From Ruminococcus albus 7 = DSM 20455 (GTDB taxonomy: Bacteria; Bacillota; Clostridia; Oscillospirales; Ruminococcaceae), in assembly GCF_000179635.2 (NCBI RefSeq), contig NC_014833.1, positions 1,800,001 through 1,832,000 on the forward strand: a DNA stretch of 32,000 nucleotides, given 5' to 3'. The position numbers were made by a program, and so were the translations under genes. Position 1 is the stretch's first letter. Every line of letters begins with the position of its first letter. The notes beneath the pieces were generated by a model that was given only the letters and a program-made list of their open reading frames with translations, was not told where the DNA came from and did no database searches. Positions 1-32,000 of this stretch are shown in pieces.

Positions 1-441
1 ACAGATGAAAAGATATTCCCTGCGGCTGCGATGTACCTTAGCGCTAAAGAATTCATGACTGATGAACAGGCTTATTCGGTCATTGAGAATTCATCCATTA
101 AGATATGTAATAAGATAGGTCCGCTTAAAGCTTTAATGAAGATACCCTTTATGCCAGGATTATTCATAAAGATGTGGGACATTGTGACTAAGAAAAGCTT
201 TGGGTCTGCCTGTGGATTTGAAAACAGATTTTACCCTAAAGAAAAAGGTGCTTACCGTATGGATATCCTTGAATGCCCGTACTGCAGATACTTTACTGAA
301 CTTGGGTGCCCCGAGCTTACAAAGATATTCTGTGAGAATGATGAGCGAGTTTACGGGGATCTGCCCGGTATCGTATTTGAACGTAAAGGAACGCTGGGCA
401 AGGGTGCAGACAGGTGCGATTTTTACATAAGAAAGACGTGA
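1..441 (+). CDS. ATC-hydrolase-family protein (L-2-amino-thiazoline-4-carboxylic acid hydrolase-like), 5' end outside window
   Basis: Frame 1 is open from nt 1, so the ATG at 31 may be internal. The C-terminal Cys-rich signature ECPYCRYFTELGCPELTKIFCENDERVY...GADRCDFYI is typical of ATC_hydrolase-type proteins. A hairpin terminator follows. Confidence 0.6.
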   Translation, partial: TDEKIFPAAAMYLSAKEFMTDEQAYSVIENSSIKICNKIGPLKALMKIPFMPGLFIKMWDIVTKKSFGSACGFENRFYPKEKGAYRMDILECPYCRYFTELGCPELTKIFCENDERVYGDLPGIVFERKGTLGKGADRCDFYIRKT

Positions 442-464
442 TCGTTTACCGATAATAATAAAAA

Positions 465-494
465 GAAGTCTGTGAGTTCATGCTCGCAGACTTC
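465..494. terminator. Bidirectional hairpin between convergent genes
   Basis: 12-bp stem gaagtctgtgag / ctcgcagacttc (one G-U pair) with a 6-nt loop. An A-run lies upstream and TTT downstream. Confidence 0.55.
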
Positions 495-522
495 TTTCCG
501 TATTATCAAATTTATAATGTGT

Positions 523-3138
523 TCAGGCTTTCTTTACCTTTTTCACAAGCACAACAATCTCGTGTGCCAAAAGCGGCATTATGGAGAGCACAAGTACCAG
601 TCCCCACATAGGAAGTGTCATCTGAACTGTATCGAATATATTTCTGAAAAACGGTATCTCGGTAACTGCAAGCTGACCAAGAAGACCTACTGCAAAAGCA
701 AGTATCATTATCTTGTTATCCAGATGATTGAATTTGAACAGTGAAGTCTCTGTATCACGCATACCTATCGCATGGAAAAGTTCGGATACGGCAAGAGTGC
801 AGAATGCAAGTGTCTGTGACTGCATGAGTATCTGCTTATCGGAAAAACGATCAATGATATTTTTAAGAGTGTATGCTGTTCCCGAAGCTGAAAGATCCCT
901 GATAGGAGCGTACAGGAAAGCGATGAGAGTTACCACAGCAATTATCACGCTGTAAAGACCTACCTTGAAATATCCGCCGTCAGCGAAGATTGATTCGCCG
1001 TTCTTACGGGGTCTCTTGTTCATAACGTCAGATGACGAGTTGGGGTCAACACCCAGGGCAAAGCAAGGGAGGGAGTCGGTTAGAAGGTTTACCCACAGTA
1101 TGTGTACAGCTTTCAGCGGTGCTGCAAAGCCTGCAGCGATAGCCGCAAACATCACAACTACCTCGCTGATATTAGATGAAAGGGCAAAGAGGATAGACTT
1201 CTTTACGTTCTCATAGATGTTTCTGCCTTCCTTGACAGCCTTTTCTATGGTGGTGAATTTATCGTCCTGAAGCACGATATCTGCGGCACCCTTGGCAACA
1301 TCGGTACCTGTTATACCCATTGCAACGCCGACATCAGCTGCTTTCAGCGAGGGTGCATCGTTAACGCCGTCACCTGTCATAGAAGCGATATTGTTGTTAG
1401 CCTGTATCGCCTTGACTATCTTTACCTTATGTTCGGGTGAAACTCTTGCAAATATGGAGAGACCAGAAACTCTGTTACGGAGTTCTTCATCGCTCATCTC
1501 GTCAAGCTCGTGACCCATTACACACTCATCGGGTCTTTCTGCTATGCCCAGCTTTTTGGCGATAGCAAGGGCGGTATCCTTGTGGTCGCCAGTTATCATT
1601 ACAGTCTTGATACCTGCACGCTTGAAGGTCTTGATAGATTCCACTACCTCGGGTCTTTCGGGGTCTATCATACCTATCATGCCGATGTAGGTGAGTCCCT
1701 GCTCAACAGCGTCCCTGTTATCCTCACGTACAGCAAGTGAAAGCACTCTCAGCGCTTCAAAGGACATTTCAGACATAGCGTTTGATATAAGAGCCATATC
1801 CTCATTTGTTATCTCACGCACAGTGCCGTTTACCCTGATGTGGGTACAGCGCATGAGCAGTTCATCGGTGGAGCCTTTGGTGTAGGATATTATCTTTCCG
1901 TCCTCGGTGGTGTGGACGGTGGTCATAAGCTTTCTTTCCGAGTCGAAAGCCTTCTCGTTGATACGTGGTACAGACTTTTCTGTAACGGACTTTTCTATAC
2001 CGTATCTCTTGGCAAAGGCTACGAGAGCAGTCTCGGTAGGGTCGCCTACCTCGGTGCCGTCGGATGCTATCGAAGCATCGTTGCAAAGCATAAGACCCTT
2101 GATGAGGGTATCATGCTTATCCTTGTCAAGTGTATCAAGGTCGATGTACTCACCGTTCTCGAATGCCTTTACAACGGTCATCCTGTTCTGTGTAAGTGTG
2201 CCTGTCTTATCGGAACAAACATAGCTTACAGCACCAAGAGTCTCAACGGCGGGCATATTCTTTACAATGGCGTTTATCTTAGCCATTCTCTGCATACCCA
2301 GAGCCAGCACTATGGTAACGATAGTGGGTATACCCTCGGGTATAGCTGCAACAGCAAGTGAAACGGCTGTCATCAGGAGTTCAAGCACCTCTCTGCCCTG
2401 TACGATGCCTATAAGGAACACTATGGCGCATATAACGATAACTGCTATGCCGAGGGTACGGCTGAGTTCGTTCATGCCCTTCTGCAGGGGTGAGGGCTTT
2501 TCCTTCTCCTGTCCAACCATATCGGCTATCTTTCCTATCTGTGTATCCATACCCGTATGTACTACCTCGCCTATACCTCTTCCGTAGGTAACGACAGTGG
2601 TCATATATGCAAGGTCAAGGCGGTCGCCTATACCTGTCTTTTCATCAGCTACGAACTTCTCATCCTTCTCGACAGGAACAGATTCGCCTGTGAGCGCCTT
2701 TTCGTCCATCATCAGGCGTGCTGTTTCAAGCAGTTTCAGGTCGGCAGGGACTTGCTTTCCGGCTTCCAGTACAACGATATCGCCTACAACAAGTTCCTCC
2801 GAGGATATTTCCTTGGTCTCGCCGTCACGTATAACAGTGGCTTTCAGCACAGACATTTTCTTCAGTGCATCAAGTGCCTTCTGTGCTTTGCCTTCCTGTA
2901 CTACGCCTATCACCGCATTGGCTATGACGATAACGAGCATGATTATCGCTTCGCCGTAGTCATGCAGTATTATGGATATGATGATAGCCGCACCCAGTAT
3001 CGCATTAGTGAAATTAAGTATCTGTGCGAGGAACATCTGCAATACTGTTTTTTGCTTTTCCTCTTTCAGGCAGTTTCGTCCGTTTTCGAGCAGACGTTTT
3101 TCGGCTTCAGCCTGAGAAAGCCCTGTGAATTTACTCAT
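523..3138 (-). CDS. Cation-translocating P-type ATPase (P2, Ca2+-ATPase-like)
   Basis: 871 aa. Motifs seen: actuator LTGES, phosphorylation site CSDKTGTLT, hinge MTGDGVNDAPSLK, and multiple TM segments at both ends. The RBS AAAGGAG lies upstream of the ATG. Confidence 0.95.
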   Translation of the reverse strand: MSKFTGLSQAEAEKRLLENGRNCLKEEKQKTVLQMFLAQILNFTNAILGAAIIISIILHDYGEAIIMLVIVIANAVIGVVQEGKAQKALDALKKMSVLKATVIRDGETKEISSEELVVGDIVVLEAGKQVPADLKLLETARLMMDEKALTGESVPVEKDEKFVADEKTGIGDRLDLAYMTTVVTYGRGIGEVVHTGMDTQIGKIADMVGQEKEKPSPLQKGMNELSRTLGIAVIVICAIVFLIGIVQGREVLELLMTAVSLAVAAIPEGIPTIVTIVLALGMQRMAKINAIVKNMPAVETLGAVSYVCSDKTGTLTQNRMTVVKAFENGEYIDLDTLDKDKHDTLIKGLMLCNDASIASDGTEVGDPTETALVAFAKRYGIEKSVTEKSVPRINEKAFDSERKLMTTVHTTEDGKIISYTKGSTDELLMRCTHIRVNGTVREITNEDMALISNAMSEMSFEALRVLSLAVREDNRDAVEQGLTYIGMIGMIDPERPEVVESIKTFKRAGIKTVMITGDHKDTALAIAKKLGIAERPDECVMGHELDEMSDEELRNRVSGLSIFARVSPEHKVKIVKAIQANNNIASMTGDGVNDAPSLKAADVGVAMGITGTDVAKGAADIVLQDDKFTTIEKAVKEGRNIYENVKKSILFALSSNISEVVVMFAAIAAGFAAPLKAVHILWVNLLTDSLPCFALGVDPNSSSDVMNKRPRKNGESIFADGGYFKVGLYSVIIAVVTLIAFLYAPIRDLSASGTAYTLKNIIDRFSDKQILMQSQTLAFCTLAVSELFHAIGMRDTETSLFKFNHLDNKIMILAFAVGLLGQLAVTEIPFFRNIFDTVQMTLPMWGLVLVLSIMPLLAHEIVVLVKKVKKA

Positions 3139-3191
3139 AGCAGTATTTACTCCTTTTCATCAAATGATGCATATCTGCACTAGTGATTACT

Positions 3192-3220
3192 ATTATAACA
3201 TTTTGTTCATTCTTTGTCAA
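3192..3220 (-). promoter_or_regulatory. Consensus sigma-A-type promoter of the P-type ATPase gene
   Basis: The minus strand reads TTGACA, a 17-nt spacer, then TATAAT, about 50 nt upstream of the ATG at 3138. Confidence 0.5.
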
Positions 3221-3277
3221 CGCTGAAAATGGTAATATGGTAAAGTTTGATATTATATATCAATTCATAAATATATA

Positions 3278-3307
3278 TTGAACTGTTCAAGAAAATTATG
3301 ATATAAT
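3278..3307 (+). promoter_or_regulatory. Candidate promoter for the toxin-like gene
   Basis: TTGAAC, an 18-nt spacer, then TATAAT preceded by TGa (extended -10). This leaves a leader of about 200 nt before the ATG at 3510. Confidence 0.35.
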
Positions 3308-3509
3308 ATATCGGAGTAAATAGATTCAAAACTAATGCTTTATCAGTCGAAGTGGAGAGCGATCTTGCTGCCCGTATATCGAATGATGAAGAAAAGATCC
3401 TTACTGCCCATAACGAATTTTCGGAAAGGCATTGTTTATAAGGAAGTTAACGATATGAAGAGATTAAGGCTATAGAAAAACTTAGCCGGTTTTTGATCGA
3501 GGTGAAATT

Positions 3510-5117
3510 ATGGCTACCATAACATTGAGAAAAAGTAAATTTGACGGATTGGGAAGCGTACTTGACAAGCTTTGCTCGAGCTTTGGAAATTATGACGCTA
3601 CTATGAAGGAACTCAAGCGTTCTGCGGGTGGTGTTGACAGCTCTACCTGCAATCTGGAAGACGTTATTGATGATATTTCCAATTCTGAAGAAAGCAAAGA
3701 AGAAAAGGTCAAGAGGGCGAAAGAACTTAAATCCAAGCTGGATACCTTTGTTAAATCTGCAGTTCAGCGTGAAAAAGATGCGGCAGATGAGATAGTAAAG
3801 AAGAAAAAAGAATTCTATAAGAAATACGATTACCTCAAACCGGACTCTGAGAAGAGTTTCTGGGAGAGGATGGGAGATAAGATCTCAGGTGCTGCAAAAG
3901 CCATTGGAAAATGGATGCTGGATCATCTTGATGTGATCATTGCTGCAGTAATTATTATTGCGGCAATAGTCATATGTGTTTTCTGTCCTGCGACTGCGAT
4001 CGCGATCATCGGAATAGTAGTGAGCGCTCTATCGGCAGTGATGGGAATTGCAGATCTTGTATGCATGGCTACTCACGGCGGCAAGGATATTGCTCCTGTT
4101 CTGGCTGATAGCGGACATGGTACTTTAGCAAAGATATGGAAAGGAACAAGCACCGGATTAGATGTCGCTTCTATGATCCTGCCTGTGGGTGCGGGTATAA
4201 AATCTGCTATGACAGTCGGCAAAAAAACGTTTGCTCAGGCTTCTAAAGCTATGCTGAAAGATACATGGAAGAGTATCAAAGGTATCCCCAAGGGTATTAA
4301 AGATGGTTTTGCCGCCTTTAAAACTGCTTGTAAGTCTGATGGCTTTATGAAAACATTAGGCAAAACTGCATGGGGCGGATTCAAGAGCTTAACAGGACTT
4401 GATGATATCGCAGAACTGAAGAATATCGGAAAGATAAAGAACAATTCTTTAGTAGCTCTTTCGAGTAAAAACTGGGATGTAGATCTTGACAATATGCGTA
4501 TGACACCTAAAACGGATAAAGCTCGGAATGCACTTGAAGATGCTAGTAACAAGTTAAATCTGAATGCGAAGTTGGATTCTGTTCCATTAACTAAGAACGG
4601 TAAACTGATCGATGTTGATTGGGATAAGATCAGTATGAAGATAGACCTGCCTGATGGGGGAGGTACAATAACACACCTTGGTAAGGATCAGGGCTTTGAT
4701 ATGAAAAACCTGGGATTTGGCGGTGTTAGAGGAAAGGATTATGATTATGCTGTCGAAAAGTTTATAAGTACAGATTATGACAGATTTGGTAATTCAATTA
4801 GAAATGAAATATATGGTAATGCCGGTTCAAGAGTCAATACTACTCTTAATGATGTCTTTGGCACAAATGGTGTAAGATATACTTCAACCAGTAAGAAAAC
4901 AGGTTTGTTTAACTCTTCCGGATTTACTGCTCACGAAAATTATAACATGATGTATGAACATTTTGTTCCTACTGAACTTCATGATATAATATCTCATAGT
5001 GGCGGTACTTCTCATTTAGTGAATGAAATCAGTAAAATCAGGAATATTGATCATTTATTTATGAGAAGTGGTGTAAGTACATTAATTAATGGTACGCAGG
5101 CTGTTTTATCGGATTAA
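3510..5117 (+). CDS. Membrane-spanning polymorphic-toxin-like protein (helical N-terminus, two TM helices, PT-TG-like segment, HNH/EndoVII-like C-terminus)
   Basis: 535 aa with RBS GAGGTG 6 nt upstream and no signal peptide. There is a charged helical N-terminal region. The hydrophobic stretch is VIIAAVIIIAAIVICVFCPATAIAIIGIVVSALSAVMGIADLV. The C-terminal motif is GFTAHENYN..PTELHDIISHSGGTSHLVNEISKIRNIDH. The CDS call is solid, but the functional call is only about 0.4. Confidence 0.75.
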   Translation: MATITLRKSKFDGLGSVLDKLCSSFGNYDATMKELKRSAGGVDSSTCNLEDVIDDISNSEESKEEKVKRAKELKSKLDTFVKSAVQREKDAADEIVKKKKEFYKKYDYLKPDSEKSFWERMGDKISGAAKAIGKWMLDHLDVIIAAVIIIAAIVICVFCPATAIAIIGIVVSALSAVMGIADLVCMATHGGKDIAPVLADSGHGTLAKIWKGTSTGLDVASMILPVGAGIKSAMTVGKKTFAQASKAMLKDTWKSIKGIPKGIKDGFAAFKTACKSDGFMKTLGKTAWGGFKSLTGLDDIAELKNIGKIKNNSLVALSSKNWDVDLDNMRMTPKTDKARNALEDASNKLNLNAKLDSVPLTKNGKLIDVDWDKISMKIDLPDGGGTITHLGKDQGFDMKNLGFGGVRGKDYDYAVEKFISTDYDRFGNSIRNEIYGNAGSRVNTTLNDVFGTNGVRYTSTSKKTGLFNSSGFTAHENYNMMYEHFVPTELHDIISHSGGTSHLVNEISKIRNIDHLFMRSGVSTLINGTQAVLSD

Positions 5118-5134
5118 TGAAAGGAAATTAAGTT

Positions 5135-5596
5135 ATGTTTTTTAGAAAACCCAAAAAGGAAAAAAAAGAAAACGAAAAAATAACCAATTCAGTTTTTGGA
5201 GATCTTGAATTTATTGACTGTGCCTGGGAAGGAGATTCGGTAAGTTCTTTGTTTGGTGAAGAAAAAACTATTGATCTGTATGTATATGCTGATGAAGATG
5301 AAAAGATCATTGAAGAGAACCAGGAAAAAGTTTATCAGAATTATATTCGTAATCGGACGGAAATTGAAGAGGCTGTCAGAAAAGTGATCTTTAAAGAATT
5401 TAAGCTTCCGGAAGATTTTGATCTCAGTTCACGTTTCAGAGAGAGTTCCATAATTGTGACCTGTGACGGTAATTGCGGCATAGCCATCGTTGACAACACG
5501 TATGAAATGGGACATAACCGTTTTAAATTTGTGGTCGAAACCGAACCGGACTACGAATTCACAGATTCAGAAGAGTATTATTTAGAAACTAAATGA
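5135..5596 (+). CDS. Putative cognate immunity protein (acidic, cytoplasmic, 153 aa)
   Basis: It starts 17 nt after the toxin-like gene stop and has its own RBS, AAAGGAAA. It is strongly acidic with no TM segment or signal peptide. The immunity call rests on position and composition only. Confidence 0.55.
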   Translation: MFFRKPKKEKKENEKITNSVFGDLEFIDCAWEGDSVSSLFGEEKTIDLYVYADEDEKIIEENQEKVYQNYIRNRTEIEEAVRKVIFKEFKLPEDFDLSSRFRESSIIVTCDGNCGIAIVDNTYEMGHNRFKFVVETEPDYEFTDSEEYYLETK

Positions 5597-5687
5597 CATC
5601 GCAGCTATTATGGAGCTGCCGGATCGAAGTAATATGAAAAATCTGCATACTTAACAACTGATACCGAAAATTTCATAAAACACAACA

Positions 5688-5720
5688 AAGCATGGAGTCA
5701 CAAATCGGGACTCCATGCTT
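5688..5720. terminator. Hairpin terminator shared by convergent genes
   Basis: 12-bp perfect stem aagcatggagtc / gactccatgctt with a 9-nt loop. On the minus strand a T-rich tract (ttgttgtgtttta) follows. Confidence 0.5.
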
Positions 5721-5761
5721 GATGTACAATATGGGGATATATGTGCGAAATTTTTTATTTG

Positions 5762-5968
5762 TTATTCTTTTACAAATTCAAAAAGATCACCTGGCTGACA
5801 ATCGAGTGCATCGCATATAGCGTTCATAGTTTCAAAACGTATGCCTTTCATCTTGCTGGTTTTAAGGTTGGATAGGTTGACGTTTGACATCCCGACTTTT
5901 TCTGCCAGCTCATTCAAGGACATTTTGCGGTCAGCCATTATTCTGTCAAGTCTGATTATTATAGCCAT
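5762..5968 (-). CDS. Small XRE-family helix-turn-helix transcriptional regulator (YozG-like)
   Basis: 68 aa. The motif LDRIMADRKMSLNELAEKVGMSNVNLSNLKTSK is a typical Cro/C1 HTH. RBS AAAGGTGG. It sits immediately downstream of the DUF2975-like gene. Confidence 0.9.
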   Translation of the reverse strand: MAIIIRLDRIMADRKMSLNELAEKVGMSNVNLSNLKTSKMKGIRFETMNAICDALDCQPGDLFEFVKE

Positions 5969-5980
5969 ATAGTACCACCT

Positions 5981-6445
5981 TTACGCAATAAGGTCGTTTT
6001 CCTGCTGAAGTTTGAGACCGTAAACGAAAACTTCGGATATTAAACCGATGATTATACTTATTCCGATGACCAGGATGTTCATTGTATTATAGTTAAGCAC
6101 TCTGCAATATTCATGTTCTGAGATCGGTGTTGTAGTATAGGGCGGAACTAATGCACCGGTAACAAACAGGATAAATCCCATAATACGCAGCTTTGTGATT
6201 ATCTTTTTTGAAAAAGGCTTTCCTGTTTTGCGTATCTCAAGCAGTATCATCGCGAGAAGTCCCAACTCTGAAAAAATCGCTAAAGTGTAGATCCCATTTA
6301 TCAGTAGTTCGATCATTTGAGGATTGTTGATGTAGCTGATAAACTCACATATAGCTACAACTAATGATGTAAAGCATAAAAGACCGATCACTACTGAGTT
6401 AATGATAGAACGTTTTTTTAGTTTTTCGGATATTTTGGGGTTCAT
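5981..6445 (-). CDS. DUF2975-like integral membrane protein
   Basis: 154 aa with four hydrophobic segments and RBS AAAGGAGA. The pairing of this membrane protein with a small XRE HTH gene is a recurrent Firmicutes arrangement. Confidence 0.75.
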   Translation of the reverse strand: MNPKISEKLKKRSIINSVVIGLLCFTSLVVAICEFISYINNPQMIELLINGIYTLAIFSELGLLAMILLEIRKTGKPFSKKIITKLRIMGFILFVTGALVPPYTTTPISEHEYCRVLNYNTMNILVIGISIIIGLISEVFVYGLKLQQENDLIA

Positions 6446-6459
6446 AACAACATCTCCTT

Positions 6460-6561
6460 TTAAAGTAACACTTTAATTATTTTAAGTTTTCCTCGGCCGG
6501 TGAGTATATTGTATCACAAGAATTAAAGTGTGTCAATAAGTATTTAAAGTAATGCTTTAAA
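6460..6561 (-). promoter_or_regulatory. Promoter plus three TTAAAGT/ACTTTAA operator-like sites for the DUF2975-HTH operon
   Basis: The minus strand has TTGACA (6531-6536), a 17-nt spacer, then TGaTACAAT (6508-6513). Inverted repeats are ttaaagt-N3-actttaa (6460-6476) and tttaaag-N5-ctttaaa (6543-6561). A half-site lies at 6523-6529 inside the spacer. Confidence 0.45.
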
Positions 6562-6699
6562 TAACGTGATGATGTACAATTAGTGTGGCTAATATCAGCT
6601 TGGAATTGTTTGATATCACAAGAATGGTAAGTGCTATAATCGAAAACAGTAGTAATATGAAATATATCTGCAGAAAAAATGATCCAAGGAGTGAGGTCA

Positions 6700-7551
6700 A
6701 TGAATAGTATAGAAAATAAGACTTTTGATAAGGAAAGAGCCTTATATAATGTCCGTGATACTATTGTAAAGGGATGTACCTTTGCAGGTGCTGCCGATGG
6801 TGAATCTGTTCTGAAAGAAACAAGGAATATTATTATAGACAGCTGTACTTTTTCGCTTCGTTACCCTATATGGCACGCCAAAAAGTATGAACTGAGGAAC
6901 TCAAAGCTTGACGAAAAAACCAGAGCATCACTGTGGTACTCCGATGAGGGGATCATTGAAAATACTGATATTACCGGAGTTAAGGCGCTCAGAGAATGTA
7001 AAGATACGGTAATAAAAAATTGCAGGATAGAGTCACCTGAATTTGGTTGGAAAACTTTGGGTACAAAAATATCTGAGAGCAGGATCGTATCGGAGTATAT
7101 TTTCTTAGATGCCATGGATATTGAGATAGACAGGCTCGACTTCAAAGGAAAGTATTCATTCCAGTATGTCAGGGATATGAGAATAACAAATTCGGTACTT
7201 GATACGAAAGATGCTTTCTGGCACGCAAAAAATGTTACAGTAGTGGATTCTGTAATAAAGGGCGAGTATCTTGCATGGTTCTCTGAAGGTCTGACATTGA
7301 TAAGGTGTAAGGTGATCGGCACACAGCCGCTGTGCTATTGCAAGGATCTGAAACTTATAGACTGCGAAATGACAGACTGTGATCTTTCTTTTGAATATTC
7401 TGATGTGGAAGCTGATATCAAGGGACATATCGATTCGGTAAAAAATCCGAGATCGTGCAGGATAATCGCTGACAGCATAGGTGAGATAATCAAAGAAGAA
7501 TCGATCATAGAAAGTAATGCAGAGATCATTATAAACAAAACATCAACATAG
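6700..7551 (+). CDS. DUF3737-like right-handed beta-helix protein
   Basis: The start was moved to the ATG at 6700 (MNSIENK...) because AAGGAG lies 7-14 nt upstream. Repeated motifs (N/D)-x-x-I-x-x-C/S-x-F match the DUF3737 pattern. Confidence 0.75.
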   Translation: MNSIENKTFDKERALYNVRDTIVKGCTFAGAADGESVLKETRNIIIDSCTFSLRYPIWHAKKYELRNSKLDEKTRASLWYSDEGIIENTDITGVKALRECKDTVIKNCRIESPEFGWKTLGTKISESRIVSEYIFLDAMDIEIDRLDFKGKYSFQYVRDMRITNSVLDTKDAFWHAKNVTVVDSVIKGEYLAWFSEGLTLIRCKVIGTQPLCYCKDLKLIDCEMTDCDLSFEYSDVEADIKGHIDSVKNPRSCRIIADSIGEIIKEESIIESNAEIIINKTST

Positions 7552-7670
7552 GCAAATATTTCTACGGCAAAAAAACGGGTTGCTGATATTATCAATGCGA
7601 TCATTTATGAAATAATGTGACATTATATACATTAAGCTGTTTATAGTTGCAATTATTGTGTATGTGCTAA

Positions 7671-7710
7671 AAATGCAGAAGCCTCACTAAAATGTGAGCC
7701 TTCTGCATTT
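7671..7710. terminator. Bidirectional terminator between convergent genes
   Basis: 17-bp stem aaatgcagaagcctcac / gtgagccttctgcattt (one mismatch) with loop taaaat. It is flanked by A and T runs. Confidence 0.6.
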
Positions 7711-7728
7711 TATGTATTTCTTGCTTTG

Positions 7729-8445
7729 TCAGTGATCACCGCATCTGTGATTACCGCAGGAATGTCCTTCGCCATGTTCATGCCCATGGTGATCGCAGGT
7801 GGGGGCAGAGTTTTGTAAAAGTGTATTGGCAAGAAATGCCTTTACTGCTTCATCGGCACTTCCCATATTGCCTCCGTAGAGAGTGATGCCTGCCTCCTGC
7901 ATAGCCATCTGAGCGCCACCGCCGATACCTCCGCAGATAAGTACATCAACATCTGCATTTTTGAGGAATCCTGCAAGAGCGCCGTGTCCTGTGCCGTTTG
8001 TACCTACTACCTGTTCACTGAGGATCTTGCCGTCGGCAACATCGTAGAGCTTGAATTGTTCGGTCCTGCCAAAATGTTGAAATATAAGTCCGTTTTCATA
8101 GGTTACTGCGATTCTCATTATCGTACTTCCTTTCTGATTGATCATTTCTGATATTGTGTTGTAAAGAGTATAGTTTCCACCGGAAATCATGATGCGTCTG
8201 CCTTCTACAAGAGCTTGAGCCAGCTTTTTTCTTGCGCTTTCATATATTGCGGTTACAGTTGTTCTTGCAACGTTCATATCAGCAGCGCACTCCTCCTGAG
8301 TTTTTCCATTATAGTCAATAAGACGTATAGTTTCAAACTCGTCAAGTGATATTGTAACTGTGTCATTTGCCATATCCTGATCAGGTGCAAAGCTCCAGTA
8401 ATCGGGATAACAGCAGATCCGTCTTGCTTTCTGTGGTCTGGGCAT
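7729..8445 (-). CDS. DUF134 (UPF0251) putative DNA-binding domain fused to a NifB/NifX-type cofactor-binding-fold domain with a His/Cys-rich tail
   Basis: The N-terminus MPRPQKARRICCYPDYWSFAP is the DUF134 hallmark. The C-terminal half, MRIAVTYENGLIFQHFGRTEQFKLYD...VLICGGIGGGA, is NifX/NifB-like. The tail is CDHHGHEHGEGHSCGNHRCGDH. RBS AAGGAGA. Confidence 0.85.
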   Translation of the reverse strand: MPRPQKARRICCYPDYWSFAPDQDMANDTVTISLDEFETIRLIDYNGKTQEECAADMNVARTTVTAIYESARKKLAQALVEGRRIMISGGNYTLYNTISEMINQKGSTIMRIAVTYENGLIFQHFGRTEQFKLYDVADGKILSEQVVGTNGTGHGALAGFLKNADVDVLICGGIGGGAQMAMQEAGITLYGGNMGSADEAVKAFLANTLLQNSAPTCDHHGHEHGEGHSCGNHRCGDH

Positions 8446-8460
8446 ATCAGCATCTCCTTC

Positions 8461-8503
8461 CTGACTTATGTCAATTATAACACGATTTCTGACTTATGTC
8501 AAT
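8461..8503 (-). promoter_or_regulatory. Consensus promoter with a duplicated 15-bp operator-like element
   Basis: The minus strand reads TTGACA (8497-8502), a 17-nt spacer, then TATAAT (8474-8479). The 15-mer ctgacttatgtcaat occurs twice, at 8461-8475 and 8489-8503. Each copy contains the palindrome TGAC-N4-GTCA. Confidence 0.55.
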
Positions 8504-8528
8504 AATAAGAATGTTTTCATTTGTTATG

Positions 8529-8570
8529 AAAAGCACAAAAGCTGCATAGAAATGCAGCCTTTGTGCTTTT
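8529..8570 (-). terminator. Terminator of the alpha-galactosidase / zinc-ribbon transcript
   Basis: Stem aaaagcacaaa(a)gctgcat / atgcagc(c)tttgtgctttt with loop agaa and A/T runs on both sides. Confidence 0.55.
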
Positions 8571-8625
8571 AAGCTAATGTTAGGTGTATTTGGAGAAATC
8601 CTATTAAATAAAATGAAATTTTCAG

Positions 8626-8829
8626 CTATACAAATAATGTACAGCGTCCCGTGCTCCGATAGTATTCTATCAGACGTTCTATATCGGCACGGGTGCATCC
8701 AAGTTTGACTGCCAGGCAGTCTATGCAGAAAAACTCATCGGCACCTCGGTTTATCAGTTTTCGGTGGATCGCGATATCATCAGCATAGAGCGTTTTGCCG
8801 CATTCCTTGCAGGTCTTGAAGTTTGCCAT
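8626..8829 (-). CDS. Small zinc-ribbon protein (67 aa), function unknown
   Basis: The likely start is MANFKTCKECGK at 8829. Two CxxC pairs are present (CKEC and CIDC). Its ATG overlaps the alpha-galactosidase TGA as TGATG. Confidence 0.6.
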   Translation of the reverse strand: MANFKTCKECGKTLYADDIAIHRKLINRGADEFFCIDCLAVKLGCTRADIERLIEYYRSTGRCTLFV

Positions 8830-9986
8830 CAGAGTTTTACTACTTTCGCTATGAACATGGCACAATCGTGTGAATCGAGCTGTGTTACATAGCGCTCGGT
8901 ATATGTTCCTACTGATGAATGTGAATAGCAGTCATACATATCCAGACCTCTGCCCGAGAATACCGGCAGACCGATATCGTAAAACTGCAGCGACATTTCA
9001 GCTCGCTTATCGCTCAGGTTGAAAAGACCTATAGCATAATCACCAGTAGAAAGTGGCTTTACCAGAGCAAAGACATTCTCAGGGTTGTTCCACTGTCTTA
9101 TGATGTAAGGACCTCTGCACTCAATGTCCTGATTTATTGAGATGATGTCCTTGTTGGTAAGTATCTCTTTAGCGGCAGCATCCATTTTTCTGATATCACA
9201 GCCTATCATAAGCGGAGAATTCATAATTGCCCACAGTGCAAAGTGAGTCTTGTACTCAATGTCTGTGCAGCCGCCAACAACACTTCCAAGCACCTCCGCA
9301 TTGTCACCCTTGCCGTGCATACCAACTACAAGCATATCCATATCGTTGTGACAGTATGATCCGCTGTATGGCTGATGTGAGACCTGTGAGTCAAATATAC
9401 TCTTTATACTGAACCAGTTGTCTTGTATATCTCCTGTAGAACGGAACATATGCGCACCCGAGGAGCGGATCCAGTCGAGAACATTATCGTTTCCCCAGTT
9501 GCAGGCGGAGAAGAGTATATCTCTTCCGCAGCTGCGAAGTGCCATGGACATTCTTCTGTAGAGCGTCGCACCGTCTGCCGACAGCGGTTTATAGCAGTAA
9601 TCATATTTCAGATAGTCAACTTCCCATTTTGCAAATGTTTCAGCATCAACAAATTCATGCTCAAAGCTTCCGGGAAAACCACCGCAGGTGTGAGTACCTG
9701 CACAGGAATACATACCGAATTTCAGTCCCTTTGAATGGATATAGTCAGCGAGAGCTTTCATGCCATTCGGGAATTTATTCTTATCAGGAACAAGTCTTCC
9801 GCTGCTGTCACGCTGACGTTCCGACCAGCTGTCATCAATGACTATGTACTCGTAGCCTGCATCTTTAAGACCGCTTTCAACAAAGAAATCAGCGGTAGTT
9901 CTGATAAGCTCATCGTTTATGTTCCAGCCGAATGTGTTCCATGAGTTCCAGCCCATAGGTGGTACTGCTGCAAGCGGAGTTTTCAT
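8829..9986 (-). CDS. Alpha-galactosidase, glycoside hydrolase family 27, no signal peptide
   Basis: Motifs PPMGWNSWNTFGWNINDE, YEYIVIDDSW and YLKYDYC are GH27 signatures. The start was placed at MKTPLAAVPP (ATG 9986) with AAAGGAAA upstream. Confidence 0.9.
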   Translation of the reverse strand: MKTPLAAVPPMGWNSWNTFGWNINDELIRTTADFFVESGLKDAGYEYIVIDDSWSERQRDSSGRLVPDKNKFPNGMKALADYIHSKGLKFGMYSCAGTHTCGGFPGSFEHEFVDAETFAKWEVDYLKYDYCYKPLSADGATLYRRMSMALRSCGRDILFSACNWGNDNVLDWIRSSGAHMFRSTGDIQDNWFSIKSIFDSQVSHQPYSGSYCHNDMDMLVVGMHGKGDNAEVLGSVVGGCTDIEYKTHFALWAIMNSPLMIGCDIRKMDAAAKEILTNKDIISINQDIECRGPYIIRQWNNPENVFALVKPLSTGDYAIGLFNLSDKRAEMSLQFYDIGLPVFSGRGLDMYDCYSHSSVGTYTERYVTQLDSHDCAMFIAKVVKL

Positions 9987-10098
9987 AATATTATTTCCTT
10001 TCATGTGATCGGTTACTGTATGCTTATTGTACATCATAAACATAGTCAGTTATTACATATAAGCTAATATATCGACTATGTATTATCGTTGTATGCTG

Positions 10099-10971
10099 TC
10101 ATTTTCTGCCACTGCGATTATGCAGTAATTGTTTTTTGCTCATTCTTCTGTATTCTATTGGTGATATACCCTCTGAGCGCTTGAATACTGTGCTGAAATA
10201 TCCTGGTTCACGAAAGCCGCACTTATCTGATATTTCGTTTATCGGCTCATCTGTTTCAAGCAGCAGATGCTTTGCTTCCAGTATCCTGCGCTTTTTTATG
10301 TACTTTTCTATTGAAGATCCCATAGCCTGACGGAATATCCTGCCAAGGTACTGGTGTGAAACACCGCTGAGTCCGACTAACTCTGATATCGGAAGGTCAC
10401 GGTTGAAATTATCCTCAATGTGATTTATAACTGGCAGGAGAATATCATTCTTAACGTTGCTGCCGGATTTTACTGCGTTTAGTATAAGGCTGTGCAGTTC
10501 AAGTATGATATCATAGCAAAGTCCTGAGCATCGGAATATACCGTTTATCCTGTCTGTCCGGAGAGTCAGCATTATCTTGTTGAACAGCTTGTTAAGTTCA
10601 GTGGTATCACAGCTTTTTAGCAATACCGGCTTGTCCAGCCCAAGCTCACCAAGAGTTCGTTCGATATCATACCCATCGAAAACAATCCAGCGAACAGTCC
10701 ATTTGGGTTGATAGGGATAGTATTCATGAGGGTAAGCCTTAGGCATGAAGATCAGATCGCCTTTGGATATCTCCACGCTCTGTTCATCATAGTTTATACA
10801 GCCCATACCGCTAATGCACCACAATATCTTGAACCAGCAGCCTTCTCCGTTCTCCTGATAATATCCCTGCCACTCGGTCCCGCCTATACCTCTGAGGCAC
10901 ACGGGCAGGTTTTCAGTCTTTTCAGCATAGGGATAGATATTGGATTCAACAGCTGCTGTCATGTTGCTCAC
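10099..10971 (-). CDS. AraC-family transcriptional regulator (N-terminal cupin sensor, C-terminal double HTH)
   Basis: The C-terminus LSGVSHQYLGRIFRQAMGSSIEKYIKKRRILEAKHLLLETDEPINEISDKCGFREPGYFSTVFKRSEGISPIEYR is a classic AraC HTH. The gene sits directly upstream of the GH27 gene on the same strand. Confidence 0.9.
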   Translation of the reverse strand: MSNMTAAVESNIYPYAEKTENLPVCLRGIGGTEWQGYYQENGEGCWFKILWCISGMGCINYDEQSVEISKGDLIFMPKAYPHEYYPYQPKWTVRWIVFDGYDIERTLGELGLDKPVLLKSCDTTELNKLFNKIMLTLRTDRINGIFRCSGLCYDIILELHSLILNAVKSGSNVKNDILLPVINHIEDNFNRDLPISELVGLSGVSHQYLGRIFRQAMGSSIEKYIKKRRILEAKHLLLETDEPINEISDKCGFREPGYFSTVFKRSEGISPIEYRRMSKKQLLHNRSGRK

Positions 10972-11080
10972 CTCACTGGTATGATAGCATATATTTGTTT
11001 TATTGTCAACTGCTGATTTTGCAATTTGAAATCTTCAAAGTGAAAATCCCACCGTAAACACGGGCGATTTTAAAAGCAAA

Positions 11081-11115
11081 TTAAATATTTGAAATAAAAT
11101 GATTCAAATATTTAA
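11081..11115. repeat. 13-bp perfect inverted repeat upstream of the AraC gene
   Basis: ttaaatatttgaa, a 9-nt spacer, then ttcaaatatttaa. The sequence is AT-only, so its significance is modest. Confidence 0.4.
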
Positions 11116-11154
11116 ACCGACAGCCTGACTTTATACTTCATAAAAAAAGTCTAC

Positions 11155-11182
11155 CTTTGCAGGTAGACTTTTAGATAGAACG
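11155..11182 (-). terminator. Rho-independent terminator of the GH9 gene
   Basis: 12-bp stem aaaagtctacct / aggtagactttt with loop ttgc. On the minus strand a 7-nt T-run follows. Confidence 0.7.
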
Positions 11183-11209
11183 ATATTGGACTTAGTATGA
11201 TCCTTTTGA

Positions 11210-13075
11210 TCATCTAATGGTTACTGTAACAGCGTGTTTGATAGACTCTGTGGATGTCCATTCACCGTTAACCTTAGCTGCGATAGCAACCTTGTAGGTC
11301 ATGCCGGGTGTAAGGTTCTTGGGGGTAACAAAGCTTCTTGAAGATGCAGGTATATAGGAATTCTGAACTCTCCACTTGCCTGCAAGATAAACAGCGATGC
11401 CGTAGTTTGTAGCGCCGTTTACAGGAGACCAAACAAACTGTACCTGATGATACTGCTTGTTGTAGTTGACAGCTGTAATTTCAGGATAAACTCCGGGATT
11501 ATTATTGTTGTTATTATTGTTATTGTTGTTATTGTTGTTGTTATTATTGCCGAAGGAATAATTCTTCTTGAATTCAGAAGCGCTGTTTACAATGCTTGCA
11601 GCGCCATCACCGTTGCTGCCGTAAAGATTTACAAGTGCTGCACAAGCAAGAGCGAAGCATCCGTTGTAATCAAGTGCACCTTCTGTCCAGCGGTAGCTGT
11701 CGGTAACTTCATTGAATGTACCGGAGGAATCAGGTCCGCCGATGAGATAACCATAGTTTACATAGGTAGCATTAGGATTGGAGGAAGCATCTCCGTTGCC
11801 TGGATTTGCAGCTCTGTGGTGTACCTTGGGTGACCATGATGAGCCGTAGCCTGTCAGGAAGCTCTTATTATAGGGATTGTTGCCGAGTATATAGTTCATC
11901 TGATACTTAGCACCCTTTGCAAGAGAAGAATTTGAATCGTTGCCGATAGATGCAAGTGCTTCCATCTGAACAGCACAGTTGTAACGTGTGCAGCCCCACT
12001 CCTGTTTGCAGGAATTGTAAGTACCCTCATTCAGACCGCCCATATTGTTTACTTCAAACTGAAGCTCCTTAGCGTATGCGGAATCACCGGTCTTTTTGTA
12101 CATCAGTGCAGCGTAACCTGACCATACCTTATCCCAGCTGTACAGATAATAATCGTAGTACTGATTATTGTAGCAGCCGTTGCCTGTAGGCTTGAAGGAA
12201 GGTTCACCGCGCTCACCCAGAATATACAGCCAGCCTTCTGCCATAGCCTGTTCATCCTGATACTGGGAATTTGTTGCATACATGGAACCCATACCTTCCA
12301 TATAGTTACCTGTATGCTGCGTACCGAACTTATAAAGAGCCTTAGCATACTTTGTACACTTTGCTGCATAGGATGCATCTGTATCCTTGAATGCTACCGC
12401 AGTACCTGCAAGGGCGCTTGCCATTTCCAGTACTATAACTGAGTTGTTGCCGGAATTTGTCAGCCAGTATGTAGGACGATCGCCGTTCTGCTTTTCGGGA
12501 GAACCCCAGTAGCTGTGGTCACCCTCATTTGATACCATATAGCATACAGCACCTACATCACCATTGTTATCCAGGAATGTAGTCTTCATCAGGTAATCTG
12601 CGCCGTTTCTCAGGATGTACAGCAGATGATCACGGCAGCCTGCCTTCTGATATGCACCGGGATTGAGATAATCCGAAAGAGCAAGGCTGTTCATACCAAA
12701 GCCTATGGTCAGGTTGAACTTAATATGGTCGCCTGCATCGTGATAACCACCGGAAACATCCACCTTACCGTCACCGTCAGGATCTACGATACTTCTTGCG
12801 CCGCCGAGATTGACAGCATTTGAAAGATTTGCCTGTGCATCACTTACGTGGCAATTGCCTCTCCATGCCAGAGGGTTGTCATCGACACCTGTACCGCACT
12901 GGTTGGAATCATAGAAATAAAGGGATAATGCCAATGCATCTGAATAATTGGCATCTCCTCCGGCTGCACTCGCCTTTATTGCGGGAACTGCCGTTGATAC
13001 CATTGCACCGGCTGATAATACCAGTGCAGTTGCGAATGCTGCGATCTTTGAAGATCTTCTTCCATGTTTTTTCAT
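11210..13075 (-). CDS. Secreted GH9 endoglucanase with a poly-Asn linker and C-terminal FN3-like domain
   Basis: Signal peptide MKKHGRRSSKIAAFATALVLSAGAMVSTAVPAIKASA. GH9 motifs are GGYHDAGDHIKFN and HHRAANP. N x17 is followed by an approximately 90-aa domain with FN3-like W..V.GATNY...L.PGMTYKV. No dockerin or recognisable CBM was seen. Confidence 0.93.
   Translation of the reverse strand: MKKHGRRSSKIAAFATALVLSAGAMVSTAVPAIKASAAGGDANYSDALALSLYFYDSNQCGTGVDDNPLAWRGNCHVSDAQANLSNAVNLGGARSIVDPDGDGKVDVSGGYHDAGDHIKFNLTIGFGMNSLALSDYLNPGAYQKAGCRDHLLYILRNGADYLMKTTFLDNNGDVGAVCYMVSNEGDHSYWGSPEKQNGDRPTYWLTNSGNNSVIVLEMASALAGTAVAFKDTDASYAAKCTKYAKALYKFGTQHTGNYMEGMGSMYATNSQYQDEQAMAEGWLYILGERGEPSFKPTGNGCYNNQYYDYYLYSWDKVWSGYAALMYKKTGDSAYAKELQFEVNNMGGLNEGTYNSCKQEWGCTRYNCAVQMEALASIGNDSNSSLAKGAKYQMNYILGNNPYNKSFLTGYGSSWSPKVHHRAANPGNGDASSNPNATYVNYGYLIGGPDSSGTFNEVTDSYRWTEGALDYNGCFALACAALVNLYGSNGDGAASIVNSASEFKKNYSFGNNNNNNNNNNNNNNNNNPGVYPEITAVNYNKQYHQVQFVWSPVNGATNYGIAVYLAGKWRVQNSYIPASSRSFVTPKNLTPGMTYKVAIAAKVNGEWTSTESIKHAVTVTIR
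11498..11548 (-). repeat. 17 consecutive Asn codons (mixed AAT/AAC) encoding the GH9 linker
   Basis: The plus strand reads att/gtt triplets without interruption for 51 nt. Confidence 0.95.
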
Positions 13076-13163
13076 CTCTTAACACTCCAATTCTGATAGT
13101 TTTAGACTATTCGGGCAAAAGTACACCTCTGCCTCGAATATAAATATTTACCACTATGAAAAC

Positions 13164-13192
13164 ATTATATCACACCATTTCGTTTTTGTCAA
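13164..13192 (-). promoter_or_regulatory. Consensus promoter of the GH9 gene
   Basis: The minus strand reads TTGACA, a 17-nt spacer, then TGaTATAAT, about 90 nt upstream of the ATG at 13075. Confidence 0.5.
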
Positions 13193-13272
13193 CATATTTA
13201 TTTAAATATATTTGTAAACTTTTGTTACATTGGCTAAGCGGAGCTGTCTTTTGCATGGATATATTAAGTATG

Positions 13273-13305
13273 AAAAACAGCCTGTCGGTCAGACAGACTG
13301 TTTTT
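13273..13305 (-). terminator. Terminator downstream of the GH25 gene
   Basis: Stem aaaaacagcctgtc / gacagactgttttt (one mismatch) with a 5-nt loop and a T-run on the minus strand. Confidence 0.55.
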
Positions 13306-13328
13306 CATGTATTTTTCCGAAGTTCTTT

Positions 13329-13955
13329 TCAGTGCTTTTTGTATCCGTTGAATCCGCCGTTTTTTATGATATCCGGATAGTCCACATAAGAGGTGTCCAT
13401 ATCTACATCGTTACTTATACCGTTGATTTTTCCCTTGCAGCTGTACTGCCACATACCGTAGCTTCCTCTATAAGTGCATCTGCTGCCGTATTCTGCTATC
13501 CACAGTGCATAGCGCTCGGCAACTTCTTTGGTGATATATTTTTTCAGAGGGGCGCTGCTGATGTACAGCCCTGTGAAATATCCTGCTTTTTCCAATTCTC
13601 CGCAGAAGCATTTTACCAGTGATGAGCAGAAAGCTTTCCCCTTATCGAACTGTGTTTGTTCTTCCAGGTCAAAATAGACAGGATATTCAAACTTTTTGTT
13701 TTTTATAACTTCAAGGCAGACACGGGCTTCTTCTTTTGCGTCGGTTTCGCTTTCAGCGTAGCTGAACCAGTAAACACCCACGTTCAGCCCTGCTTTTTTT
13801 GCATGGGAATAGTTCTTGTCAAAATACGGATCCTTCTGTGAGATATACTTTCCGTATCCGCCGCGGAGTATTACAAAGTCCACTCCTCCTGACTTTACTT
13901 TGTTAAAGTTGATCTCTCCCTGCCACTGAGAAACGTCAATGCCTTTTATATTCAT
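13329..13955 (-). CDS. GH25 muramidase (lysozyme), catalytic domain only
   Basis: The start was placed at MNIKGIDVSQWQG (ATG 13955, GAGGT RBS). GIDVSQWQGEINFNKVKSGGVDFVILRGGYG is the GH25 signature. There is no signal peptide and no wall-binding repeats. Confidence 0.88.
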   Translation of the reverse strand: MNIKGIDVSQWQGEINFNKVKSGGVDFVILRGGYGKYISQKDPYFDKNYSHAKKAGLNVGVYWFSYAESETDAKEEARVCLEVIKNKKFEYPVYFDLEEQTQFDKGKAFCSSLVKCFCGELEKAGYFTGLYISSAPLKKYITKEVAERYALWIAEYGSRCTYRGSYGMWQYSCKGKINGISNDVDMDTSYVDYPDIIKNGGFNGYKKH

Positions 13956-14090
13956 GATATACCTCGTCTTTATTCGGGTCTGGATTAGCTGTGATATTAG
14001 CGTCTGCACTGTTCTTTGCAACAAAGTTCAGCTGCGCTGTATTATACGATAGTATATGTTTCACGACCTGAAGTTGACACTGTCTGTATA

Positions 14091-14900
14091 TCAGATGATA
14101 CTTTCTCCGCTGTGCATGGCGATGAGTTTTTCGCCCATTATTTCTTTCATGATCTCAAAAGCAGGTATGCCTGTGCAGTGACCGCTGTAGTATATGGTAT
14201 CAGTTGCTGCAAGTTCTCTTGCTGTCTGACGTATGGTTGCTATCTCCTCAGCAGTGTGTTCTCCGTCTTTTTTCATCATGTGAAAACCACTTATAACGCG
14301 GTCGGGGAGTCTGCCGAATATCTCTTTGTAACGATCGAGTATGTTGAGTATACCATTGTGGGCACAGCCCGATATCAGCAGATCTTCACCGTCACAGGAT
14401 ATGACCAGGCATTGTTCATGGGCAAAATCGTCAGGAACTTTTTCATTATCCTGCATTTTTGTAAGTTTTGAATTTCCCTGAGGACGGCATCGTTCACCGT
14501 GTATACCGCTGAACAGGAAAAGTTCATCGTCGATCCGCAGATCACCGTCGATAAGATTGACATTAGGCAGGGATAGTATGTCTTTGTCAATACCGATATA
14601 TCTGTCGCCATTGTAATGAGGTTCAGCTGCCGATCTTTGCATATAGATATCCGCATGGCTGTTGACAGCTGAAAAGGGAAGTATCCCTCCCGAATGATCG
14701 TAGTGTCCGTGGCTGAGTATCACAGTATCAACTGTATCCAGATCTATACCGATCACAGCTGCATTGTTGATGATGGCATCGGTCTGACCTGCGTCGATAA
14801 GTATCCTGTGATCATTTGTTTCTATGTAAACGGAAAGTCCGTGTTCTGCTAAACAACCTTCTCTTCCGCAGGTATTTTCAACAAGTGTGATTATTCTCAT
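14091..14900 (-). CDS. MBL-fold metallo-hydrolase
   Basis: It has the HGHYDHSGG metal-binding motif. The N-terminus MRIITLVENT...AEHGLSVYIE is typical of this subfamily. RBS AAAGGTGA. Confidence 0.85.
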   Translation of the reverse strand: MRIITLVENTCGREGCLAEHGLSVYIETNDHRILIDAGQTDAIINNAAVIGIDLDTVDTVILSHGHYDHSGGILPFSAVNSHADIYMQRSAAEPHYNGDRYIGIDKDILSLPNVNLIDGDLRIDDELFLFSGIHGERCRPQGNSKLTKMQDNEKVPDDFAHEQCLVISCDGEDLLISGCAHNGILNILDRYKEIFGRLPDRVISGFHMMKKDGEHTAEEIATIRQTARELAATDTIYYSGHCTGIPAFEIMKEIMGEKLIAMHSGESII

Positions 14901-14919
14901 AGTAAGTCACCTTTCTGTT

Positions 14920-15477
14920 TTATCTGTGCAGACGTTCATGGCTCTTTAAAATGCATCTGTGATATACTGTACAGGTGAAGAATCCTACAGCTGCTCCCAG
15001 AAGCATACCGCAGATCACATCTGTAGGGTAATGTACTCCTACGTACAGTCTTGAAAGTGCTATAAGCAGAGCGAACAGCAGTACAGGTATACCGATTTTT
15101 CTCGGCGTTTCACGCAGAATGACCGTTCCTACTGAAAAGCCTGCCGAGGAATGACCTGAAGGGAATGACGAATCGTTCTGCTTACCTATCATAAGATGAA
15201 GTCCGTCTATGACTTCATAAGGGCGGATACGGCCTACAAGGTTTTTTAATATGAGATTGCATATTACCGTATTTATCACCAGCGCGGCAGCACATAAAAT
15301 GCCGAGCCTGCGTGTTTTAGGTATAAAGATAAGTGTCAGCGTAACCGCTATCATCATTAGCCCACCATTTCCCGAGTAGGTTATGACTTTGACTATGGGA
15401 GTTAACAGATCTGTTCTGACATTTTCCTGTATCCACAAAAGGATCTGTTCGTCGAACCCGATCAATTTTTCTAACAT
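14920..15477 (-). CDS. PAP2-family phosphatase (undecaprenyl-diphosphatase-like membrane protein)
   Basis: PAP2 motifs are KNLVGRIRP, PSGHS and SRLYVGVHYPTDV. The start was placed at MLEKLIG (ATG 15477) behind AGGAGGG. Confidence 0.85.
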   Translation of the reverse strand: MLEKLIGFDEQILLWIQENVRTDLLTPIVKVITYSGNGGLMMIAVTLTLIFIPKTRRLGILCAAALVINTVICNLILKNLVGRIRPYEVIDGLHLMIGKQNDSSFPSGHSSAGFSVGTVILRETPRKIGIPVLLFALLIALSRLYVGVHYPTDVICGMLLGAAVGFFTCTVYHRCILKSHERLHR

Positions 15478-15813
15478 GGTAAGTATATCCCTCCTGAAAT
15501 AAATAAGTAACAATCATATAAATATACTAATATATATAATTATAATGCAGGAAATTTATTCCATAATTTTTGACGTATAAATATAAGGCTCAATGCCTTA
15601 ACTGTGCATAAAAATGGAAGTTCATATAATAGTAAGCTAATGTAATAATACCTAAATAAATGAGCAGTAATTTAGTGATAATAGACTTGGTAATACTGAC
15701 AAAATAATATAAGATCCATTTTTATTGGCTGTAGGGTCATCAGCTTTACAATTATACCATTAATATTTAAAAAAGTAAAGAAGATATCACAGTAATTTCA
15801 GAAAAATACCTAT

Positions 15814-16006
15814 CGAGGACAGCATCTATCCGTCAACACTAACAACGGATACCGAGCATCAAACAACCGATACCCGCCTTGAAAGAAACGTATCGAGCCG
15901 TCCGCCCGAGGACAGCATCTATCCGTCAACACGAACAACGGATACCGAGCATCAAACAACCGATACCCGCCTTGAAAGAAACGTATCTAGCCGTCCGCCC
16001 GAGAAC
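15814..16006. repeat. 93-bp tandem direct repeat, 2 full copies plus 7 nt of a third
   Basis: Copy 1 (15814-15906) and copy 2 (15907-15999) differ at 2 of 93 positions (T/G and G/T). The next 7 nt, cgagaac, restart the unit. The repeat is GC-richer than the surrounding AT-rich spacer. Confidence 0.9.
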
Positions 16007-16040
16007 AAAAAGACCGCAGGTGCGTCGGATGCACCTGCGG
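16004..16040 (-). terminator. Rho-independent terminator of the 96-aa gene
   Basis: 10-bp GC-rich stem ccgcaggtgc / gcacctgcgg with a 7-nt loop. On the minus strand tctttttgtt follows. Confidence 0.65.
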
Positions 16041-16102
16041 TACTTAAAGCTCTTTTTATCTCTCCAAAATATTTTTTTTACACACGCAATAATCGACTAA
16101 GG

Positions 16103-16393
16103 TCATATATCCCATTCTGTGCGGACAGTGTACCTTGCAGGGAAGCGAAGTTTTGATATCGCGTGCATTGAAGCGATGGTGCCGTTGTACTTGAAACTCA
16201 CTATCCTTACTTTACTTTCTTTTAAACTTTTGGTAGCAAGATCCCATGCACCGATCTCATCAAGTGCTTTCATGTATATTTCCGTAATTCCTTTTAACTC
16301 GTCTGATTTTTCCGCGTGAATACGCAGTTTCCCTCTCCTGAAGCAGTCAGGCTCTACGCTAGGATGCTTCATCATTAATTCGTTTCTGTTCAT
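16103..16393 (-). CDS. Hypothetical protein (96 aa)
   Basis: A good RBS (AGGAGA, 8-nt spacing) and its own terminator are present. I recognise no family. Confidence 0.6.
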   Translation of the reverse strand: MNRNELMMKHPSVEPDCFRRGKLRIHAEKSDELKGITEIYMKALDEIGAWDLATKSLKESKVRIVSFKYNGTIASMHAISKLRFPARYTVRTEWDI

Positions 16394-16756
16394 ATTATCA
16401 TCTCCTGTGAAACTATTTCTCCCTTTTCATTAGTCGCCGAATTATCAGTTCACAATTTTTACATTTTAACTTTTCGCTTCTCTCGAATGCATATTTTAAC
16501 ATAAAAAAACGACCTCGTCAAGAGTTATTAATTATTTTTGTTGATTTAAACAAATGTCAAGGTAATAGTACCTGCTTTTTAGGTACAATAAGCTTTTTTT
16601 ATGACAGGTAATCTCAAAAAATCCCGAAACAAATCCGTTTCAATAATAACAAGACGTTTTTATGGACAACTGTGATCATATGCGTCAAATATGATAGATA
16701 TTTACCAAAAATTGCGGGGTATTAGTTTTAAATTTTTTGATATTCATAAATAAACG

Positions 16757-16785
16757 TTGAATTTGCTCAAAATTTCTGTTAAAAT
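16757..16785 (+). promoter_or_regulatory. Candidate promoter of the EAL gene
   Basis: TTGAAT, a 17-nt spacer, then TGtTAAAAT (extended -10), about 47 nt upstream of the TTG start. Confidence 0.35.
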
Positions 16786-16832
16786 AATATAAATTAAAAT
16801 GTTCGATCCTATCATAAAAGGGGGGATTGTAG

Positions 16833-18914
16833 TTGGATAAAAAGGATATAGATGCTCTTTGTGCGCTTTTTAATGAATTATCAGAAGTGCATAATGAAGC
16901 TGAACTGGAAAGATCGGTGGAGAATAATATAGGTATTTTTGGTGATCATGATATCACCAAACTGAAAATAGCCCTTTATCTGCTTGGCGAAAGAATGCTC
17001 ACTGTCGATGCTGAAAACAGGGATGCATTAAGAGCGCGTCGTATTGCCTGCCTGACTGATGCGGAAAAAGCGGAGATGCAGAAGGTCGAGGAGATAATTG
17101 ATAAAAATCTACTTAAATACTATTTCCAGCCTATCATAAGTGCATCCACCGGCGATATATATTCATACGAAGCACTCATGCGTTCAGCTGCCGATCCGTC
17201 AATAACCCCTTTTCATATACTCAAATATGCAGGCCTTAATGACAGGCTTGATGATATCGAGAGAGCTACGTTTTTTAATATACTTAAGATAATCGAGAGC
17301 GATAAGGAAAAGTTCGGCGGAAAAACAGTATTCATAAATAGTATTCCCAATGTTTGTCTGGGCGAGGCTGATGTAGAGATGATATCAGCTATCCTTAGTA
17401 AATATTCGGATATGGTAGTGGTAGAACTTATAGAAAGCGCTGAAGCTGACGAAGCTCAACTCATAAGGCTGAAGGATACATTCAGCAGTATGGATATTAA
17501 AATAGCTGTCGATGATTATGGCACAGGATACTCAAATGTTAGCAATCTACTCAGGTACAAACCCGATTTTGTAAAGATCGACCGTTCGCTTATAAGCGAA
17601 ATCAACTGTGATTCCAATAAGAAGCATTTTGTACGTGATATCATAGAATTCTGCCACGATAATGATATACTTGCACTTGCAGAGGGCGTTGAGACCGATA
17701 TGGAAATGAAGACCCTGATAATAATGGGTATCGATCTCATCCAGGGTTATTATACTGCCAGACCTGCACCTGAACCGATCTCTGCAATACCTTATGAGAT
17801 AAGACAGGAGATAAGGCGTTTTCAGCAGCAGCGTCAGGACGGCGAGGAGACCCATGTATATAAGGTCGAGGGTACTGAACGTATATTGCTGGAAAAAATG
17901 AAAAAGCACGGATACAAATGTATACGAATACTGGCAACCGAAGATGACGGGGATATTTCCATTGTTGGCAATTCATCTCTTGAAACTCAGGTGCATATAG
18001 AGATCGACAGCGGATTCAAAGGCAGAGTCAATCTTGAAAGCGCCAATCTTTCCAATACCAAGAATCGTCCGTGCATTCAGCTGGCAGAGGACTGCGTGGT
18101 GGAGTTATCTGTCCTTGGTGATTGCAAGCTGCAAAACGGCGGTATCATCGTTCCCGAAAGCTCCGAACTGACGTTTACAGGACTTGGTTCGCTTAATATA
18201 AAGGTTCATGATCCTTCCTTCTATGGAATAGGTGCACATCTTGACGAACGTCATGGCAGGATCAGTTTCAGTGCGGATGTTACTTTCGTTATTGAAGCTT
18301 ACGGACAGTTCGGCACCTGTATCGGTTCGGGCCTTGGCGGTGAGATAGACATACACAGGGGTATTTTCAATATATCCATGAATTGTAATAACGGTGTAGC
18401 GATCGGTTCTATGACGGGTAATACTGATCTTGATATACGCTACTGCGGTATCGAGGTCAACTGCTACAGTCTTAAAGGTACTATTGTCGGCAGCCGTGAT
18501 GGTACTGCTGAGCTTATCCTGCACAGCATGAGCCTGAGGTGCAGCGTCAGCGGCAAGGAAACGGTCTGTGTAGGTTCTTTGCAGGGTCCTACAAATGTTA
18601 CGATCGAAAATTCCAACTTTGCCTCAGATGTCAGATCTGATAAAATGACAGTGTTTGGCTCGCTTTATAACAAGAGCATCGTCACGGTGCATAATATCTC
18701 CATGAATATTGAGGCAGGCGGTCAGGAGGCTTACATTATAGGCGGTCTGAACGGAAACACTGTATTTGATTGCACTGAAGCTGATATGAAGATAGTCCTG
18801 AATTCCGGGTTCAACAGTATTACTTCAGCACAGGGCGATGATCTTGTAGTCGGAGACGGAAGATATCAAATAAGAGTAAACGGTCAAAATTTCCGGCTTA
18901 TCCCCGAAAAGTGA
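16833..18914 (+). CDS. EAL-domain c-di-GMP phosphodiesterase fused to a C-terminal 28-residue-repeat (beta-solenoid-like) domain
   Basis: TTG start behind AAAGGGGGG. EAL signatures are YFQPI, YEALMR, FINS, ELIES, DDYGTGYS, KIDRS, EGVET and QGYY. The C-terminal approximately 250 aa consists of exact 28-aa repeats ending in hydrophobic-G-S/G. There is no TM segment and no signal peptide. Confidence 0.9.
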   Translation: MDKKDIDALCALFNELSEVHNEAELERSVENNIGIFGDHDITKLKIALYLLGERMLTVDAENRDALRARRIACLTDAEKAEMQKVEEIIDKNLLKYYFQPIISASTGDIYSYEALMRSAADPSITPFHILKYAGLNDRLDDIERATFFNILKIIESDKEKFGGKTVFINSIPNVCLGEADVEMISAILSKYSDMVVVELIESAEADEAQLIRLKDTFSSMDIKIAVDDYGTGYSNVSNLLRYKPDFVKIDRSLISEINCDSNKKHFVRDIIEFCHDNDILALAEGVETDMEMKTLIIMGIDLIQGYYTARPAPEPISAIPYEIRQEIRRFQQQRQDGEETHVYKVEGTERILLEKMKKHGYKCIRILATEDDGDISIVGNSSLETQVHIEIDSGFKGRVNLESANLSNTKNRPCIQLAEDCVVELSVLGDCKLQNGGIIVPESSELTFTGLGSLNIKVHDPSFYGIGAHLDERHGRISFSADVTFVIEAYGQFGTCIGSGLGGEIDIHRGIFNISMNCNNGVAIGSMTGNTDLDIRYCGIEVNCYSLKGTIVGSRDGTAELILHSMSLRCSVSGKETVCVGSLQGPTNVTIENSNFASDVRSDKMTVFGSLYNKSIVTVHNISMNIEAGGQEAYIIGGLNGNTVFDCTEADMKIVLNSGFNSITSAQGDDLVVGDGRYQIRVNGQNFRLIPEK

Positions 18915-18931
18915 TAAGAATATGTTTTTTC

Positions 18932-18964
18932 GCAGGAGGCGCAGCCGCGTCCTCCTGCTTTTTC
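18932..18964 (+). terminator. Terminator after the EAL gene
   Basis: Stem gcaggagg...cctcctgc followed by tttttc. It lies immediately before the RBS of the next gene. Confidence 0.6.
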
Positions 18965-18980
18965 TAAAGGAGAACAGCTT

Positions 18981-19322
18981 ATGAGAACTAATTTTAATAT
19001 CGAAAACACAGATACGATAGATACATTGGCTTATAGGGAACAGACTAAGATGATGATATTGCAGATAGCTGATGGTATGGACTGGTCCGACATGGAAAGA
19101 CATTTCTCGCTGCTGCGTGAGAAACTGGATACCTATATATGGTATATAGATTCAAAACAGTATGAAGATAAGTATCCCGATGTAGAAAGGATAGAGTTAA
19201 GGGTGACATTTCTTTTCAAGGAGCCTGATGTATGTATAAAGCTGCTTGAAAAGGCAGGAGAGGTGCTTCACCGCGTTTTTGAAAACTCTGCATTGATAGT
19301 TGAATGCGGAGAAAGGGAATAA
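18981..19322 (+). CDS. Hypothetical small acidic protein (113 aa)
   Basis: RBS AAAGGAGAA is well placed. No family is confidently recognised. Confidence 0.65.
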   Translation: MRTNFNIENTDTIDTLAYREQTKMMILQIADGMDWSDMERHFSLLREKLDTYIWYIDSKQYEDKYPDVERIELRVTFLFKEPDVCIKLLEKAGEVLHRVFENSALIVECGERE

Positions 19323-19374
19323 AGTCTGACTAAATATTATATAGGATATGTTAAGGTGATTATAGTATATGAGA

Positions 19375-19403
19375 TTGCAAAAGTTACGGATGTATGGTAT
19401 ACT
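19375..19403 (+). promoter_or_regulatory. Candidate promoter of the aldo-keto reductase gene
   Basis: TTGCAA, a 17-nt spacer, then TGgTATACT. Confidence 0.4.
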
Positions 19404-19446
19404 CATAACGTTGATAGGGTAATAAATGATAAGGAGATAATTTGAT

Positions 19447-20442
19447 ATGTATACTGCAAATGAACATAGATATGACAAAATGTTATATAACCGCTGTGGT
19501 AAAAGCGGCCTGAAACTGCCTGCTATATCACTTGGACTATGGCAGAATTTCGGATACGGTTCAGTATTTGCGAATGTTGAGGAAATGTGCCGCACTGCTT
19601 TTGATCTTGGTATAACTCACTTTGATCTTGCAAATAACTACGGTCATCCCTATAATGGCTCAGCTGAGGAAAACTTTGGCAGAGTACTTGACAGGGGACT
19701 GAGGGCATACCGCGATGAGCTGGTGATATCTACAAAGGCAGGCTATGAGATGTGGGATGGTCCCTATGGTGACAGGAACGGCTCACGTAAGTATCTCACA
19801 GCATCACTGGATCAGAGCCTAAAGCGCATGGGTCTTGATTATGTGGATATTTTCTATCATCATGTATTTGACCCTGATACTCCGCTGGAGGAGACTGCTC
19901 TTGCACTTGATAATGCTGTAAAGCAGGGCAAGGCACTTTATGTTGGTATATCAAATTACAATAAGGCGCAGACAGAGGAGATGCTTTCGATATTCCGTGA
20001 GCTGAGAACTCCTTTTATAGTGAACCAGCCGAGTTTTTCTATGCTAAACAGATGGGTAGAGGACGATAAGCTTGATACCTTCTGTGTGGAAAACGGTATT
20101 GGTCTTGCTGTGTTCTCGCCGCTTTATCAGGGCTTCCTGACAGACAGATATTTAAAGGGTATTCCGGAAGATTCCCGTGTGGGAAAGGGCAATACCTGGA
20201 TAGGAGATCAGCTTACTCCACAAATGCTGAAAAAACTCAACTCACTCAATGATATCGGTGTTTCACGCGGACAGAAGCTGTCACAGATGGCTGTTGCGTG
20301 GCTGTTACATAACAAGGCTGTTGCCACTGTACTTGTAGGTGCCAGCAGACCTCAGCAGATCATTGATAATGTTGGTGCACTCGATAACCTTGATTTCACT
20401 GCTGAAGAGATCTCTGAAATAGAGAAGGTTCTTGCAGAGTGA
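19447..20442 (+). CDS. gpr: Aldo/keto reductase, YghZ/Gpr-type (L-glyceraldehyde-3-phosphate reductase-like)
   Basis: From memory it is near-collinear with E. coli YghZ: YNRCGKSGLKLPAISLGLWQNFG, GITHFDLANNYG, SAEENFGR, YRDELVISTKAGY, GSRKYL.ASLDQSLKRMGLDYVDIFY, GKALYVGISNY. Confidence 0.9.
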   Translation: MYTANEHRYDKMLYNRCGKSGLKLPAISLGLWQNFGYGSVFANVEEMCRTAFDLGITHFDLANNYGHPYNGSAEENFGRVLDRGLRAYRDELVISTKAGYEMWDGPYGDRNGSRKYLTASLDQSLKRMGLDYVDIFYHHVFDPDTPLEETALALDNAVKQGKALYVGISNYNKAQTEEMLSIFRELRTPFIVNQPSFSMLNRWVEDDKLDTFCVENGIGLAVFSPLYQGFLTDRYLKGIPEDSRVGKGNTWIGDQLTPQMLKKLNSLNDIGVSRGQKLSQMAVAWLLHNKAVATVLVGASRPQQIIDNVGALDNLDFTAEEISEIEKVLAE

Positions 20443-20488
20443 TCTCATTCGGGTGCTTGAAAATGCTTTCTTGAGGGCCTTATATAAA

Positions 20489-20535
20489 ATTACCGCCGCC
20501 TTTTGCGTGAACAGCAAGGGCGGCGGTAATTTTTT
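20489..20535 (+). terminator. Rho-independent terminator
   Basis: 12-bp stem attaccgccgcc / ggcggcggtaat followed by ttttt. Confidence 0.7.
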
Positions 20536-20713
20536 GTCTTAAACTTGTAAGATATCCCAAAAACAAATGTAAATAATTAATGAACCTGTATTTTGTTTAA
20601 ATATTATTTCTATTATAATAAAAAATAATAACAAAATTTATAGTAAACTATTTCAGCAAAATGAATAAATACAGATGTATAAGATGTGAATTTCTAACAA
20701 AAAACAGAAAACT

Positions 20714-20742
20714 TTTGAAATTTCGAATGCTATACTTTATAG
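20714..20742 (+). promoter_or_regulatory. Candidate promoter of the pilus operon
   Basis: TTGAAA, a 17-nt spacer, then TATAGT. An overlapping TGcTATACT extended -10 lies at 20727-20735. Confidence 0.3.
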
Positions 20743-20824
20743 TAAGTTGGAACAAAAAGCATTGAAGTTAACCTACAATAAATAGGCATAGTGCTTAAAT
20801 GATTGTCTATTATAGTTAAAAGAG

Positions 20825-23800
20825 GTGAGGACAGTGAGAAGTTTAAGAGGCAGTAATATCAAAAAACGTGTGTCGGCACTTTCTATGGCAGCGATGATAG
20901 TTATTGAACAGCTTGCATACATAGATCCGATGATAGCATATTCTGCCAGATCGGCATCTTCTAATGGATCGTCAGATTTTCCCGCAGTGACTTCAAGCGG
21001 TGTATCCGCATCACTTGAACATAAAGATCAGCTGGTAGATAACGGTGACGGTACTTACACATTTACTTCTGATATTACTTCAGCTTATTCATATCACGAT
21101 GAAAGCGGCGACAGACTTCGTTTTCAGTCGGATACTTATGAATTCGATAAGCCCGGCAAATATCTCATTGAGTTGTGGGGCGGTGACGGTGGTGACGGAA
21201 GTTCGTTGTTCCCACTGAGCTTTAAAGCAGGTTCAGGCGGTAAGGGCGGTTTCGTGTACGGTGTGCTTACTGTTACTCCTGAAGATGTGGATGCTAAGAA
21301 AAAGCTTTACTACGAAATAGGAAGTAAAGGACTTAGCCAGACAAGAAGTATCGCAGGCGGCGGTACAGGCGGTATCGGCGGCGGTGCTGGCGATATAGCT
21401 GTATTCTCGGTAGGTGCAGGCGGCGGCGGTGGCGGCGGCGCAGGCGCAGCCCTTCACACACTGCCCGGTATATTCGGCGGTGACGGACGTGCAAACGGCG
21501 GCGAAGGCGGAACATTCTTAAGCAGCCTTAGCGATACCCCGAATATCAAAGCATTTACAAGCGGTACTTATTACGCAGGTGAAAACGGCAAGACTTCGGG
21601 TACTAAGGCAGCCTATGTAGGACAGGGCGGTACAGACCGTCCCGGTGAACTGGTAGAAAGTTTCATAGGTTTCCTTGAAGCTTCATCCTATCCTAACGAC
21701 TGGCAGAAGTCATACCACCCAGATGCTGACAGAGGTATCGGCGGTGCAAGTAACTTCCGAGGCGGCGGCGGTTCTTCCTATGTAGGTGCTTACAGTTATT
21801 TCGAAGAGAACTCGAAAGGTTCTGATGATCTCTTTGTTGAGAGAGACGGAAACACAAACGCTGATGTGGGCGGTGCTGTAGTTATAAGATATCTTCCCGA
21901 TAGCAACAGCGATTACGCTTATCTTGATAACATCACAGTAAGCGGTGGAGTTTCAGAATATTTCGATATCGTATCAATGAACTGCACAAACAATAAGTAT
22001 AATGCTTCAAGCAAGAAAATGCAGTTATTGAATGTTTCATCTACAAAAACAGATAATAACTTCACAGTTAACGGTTCGGTAGCACCTGTACCCGATGGTC
22101 TTGACAAAGGTCAGGCGCAGGATACCCTTACAGTTTCAATAACTGTAAGACCGAAGAAAGCATTCTTCGGCGGACTTAACGTACCTGTATTCACAGGTGA
22201 CTTTGCTGTAAAGGACAGTGATAATTCAAAGAATTCGACTATATCTTATACCGATAATGTTACCCATGTAAACGTGCCTTACAATATCAGTATAACTGCT
22301 AAGAACTCAACAAAGCAGACAGGCGATACTGTATTAAAAGGTGATCTGTTTGAGCAGGAGATAGCTTATGAAGCAGATGATCCGATGCAGGATTTCATAA
22401 GCGGCATAACCTATAGAATAGATGATATTTCTGCAAATAGTTTCAGCGACACTATAACATCTGCTGATGTATCAAACGGCAGAAAAGCATTCTCGGTGAA
22501 AGCAACACTTGTTCCAAAGAGTGGTACTGCGGCACAAGTTGGTGAAGCAGGCAACCCGACAGTAACTAAGACAGTATATGTTCGATGCATAAGTGACAGT
22601 GTGCTGGATGTTGACGGATATGAGATCAATGCAGAAAAGTCATTGGCTTATAATGAAACCGATGATACTTACGATCTTACCGTTGATATGAACGTTGAGA
22701 ATCAGGATGCTAAATCATTCAGTATTATAGATCCTATTGAGAGTGAAAATGTACTTGATATTGTTTATAATGCAACCTCAAATCTCAGTAGTTCTAATGA
22801 TTATGTTAGTATAAGCAGAAATCAAGATAATAATAGCAATAATACTAAATATTCCGGTACGCTTCAACCCGGTATCTATTATGTTGAGGTATGGGGCGGT
22901 GATGGCGGAAGTGGATTCAATGATCCAACCAATAATCTTTCAAGTGCTGTTAGTAATAATACATATGGCGGTTATGGAGGAAAAGGTGGTTTCATTAGTG
23001 GATATGTCACTTTGGTTAGCGAGAAGCAGCTGGAAATTGTGTTAGGTCCCAAAGGAATTAAGGGTGATAGTTCAAATCCTGCAGGCAAAGGAGGTAAAGC
23101 AACATATGTAAATATTGGTGATGAGTCTGATGATATGACCTTTGTTGCAGGCGGAGGTGGAGGAGGTTCTACCTATTTGAAATATAGTGGAACCGATCAG
23201 AATAGTCATATGGGATACTCTGGTAATGATGGTTATAGAATTGGTGGAACCTCAGTTTATAAAGGTAGTTCTTCTAATGGAAATGATTATTACGATGTAA
23301 GTAAATATGATGGAGCAGATGCTATTTCTGTTAGTATAAGTACCGGTTTAAATCCTTATCGTAGAATTAGTAATTTCAATAATAATATTGCCAGTTATTT
23401 TGCTAAGGGTGGTTACAGCGAAATAGGTAGTGGTGTTCAAACTGAGATTGCTGATATAATGTATATTGACAATGGTGTGCATGATATTACAGTTGATCTT
23501 GGTCTATATGAATATGTTAATTATTTTAATAGTGGCATTGTTAGCAATTATTATATAAGCCAGTGGACAAACAAGAGTGGAGATCCAGAATACGTTTCTA
23601 ATGATGATGAGTACGAACGTGTTTCATCCTATAAAGGTACAACTAAGACTTCTATAGGAACAACAGGAGCGGTAAAAATCACCAGGCTTGGCGTACGCAC
23701 CAGACATAACTATGGTGGTACTGAAGTTGGAGTAGATACTTCTAATTCTGTTACACTTGCAAACATTGAAGAACAGATCAAAAATGATTATGCTAACGCT

Positions 23801-26518
23801 AATTGCTATGACAGTTTTACGTTAACAGGCAACTTTACAGATTATTTTGATCTGCAGGCTAATTCAAACTACTCAATCGTAGATAACATTGGATCACATC
23901 AGTTTGCTCTTTCAAATGCTAATGTACAATCAACAGCATCAACAACTACTAACGGGTATACTCAAAGTACTCTGCCGGGCTATACATTTAAAAAGTATGA
24001 TTATGTGTACAAGCTTAAAGGCAACGATTCAGTTACATTCAAACTAAAACCGATAAACGGCTTCTTAGGCGGTAACGATGTACCACTGCTAAACAGCGCA
24101 ACACTGACACATCATAACAATACTGTTGAAGATGATGATACAAAGTCTATCGTAGCTGACAACGCAACCGACTTCGCAAATGTCAGACTTGCATCCGAAA
24201 CACTGGCAGATGAAACCTACATAACTGTAGATACATCGCCAATATTCGTTGAATACGGCGGAACGCTTTCGGAAAGTGATTTCACTAATACAAAGAAGAC
24301 ATTTGAAAGCAGCAATCTTGCAGATGACTATGCACGGTTTACAGATTTTGGATATGAGCCGGATCTGAATAATGCAATAACAGCGGATACAAATGTTATT
24401 GTTACAGCAGGGCTTGAACCAACATCTGATAATGCAGCAAGAGCAACGGTGATCGATCCCGTAAGCAGGGCAGAGAGAAACTTCAGCGTACCTGTTTACG
24501 TGAAGTATCCTATCACAACTACCCTGACTAACGTTACAGCTGCTAAGGCTGACGGAACTCAATTCCCGTCAAGCGGTGAGTTCTTCCCCACATCGGTGGA
24601 TGACAGAGATCTGACGATCGTACTCAGTGCAGTTGACGGTTATGATCTGCCCGCTGCAGACGATGTTACAGTGACAGGTGCAGATGCATCTATCGAAAAG
24701 CGCGACGGTAATATTTACGTTACTATCCCGCGAAGCACTATAACAGGTGTGGTCACCATAACAGCATCAGGAGTGCAGGTAACACATAAGGTACATTATA
24801 TGTACGAGTACTACGATCCGCTGTCAGAGCAGATCTCGGTACAAAGTGTAGTTGATACGCATGAGTATAAAAACGGTGATTTCCTCGAGGGTCTGAATTT
24901 CCCGAACGTAACCGGTGCGTATCCCGTGGGATACGATGACTACGACTGGGATTTCGGACAGACCGAATACGATGATGACAGCGGCAAATACAAAATGGGT
25001 CAGGAGGATATCTACATAATAGGTACCTACGTTCCCATAACCTATAAGCTGGTGATAAACTACGTTCTAAAAGATACGGATAACCAAATTCTCGAAACGT
25101 ACACCTCACCCGACAGGACACAATACCATGAAGATACTGATACCTTTGATATAGCACTTACAAAGGGTGCAGACTTCTTTATAAAGTCCCCCGATATCAC
25201 GGGTTACGTAACAGATACCCCGTACGTTTCGGGCAAGGTAGATAATGCGTTTATCGATTCTCTTAATGAAACTATCACTATTGGTGAAAAGACATACAAG
25301 AGCAAGACGATCAATGTATATTATGAACCAAACCCTGATAACGTGATCGTACACTTCGTCAAGTGTGATGTCAGAGGAGTTCCGATCGAAAATGATGGCA
25401 ATACTATAACCAGAATCACAGAGGCAATTGGTGTTGGCGTTGACTATGATTTGGAATCGGAAATACTATCCAATATTACTAATGATGAATACGAGATAAT
25501 CAAACGTACAAGACAAACAGATACGGCCGAAGAAGAGGTGACTACCGTTTCGGGTACTATCACAGATGCAGATCAGATCGAAACATACTACGTTTACTAT
25601 AGAGCAAAACCCGGAAAAGTTACGGTTGAGTTCTACAAAGAGCGTGATGATGCATCACCTGACAAATCCAAGACTTGTGAGGTTGGCAGAGAGTATGGCT
25701 ATAACGCTGATCTTAAAGAATTTGATTCTCTCCCAAGAGCCGTAAAGGATAACTGCAGACTTGTTGGCTGGGAAACCGAAGACGGCAAGCTTATCGAGGA
25801 CGATACGATAGTCGAGGGCGAGGATGGTACTAGAATAAAGCTGTACGCTAAATGGGCATCAATGAAGGTTACTATACACGTTGATTATCGATACGCTGAG
25901 AATGTTGAGAATGAAACGATTCGCGGAACTGAGGCAGATACACCATTCACAAAAGAGTATCTCTACGGACAGAGCTATAAGATAGTATCTGGTCATATAC
26001 CTTATTACGAAGCTGTTCCCGGAGTTGTTGAGGGTATAGCCTTGGAAGATAAAACCGAAAAGGTATACTATAAAGACGGCTCAGGTGAGATAAGCATCAT
26101 AGTTGATGTTTACAGCGAGAGCAGTTTGAGTAATACCGCAAATGCTCACAAGCTTAAAGGCGGAACATTCGAGCTGTACAACTCGAGCGGTGAATGCATC
26201 AGCACCAAGCAGAACACTGATGGTTCTGTTACATGGACAAATGTTGAAGTTCGCCTGACAGACGGTGAAAAATACACAGTCAAGTGTACAGATCCACCCG
26301 TGGGATATGCTCCCGGTGAGATAGAGGTGACAGTTCAGGGTACAGAGACCTATGAAGAAATGTTCCTCGGCAAAACCAAATTCAGAATGCCTTTCGCAGG
26401 CAGCACACCGATGACAGGTTATACCGTCGTTGGTACATCCACAATGTTACTTGCTGTTTTCCTGCTGTTCCTTAATATGCGCAGTAAAGCAGAAGAAAAA
26501 AGAATAAAAAACAATTAG
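20825..26518 (+). CDS. Giant sortase-anchored surface/pilus-tip adhesin (two glycine-rich modules, MucBP/Listeria-Bacteroides-repeat-like domains, CnaB/SpaA-like domain, MPFAG sorting signal)
   Basis: 1897 aa with a GTG start. The GTG at 20834 is an equally good start behind AGAGGTGAGG. The N-terminus is basic then hydrophobic. WGGDGG...GGKGGF...GGGGGG modules occur twice. RLVGWETEDGKLIEDDTIVEGEDGTRIKLYAKW is a Listeria-Bacteroides-type repeat. The C-terminus has MPFAG, a hydrophobic helix and RSKAEEKRIK. Confidence 0.9.
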   Translation: MRTVRSLRGSNIKKRVSALSMAAMIVIEQLAYIDPMIAYSARSASSNGSSDFPAVTSSGVSASLEHKDQLVDNGDGTYTFTSDITSAYSYHDESGDRLRFQSDTYEFDKPGKYLIELWGGDGGDGSSLFPLSFKAGSGGKGGFVYGVLTVTPEDVDAKKKLYYEIGSKGLSQTRSIAGGGTGGIGGGAGDIAVFSVGAGGGGGGGAGAALHTLPGIFGGDGRANGGEGGTFLSSLSDTPNIKAFTSGTYYAGENGKTSGTKAAYVGQGGTDRPGELVESFIGFLEASSYPNDWQKSYHPDADRGIGGASNFRGGGGSSYVGAYSYFEENSKGSDDLFVERDGNTNADVGGAVVIRYLPDSNSDYAYLDNITVSGGVSEYFDIVSMNCTNNKYNASSKKMQLLNVSSTKTDNNFTVNGSVAPVPDGLDKGQAQDTLTVSITVRPKKAFFGGLNVPVFTGDFAVKDSDNSKNSTISYTDNVTHVNVPYNISITAKNSTKQTGDTVLKGDLFEQEIAYEADDPMQDFISGITYRIDDISANSFSDTITSADVSNGRKAFSVKATLVPKSGTAAQVGEAGNPTVTKTVYVRCISDSVLDVDGYEINAEKSLAYNETDDTYDLTVDMNVENQDAKSFSIIDPIESENVLDIVYNATSNLSSSNDYVSISRNQDNNSNNTKYSGTLQPGIYYVEVWGGDGGSGFNDPTNNLSSAVSNNTYGGYGGKGGFISGYVTLVSEKQLEIVLGPKGIKGDSSNPAGKGGKATYVNIGDESDDMTFVAGGGGGGSTYLKYSGTDQNSHMGYSGNDGYRIGGTSVYKGSSSNGNDYYDVSKYDGADAISVSISTGLNPYRRISNFNNNIASYFAKGGYSEIGSGVQTEIADIMYIDNGVHDITVDLGLYEYVNYFNSGIVSNYYISQWTNKSGDPEYVSNDDEYERVSSYKGTTKTSIGTTGAVKITRLGVRTRHNYGGTEVGVDTSNSVTLANIEEQIKNDYANANCYDSFTLTGNFTDYFDLQANSNYSIVDNIGSHQFALSNANVQSTASTTTNGYTQSTLPGYTFKKYDYVYKLKGNDSVTFKLKPINGFLGGNDVPLLNSATLTHHNNTVEDDDTKSIVADNATDFANVRLASETLADETYITVDTSPIFVEYGGTLSESDFTNTKKTFESSNLADDYARFTDFGYEPDLNNAITADTNVIVTAGLEPTSDNAARATVIDPVSRAERNFSVPVYVKYPITTTLTNVTAAKADGTQFPSSGEFFPTSVDDRDLTIVLSAVDGYDLPAADDVTVTGADASIEKRDGNIYVTIPRSTITGVVTITASGVQVTHKVHYMYEYYDPLSEQISVQSVVDTHEYKNGDFLEGLNFPNVTGAYPVGYDDYDWDFGQTEYDDDSGKYKMGQEDIYIIGTYVPITYKLVINYVLKDTDNQILETYTSPDRTQYHEDTDTFDIALTKGADFFIKSPDITGYVTDTPYVSGKVDNAFIDSLNETITIGEKTYKSKTINVYYEPNPDNVIVHFVKCDVRGVPIENDGNTITRITEAIGVGVDYDLESEILSNITNDEYEIIKRTRQTDTAEEEVTTVSGTITDADQIETYYVYYRAKPGKVTVEFYKERDDASPDKSKTCEVGREYGYNADLKEFDSLPRAVKDNCRLVGWETEDGKLIEDDTIVEGEDGTRIKLYAKWASMKVTIHVDYRYAENVENETIRGTEADTPFTKEYLYGQSYKIVSGHIPYYEAVPGVVEGIALEDKTEKVYYKDGSGEISIIVDVYSESSLSNTANAHKLKGGTFELYNSSGECISTKQNTDGSVTWTNVEVRLTDGEKYTVKCTDPPVGYAPGEIEVTVQGTETYEEMFLGKTKFRMPFAGSTPMTGYTVVGTSTMLLAVFLLFLNMRSKAEEKRIKNN

Positions 26519-26530
26519 GAGGTTCTTATT

Positions 26531-28351
26531 ATGAAAAAATTGTACAAGCGTTCCACAGCAATAGCAGTATCGGCATTAATGATGTCGCAGATGATTCCTT
26601 ACAATGTGTTTGCATCGGAAAATCCAACCGGTCCTAACTCGCTGACTATCCATCCGTATATCCTGAGTGACGCAAAATATGCAGAAGCAAAGCAAGCTAA
26701 CAAAACTCCTAGTGGTTTAGGTACTACCGATGCTATAGCAGCTGATACAGATTTAGCTGATAATTACGATGCAACTGAATCACAGGATGTTACATTTACT
26801 CTTACTGAGGTTACCAGTACAGGTGCTGCAAAACAAGGTGGTATTAAAATTACAACTCCTTCAAAGTCATTTTCATCTCTGCCTGATGGTTACTACAAGA
26901 TAACACCTAATAATACTTCTACAGATGCTAACTTAAAAGAAGTTGAATCATTCTTCATCCAGCTTCCTTCGGGTTCAAACAGAGATGTGTACATTTATCC
27001 TAAGCTGACAGATAACCATGATAATGGTGATCATAACACCCCTGGTACACTTCATGATGCAACTGATCCTACCTCAAAGGATAAGCACTCGATAGAGCTT
27101 ACCAAGAAACTTAGTGGTGACGCAGCGTGGACTAGTGGTATGAGTGCTACATTCCAGTTATATTCTCAGGATGCTATGGGCAACTGGGTAGACGGCGGTA
27201 CACATGATACTGATGCTAATGGTAAAGTCATAGTTGATGGTCTGCCTTATGGTACATACTATATGTATGAAACATCTGCTGTAACTGGTTATCTTAAGAA
27301 TAGCAGTCCTGTAAAGTTCGTCCTCGATGGTACAGCGAGCTCGGTTCAGAAGGCTGACCTTACAAATGATAAGAAGCTTACAGTTTCAAAGGCAATAGAT
27401 GTTGATGGTAAGGGACATACCTATAACTGGACGATCACAGCTGATGTTCCTGTAAATTCTGAAAACCTGATGAGTTACTCCATAACCGATACTTTTGAAA
27501 ACCTTAAGGAAGTTAATGTAGTAAGCGTCTTTTCAGGAAGTGATGAACTGGATGAAGATGTTGATTATACTGTTTCGACAAATGGTAATAAATTGACAGT
27601 TGAGATCGATGATCCTTCATCACTTGAATCGGATGCTGATATTGTTATAAAGGTAGAATCAAAATTAGTTGATGGTTTCACATCAGGTTCTGAGGCTACA
27701 AATACATCTTCGATAGATTATCAGTATGCTTATGATCCTGATAATGATAGCAGGATCCCATCTCAGATACCCAATGACATACCAAATATACCCAATCCCA
27801 ATCCCGATGATCCCGATCCCACTGATCCCAATAATCCTCCTGTTGTAAGTTATCCTGATGGTACTGAAGAAGAACTCCATAATACCGAAACAGTAACACC
27901 TGCAACTATTACAATTTCAAACTATGCGACAGGAACAACCACTGAACTGAAAAAAAGTAAATATAGTATAACAGGTTGCAGCAATCATGATGATGACGAT
28001 GCCAGTGATATTGTTACTCTTGAAAACCTCGCACCCGGTGTCTATGAGATCACTCAGCTCGGTACACAGGAAAACTACAAAATCGATGAAAACGTTAAGA
28101 CTATCTTTATTGACAAGAATGGTAAAGTTTATGAAGGTGACACAGCTGATTCAACAAAAGAAATTACAAATAAAAAAATAATATTCTATAATGATCCAAT
28201 TTCTGATAACTTCCAGCTGCCTTTCACCGGTACTACTGCAACTATCGTATTCACCATAGGCGGTATCGCTATAATGGCAGGCGCTGCATTCTTCATCATA
28301 GTTCTCTTCAAGAAGAAGGACGAAGAGGAAGAAGAGCAGAACAAAGCATAA
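26531..28351 (+). CDS. Major (shaft) pilin: signal peptide, YPK pilin motif, E-box, LPFTG cell-wall sorting signal
   Basis: AGGAGG RBS. The signal peptide ends at VFA-SE. The pilin motif VYIYPKLTD has YPK at 26996-27004. The E-box-like sequence is YYMYETSAVTGY. LPFTG lies at 28217-28231, followed by a TM helix and a KKKDEEEEE tail. Confidence 0.88.
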   Translation: MKKLYKRSTAIAVSALMMSQMIPYNVFASENPTGPNSLTIHPYILSDAKYAEAKQANKTPSGLGTTDAIAADTDLADNYDATESQDVTFTLTEVTSTGAAKQGGIKITTPSKSFSSLPDGYYKITPNNTSTDANLKEVESFFIQLPSGSNRDVYIYPKLTDNHDNGDHNTPGTLHDATDPTSKDKHSIELTKKLSGDAAWTSGMSATFQLYSQDAMGNWVDGGTHDTDANGKVIVDGLPYGTYYMYETSAVTGYLKNSSPVKFVLDGTASSVQKADLTNDKKLTVSKAIDVDGKGHTYNWTITADVPVNSENLMSYSITDTFENLKEVNVVSVFSGSDELDEDVDYTVSTNGNKLTVEIDDPSSLESDADIVIKVESKLVDGFTSGSEATNTSSIDYQYAYDPDNDSRIPSQIPNDIPNIPNPNPDDPDPTDPNNPPVVSYPDGTEEELHNTETVTPATITISNYATGTTTELKKSKYSITGCSNHDDDDASDIVTLENLAPGVYEITQLGTQENYKIDENVKTIFIDKNGKVYEGDTADSTKEITNKKIIFYNDPISDNFQLPFTGTTATIVFTIGGIAIMAGAAFFIIVLFKKKDEEEEEQNKA

Positions 28352-28396
28352 TTAATTAGTTAAAACAATGATAAGGTTCTCCGTGAACTGAACGCT

Positions 28397-28436
28397 ATAA
28401 GTGCCGCTGCTTTGTCGGCGGCACTTATAATTTTTC
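28397..28436 (+). terminator. Intra-operon hairpin (possible partial terminator) between pilin and sortase genes
   Basis: 11-bp stem ataagtgccgc / gcggcacttat with a 10-nt loop, then aa-ttttt. Confidence 0.45.
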
Positions 28437-28453
28437 AATAGGAGGAAAAACTG

Positions 28454-29272
28454 TTGGGCAAGAAGAAAAACAAAAAGAAACGATTAGGCATTATATTGCT
28501 CTTGCTCCTGTTCCTGATAGGATTGGTCTTGTTCCTTTACCCGTTTATCAGCAGGATCTTTATAAACAAAAAAGTCGATGAAAATATACAGAATCTCAAA
28601 GATGACCTGAACAGGATCATAAACGAATCTATTGAAAACGGAGATCTCAATATTGAAGACCTGCCTCTTGATGAAGAGGGCAGACCCGCACCGTATGAAA
28701 GGATAAAGTATGATATAGAGGAGGAGGAGAGTCAGCCTTACCTCGATGACCTTTATCAGTATATGCGCAGGCGCAACAGGGAACTCTTTGAGTCATCGCA
28801 GTCGCAGCTTGATTCGCAGGAATCATATAAGTACCCTGAATTCGATCTGAAGTCTTACGGTCTTAATACAGAAAGTATAGGTACTCTTGAAATATCAAGA
28901 CTGGGATTGAAGCTGCCTGTATTTCTGGGTGCAAACGATTATAACCTTACAGCGGGTTGTGGTCACCTGACTTATACAACTTATCCCATAGGCGGTTATA
29001 ACACAAATTGTGTTATTGCTGTGCACAGGGGACTTGGCGGATCTGATTTTCTGAGATATGTAGAAAAGCTTGAAAGCGGCGATGTGGTGCGTGTACAGAA
29101 TTACTGGTATACACTGGAATACAAAGTCGTAGATCATGTGATCGTTGATCCTGATGAAGTGGATTCCGTACTTATACAGCCGGGCAAGGATATGCTCACA
29201 CTTTATACCTGTCATCCCTATGGTATAAACAACCGAAGGTACCTGGTATACTGTGAGAGAGTTATAAAATAA
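28454..29272 (+). CDS. srtC: Class C (pilin-polymerising) sortase
   Basis: TTG start behind AGGAGGA. There is an N-terminal TM anchor. The catalytic His is in VIAVHRG, the Cys in TLYTCHPYG and the Arg in NRRYLVYCERV. Confidence 0.9.
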   Translation: MGKKKNKKKRLGIILLLLLFLIGLVLFLYPFISRIFINKKVDENIQNLKDDLNRIINESIENGDLNIEDLPLDEEGRPAPYERIKYDIEEEESQPYLDDLYQYMRRRNRELFESSQSQLDSQESYKYPEFDLKSYGLNTESIGTLEISRLGLKLPVFLGANDYNLTAGCGHLTYTTYPIGGYNTNCVIAVHRGLGGSDFLRYVEKLESGDVVRVQNYWYTLEYKVVDHVIVDPDEVDSVLIQPGKDMLTLYTCHPYGINNRRYLVYCERVIK

Positions 29273-29295
29273 GGATCTATTGATTAAAACAAAAT

Positions 29296-29336
29296 GAGTG
29301 TCATTCTCCGATGTAAAGGAGAACGGCACTCTTTTT
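29296..29336 (+). terminator. Terminator of the pilus operon
   Basis: 14-bp stem gagtgtcattctcc / ggagaacggcactc (one G-U pair, one mismatch) with an 8-nt loop, then ttttt. Confidence 0.6.
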
Positions 29337-29375
29337 ATTGTTCTGTCCGATATTATCATTTTTATTATTTTTTAC

Positions 29376-29404
29376 TTGACAATGCATTCATAATGTGATA
29401 TAAT
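29376..29404 (+). promoter_or_regulatory. Consensus promoter of tRNA-Leu
   Basis: TTGACA, a 17-nt spacer, then TGaTATAAT, ending 10 nt before the tRNA 5' end. Confidence 0.65.
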
Positions 29405-29414
29405 AATCTAGTAA

Positions 29415-29498
29415 GCCGCTGTGGTGGAATAGGCAGACACAAGGGACTTAAAATCCCTCGGTAGCAATACCGTACCGGTTCAAGTCCGGTCAGCGGCA
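29415..29498 (+). tRNA. tRNA-Leu (anticodon UAA), type II with long variable arm
   Basis: The cloverleaf was folded by hand. The acceptor stem is GCCGCTG/CAGCGGC and the D stem is GTG/CAC. The anticodon stem AGGGA/TCCCT carries loop CTTAAAA. The variable arm is CGGTA-GCAA-TACCG. The T arm is ACCGG-TTCAAGT-CCGGT with discriminator A. No CCA is encoded. Confidence 0.92.
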
Positions 29499-29515
29499 CT
29501 ATAGAATAAAGTAAG

Positions 29516-29544
29516 ATCGGGCTTTTTAAGCCCGATTTTTTTTT
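29516..29544 (+). terminator. Terminator of tRNA-Leu
   Basis: Stem atcgggctt / aagcccgat followed by a 9-nt T-run. Confidence 0.7.
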
Positions 29545-29740
29545 CCTTCCGGACGAACGAAATTGATCCATTCCGATTTAAAACATTTTGAATACTGTAG
29601 GAAAAGATCTGTCTATAGCTACACCGCCGAGGATATTTGCGATCGTTTCAGCGGAGTAGATCTTCTGACTGTAAGTCTTGTTATAGTTTTGCGGCATGAA
29701 GTATTTTTTTGACAAAGCCCACCTTACGGATAATGATTCC

Positions 29741-30283
29741 TCATTCTAATGATACAGTCACATCGCCTGTTCCGAGTGTATCAGCAAACCCTGAAGTATC
29801 ATCAATATGCCCGATCTTTGTATAGCTGTATGAAGTATCAAAGCTCTTATAGAAAATCACTATGCAGCTGTCACCATAGAGCATGATATCGCCCTCGTTG
29901 ATATGTCCAACATTCTCAGGTGCTGAAGGCAGAGGAGTATCAAGGTAATAATACTTCTCGTTGCCGTTCAGTTCGGACATATCAAGTGATAATGGCAGCA
30001 TTTTCGTAAAAGCTGTGACAGTATTGCTGCTTTCCAATGTGACAGGAAACTGCTTATCTCCTATAACGATCTTCATACCGTCAACTTCCTTTTCTTCGTG
30101 TTGTTCGGCGGTTGTGACATCTTGTCGGTCGGAGATTACAGATGAAACGCTGCTGTCGCTTTGAATCATAACAGACGAGTTTTCACTTTGCACCGTCACA
30201 GCTGAACTATTCTCTGAGTAACTGCCGCACCCGGTAAGCATCAGAAACGAAGCTATAACCGTCATTAACTTGGATCTATTCAT
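29741..30283 (-). CDS. Lipoprotein with C-terminal cyclophilin-like-fold domain
   Basis: The lipobox is in MNRSKLMTVIASFLMLTG-C. A Ser-rich linker follows. The C-terminal region, IVIGDKQFPVTLESSNTVTAFTKMLPL...GDIMLYGDSCIVIFY, matches the uncharacterised cyclophilin-like family pattern. Confidence 0.75.
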   Translation of the reverse strand: MNRSKLMTVIASFLMLTGCGSYSENSSAVTVQSENSSVMIQSDSSVSSVISDRQDVTTAEQHEEKEVDGMKIVIGDKQFPVTLESSNTVTAFTKMLPLSLDMSELNGNEKYYYLDTPLPSAPENVGHINEGDIMLYGDSCIVIFYKSFDTSYSYTKIGHIDDTSGFADTLGTGDVTVSLE

Positions 30284-30839
30284 AAATGCTCCTCACCACC
30301 TTTGCAGGAGTGCCGACCGCTATCATATTTTCGGGAATATCCTTTGTAACGACCGAACCCGCACCAATGACTGCATTATCACCGATAGTCACTCCGGAAA
30401 GGATAGTTGAATTTGAGCCGATCCAAACATTCTTTCCGATATGGATAGGCTTCGGTATCAGATCATGTCGTTCTTCGGGGAGTAGTCCGTGATTAAGCGT
30501 AGCAAGCATCGTGTTATGCCCGATCAAAGCTCCGTCACCTATAAATATACTGCCCTGATCCTGAAACTTACAGCCTGCATTGATGAATACGCCCTTTCCT
30601 AGATGAATGTTCTTGCCGCAGTCTGTGTAGAACGGAGGAAACAGCCCGACTTCAACAGGTTCACCGATCAGCTCCGACATCAGCGCATTGATCTCATCGG
30701 GGGTATGATAGCGGCTGTTGATCTCCATTGTTATGCGGATAGCCTCCTGACTCAGCTTATGCATTGTCTGATGAACTCCGCACTCTGCCGTGACCTGTTT
30801 TCCGCTGTTCATAAATTCAAGAAATTCTGCTGTTGTCAT
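30276..30839 (-). CDS. Sugar O-acetyltransferase (maltose/galactoside acetyltransferase family, left-handed beta-helix)
   Basis: Hexapeptide repeats are VWIGSNSTILSGVTIGDNAVIGAGSVVTKDIPENMIAVGTPAKV, with a Mac-type N-terminal domain. The start was placed at the ATG at 30839 (GGAGGA 8 nt upstream). The ORF also opens at 30854. Confidence 0.88.
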   Translation of the reverse strand: MTTAEFLEFMNSGKQVTAECGVHQTMHKLSQEAIRITMEINSRYHTPDEINALMSELIGEPVEVGLFPPFYTDCGKNIHLGKGVFINAGCKFQDQGSIFIGDGALIGHNTMLATLNHGLLPEERHDLIPKPIHIGKNVWIGSNSTILSGVTIGDNAVIGAGSVVTKDIPENMIAVGTPAKVVRSIYE

Positions 30840-30860
30840 TACTGTTTCCTCCATGTAAGA

Positions 30861-31859
30861 TCATTTCAGATATTCGTTATAAAATGCTTCCAGCTTGTCG
30901 AATGGTATAGCGTTATTCTCACCGCCGTCATAAAGGTCGGTATGCGAAGCGCCTTCGATCACAAGAAGCTGTTTATTGTCGGTGTACTTGTTTCCGTTTA
31001 TCATATTCTCATACGCATCTTTCCCGAAGTAGAAAGAATGTGCTTTGTCACCGTGCATTATCATAACAGCGGAACGTATCTCATTGCTGTATTGCAGGAT
31101 AGGCATATTAATGAACGACATACAGCCGATCTTGTTCCAGCCGCCGTTTGAATTGAGCGAACGTGGGTGATAACCTCTTTCGGTCTTATAGTAAGCGTGG
31201 TAGTCTTTTACAAAATACGGCGCATCTTCGGGAAGGGGATCGATAACTCCTCCGCCAAGCTCATACTCACCGCTTACATAATCCCTGATACGCTGAGCAT
31301 TAAGAGCTACCTTCTTTTCATAGCGTTTTTCTTCGCTGTCCTCGCTGTCGAAATAGCCATTTGCATTTACACGGGTCATATCATACATGGTCGATGCAAC
31401 AGTCGCCTTGATACGTGTATCCAATGTTGCAGCGTTAAGAGCCATACCGCCCCAGCCGCAGATACCGAGAATACCGATACGCTCAGGATCAACATTTTCC
31501 TGAATCGAGAGGAAATCAACCGCTGCCATAAAGTCCTCGGTGTTGATATCGGGAGAAGCCATATAACGAGGAGCACCTCCGCTTTCTCCGGTAAAGGAAG
31601 GATCAAAGGCAATAGTCAGAAATCCGCGTTCCGCAAGTGTCTGAGCATAAAGACCGCTGCACTGCTCCTTGACTGCGCCGAAAGGACCGCACACGGCGAT
31701 AGCAGGAAGCTTTCCGCCTGCATTCTTTGGAGTGTACATATCGGCAGCGAGTGTGATACCATAGCGGTTGTGGAATGTCACTTTCTTATGATCGACCTTG
31801 TCGGACTTCGGGAAGGTCTTGTCCCATTCCTGTGTCATGTTGAGCATTTCATCTTTCAT
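30861..31859 (-). CDS. Alpha/beta-fold hydrolase with Cys at the apparent nucleophile elbow
   Basis: 332 aa. The sequence PAIAVCGPFGAVKEQ...ERIGILGICGWGGMAL places Cys where Ser is usual. The C-terminal HGDKAH and GASHTDLYD are consistent with a Cys/Ser-Asp-His triad. Confidence 0.8.
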   Translation of the reverse strand: MKDEMLNMTQEWDKTFPKSDKVDHKKVTFHNRYGITLAADMYTPKNAGGKLPAIAVCGPFGAVKEQCSGLYAQTLAERGFLTIAFDPSFTGESGGAPRYMASPDINTEDFMAAVDFLSIQENVDPERIGILGICGWGGMALNAATLDTRIKATVASTMYDMTRVNANGYFDSEDSEEKRYEKKVALNAQRIRDYVSGEYELGGGVIDPLPEDAPYFVKDYHAYYKTERGYHPRSLNSNGGWNKIGCMSFINMPILQYSNEIRSAVMIMHGDKAHSFYFGKDAYENMINGNKYTDNKQLLVIEGASHTDLYDGGENNAIPFDKLEAFYNEYLK

Positions 31860-31860
31860 T

Positions 31861-32000
31861 TCAGATACCTCCGTTTTTTCTTAATGTGTAGGTGAGAAAG
31901 TCCAAGCAGTCTATGCGGTCGTTATACTTGTGAACGCTTTCAAGAAGCGACTTCCGATAGGCTTTCAGCAGCTTTTCAAGTTCTTTGTAACGCTTTTCTT
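31861..32000 (-). CDS. 3' end of a gene, possibly a PadR-like transcriptional regulator (truncated by window edge)
   Basis: The open minus-strand frame reads ...EKRYKELEKLLKAYRKSLLESVHKYNDRIDCLDFLTYTLRKNGGI*. Its stop lies 1 nt before the hydrolase ATG. The family call is weak. Confidence 0.35.
   Translation of the reverse strand, partial: EKRYKELEKLLKAYRKSLLESVHKYNDRIDCLDFLTYTLRKNGGI

Follow-up and report, generated by a model that had tools for sequence, protein, structure and literature searches.

The window analysed here, a 32,000-nucleotide stretch of the Ruminococcus albus 7 genome, carries two adjacent forward-strand genes that most likely encode an antibacterial DNase-type toxin and a protective immunity protein; all functional assignments for this pair are drawn from comparative genomics. 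Both ORFs that a first-pass annotation had described, with products of 535 aa and 153 aa, are present as placed, and the homologues found for each (n=75 for the toxin, n=132 for the small ORF) rule out chance ORFs. The toxin gene ends with TAA at 5115-5117 and the ATG of the immunity candidate lies at 5135; the 17-nt spacer reported between them is there, and the AAAGGAA inside it gives the small ORF an RBS of its own. The three peptide strings quoted earlier from the larger product were likewise all found, at aa 63-106, 211-239 and 471-515.

3278..3307, + strand: promoter-like site TTGAAC-18-TATAAT with TG upstream (consensus match only)
3499..3504, + strand: RBS GAGGTG of the toxin gene (direct sequence reading)
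3510..5117, + strand: putative toxin gene, whole ORF; 535 aa, polymorphic toxin, 75 homologues
5120..5126, + strand: RBS AAAGGAA of the immunity gene (direct sequence reading)
5135..5596, + strand: immunity-candidate gene; 153 aa, acidic, DUF6985 family
5601..5619, no strand assigned: GC-rich inverted repeat (consensus match only)

The promoter-like site lies ~200 nt 5' of the toxin ATG, and such sites are no more numerous in the region than in shuffles. On the other side, the inverted repeat separates the pair from a convergent HTH gene, and its terminator-like T-run belongs to the minus strand. An upstream partner gene was sought between 3183 and 3510, where no ORF of more than 46 aa was found. 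The region had been described as AT-richer than its flanks; the direction of this bias holds, but its size is only modest, with a GC content of 0.384 in 3510-5596, where the window averages 0.415; this is the 16th percentile among windows of equal size. Inside the pair, GC falls from 0.41-0.44 in the shared N-terminal part of the toxin gene to 0.33-0.37 in its variable C-terminal part and 0.35 in the immunity gene.

DNA 100% identical to the toxin gene occurs in the R. albus assembly GCA_000621285.1, and an orphan copy in R. albus GCA_000526775.1 is flanked by transposase and integrase fragments. Recent recombination with a paralogue resident in a type VII-like locus was considered and rejected, as the DNA identity is just 80% over 3537-4093. 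No plasmid match to the pair was found. A phage origin was also rejected: two records labelled 'Ruminococcus phage' match via host DNA left of the prophage integrase, and this host DNA holds the whole T7SS-like locus.

A constant front half with exchangeable C-termini

The front half of the toxin divides into five conserved features.

3510..3884, + strand: N-terminal helical domain, aa 1-~125; common to 75/75 homologues, putative shared trafficking module of the family
3813..3854, + strand: motif FYxxYxYLKP[DE]xEK, aa 102-115; best-conserved N-domain motif
3909..4073, + strand: hydrophobic hairpin, aa 134-188; two predicted back-to-back transmembrane helices with a C-P-A turn
4074..4394, + strand: Gly/Lys-rich amphipathic segment, aa 189-295; conserved, includes the motif LD.AS.ILP.GAG.K
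4395..4409, + strand: G-x-D-D-[IL] junction motif, aa 296-300; boundary of the constant and variable parts

As the first-pass annotation had stated, the 535-aa protein has no N-terminal hydrophobic signal-like segment. Its first ~140 residues are common to 75/75 homologues and many alignments extend to aa 179, 250 or 308; the breakpoints of the shared N-terminus are at aa ~140, 179, 250 and 300-311. The N-domain matches 751 clusters (50% identity), and in nearly all complete proteins among the matches listed it begins at residue 1. Across 58 family members it has no Pfam match, LXG included: the LXG profile (PF04740) gave none at E≤1e-3 in these members, nor at E≤1 for the window protein itself. 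Alignment with hhalign of the N-domain profile to the profile of the WXG100-like protein of the locus returned 3% probability. Searches against PDB sequences gave coiled-coil composition matches only, and single-sequence PDB searches were empty. The AF2 model of the N-terminal 138 aa (23 sequences) is all-helical with a pLDDT of 59, and Foldseek with this low-confidence model found only generic helical bundles, at E>1. The suggestion that the family may be undescribed agrees with an N-domain that is absent from Pfam and not detectably LXG; the N-terminal and membrane module of the toxin is uncatalogued in Pfam.

Within the motif at aa 102-115, F102, Y103, Y106, L109, P111, E114 and K115 are invariant in 58 sequences whose mean identity is 21%. 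Its Y108-x3-D112 resembles the YxxxD/E motif, and we speculate that the segment might act as a secretion signal. The two back-to-back hydrophobic helices noted earlier correspond to one continuous hydrophobic stretch at aa 134-188 (Kyte-Doolittle, 19-aa window, maximum 3.25), which, with its central C-P-A turn, is consistent with a two-helix hairpin. The onset of this segment falls at aa ~130-137 in 55/57 complete family members. A pair of helices would put both termini of the protein on one side of the membrane. In the Gly/Lys-rich segment that follows, G191, A195, G202, L206, G212, G216, P225 and G227 are invariant; the likeness to pre-toxin PT-TG domains that had been seen there was not borne out, because Pfam gives no PF14449 match even at E≤1, and PT-TG is absent also from the 58 family members. 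D298 and D299 of the junction motif are invariant, and BLASTP homology to the locus-resident subfamily ends at aa 300-311.

Whether homologues with the same N-terminus differ in their C-termini had been set out beforehand as a point on which the toxin reading could fail, and they do. In the list of homologues and in 58 members taken from genomes, this N-terminus is joined to at least 12 different Pfam toxin families; the C-termini include WHH, Colicin-DNase, LHH, Tox-GHH, GH-E, Ntox15, EndoU and TNT as well as Cytotoxic, NucA/NucB, deaminase and ADP-ribosyl cyclase domains, and PT-HINT occurs in 29/58 of the genome-derived members. An N-terminus kept constant ahead of alternative predicted toxins, and an immunity-candidate gene that co-varies with them, are two features of polymorphic toxin systems as Zhang et al. 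(2012) define these. We also weighed whether the pair could be an intracellular toxin-antitoxin or anti-phage abortive-infection module, in which the acidic protein would restrain a membrane-anchored nuclease. A two-gene operon of a nuclease-like toxin and an acidic partner, an adjoining HTH gene and the position of the GCA_000526775.1 copy between transposase and integrase fragments would suit such a module, which we nevertheless regard as very unlikely: PADLOC returned no meaningful match, its weak ones covering the N-terminal helical and hydrophobic region only, the phage matches proved to be host flank, and the family joins one N-terminal module to a wide range of secreted-toxin domains along with PT-HINT releasing domains. 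Such swapping with PT-HINT is the signature of exported polymorphic toxins.

The C-terminal domain and its DUF6985 partner

Downstream of the junction, the toxin comprises two parts.

4410..4829, + strand: variable middle region, aa 301-440; common only to the closest toxin relatives (alignment), GC 0.374
4830..5114, + strand: WHH/Colicin-DNase-like (HNH/EndoVII) domain, 'xHE' variant; core motif aa 471-498, nt 4920-5003

By profile comparison, the C-terminus is a divergent WHH/Colicin-DNase (HNH/EndoVII) toxin domain. Pfam searches of 18 related C-termini found WHH in 13/18 and Colicin-DNase in 10/18, in the same register, and the C-terminal profile matches PDB 8bd1, an Rhs WHH toxin, at E=6.6e-4; the relatives' matches and this structure bear out the placement in the HNH/EndoVII clade that had been made by eye. 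Three relatives lie above at least one Pfam threshold, namely P0048 (44.9 and 52.9 bits), L057b (26.3 and 29.7 bits) and L090 (26.4 bits, Colicin-DNase). The window protein stays below the WHH cutoff, with 12.6 bits for the whole protein and 15.1 for the C-terminal fragment against 25.1. An NCBIfam search gave nothing useful.

The catalytic motif had been read as 'ELHD', and this register is wrong. The equivalent of the colicin HH dyad is A-H475-E476 and H491 takes the 'N' position of HNH, which is Asn in four relatives (P0012, P0013, P0016 and P0048); the true motif of the window protein is T-A-H475-E476...V-P...H491...H496-x-G. The downstream elements [LV]P, N/H and HxGG are in register as V486-P487, H491 and H496-S-G498-G, and H475, E476, V486, H496 and G498 are invariant in the clade alignment. 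The W-H-H signature itself is absent: A-H475-E476 stands in its place, the second His being replaced by a Glu that is invariant in the clade, and some clade relatives have T-W-H-E. The second His of the dyad, with which E476 aligns, is the general base of colicin E9. These alignments delineate what appears to be a clade of nucleases derived from WHH in which the catalytic dyad is altered. The AF2 model of the C-terminal 133 aa (18 sequences) has the order strand-strand-helix (E70-74, E81-85 and H86-92 in fragment numbering) at a pLDDT of 52, and Foldseek against PDB with this low-confidence model returned noise only, with a best E=4. With this pLDDT and no Foldseek match at E<1, the ββα-metal (His-Me finger) fold suggested earlier could not be demonstrated.

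The small ORF encodes an acidic product, as described beforehand (pI 4.5; D+E 37 vs K+R 21). It passes the DUF6985 profile (PF22481) with 28.6 bits against a cutoff of 24.5 (E=2.3e-6), the match spanning profile positions 2-69 of 148 only; 8/11 of its relatives match the same profile, and an identical protein in NCBI is named 'DUF6985 domain-containing protein [Ruminococcus albus]'. A search of the immunity profile against PDB gave no match, and a literature search for DUF6985 found no papers. A family HMM built on the DUF6985-like ORFs matches only directly 3' of xHE-type toxins, at 10 distinct loci in at least 5 taxa, and such a gene is absent after degenerate or other C-termini. Thus the small downstream ORF, which had been assigned to the immunity position, co-varies with toxin type. 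In the P0010-class locus-resident paralogues the C-terminus is homologous but lacks both the H-E dyad and the final His, and no DUF6985 gene lies downstream of them; judged by their sequences, these degenerate paralogues are a natural control for toxin-immunity coupling. This distribution suggests that the function of DUF6985 is probably immunity.

A different reading of the same domain is that its activity is changed or lost, so that the C-terminus is no active nuclease and the small ORF encodes a partner, not an immunity protein. The A-H-E in place of W-H-H, the Pfam score under the cutoff, the lack of confirmation of a ββα-metal fold by AF2 and Foldseek and the existence of degenerate relatives all point this way. 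We judge it unlikely, since H475, E476, H496 and G498 are invariant in ~20 diverse sequences (27-95% identical, full length), W-H-E members of the clade exceed Pfam thresholds, and the DUF6985 gene is present exactly where these invariant residues persist and absent where they are lost.

Type VII-like loci and the probable route of delivery

The window itself contains no secretion-system genes, as the first-pass annotation had observed (every tblastn E-value was >0.28), and no homologue of a ~200-aa coiled-coil protein that is encoded upstream of many locus-resident paralogues. Elsewhere, relatives of the module span gut and rumen Clostridia, and most adjoin a type VII-like locus in which a TPR protein, a WXG100-like protein and a split FtsK/SpoIIIE ATPase form a conserved module. 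At L112 the two ATPase proteins measure 1176 aa and 626 aa, and the WXG-like proteins of the locus are ~105 aa long. This module lies ≤10 kb away in 43/77 family loci, and in 18/25 when only loci with ≥8 kb on both flanks are counted; a rough estimate of the chance expectation for 10-kb proximity is ~1%, against the 56-72% observed. At each end of the locus, family members are found in a fixed place. One family member, P0003, is 60% identical to the window protein over its full length, has the same toxin type and a 158-aa immunity gene, and is encoded inside a type VII-like locus. The MAG GCA_002372055.1 has a 95%-identical orthologue (P0001) together with a T7SS-locus contig that holds P0017, and in the closed R. 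albus genome GCA_000526775.1 the locus spans 518-542 kb, while 1.27 Mb away, at 1.81 Mb, lies an orphan pair of the same type. EsaA, EssA and EssB were not recognised in the associated locus, nor was a YukD-like gene identified. Taken together, the genomic distribution strongly links the family to type VII-like (WXG100 + FtsK/SpoIIIE) loci. The earlier suggestion that the delivery route may be undescribed therefore stands in part: the window is free of secretion genes, but the family is tied to type VII-like loci elsewhere.

We consider it likely that the two genes form an orphan effector-immunity module, belonging to a polymorphic toxin family that serves a type VII-like system of Clostridia. 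The N-domain would target the toxin to the WXG100/FtsK-SpoIIIE machine encoded elsewhere in the R. albus genome, probably assisted by helper proteins of the locus, above all the ~200-aa coiled-coil protein. The module formed by the hairpin and the Gly-rich segment may serve as an envelope anchor or help the nuclease domain across the target membrane; the C-terminal domain would then cut nucleic acid inside the target cell, and the co-transcribed 153-aa DUF6985 protein would bind the toxin and neutralise it in producer and kin cells. Several observations count against this model. The window is without secretion genes, the T7SS-like locus being seen in another R. albus genome, GCA_000526775.1, and presumed for the exact strain (GCA_000621285.1); the N-domain has no LXG/WXG100 similarity detectable by Pfam, hhalign (3%) or Foldseek; the hydrophobic hairpin is atypical of T7SS substrates; and the toxin domain combines a sub-threshold WHH match with a Glu in the dyad, both AF2 models being of low confidence.

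Some of these observations would also fit a genuine toxin-immunity pair whose delivery is independent of the type VII-like machine, the linkage reflecting only co-regulation or shared ancestry; the hairpin might then self-insert into the membrane, with release via lysis, vesicles or surface display. No T7SS-like gene is near the window pair or 7/25 well-flanked loci, LXG and WXG100 similarity is lacking, a hairpin is unusual in T7SS cargo, and a 2026 paper describes tde-positive Ruminococcus MAGs as having no dedicated secretion system. We hold this to be rather improbable, given that 56-72% of the loci lie ≤10 kb from one conserved locus with fixed positions at both ends, and that orphan effectors far from their apparatus are normal in T6SS and T7SS. 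A further reading, in which the protein belongs to the membrane part of the T7SS-like apparatus, structurally or as an accessory, and is not a delivered effector, seems extremely unlikely. The paralogue class of P0010, P0017, P0024 and L112 does occupy a fixed locus position, is conserved, and has neither catalytic residues nor an immunity gene; the window protein keeps the invariant catalytic-type residues and a dedicated immunity gene, and is encoded off-locus.

The likely reading, that of an orphan effector-immunity module, can be extended, more tentatively, to an interpretation that we find possible though doubtful: the N-domain, hairpin and Gly-rich segment would define an uncatalogued non-LXG effector class whose hydrophobic module carries toxins across the target membrane, and DUF6985 would represent a new family of immunity proteins directed at the 'xHE' nuclease. 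The system in question would be a non-canonical type VII-like one, widespread in Ruminococcus, Oscillospiraceae, Lachnospiraceae and Ruminiclostridium, with cytoplasm-acting toxins (DNases, EndoU, Ntox15/Tde, TNT and deaminases) as its cargo.

Little is understood of how Gram-positive anaerobes of gut and rumen deliver antibacterial toxins. Enrichment of Tde/Ntox15 toxins in Oscillospiraceae and Lachnospiraceae was found in a 2026 study; Ntox15 and about a dozen other toxin domains ride on the one N-terminal module described here. The presence of this module beside a WXG100/FtsK-SpoIIIE locus offers a concrete, testable delivery route which, if true, would answer the question raised by the 2026 paper of how Tde-type toxins exit Ruminococcus cells. 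With its 751 clusters, the N-domain may also serve as a marker for effectors in gut and rumen Clostridia, and experiments are feasible because the pair is present in cultured R. albus isolates.

Comparison with known systems

The closest parallel in architecture is provided by the LXG toxins of the type VIIb system, e.g., TelA-C of Streptococcus intermedius and YeeF/YobL of B. subtilis (Whitney et al., 2017; PMC5555719). [quoted passage not shown] It departs from them in that none of 58 members matches Pfam LXG, the N-domain is shorter (~125 aa) and is separated from the toxin by a hydrophobic hairpin and a Gly-rich segment that are conserved, and half of the members use PT-HINT; in the locus, a TPR protein and a split ATPase occur with no recognised EsaA/EssA/EssB. 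The locus also recalls the T7SSc-T7SSj variants (Garrett, Higginson and Palmer, 2024; PMC11217815): its WXG100-like protein, FtsK/SpoIIIE ATPase, Ser/Thr kinase and ~1900-aa Ig-like (Big_13) protein are reminiscent of TsxA, TsxC, TsxD and TsxI, known from T7SSd, e and j. PMC11217815 contains no description of the split ATPase or of the ~505-aa TPR protein, and the paper and the supplements examined make no mention of Ruminococcus, Ruminiclostridium, Lachnospiraceae, Agathobacter or Eubacterium.

For the toxin domain, the relevant comparison is with Tox-WHH/Colicin-DNase (PF14414, PF12639; Zhang et al., 2012; PMC3482391; Rhs structures 8bd1 and 8h8a), with which it shares a C-terminal position in polymorphic toxins and the motif order, i.e., x-H-x, ~10 residues, [LV]P, [HN] and HxGG, with strand-strand-helix predicted. 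It differs from Tox-WHH in that A, F, L or P stands at the Trp position, an invariant Glu takes the place of the second His, and the putative immunity partner is DUF6985, whereas the Tox-WHH list comprises SUKH, Imm28 and Imm37.

The hydrophobic module also has a counterpart outside type VII secretion. That counterpart belongs to the T6SS prePAAR effectors, which have N-terminal transmembrane domains and Eag chaperones. In both cases hydrophobic helices lie in the constant, non-toxic part, the toxin acts, or is predicted to act, in the cytoplasm, and a dedicated upstream helper gene is present. The two belong to different secretion systems and phyla and have no sequence relationship, and the hydrophobic region here follows a helical domain, not a prePAAR motif; we would read the parallel as a functional analogy.

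Gene pair and toxin family

The first-pass annotation had proposed a candidate toxin-immunity pair, and both ORFs are present in the window as follows:

3510..5117, + strand: toxin ORF, 535 aa
5135..5596, + strand: immunity-candidate ORF, 153 aa

The peptides it had quoted were located at aa 63-106, 211-239 and 471-515 of the 535-aa protein. GAGGTG lies 5 nt 5' of the toxin ATG, AAAGGAA lies inside the 17-nt spacer between the toxin ORF and the small ORF, and the 327-nt spacer upstream of the toxin gene contains no ORF longer than 46 aa. A single hydrophobic stretch with a C-P-A turn at its centre occupies aa 134-188 of the toxin, consistent with a predicted helical hairpin, and the 153-aa protein has a pI of 4.5. 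The AT-richness judged by eye was weak: the pair has a GC of 0.384 (16th percentile), and the window averages 0.415. GC does drop within the pair: the front half of the toxin gene has 0.41-0.44, the back half 0.33-0.37 and the small ORF 0.35. R. albus assembly GCA_000621285.1 matches the window at 100% identity across 6.4 kb. Other features of the window are:

5762-6445, - strand: HTH_26 (Cro/C1-type) gene and DUF2975 membrane-protein gene, convergent toward the immunity gene
11210-13075, - strand: 621-aa secreted protein with an unbroken run of 19 Asn
18981-19322: 113-aa ORF matching DUF6572 (E=2e-21), directly behind a 693-aa EAL-domain protein
20825-29272: 1897-aa ORF with an ALK/LTK glycine-rich domain, then a 606-aa SpaA-fold LPXTG protein and a sortase

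The HTH_26 and DUF2975 genes recur in all syntenic contigs; a link between them and the toxin pair was not found. The Asn run is probably an inter-domain linker; its protein had no precomputed Pfam match in the syntenic loci. The genes at 20825-29272 likely form a sortase-dependent cluster for a pilus or other surface structure, with no relation to the toxin.

At least 75 toxin homologues were recovered from 5.8 billion searched proteins. In BLASTP alignments, aa 1 to ~140 were common to all 75, the match reached aa 179 or 250 in many and aa 300-311 in one subfamily, and only about 17 of the 75 were homologous over the whole length. Past the N-terminal part, the diverging proteins carry PT-HINT and then LHH, WHH/Colicin-DNase, Tox-GHH, GH-E, Ntox15, EndoU or deaminase domains; homologues with the same N-terminus and different C-termini, which the first-pass annotation had suggested looking for, are found in this set. 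Pfam analysis of 58 family members identified PT-HINT in 29, plus a dozen toxin families, and assigned no family to the N-domain, LXG in particular being absent. A profile of aa 1-138 matched 751 clusters built at 50% identity, 376 of them with E<=1e-10, and the N-domain starts at residue 1 in nearly all complete proteins among the matches listed. A scan of one genome per species gave 137 relatives, and seven of the loci kept from it belong to Ruminiclostridium hungatei; relatives occur in Ruminococcus, Oscillospiraceae, Lachnospiraceae, Agathobacter, Eubacterium, R. hungatei, Anaerosporobacter and others.

The hydrophobic segment begins at aa ~130-137 in 55 of 57 complete family proteins. Immediately before this hairpin, at the end of a long helix, lies the family's most conserved motif, FYxxYxYLKP[DE]xEK (aa 102-115, window 3813-3854), in which Y-x3-[DE] recalls the YxxxD/E export motif of T7SSa substrates. 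The homology break at aa 300-311 comes after an invariant G-x-D-D motif (aa 296-300), and we infer that the constant and variable parts join here.

Predicted toxin domain and its DUF6985 partner

Scanned one by one against Pfam, 18 C-termini gave WHH matches in 13 and Colicin-DNase matches in 10, at the same place. The majority lie under threshold. Scores above at least one cutoff come from three relatives: P0048, with T-W-H-E (44.9 and 52.9 bits), L057b (26.3 and 29.7 bits) and, for Colicin-DNase, L090 (26.4 bits). The family profile also matched the Rhs toxin structure 8bd1 (E=6.6e-4), with W-H-H, I-P and H-T-G-G of 8bd1 aligned to l-H-E, V-P and H-t-G-g. From the shared register of the Pfam matches and the 8bd1 alignment, the C-terminal domain is predicted to belong, as a divergent form, to the WHH/Colicin-DNase branch of the HNH/EndoVII superfamily. 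The HNH/EndoVII-like assignment made at first pass thus stands for the superfamily, whereas its motif register was wrong, because the 'ELHD' His occupies the HNH 'N' position. The window domain itself is under the Pfam WHH cutoff and has no WHH signature. An AF2 model placed a strand-strand-helix at the expected position with low confidence (pLDDT 52), and a Foldseek search with this model gave no match.

Colicins E9 and E7 use the second His of their HH dyad as general base, with the first as a metal ligand. In the xHE clade, by contrast, the second dyad position is an invariant Glu. H475, E476, V486, H496 and G498 are invariant in the full-length group, T473 and P487 are nearly so, and position 491 is His or Asn.

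The 153-aa protein passes the Pfam DUF6985 cutoff (28.6 versus 24.5 bits) over the first half of the profile only, and 8 of 11 relatives match DUF6985. A literature search found no paper naming DUF6985, and a structure search with the small-ORF family found no related structure. An HMM built from six relatives was run against all 3101 ORFs that reached 70 aa in the loci retrieved by that point, and it matched only directly 3' of xHE-type toxins: in the window and in loci L001-3, L094, L095, L004/5, L018, L057 (four copies), L075, L090/L080 and L038. These loci come from R. albus, other Clostridia MAGs, Lachnospiraceae and R. hungatei. This co-variation upholds the immunity position assigned to the downstream ORF.

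Arrangements vary among loci. At L057:11486-13692 (R. hungatei), one xHE toxin is followed by three tandem 170-aa DUF6985-like genes, and a second toxin by a fourth, more divergent copy; the series is an immunity-gene array typical for polymorphic toxin loci. At L095:8001-11888, tandem xHE-type toxin genes encode 612 aa then 515 aa, and the sole DUF6985-like ORF stands after the second; P0012, the first toxin, lacks an immunity ORF to itself, carries Asn at the HNH 'N' position and ends in H-D-G-D. Small-ORF homologues (P0224-P0336) form more than 100 distinct 90%-identity clusters, 81-90% identical to the window copy and mostly on short rumen-metagenome contigs; close toxin clusters are far fewer among the matches listed, a surplus that may reflect orphan immunity genes or the extent of the toxin listing.

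Paralogues that reside in a type VII-like secretion locus (P0010, P0017, P0019-24, L112) have a C-terminus homologous to P0012/P0013-type toxins (HMM E=6e-19, BLASTP down to 2e-14, in a small search space). Four are:

L013:3027-4712
L009:3075-4940
L012:10001-11770
L112:3985-5643

Their H-E dyad is replaced, mostly by D/N-T, the last His is gone, and a TPR gene lies directly 3' with no DUF6985 gene between. The immunity gene is thus retained where the putative catalytic residues are retained and missing where they are missing, and these paralogues, which look like catalytically dead relatives at a fixed position and possibly have an accessory role, supply a natural control that supports the predicted toxin-immunity pairing. 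That the window's own C-terminal domain, which keeps both the dyad and the DUF6985 neighbour, is inactive or re-purposed appears quite improbable. That the window protein is a structural part of the secretion apparatus, for all the fixed position of these paralogues, is extremely improbable.

Type VII-like locus of the relatives

No secretion genes occur anywhere in the window, as the first-pass annotation had held, but relatives adjoin a WXG100/FtsK-SpoIIIE locus, so its view of delivery stands for the window only. One conserved gene set adjoins P0063 (PT-HINT type), P0017, P0024, P0010, P0003 and P0012, in this order:

~200-aa coiled-coil protein, toxin-family member (with or without immunity gene), ~505-aa TPR protein
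~105-aa protein, ~115-aa WXG100-like protein, another ~105-aa protein, ~390-aa protein
FtsK/SpoIIIE ATPase of 1080-1176 aa, second ATPase-like protein of ~625 aa
two small proteins, Ser/Thr kinase, ~1900-aa Big_13 protein

One copy is L112:3076-23531 (R. albus GCA_000526775.1, 518-542 kb); others are L009, L012, L013, L006, L094 and L095. The three small proteins have ~105-117 aa, the WXG100-like one with an F-S-G-S-A-A motif, and the ATPase is split (~1176 + ~625 aa). The locus is conserved in Ruminococcus, Oscillospiraceae, Lachnospiraceae and Ruminiclostridium. A core gene lay within the fetched flanks in 43 of 77 family genome loci, and nearby in 18 of the 25 having at least 8 kb on each side.

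P0003, inside one such locus, shares 60% identity with the window protein from end to end and belongs to the same toxin type; a 158-aa immunity gene with 68% identity comes next. MAG GCA_002372055.1 holds both the P0017 locus contig and P0001, a 95% orthologue of the window protein in a window-like ATPase/HTH context, and in the closed R. albus genome GCA_000526775.1 the locus occupies 518-542 kb, with an orphan xHE-type pair at 1.81 Mb. From this linkage in relatives, we infer for the window pair the role of an orphan effector-immunity module serving the type VII-like system; delivery independent of a T7SS, which the absence of secretion genes from the window would fit, is unlikely.

Around the orphan pair of that genome (L004:8524-13936) lie a DDE transposase, a Transposase_mut fragment and phage-integrase fragments, which suggests that orphan modules travel on, or beside, mobile elements. 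L115/L116 correspond to GenBank PV036440.1 ('Ruminococcus phage NatCom_28775', 79.5 kb), a record submitted as a complete phage genome. Some 39 kb of it, left of the integrase, are host DNA carrying four toxin-family genes in an array, with small ORFs downstream, and the type VII-like locus in full; phage genes begin only past the integrase at 39311. A phage origin of the pair was rejected, as the 'Ruminococcus phage' matches trace to host DNA left of the integrase. That the pair is a toxin-antitoxin or defence module is likewise very improbable: PADLOC matches exist but are weak and cover the N-terminal helical and hydrophobic region, and the phage-record matches are host flanking DNA.

Proposed action and known systems

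The analysis shows how the domains are arranged, that the family is polymorphic, that toxin and immunity genes co-vary, and that the family is linked in genomes to the WXG100/FtsK-SpoIIIE locus. Polymorphism, xHE-DUF6985 co-variation and degenerate paralogues without an immunity gene make the window pair a well-supported predicted toxin-immunity pair. The N-domain would be a targeting domain, with FYxxYxYLKP[DE]xEK and its YxxxD/E-like element as its most conserved motif, and its partners in trans would be helical proteins encoded in the type VII-like locus. The hydrophobic and Gly-rich module may anchor the toxin or aid passage of the nuclease through the target membrane; the C-terminal domain would then cut nucleic acid, and the DUF6985 protein would bind and neutralise the toxin.

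The window pair is proposed to act like LXG effectors of T7SSb, yet it fails the LXG sequence test. A low-confidence, all-helical AF2 model of the N-domain (pLDDT 59) gave no significant Foldseek match, and the N-domain profile aligned with the WXG100-like profile of the locus at 3% probability. Tox-WHH immunities were listed as Imm-SUKH, Imm28 and Imm37 (Zhang et al., 2012; PMC3482391), whereas the partner here is DUF6985, missing from that list. A 2026 mBio paper described tde-positive Ruminococcus MAGs without a dedicated secretion system; family members P0049 and P0061 carry Ntox15, the tde domain of that paper. The genera found here are absent from the T7SS-variant survey of Garrett et al., 2024 (PMC11217815) and the part of its supplements covered, and the type VII-like locus shares a kinase and a giant Ig-like protein with the T7SSd, e and j of that survey. 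The window toxin is thus of a known kind, a T7SS-type polymorphic toxin, and is distinctive in its uncatalogued N-terminal/membrane module, altered WHH dyad and DUF immunity partner.

Follow-up and report, generated by a model that had tools for sequence, protein, structure and literature searches.

A gene of Ruminococcus albus 7 raises the question of what a long repetitive domain, here called X, does behind an EAL domain, which is usually the C-terminal output domain of multidomain proteins. The gene lies in a window of 32,000 nucleotides, the whole stretch of DNA that we analysed, and a first-pass annotation made from the sequence had read it as a cytoplasmic, apparently active EAL protein with a tail of 28-residue repeats. 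We examined the EAL domain, the extent and family of X, its predicted fold and the readings of its function that these data favour or weaken.

The gene and its EAL domain

The open reading frame was found exactly where the first-pass annotation had placed it. A strong Shine–Dalgarno sequence lies 7 nt ahead of the TTG start codon, and a promoter candidate (TTGAAT and TAAAAT 17 nt apart, with a TG extension) lies 48 nt 5′ of the start codon. Because such sites are no more frequent in the region than expected from shuffled sequence, the promoter evidence is weak. An Rfam search near the gene returned no c-di-GMP riboswitch and no other Rfam element. The first part of the locus is laid out as follows.

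16757..16785, + strand: sigma-70-like promoter candidate (consensus scan only)
16817..16825, + strand: Shine–Dalgarno sequence AAAGGGGGG (read from the sequence)
16833..18914, + strand: complete gene for EAL plus predicted beta-solenoid, 693 aa, TTG start, stop included
16833..17084, + strand: N-terminal helical region, aa 1–84 (AlphaFold2 helices; no Pfam match)
17085..17765, + strand: EAL domain, aa 85–311 (Pfam PF00563, E = 4.3e-46)
17793..17849, + strand: linker helix, aa 321–339 (AlphaFold2 helix, pLDDT ~90)

The protein thus runs from an N-terminal helical stretch through the EAL domain and the linker helix into X, an all-beta domain of ~350 aa. A cluster representative with 98.6% identity (P0002) carries only the source name 'EAL domain-containing protein [Ruminococcus sp.]'. 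The N-terminal region contains no known domain by Pfam search; AlphaFold2 places helices at residues 3–17, 22–31, 40–72 and 76–90 (pLDDT 63–84), the last of which leads into the EAL domain. The maximum Kyte–Doolittle hydropathy of 1.1 (19-residue window) and the acidic N terminus (MDKKDIDAL...) indicate that there is neither a transmembrane helix nor a signal peptide, as the first reading had it, and the protein looks soluble and cytoplasmic. PF00563 is the sole Pfam match in the protein, in agreement with the earlier statement that GGDEF, PAS and REC domains are absent.

The EAL domain is well preserved. The PF00563 match scores 157.6 bits (curated threshold 31.3) and covers model positions 4–236 of 236. 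Every signature motif quoted from the sequence was recovered, and the catalytic and metal-binding set is complete at 12 of 12 positions (E113, R117, N169, E198, E201, D227, D228, K248, D250, E284, E287 and Q304). Loop 6 is intact, reading DDYGTGYSN at aa 227–235 where a DFG(T/A)GYSS-like sequence is expected. The EAL motifs line up with the active-site motifs of two EAL proteins of known structure, VcEAL (6IFQ) and PA3825. The AlphaFold2 model has the TIM-barrel-like EAL fold: in Foldseek, over 100 experimentally solved EAL chains match it (E down to ~5e-12; best target-normalised TM 0.88). Among 108 homologues that bear X, all 12 residues are invariant or nearly so, and we reject on this ground a degenerate EAL receptor of the LapD or FimX kind. 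The R. albus protein shares its EAL fold and complete catalytic and metal-binding set with active enzymes of PF00563 such as Vibrio cholerae VcEAL, Pseudomonas aeruginosa PA3825 and RocR, and Escherichia coli YahA/PdeL, none of which, to our knowledge, carries a C-terminal beta-solenoid. It departs from its relatives at residue 200, where the E-x-T-E motif of the family (Thr in 103 of 108 relatives) reads ELIES, a change to Ile that might lower the activity of this particular protein. Judged by its residues, the domain is apparently an active, metal-dependent phosphodiesterase that would convert c-di-GMP to linear 5′-pGpG.

Domain X and its family

Behind the linker helix, the first-pass annotation had set apart a tail of exact 28-residue units. 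The repeats are real and make up part of a larger folded domain, which also takes in less regular coils at aa ~362–475.

17850..18902, + strand: domain X, aa ~340–690 (AlphaFold2 all-beta model; family of 296 representatives)
18069..18407, + strand: most conserved core of X, aa 413–525 (column conservation, 57-sequence MAFFT alignment)
18258..18845, + strand: seven 28-residue units, aa 476–671 (autocorrelation against shuffles; lag kept in homologues)
18846..18911, + strand: C-terminal non-repeat segment, aa 672–693 (AlphaFold2 strands 671–673 and 676–682)

BLOSUM62 autocorrelation over aa 476–671 peaks at lags 28, 56 and 84, with an observed value of 0.238; in 2,000 shuffles, the best value across all lags had a mean of −0.38 (sd 0.10) and a maximum of 0.05. 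The periodicity extends to the relatives, as would be expected of a structural repeat: 66 of 107 homologues have their strongest autocorrelation at lag 28, and 28 more have it at lags of 55–58 (~2 × 28). The family repeat follows the consensus d-I-x-I-x-x-[GAC]-x-h-x-[IL]-x-h-x-G-x-x-[GA]-V-[AG]-I-G-S-[LF]-x-G-[DN]-T, in which G22 is present in 111 of 119 repeats. Tandem Repeats Finder reported no tandem repeat in the DNA of the gene, and because the units have diverged at the DNA level, 'exact' holds for their length and not for their sequence. Unit 1 (476–503) is one residue out of the invariant-Gly register of units 2–6, and unit 7 (644–671) is degenerate.

Database searches returned no characterised family for the C-terminal region; on this point, as on the complete EAL signature and the conserved period, sequence analysis bore out the first reading. 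When 16 diverse members were searched against Pfam at E ≤ 10, no family was common to more than one of the 16 and none of those matched was a beta-helix family; NCBIfam gave nothing for the protein beyond EAL-related models, a PADLOC search for X gave no match, and PDB sequences were not matched by the single sequence, a 16-sequence domain profile or a 28-residue repeat profile. None of these resources thus describes this all-beta repetitive domain. Toastrack (DUF4097), a domain of signalling and stress proteins that is, like X, a repetitive beta domain, is unrelated by hhalign (probability 0.1%, 3 aligned columns). A Toastrack gene happens to sit ~3.5 kb from the X homologue in one locus (L003).

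An exhaustive HMMER search identified 296 cluster representatives with X, 95 of them at E < 1e-30, and the family reaches down to ~22–30% identity while keeping its length, register and invariant glycines. Word-indexed homology search was nearly blind to this family (one match by single sequence, two by profile), and a genome pattern scan that relied on poor patterns from a two-sequence alignment found only four Ruminococcus loci and under-samples the taxonomic range. The hosts are gut and rumen Clostridia (Ruminococcus, Lachnospiraceae and Oscillospiraceae). These data also bear on whether the tail could be non-functional, arising from local expansion of a repeat or as an artefact of annotation or fusion. 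All that speaks for this is the absence of X from domain databases; the 296 representatives with conserved length, register and glycines, the conservation seen in alignments, the confident AlphaFold2 model and the lack of a DNA-level repeat refute it, and we give it virtually no weight.

Architectures were inspected for the best 150 of the 296 matches, so that a non-EAL architecture is possible among the weaker ones. In 125 of the 151 listed proteins, EAL precedes X, with a median gap of 32 aa between the end of EAL and the start of X, and the remaining 26 are short (128–390 aa). Two apparently stand-alone X proteins, P0003 and P0258, proved to be products of frameshift-split genes, each with an EAL open reading frame directly upstream. 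Among the sufficiently complete proteins examined, X occurs only directly C-terminal to a catalytically intact EAL domain. What precedes the EAL domain varies, from nothing to LacI-type sugar-binding (Peripla_BP), GNAT, five or six transmembrane segments, or GGDEF; the GGDEF domain is usually degenerate, and its motif is missing in 63 of 72 long members. Because relatives with N-terminal transmembrane segments have none between EAL and X, X is placed in the cytoplasm. X is an optional add-on, since it is missing from close EAL relatives (55% and 48% identity). Taken together, X is an evolutionarily mobile yet EAL-dedicated accessory module.

The gene context of the examined loci yielded no identifiable partner. 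One neighbour recurs:

18981..19322, + strand: DUF6572 gene, 113 aa (Pfam PF20212, E = 2e-21), 66 nt past the EAL–X stop codon

A DUF6572 gene also lies directly downstream of EAL–X in the Ruminococcus loci L001 and L002, of which L001 differs in its upstream context. It is absent from L003, L004, L006 and L007, across which no shared neighbourhood was found, and so recurs only in three closely related Ruminococcus loci. The DUF6572 protein is a possible partner of EAL–X. The window as a whole is rich in glycoside hydrolases.

Predicted fold and conserved core of X

The full-length AlphaFold2 model has a pTM of only 0.61, leaving the geometry between EAL and X uncertain, and in Foldseek it matched EAL structures only; X was therefore modelled by itself. 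The C-terminal model is all-beta and confident (pLDDT 94.3, pTM 0.92), and its DSSP string assigns each unit one short strand (~6 residues) and one long strand segment (~16), to be set beside the three strands per turn, in coils of ~22–28 residues, of a regular right-handed beta-helix. This model is consistent with the beta-solenoid that had been proposed from the repeat period, with about a dozen predicted coils, of which the last six or seven would be regular 28-residue turns. Foldseek found no significant match to the X model in the PDB (best E 0.09, probability ≤ 0.38, TM ≤ 0.32, rmsd > 10 Å) or in BFVD (best E 0.02, TM ≤ 0.34). Its weak matches in BFVD and the PDB top 50 are nearly all right-handed beta-helices, from glycan enzymes to phage tailspikes and tail fibres. 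Because none of these matches is significant, assignment to the beta-helix class draws on the model and on non-significant matches, and X is best described as a predicted beta-solenoid of putative topology and handedness.

Right-handed beta-helices such as PL6 alginate lyases, GH28 polygalacturonases, AlgE4 and tailspikes are likewise all-beta and repetitive; their coils of ~28 residues have about three strand segments, an arrangement that X may share. They have no significant structural or sequence match to X (best E 0.02–0.09, TM ≤ 0.34, rmsd 10–15 Å), and they act on glycans as secreted or virion enzymes, whereas X lies in the cytoplasm as part of a signalling enzyme. Cthe_2159-type proteins are Clostridial and have Gly-rich repeats of a length similar to that of X, with alternating hydrophobic positions, and a resemblance to them had been suggested on first reading. 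No test supported this suggestion: X has no signal peptide or transmembrane segment, 16 members gave no Pfam match to the Cthe_2159 family at E ≤ 10, and no entry in the Foldseek PDB top 50 is described as such.

The weak matches nonetheless invite a reading of X as a sensor of glycans or other polymers, in which a pectate-lyase-like groove would bind a cytoplasmic oligo- or polysaccharide, be it cellodextrins, glycogen or a precursor of the cell wall, and so match c-di-GMP turnover to the carbohydrate supply of these fibre-degrading bacteria. Almost the entire PDB top list consists of right-handed beta-helix polysaccharide lyases, hydrolases, epimerases and tailspike depolymerases, and this reading would also suit the Ruminococcus, Lachnospiraceae and Oscillospiraceae hosts, the LacI-type sugar-binding domain at the N terminus of many X members and the abundance of glycoside hydrolases in the window. 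Against it, the structural matches are all non-significant (E ≥ 0.02, TM ≤ 0.34), Pfam matches to CASH, PbH1, Beta_helix and Cthe_2159 are missing even at E ≤ 10, X is cytoplasmic, and variable N-terminal domains already provide sensory input. We consider such a sensor unlikely.

Conservation is concentrated at aa 413–525 of X. The less regular coils at aa ~362–475 are the best-conserved part of X, whereas the later coils retain only their glycines. The core at aa 413–525, which is also marked by invariant columns in two further homologue alignments, contains the motifs PCI, GGIxVPESSxLT, GxGxLxI, YGIGND..HG, GIGSGxGG and GVGIG. The putative functional core of X is located ahead of the regular repeats on which attention had first settled, and aa 413–525 are a candidate binding or interface surface. 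The same stretch holds the conserved polar residues C414, E442, S443, S444, the D469 equivalent and H474, and many right-handed beta-helices are enzymes, so that X could have a second catalytic activity, such as processing of pGpG or of another substrate, with the Cys of PCI, the His of HG and the acidic or Ser residues of VPESS and GIGND as candidates. Each of these polar residues varies within the family, however, with substitutions at C414 and H474 in several members, and X has no similarity to any enzyme family; we regard a second activity as highly improbable.

At the other end of X, a G..(V)NG motif is conserved in the C-terminal segment (N683 is 82% conserved in the 57-sequence alignment), and aa 672–693 probably form a solenoid cap. 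Non-repeat elements appear to lie at both ends of the X model, as read from its secondary-structure string. Such ends would disfavour head-to-tail polymerisation and, to the extent that secondary structure can be used in this way, would weigh against the filament-forming module that had been proposed. A broader version of this idea has X as a module for oligomerisation or scaffolding, whose solenoids would associate side by side or end to end, building EAL dimers or arrays. Dimers are usually the active form of EAL domains, and some cytoplasmic beta-helices, among them bactofilins and the C-terminal domain of MinC, serve in self-association. The long rigid repeat region of X retains structural residues only, which would be expected of a spacer or scaffold. 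Yet the related EAL domains at 55% and 48% identity do without X, the apparent non-repeat ends would disfavour open-ended polymerisation, and the polar motifs that are conserved fall together in one region and not along a whole face. A scaffold thus seems to us a rather poor prospect.

A proposed role for X behind the EAL domain

Our preferred reading, which we put forward tentatively and at a little short of an even chance, is that the protein is an active cytoplasmic c-di-GMP phosphodiesterase with an accessory beta-solenoid that serves docking or regulation. The EAL domain would hydrolyse c-di-GMP to linear 5′-pGpG in a metal-dependent reaction, and a helix of ~19 residues would connect it to the ~350-residue solenoid. 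The conserved first half of X (PCI, GGIxVPESS, YGIGND..HG and GIGSGxGG) may be the binding site of a partner protein or a ligand, and binding would either site c-di-GMP hydrolysis beside a specific target, in local signalling or as a 'trigger phosphodiesterase', or control how active the EAL domain is. The variable 28-residue coils towards the C terminus would serve as a rigid spacer.

Known proteins offer partial precedents for such an arrangement. In Bacillus subtilis YkuI, the EAL domain is followed, through a helix, by a C-terminal PAS-like domain, a rare accessory behind EAL that is presumably regulatory; that accessory has a small alpha/beta PAS-like fold and is not known to be related in sequence to X, a repetitive beta domain of ~350 aa. 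The trigger phosphodiesterases PdeR and PdeL of Escherichia coli are active EAL proteins whose main output is a direct, c-di-GMP-gated macromolecular interaction. Their contacts are made by EAL or by an HTH at the N terminus, whereas EAL–X would use a dedicated C-terminal domain. A bolder proposal, which we rate as doubtful but worth stating, is that X is a solenoid for c-di-GMP signalling that is distinct at the level of fold, acting as an output or 'trigger' surface or as a ligand sensor, with target interaction coupled to c-di-GMP occupancy of, and hydrolysis by, the EAL domain. If this is true, the EAL–X proteins of gut and rumen Clostridia would form a new class of EAL effector enzymes.

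We found nothing relevant in the literature on fusions of EAL with a beta-helix or beta-solenoid, or on c-di-GMP in Ruminococcus or Lachnospiraceae, and c-di-GMP signalling is poorly explored in anaerobic gut and rumen Firmicutes. Defining X would add a domain family to signal-transduction censuses and improve the annotation of several hundred proteins that are named only 'EAL domain-containing protein'. A predicted solenoid that has no Foldseek neighbour despite a pLDDT of 94 is of separate interest for structural biology. For fibre-degrading Ruminococcus and Lachnospiraceae, EAL proteins with or without X offer a handle on the control of adhesion, pili and biofilms on plant material, and a confidently folded domain that is seen only behind intact EAL domains suggests that c-di-GMP turnover is regulated, localised or read out in a manner so far unrecognised.

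The EAL domain and its catalytic residues

The only Pfam domain in the 693-residue protein is EAL (PF00563; residues 85–311, E = 4.3e-46, 157.6 bits against a cut-off of 31.3), and NCBIfam returned sub-threshold EAL-containing equivalogs only, all within the EAL region. Every EAL motif quoted in the first-pass annotation is present and aligns with the active-site motifs of solved VcEAL (6IFQ) and PA3825. A Foldseek search with the full-length model matched only EAL structures (E ~ 5e-12, target-normalized TM up to 0.88). By every criterion of sequence and fold, the protein is a genuine EAL phosphodiesterase family member, and its active site, as read from the sequence, is intact. One reservation applies to this protein in particular: its E-x-T-E motif carries Ile at T200 (codon 17430–17432), as does a 98.6%-identical cluster representative; across 108 family members this position is Thr in 103 and non-Thr in 5, with Ile in 3, this protein included. 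Because the 12 catalytic residues of EAL vary hardly or not at all among the 108 EAL domains compared that bear the C-terminal all-β domain X (residues ~340–690), degenerate EAL receptors are ruled out and the family can be assigned, on sequence grounds, to the phosphodiesterases. The maximum Kyte–Doolittle mean (1.1 over any 19-residue window) and an acidic N terminus indicate a soluble, cytoplasmic protein, as the annotation had proposed.

Repeats and predicted fold of domain X

We found no match to X in NCBIfam or PADLOC, none in Pfam for the protein itself or for 16 diverse relatives at E ≤ 10, and none among PDB sequences with a single sequence, a domain profile or a profile of 62 individual repeats. 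X is thus outside every described family. Resemblance to Cthe_2159-type β-helices, raised in the first-pass annotation, found no support in Pfam (16 relatives, E ≤ 10) or in the top 50 Foldseek PDB matches of X. Kinship with Toastrack (DUF4097) was rejected after a negative profile comparison with one Toastrack protein. In the homologue P0083, residues 644–705 of the X region gave a sub-threshold Pfam match to the glycine-rich region of phage tail-fibre adhesin Gp38 (E = 9e-5, 22.9 bits against a cut-off of 25), which probably reflects Gly-rich composition.

The 28-residue periodicity reported for residues 476–671 is real: BLOSUM62 autocorrelation peaks at lags 28, 56 and 84, with an observed value of 0.238 against a shuffle best-over-all-lags mean of −0.38 (s.d. 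0.10, maximum 0.05; 2000 shuffles). It is also kept in homologues, with lag 28 best in 66 of 107 and lags 55–58 (~2 × 28) best in a further 28. The units had been called exact, which holds for their length and fails for their sequence; no tandem repeat was found at the DNA level, which marks the units as old and diverged. Judged by the invariant glycine, unit 1 sits one residue off the register of units 2–6; unit 7 is degenerate. The consensus reads d-I-x-I-x-x-[GAC]-x-h-x-[IL]-x-h-x-G-x-x-[GA]-V-[AG]-I-G-S-[LF]-x-G-[DN]-T, and G22 is present in 111 of 119 units. Conservation across X peaks at residues 413–525 (motifs PCI, GGIxVPESSxLT, GxGxLxI, YGIGND..HG, GIGSGxGG and GVGIG), and later coils keep only glycines. 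That X serves as an oligomerization scaffold seems unlikely to us.

AlphaFold2 modelled the full-length protein from a 27-sequence alignment with a mean pLDDT of 88 (95–97 in the X region) and a pTM of only 0.61, which leaves the orientation of the two domains uncertain; X alone (16 sequences) reached a pLDDT of 94.3 and a pTM of 0.92. The model is all-β from residue ~362, with non-repeat elements at both ends, and each 28-residue unit comprises a short strand (~6 residues) and a long strand segment (~16). Foldseek found no neighbour of X alone at E ≤ 1e-3 (PDB: best E = 0.09, TM ≤ 0.32, rmsd > 10 Å; BFVD: best E = 0.02, TM ≤ 0.34). The β-solenoid originally predicted is plausible from the model, because these sub-significance matches are almost all right-handed parallel β-helices (PL6 lyases, GH28 polygalacturonases, AlgE4, phage tailspikes and tail fibres); the confident all-β model favours it too, whereas the geometry is unlike that of any solved family, and the likeness is one of general class only. 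We consider it improbable that X senses a glycan or polymer, and very improbable that it carries a second catalytic activity.

Family size, architectures and hosts

The one relative that a word-indexed search returned, P0001, shares this architecture and is 45% identical over 557 aa. When a profile built from two X sequences was run exhaustively through HMMER (E ≤ 1e-3), it retrieved 296 cluster representatives (clustering at 50% identity), of which 95 had E below 1e-30. In 125 of the 151 sequences listed, a median of 32 residues separates the end of EAL from X, which is C-terminal there with a median of 13 residues beyond it; the other 26, without EAL, are all short (128–390 aa). In both X-only ORFs examined, P0003 and P0258, an EAL ORF lies immediately upstream and overlaps, so these are frameshift-split genes and not stand-alone X proteins. 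X is shown to be a conserved, confidently folded repetitive β domain dedicated to EAL C termini, and we give almost no credence to its being an artefact. The regions ahead of EAL–X (EAL with X directly C-terminal) vary widely:

~85 helical residues only, then EAL–X (the protein studied here)
Peripla_BP (LacI-type), then EAL–X
Peripla_BP, GGDEF, then EAL–X
GNAT, with or without GGDEF, then EAL–X
five or six transmembrane segments, GGDEF, then EAL–X

The [GAS]G[DE]EF motif is absent in 63 of the 72 members longer than 800 aa, most of which place a cytoplasmic, sugar-binding LacI-type Peripla_BP domain and a signature-less GGDEF before EAL–X (P0012, P0029, P0030, P0047, P0136 and others), an arrangement that suggests sugar-responsive phosphodiesterases. 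Close EAL relatives without X exist, so X is optional: P0186 (55% identical; locus L008, 2219–3304) stands alone as a protein of 361 aa, and its flanking genes encode 7TMR-DISM GGDEF and HD-GYP proteins; P0196, of 289 aa and 48% identical, is a separate ORF after a Peripla_BP–GGDEF ORF (locus L009, 297–3023) and has 33 member sequences. Cluster members are named only 'EAL domain-containing protein' and come from Ruminococcus sp., Lachnospiraceae bacterium and Oscillospiraceae bacterium, most from metagenomes only; a genome scan found EAL–X at four Ruminococcus loci.

Genomic setting and a proposed role for X

The gene starts with TTG, 7 nt after a strong Shine–Dalgarno sequence, AAAGGGGGG, and no riboswitch was detected nearby. 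The ~1.3-kb region upstream (15514–16832) is low-coding and unusually long.

16833–18914 (+), EAL–X gene, ORF of 693 codons
16757–16785, weak σ70-like site upstream of the gene (consensus scan)
15879–16100 (+), small upstream ORF without Pfam match
16103–16393 (−), small upstream ORF without Pfam match
16013–16041 (−), strong terminator-like hairpin in the upstream region
18981–19322 (+), DUF6572 gene directly downstream; likewise at Ruminococcus loci L001 (8537–8875) and L002 (9061–9438)

Upstream, on the opposite strand, are GH9, GH25, metallo-β-lactamase-fold and PAP2 proteins; downstream are DUF6572, an aldo-keto reductase, a 1897-aa glycine-rich protein, an LPXTG pilin and a sortase. Only DUF6572 recurs beside EAL–X (here, L001 and L002), with 57% identity between the DUF6572 proteins here and at L001 despite a different upstream context there; other loci differ completely. 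According to a 2025 paper (PMC12558993), T7SS immunity proteins have DUF6572 as their conserved C-terminal part, and in Streptococcus suis this part binds the D1 ATPase of EssC. A putative adhesin/pilus cluster at 20825–29272 (+) encodes the 1897-aa protein (ALK/LTK-type glycine-rich domain), a 606-aa SpaA-fold LPXTG-anchored protein and the sortase, plausibly a c-di-GMP-controlled surface structure, although no riboswitch was detected. The GH9 cellulase (11210–13075, −; weak fn3 match) and a tRNA gene (29415–29498, +) both fit a cellulolytic Ruminococcus chromosome. At L003, the homologue from R. flavefaciens YL228 is followed (9256–13531) by σ70 region-4, PASTA-domain, HAAS-domain and Toastrack (DUF4097) proteins, in what looks like an envelope-stress-type module; the Toastrack domain there has no kinship with X.

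We tentatively propose, at somewhat under even odds, that the conserved N-terminal half of X would act as a docking or regulatory surface, linking the hydrolysis of c-di-GMP to a partner or ligand, as in local signalling or with a trigger phosphodiesterase, and that the variable coils may be a spacer. We rank this role first by confidence, followed by glycan sensor, scaffold, second catalysis and artefact.

Our literature search found nothing linking EAL to a β-helix or β-solenoid, nor anything in this respect on c-di-GMP enzymes of Ruminococcus or Lachnospiraceae. EAL–X by itself resolves no long-standing question; it joins a known enzyme to an undescribed, family-specific accessory domain that has no structural neighbour, and is noteworthy and readily testable for a specialist in c-di-GMP or protein domains.

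What the first reader, a model, noticed from the sequence alone, without database searches (positions are those of the whole stretch)
21131..23692. Pilus-tip protein carries two polyglycine-rich modules resembling the Pfam Gly_rich / ALK-LTK glycine-rich domain
Two segments share an ordered motif series. Module 1 (aa ~103-358, nt 21131-21898) reads KPGKYLIELWGGDGGDG ... GSGGKGGFVYGVLTV ... KKLYYEIGSKG ... GGGTGGIGGGAGDIAVFSVGAGGGGGGGAGAA ... GGAVVIRYL. Module 2 (aa ~676-956, nt 22850-23692) reads QPGIYYVEVWGGDGGSG ... YGGYGGKGGFISGYVTL ... QLEIVLGPKG ... GKGGKATYVNIG ... TFVAGGGGGGSTY ... GAVKITRL. As I recall it, this is the pattern of the 'glycine rich protein' family (PF12810). That family includes the extracellular glycine-rich domain of the ALK/LTK receptor kinases. 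In published ALK/LTK structures the Gly runs form packed polyglycine-II helices around a ligand-binding scaffold. I know of no characterised sortase-assembled pilus whose tip adhesin is built from such domains. Known tips use vWFA, thioester or lectin-like modules instead. If the assignment is right, this would be a new adhesin class presented on a Gram-positive pilus in a fibre-degrading organism.
Basis: partly seen in the sequence, partly recalled or inferred. Interest (0 to 1): 0.8.

Follow-up and report, generated by a model that had tools for sequence, protein, structure and literature searches.

The report
Glycine-rich-domain tip protein of a Ruminococcus pilus
A giant surface protein of the rumen cellulose-degrader Ruminococcus albus 7 carries two copies of the glycine-rich domain also found in the human ALK/LTK receptors and in phage tail fibres, and it sits in a three-gene pilus operon in the position of a tip adhesin, a combination I found described in no paper.

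Summary
ORF 20825-26518 (1897 aa) is Ruminococcus albus 7 protein ADU22078/WP_013498243. Both modules match Pfam PF12810 (ALK_LTK_GRD) above the curated cut-off. A shuffle control shows the ordered motifs exceed what composition explains.

An AlphaFold model of module 2 (pLDDT 72, Gly motifs about 90) returns only ALK/LTK glycine-rich-domain structures as top PDB matches. Superposition is loose (TM 0.25-0.33). The polyglycine-II lattice could not be checked.

The pilus-tip reading is well supported by context. The gene is followed by a shaft pilin (YPK motif, E-box, LPFTG) and a class C sortase. The protein ends in a SpaA/CnaB domain plus an [L/M]PxAG sorting signal and has no pilin motif. This arrangement holds in every clade locus examined, while relatives without the signal have no pilin or sortase.

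New points:
- Module 1 of this strain carries two in-frame deletions that remove a conserved core hairpin.
- Module 2 lies in a 1.36-kb cassette replaced between R. albus strains that are otherwise 91-99% identical.
- The same scaffold is a receptor-binding module of phage tail fibres.

The domain call already exists in databases. The pilus-tip use appears undescribed. Ligand and function remain untested.

The parts
20715..20743 (+). Promoter-like site (TTGAAA-17-TATAGT) in the AT-rich 382-nt gap upstream of the tip gene
   Evidence: Consensus scan, 10 of 12 matches; sequence read. This is a consensus match only.
20825..26518 (+). Tip-pilin candidate gene, 1897 aa from GTG 20825. The more likely start is GTG 20834 after the RBS AAGAGGTGAGG. 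It is R. albus 7 ADU22078.1 / WP_013498243.1.
   Evidence: ORF; identity to the database protein; RBS and start.
20996..21130 (+). Conserved strand pair ('LVDNGDGTYTFTS...') that precedes GRD1. A counterpart ('AYNETDDTYDLTV') precedes GRD2.
   Evidence: 65% mean pairwise identity across the family; invariant columns; predicted strands.
21131..21898 (+). GRD module 1 (PF12810). It is the most conserved domain of the family, but truncated in this strain.
   Evidence: Pfam 27.8 bits against GA 24.5; 66% mean pairwise identity; length 256 aa against a family median of 325.
21416..21426 (+). Junction of in-frame deletion 1 (32 aa, 'GGGYSAVYL...KVLMIAG' lost), at an 11-nt repeat in Gly codons
   Evidence: BLASTN against L020/L022 shows an 11-nt overlap of adjacent alignment pieces and 96 nt missing; protein alignment.
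21761..21771 (+). Junction of in-frame deletion 2 (27 aa, 'GGGGGAGFAGGSGGMQNEPLDARNVGG' lost), at an 11-nt repeat
21899..22621 (+). Domain X1 (about 240 aa, no Pfam match), ending in 'FFGGLNVPVF'. It is a paralogue of X2.
   Evidence: No Pfam family reaches the curated score; X1 against X2 by BLASTP gives E 2e-04.
22850..23692 (+). GRD module 2 (PF12810), hypervariable between strains
   Evidence: Pfam 36.4 bits. AF2 model of aa 600-975: pLDDT 72.4, pTM 0.76. Foldseek top 11 PDB hits are all ALK/LTK GRD. Family lengths 152-337 aa, 34% mean identity.
22681..24038 (+). Replaced cassette (end of the pre-GRD2 strand pair, GRD2, first part of X2). It has no DNA similarity to the alleles in R. albus relatives whose flanks are 87-99% identical.
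   Evidence: BLASTN of window 16001-29500 against L020 and L022; per-region protein identities.
23693..24469 (+). Domain X2 (about 260 aa, no Pfam match), ending in 'GFLGGNDVPLL'
24779..26080 (+). Stalk region of about five ~85-aa repeats ('VHYMYEYYD', 'YKLVINYVL', 'VIVHFVKCD', 'VTVEFYKER', 'VTIHVDYRY'). No Pfam hit here, but homologues are annotated MucBP / Flg_new / Muc_B2 in this part.
   Evidence: Repeats read by eye; precomputed Pfam domains of homologues; no hit in the query. The repeat assignment is an inference.
26081..26374 (+). C-terminal SpaA/CnaB-type prealbumin-fold domain typical of pilins
   Evidence: PF17802, 27.9 bits against GA 23.1.
26387..26515 (+). Sorting signal: MPFAG (family consensus [L/M]PxAG), then 26 residues including a hydrophobic span, then the RSK..KR tail
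   Evidence: The spacing from motif to first basic residue is 26, the same as for LPFTG in the shaft pilin. 55 of 57 clade members keep the signal.
26531..28351 (+). Major (shaft) pilin, 606 aa: YPK pilin motif (aa 160-162), E-box YYMYETSAVTGY, LPFTG anchor
   Evidence: PF17802 and PF00746; TIGR04226 43.7 bits (above its 30-bit cut-off) and a sub-threshold NF033902 match, 69.6 vs 95 bits; motifs.
28396..28429 (+). 14-bp stem-loop with a T-run between the pilin and sortase genes, a possible partial terminator
   Evidence: This is a consensus match only.
28454..29272 (+). Class C (pilin-polymerising) sortase, 272 aa: N-terminal membrane anchor and catalytic TLYTC
   Evidence: NF033745, 171.2 bits against cut-off 160; PF04203; motif.
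29513..29539 (+). Terminator-like hairpin that closes the operon

Best explanation
The region is the first gene of a three-gene sortase-pilus operon (tip protein, shaft pilin, class C sortase) of Ruminococcus albus 7.

Proposed mechanism (inferred):
- The 1897-aa product is exported and held in the membrane by its C-terminal sorting signal.
- The class C sortase cleaves the MPFAG motif and joins the protein to the lysine of the YPK motif of the first shaft pilin.
- Because the large protein has no pilin motif of its own, it can only cap the fibre.

Proposed architecture:
- The C-terminal SpaA/CnaB domain and the repeat region act as a stalk.
- The N-terminal half is a tandem duplication of the unit [strand pair + glycine-rich domain + ~250-aa domain X]. 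It presents two GRDs of the ALK/LTK/phage-tail-fibre type at the distal end as binding modules.
- GRD1 is the conserved module of the family, but is partly deleted in this strain.
- GRD2 lies in a recombining cassette that differs between otherwise near-identical strains. I read it as the specificity-determining or antigenically exposed part.

Shown here: domain membership, gene order and its conservation, sorting-signal features, the cassette mosaic, and the deletions.

Inferred: tip location, adhesion, and a ligand-determining role for GRD2. The ligand is unknown.
For: GRD identity:
- PF12810 scores above GA for both modules.
- The shuffle control excludes a composition artefact.
- The module 2 model has pLDDT 72.4 and pTM 0.76, with the Gly motifs in blocks of about 90.
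- The top 11 PDB matches are all ALK/LTK GRD/TG (E 1.8e-4 to 1.8e-2, prob 0.95-1.0). The next hit has E 0.19 and prob 0.06.
- 23 BFVD hits at E<=1e-3 are mostly 'glycine-rich domain-containing', 'minor tail' or 'virion structural' proteins of phages and giant viruses.

Pilus context:
- The sortase is class C: NF033745 171 bits, above the cut-off of 160.
- The shaft pilin has YPK, an E-box and LPFTG.
- The tip protein has a SpaA domain above GA, a sorting signal spaced exactly as in the pilin, and no YPK.
- The genes are 12 nt and 102 nt apart, with a promoter-like site before and a terminator-like hairpin after.

Conservation:
- Seven other Ruminococcus species-level loci (L005-L011), three R. 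albus relatives (L020-L022) and a distant member (P0106, L023) all show the GRD protein ending in [L/M]PxAG, followed by a pilin and then one or two sortases. The pilin carries LPFTG in all 9 whose C-terminus I read.
- Five loci of GRD giants without a sorting signal have neither pilin nor sortase.

Specificity cassette:
- GRD2 is 27-33% identical between proteins that are 82-100% identical elsewhere.
- There is no DNA similarity over 22681-24038, inside flanks that are 87-99% identical.

Precedent:
- Phage Pam3 gp24 and S16 gp38 use a TNF-like plus Gly-rich domain with a conserved Gly stem and a hypervariable tip to bind host receptors.
- Pam3 gp24 superposes on the C. elegans ALK ectodomain 7LIR (PMC9608196).
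Against: - No experiment shows a pilus, a tip location or binding.
- Foldseek TM-scores to ALK/LTK are low (0.25-0.33, rmsd 13-15 A), apart from one 140-column local match at 4.2 A.
- The family profile does not reach ALK/LTK sequences in the PDB at E<=10.
- The GRD1 model failed (pLDDT 40.8), and GRD1 here lacks a conserved strand pair. It may be non-functional in this strain.
- The sorting motif has Ala where canonical signals have Thr. Its cleavage by this sortase is assumed.
- The signal peptide is atypical: E, Q and D lie in the hydrophobic region.
- ALK GRD binds a protein cytokine, which gives no guide to a ligand here.
Confidence: 0.7

Rival explanations
1. The large protein is a monomeric cell-wall-anchored adhesin. 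A housekeeping sortase attaches it directly to peptidoglycan. It merely shares an operon with a pilus and is not part of the fibre.
For: The [L/M]PxAG motif differs from the pilin's LPFTG, so a different sortase could act on it. No housekeeping sortase is visible in the window to test this. The protein is very large for a pilin.
Against: There is a strict correlation between the sorting signal and an immediately downstream pilin plus sortase. Every locus examined with the signal has them, across at least 9 lineages. None of the 5 loci without the signal has them. A 12-nt gap suggests co-translation with the pilin. The protein has a C-terminal SpaA/CnaB domain as in pilins. From general knowledge, a tip-specific variant motif is known from Bacillus cereus BcpB (IPNTG against LPVTG).
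Confidence: 0.17
2. The GRD modules are structural or spacer elements, or decaying remnants. Binding is done by other parts of the protein: the X domains or the MucBP/Flg_new-like repeats.
For: GRD1 of this strain has lost 59 residues, including a conserved hairpin, yet the ORF is kept intact. Homologues carry MucBP, Muc_B2 and Flg_new annotations in the C-terminal half. X1 and X2 are uncharacterised.
Against: GRD1 is the most conserved region of the family: 66% mean identity against 31-42% for the other large regions (X1, GRD2, X2, middle, repeats, CnaB). This argues for a selected function. GRD2 shows the cassette replacement typical of exposed binding or antigenic modules. The same scaffold is the receptor-binding part of phage fibres. 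From general knowledge, N-terminal distal placement is where pilus tips carry their adhesive domains.
Confidence: 0.1
3. The PF12810 matches are low-complexity artefacts. The Gly-rich stretches are flexible linkers with no relationship to ALK/LTK.
For: HMMER applied a large bias correction (27.9 bits) in the GRD1-HMM comparison with GRD2. Neither the single sequence nor the family profile hits ALK/LTK chains. TM-scores are low.
Against: Both modules exceed Pfam's curated cut-off. None of 1000 shuffles approaches the real score. Non-Gly positions (W, Y, E, NDWQ, the final 'GAV.I.RL') are invariant across the family. The Gly motifs are modelled at pLDDT about 90 between confident strands. ALK/LTK structures are the only significant PDB matches.
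Confidence: 0.03

Closest known systems
ALK/LTK extracellular glycine-rich (TG: TNF-like + GlyR) domain, Pfam PF12810; PDB 7NX1, 7MZY, 7LRZ, 7N00, 7NWZ
   Same: Both modules belong to the same Pfam family, above the curated threshold. These structures are the only significant PDB fold matches of the module 2 model. The modules share the pattern of beta-strands alternating with GGxGG / GGGGGG motifs.
   Different: This is a bacterial, secreted, sortase-anchored protein with no kinase. The Gly runs are shorter and module 2 has a large insertion (aa ~800-945). There is no detectable direct sequence similarity to ALK/LTK chains. Superposition is loose (TM 0.25-0.33). ALK/LTK bind the ALKAL cytokines, and no such ligand is expected in the rumen.
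Phage tail-fibre tip adhesins with polyglycine-rich receptor-binding domains (Salmonella phage S16 gp38, PDB 6F45; cyanophage Pam3 gp24)
   Same: A distal adhesin at the end of a fibre, built from a conserved Gly-rich lattice with hypervariable exposed parts. Pam3 gp24 has a TNF-like plus Gly-rich domain that resembles the ALK ectodomain (PMC9608196). Many phage 'glycine-rich domain', 'minor tail' and 'virion structural' proteins match the module 2 model. Module 2 also hits phrog_18810 (E 4.9e-06).
   Different: The fibre here is a covalent sortase-assembled pilin polymer, not a phage tail fibre. No trimerisation helix or chaperone gene is seen. In this protein variability takes the form of whole-cassette replacement, not only loop hypervariability.
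Two-component sortase pili with a dedicated tip-pilin sorting signal (Bacillus cereus BcpA-SrtD-BcpB) and tip-first operons (Lactobacillus rhamnosus GG spaCBA-srtC1)
   Same: An operon of tip protein, shaft pilin with YPK motif, E-box and LPxTG, and a class C sortase. The tip lacks a pilin motif and carries a sorting motif distinct from that of the shaft. The comparison with BcpB and SpaC rests on general knowledge.
   Different: Known tips use vWFA, thioester, lectin-like or CnaA/B modules. No Pfam model of those kinds matches this protein; only PF12810 and PF17802 do. At about 1900 aa the tip is much larger than characterised tip pilins. No basal pilin gene is present.
Giant N-terminal-GRD secreted proteins of Oscillospiraceae without a sorting signal (e.g. 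P0059, P0067, P0093)
   Same: A homologous GRD at the N-terminus (aa ~40-360), length 1.7-4.2 kaa, and MucBP/Flg_new repeats.
   Different: They have no [L/M]PxAG signal or membrane anchor and no adjacent pilin or sortase. Some lie next to integrase, Mob, resolvase or prophage lysis genes, and next to a GLUG-motif protein.

Membership tests
Pfam PF12810 ALK_LTK_GRD (glycine-rich domain) | Score at or above the curated gathering threshold (24.5 bits) | tested here: met
   Whole protein 50.5 bits; module 1 27.8 bits; module 2 36.4 bits.
Pfam PF12810 ALK_LTK_GRD (glycine-rich domain) | Ordered motif series beyond glycine-rich composition | tested here: met
   The GRD1-family HMM scores the query's GRD2 at 12.3 bits, against a maximum of 1.2 bits in 1000 shuffles. 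BLASTP of module 1 against module 2 gives E 9e-06.
Pfam PF12810 ALK_LTK_GRD (glycine-rich domain) | Fold resembling solved ALK/LTK GRD (TNF-like sandwich with Gly-rich insertions) | tested here: inconclusive
   Module 2 model: the 11 best PDB hits are all ALK/LTK (prob 0.95-1.0). TM is only 0.25-0.33, with one local match at rmsd 4.2 A over 140 columns. The module 1 model was unusable (pLDDT 40.8).
Pfam PF12810 ALK_LTK_GRD (glycine-rich domain) | Packed polyglycine-II helix lattice | not testable with these tools
The only indirect sign is that the Gly motifs lie in blocks of pLDDT about 90 and are neither helix nor strand in DSSP.
Pfam PF12810 ALK_LTK_GRD (glycine-rich domain) | Complete core in both modules | tested here: not met
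   Module 1 of this strain lacks 32 aa and 27 aa that are present in all other family members, including the 'YSAVYL...VLMIAGGGGGG' hairpin. Module 2 is complete.
Sortase-assembled (class C sortase) Gram-positive pilus | Class C sortase encoded in the cluster | tested here: met
   NF033745 171.2 bits against cut-off 160; PF04203; TLYTC motif.
Sortase-assembled (class C sortase) Gram-positive pilus | Shaft pilin with pilin motif lysine (YPK), E-box and LPxTG signal | tested here: met
   VYIYPKL at aa 156-162, YYMYETSAVTGY, LPFTG; PF17802, PF00746, TIGR04226. Conserved in 8-9 of 9 related loci.
Sortase-assembled (class C sortase) Gram-positive pilus | Tip pilin: C-terminal cell-wall sorting signal, no pilin motif, pilin-type CnaB/SpaA domain | tested here: met
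   MPFAG, then a 26-residue hydrophobic span, then a basic tail; no YPK; PF17802 27.9 bits, above GA. The motif is non-canonical, with Ala in place of Thr.
Sortase-assembled (class C sortase) Gram-positive pilus | Conserved synteny of tip, shaft and sortase genes | tested here: met
   L005-L011, L020-L022 and L023/L024.
Sortase-assembled (class C sortase) Gram-positive pilus | Covalent polymer with this protein at the distal end | not testable with these tools
   This needs immuno-EM, western-blot ladders or isopeptide mass spectrometry.
Known pilus-tip adhesin modules (vWFA, thioester domain, lectin-like) | Presence of such a domain | tested here: not met
   Pfam scans of the whole protein and of six sub-segments at E up to 10 find only PF12810 and PF17802. 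NCBIfam finds nothing. X1 and X2 remain unassigned.

The most novel reading that the evidence does not exclude
GRD-tipped pili are a distinct adhesin class of rumen and gut Ruminococcus. In this reading, a polyglycine-lattice scaffold shared with phage receptor-binding proteins and with ALK/LTK serves as a swappable specificity cassette. GRD2 alleles exchanged by recombination would retarget the pilus to different plant cell-wall, microbial or host ligands. This would make the bacterial GRD a new family of carbohydrate- or surface-binding modules, and it would give the first function for any bacterial PF12810 domain.
Probability: 0.3. Interest if true: 0.75.

Novelty: new variant of a known kind. 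Interest (0 to 1): 0.58.

Why it matters
PF12810 domains are frequent in bacterial, protist and viral proteins. The only characterised examples I know of are the ALK/LTK receptors, plus the structurally related Pam3 gp24 phage fibre tip (PMC9608196). No bacterial member I know of has a demonstrated function.

Here the genomic context gives a concrete, testable role: the distal adhesin of a covalent pilus in a major rumen cellulose degrader. Adhesion of this organism to fibre has so far been ascribed to type IV pili, CBM37 enzymes and glycocalyx (PMC4081043 reference list).

The strain-level replacement of the GRD2 cassette offers natural specificity variants for binding studies. The shared scaffold with phage receptor-binding proteins raises the question of exchange or convergence between phage and host adhesins.

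If the fold is confirmed, the modules are small bacterial models for how polyglycine-II lattices fold and bind ligands.

Tried and rejected
- The first genome scan, with the full alignment, chose poly-Gly patterns and found no relatives. I repeated it with a non-Gly N-terminal alignment.
- The AlphaFold model of module 1 with a 28-sequence alignment gave pLDDT 40.8 and was not used for fold search.
- Sequence searches of the PDB found no ALK/LTK hit at E<=10, either with the protein or with the family profile. Only insignificant Obg/MTG2 Gly-rich matches appeared.
- A self-BLAST for the C-terminal repeats printed nothing. The repeat description rests on reading the sequence and on the annotations of homologues.
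- I considered and rejected vWFA, thioester or lectin modules in the unassigned parts, because no family reaches its curated score.
- I considered the upstream EAL-domain protein as a dedicated regulator. It is syntenic only within R. albus relatives. No query-like EAL gene lies upstream at the other species' loci; tblastn found only a weak 24% match in L006 and none in L005 or L007-L011. I left it as an observation.
- Literature searches for PF12810, the accession numbers, 'Rumal' plus sortase, and R. albus plus sortase or pilin found nothing on this locus.
Full report
**What is there**

The finding lies inside one long ORF, window 20825..26518 on the + strand (1897 aa from a GTG). An exact look-up identifies it as Ruminococcus albus 7 (ATCC 27210 / DSM 20455) protein ADU22078.1 / WP_013498243.1. 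NCBI names it 'glycine rich domain-containing protein'. UniRef mislabels it 'receptor protein-tyrosine kinase'. NCBI's start, GTG at 20834, sits just after the RBS AAGAGGTGAGG and is the more likely one.

**Is the glycine-rich-domain assignment real?**

- Pfam hmmscan gives PF12810 (ALK_LTK_GRD, gathering score 24.5 bits). The whole protein scores 50.5 bits (E 3.7e-13, two stretches). Module 1 alone scores 27.8 bits and module 2 alone 36.4 bits.
- The two modules align to each other over their first ~70 residues (E 9e-06).
- Because the sequences are glycine-rich, I ran a composition control. An HMM of module 1 from 53 homologues, leaving out the query and its two nearest relatives, scores the query's module 2 at 12.3 bits. 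The best of 1000 shuffles of module 2 reaches 1.2 bits (mean -12.6, sd 3.9).
- Non-glycine positions are invariant across the family: W, Y and E in 'YLIELWGGDGG', 'NDWQ', and the closing 'GGAVVIRYL'.

The match is not a low-complexity artefact.

**Structure**

With family alignments of about 30 sequences, AlphaFold2 failed on module 1 (aa 58-372: pLDDT 40.8). It gave a usable model of module 2 (aa 600-975: pLDDT 72.4, pTM 0.76). In that model the Gly motifs lie in 10-residue blocks with mean pLDDT 70-92. These motifs are GGDGGSG 691-697, YGGYGGKGG 714-722, AGKGGKA 753-759 and AGGGGGGS 775-782. They sit between confident beta-strands and are not disordered linkers.

Foldseek against the PDB returns ALK and LTK glycine-rich / TG-domain structures as all 11 best hits (7NX1, 7MZY, 7NX3, 7LRZ, 9G5I, 7N00, 7NWZ, 7LS0). 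E-values run from 1.8e-4 to 1.8e-2 and probabilities from 0.95 to 1.0. The next hit has E 0.19 and probability 0.06.

The superposition is loose, however: TM 0.25-0.33 and rmsd 13-15 A, with one 140-column local match at 4.2 A. Neither the protein nor the family profile hits ALK/LTK sequences directly. I could not read the model's coordinates, so the polyglycine-II lattice itself is untested.

My conclusion is that the modules are members of the PF12810 fold family with good confidence. Detailed similarity to the ALK lattice remains open.

**Architecture of the protein**

The N-terminal half is a tandem duplication of the unit [conserved strand pair + GRD + ~250-aa domain X].
- 'VDNGDGTYTFTS' precedes GRD1, and 'YNETDDTYDLTV' precedes GRD2.
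- X1 ends in 'FFGGLNVPVF' and X2 in 'GFLGGNDVPLL'. X1 and X2 align at E 2e-04 and match no Pfam family.

The C-terminal half contains about five ~85-aa repeats. They have no Pfam hit in this protein, but the corresponding part of homologues is annotated MucBP, Muc_B2 or Flg_new. After the repeats come a SpaA/CnaB prealbumin-fold domain (PF17802, 27.9 bits, GA 23.1) and a sorting signal. The signal reads MPFAG, then STPMTGYTVVGTSTMLLAVFLLFLNM, then RSKAEEKR.

**Pilus context**

Twelve nucleotides downstream lies a 606-aa pilin. It matches PF17802, PF00746 and TIGR04226 above their cut-offs; its NF033902 (SpaH/EbpB major pilin) match, 69.6 bits, is below that model's 95-bit cut-off. It has a YPK pilin motif (VYIYPKL), an E-box (YYMYETSAVTGY) and LPFTG.

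A further 102 nt downstream lies a class C sortase (NF033745, 171 bits against cut-off 160; TLYTC).

A promoter-like site at 20715-20743 and a terminator-like hairpin at 29513-29539 bracket the three genes. A 14-bp hairpin (28396-28429) lies between the pilin and sortase genes.

The large protein has no YPK motif, so if it is incorporated it can only cap the fibre. The distance from its motif to the first basic residue is 26, the same as for the pilin's LPFTG. This identifies MPFAG, rather than the nearby TPMTG, as the counterpart of LPXTG.

**Conservation of the context**

All clade members found (P0001-P0057, R. albus, R. flavefaciens and relatives) end in [L/M]PxAG-(S/G)xPxTGYTV-hydrophobic-basic. 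The exceptions are two truncated entries.

In seven other species-level genomes (L005-L011), three R. albus relatives (L020-L022) and one distant member (P0106, L023/L024), the gene is followed directly by a pilin and then one or two sortases. Of the nine pilins I read in full, all carry LPFTG and 8 carry YPK.

More distant giant proteins with a homologous N-terminal GRD but no sorting signal have neither pilin nor sortase nearby (L012, L013, L017, L018, L019). Some sit beside integrase, Mob, resolvase or prophage lysis genes and a GLUG-motif protein.

Among 76 further long representatives found by an exhaustive phmmer search, only P0106 has a sorting signal. That search gave only 157 hits at E<=1e-3 in 1.84 billion proteins.

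The sorting signal and the pilus genes therefore travel together. This is the main argument for a pilus-tip role over a free wall-anchored adhesin. The consistent Thr-to-Ala difference between shaft and tip motifs recalls the tip-specific signal of Bacillus cereus BcpB (general knowledge).

1. GRD1 is the most conserved part of the family: 66% mean pairwise identity against 31-42% for the other large regions (X1, GRD2, X2, middle, repeats, CnaB). In strain 7, however, it carries two in-frame deletions of 32 and 27 residues, each at an 11-nt repeat in glycine codons (junctions 21416-21426 and 21761-21771). They remove the conserved 'GGGYSAVYL...KVLMIAGGGGGG' hairpin and a 'GGGGGAGFAGGSGG.QNEPLDARNVGG' segment. 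The equivalent hairpin in module 2 (TYVNI...TFVAGGGGGG) is modelled at pLDDT about 90. A relative (P0002) has a different deletion at the first site. Four independent read-set assemblies carry the same strain 7 sequence. GRD1 may be impaired in this long-cultured strain.

2. GRD2 lies in a replaced cassette. Against R. albus relatives L020 and L022, DNA identity is as follows:
   - 98-99% up to position 21426
   - 87-93% for 21761-22680
   - no detectable similarity for 22681-24038
   - 91% for 24039-29449

   At the protein level GRD2 is 27-33% identical, with lengths of 165-237 aa against 281 aa, between proteins that are 82-100% identical elsewhere. Across the family GRD2 ranges from 152 to 337 aa.

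**Comparison with known systems**

The operon is a standard two-component sortase pilus. What differs is the tip. No Pfam vWFA, thioester or lectin model matches it. Instead it has two GRDs.

The closest functional precedent for a GRD as an adhesin is in phages. Cyanophage Pam3 gp24 has a TNF-like plus glycine-rich receptor-binding domain that superposes on the C. elegans ALK ectodomain (7LIR). [quoted passage not shown] In line with this, the module 2 model has 23 BFVD hits at E<=1e-3. Most are phage and giant-virus 'glycine-rich domain', 'minor tail' or 'virion structural' proteins. Module 2 also matches phrog_18810.

The pattern of a conserved Gly scaffold with variable exposed parts fits the GRD2 cassette behaviour.

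**Novelty and limits**

The PF12810 annotation is already in public databases, so the domain call is not new. I found no paper on a GRD-bearing pilus tip, on this protein, or on sortase-assembled pili in R. albus. The ruminococcal paper I opened mentions only type IV pili and sortase anchoring of ScaE. The library lacks most subscription-journal papers, so absence is not proof.

I classify this as a new variant of a known kind: a sortase pilus with an undescribed tip-adhesin module. Tip location, adhesion and ligand are inferred. The polyglycine-II lattice is unverified.

Confidence:
- About 0.9 that the modules are genuine GRD-family domains.
- About 0.7 for the full pilus-tip adhesin explanation.

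Noticed in passing
window 21416-21426 and 21761-21771: Module 1 carries two in-frame deletions (32 aa and 27 aa) relative to every other family member, each at an 11-nt direct repeat in Gly codons. A close relative (P0002) has a different deletion at the first site. This suggests that Gly-codon repeats are slippage or recombination hot spots in this gene.
   Followed up: yes
window 22681-24038: A 1.36-kb segment including GRD2 has no DNA similarity to the alleles of R. albus relatives whose flanks are 87-99% identical. This indicates allelic cassette replacement.
   Followed up: yes
window 16833-18914 (EAL), 18981-19322 (DUF6572), 19447-20442 (aldo-keto reductase): An EAL-domain (c-di-GMP phosphodiesterase-type) protein lies two genes upstream of the pilus operon and is syntenic in the R. 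albus relatives L001-L004 and L020-L022. An EAL gene also lies near the distant pilus locus L023, on the other strand. A regulatory link between c-di-GMP and pilus expression is possible but untested.
   Followed up: partly
L012, L013, L017, L018: Distant giant GRD proteins without a sorting signal share a different neighbourhood. In L012 and L017 a 478-aa GLUG-motif protein lies upstream. In all four loci, one to three small (170-290 aa) proteins follow downstream; those scanned have no Pfam match. In L017 and L018 integrase, Mob, resolvase or prophage lysis genes lie alongside. Many of these proteins end in a conserved '...G(S/N)C(T/E)VTI..GG' C-terminus. This may be a mobile or phage-associated GRD system.
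   Followed up: partly
window 28396-28429: A strong 14-bp stem-loop with a T-run lies between the shaft pilin and sortase genes. It may be a partial terminator that sets a high pilin-to-sortase ratio.
   Followed up: no
window 20825-20950: The N-terminal signal region has a basic n-region, but its 'hydrophobic' core contains E, Q and D (MAAMIVIEQLAYIDPMIAYSA). The 'I.EQ.A' pattern is conserved in the family consensus. It is not a textbook Sec signal peptide.
   Followed up: no
window 8829-13075 and 13329-14024: The surrounding genes fit a fibre-degrading Ruminococcus: a GH9 cellulase (11210-13075, -), an alpha-galactosidase (8829-10043, -) with an AraC regulator (10099-10971, -), and a GH25 lysozyme (13329-14024, -). 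None is linked to the pilus operon in other species.
   Followed up: partly
UniRef E6UHM9 and BFVD entries: Several PF12810-containing bacterial and phage proteins are auto-named 'receptor protein-tyrosine kinase' in UniRef/UniProt although they have no kinase domain. This looks like a propagated misannotation from the ALK/LTK family name.
   Followed up: no
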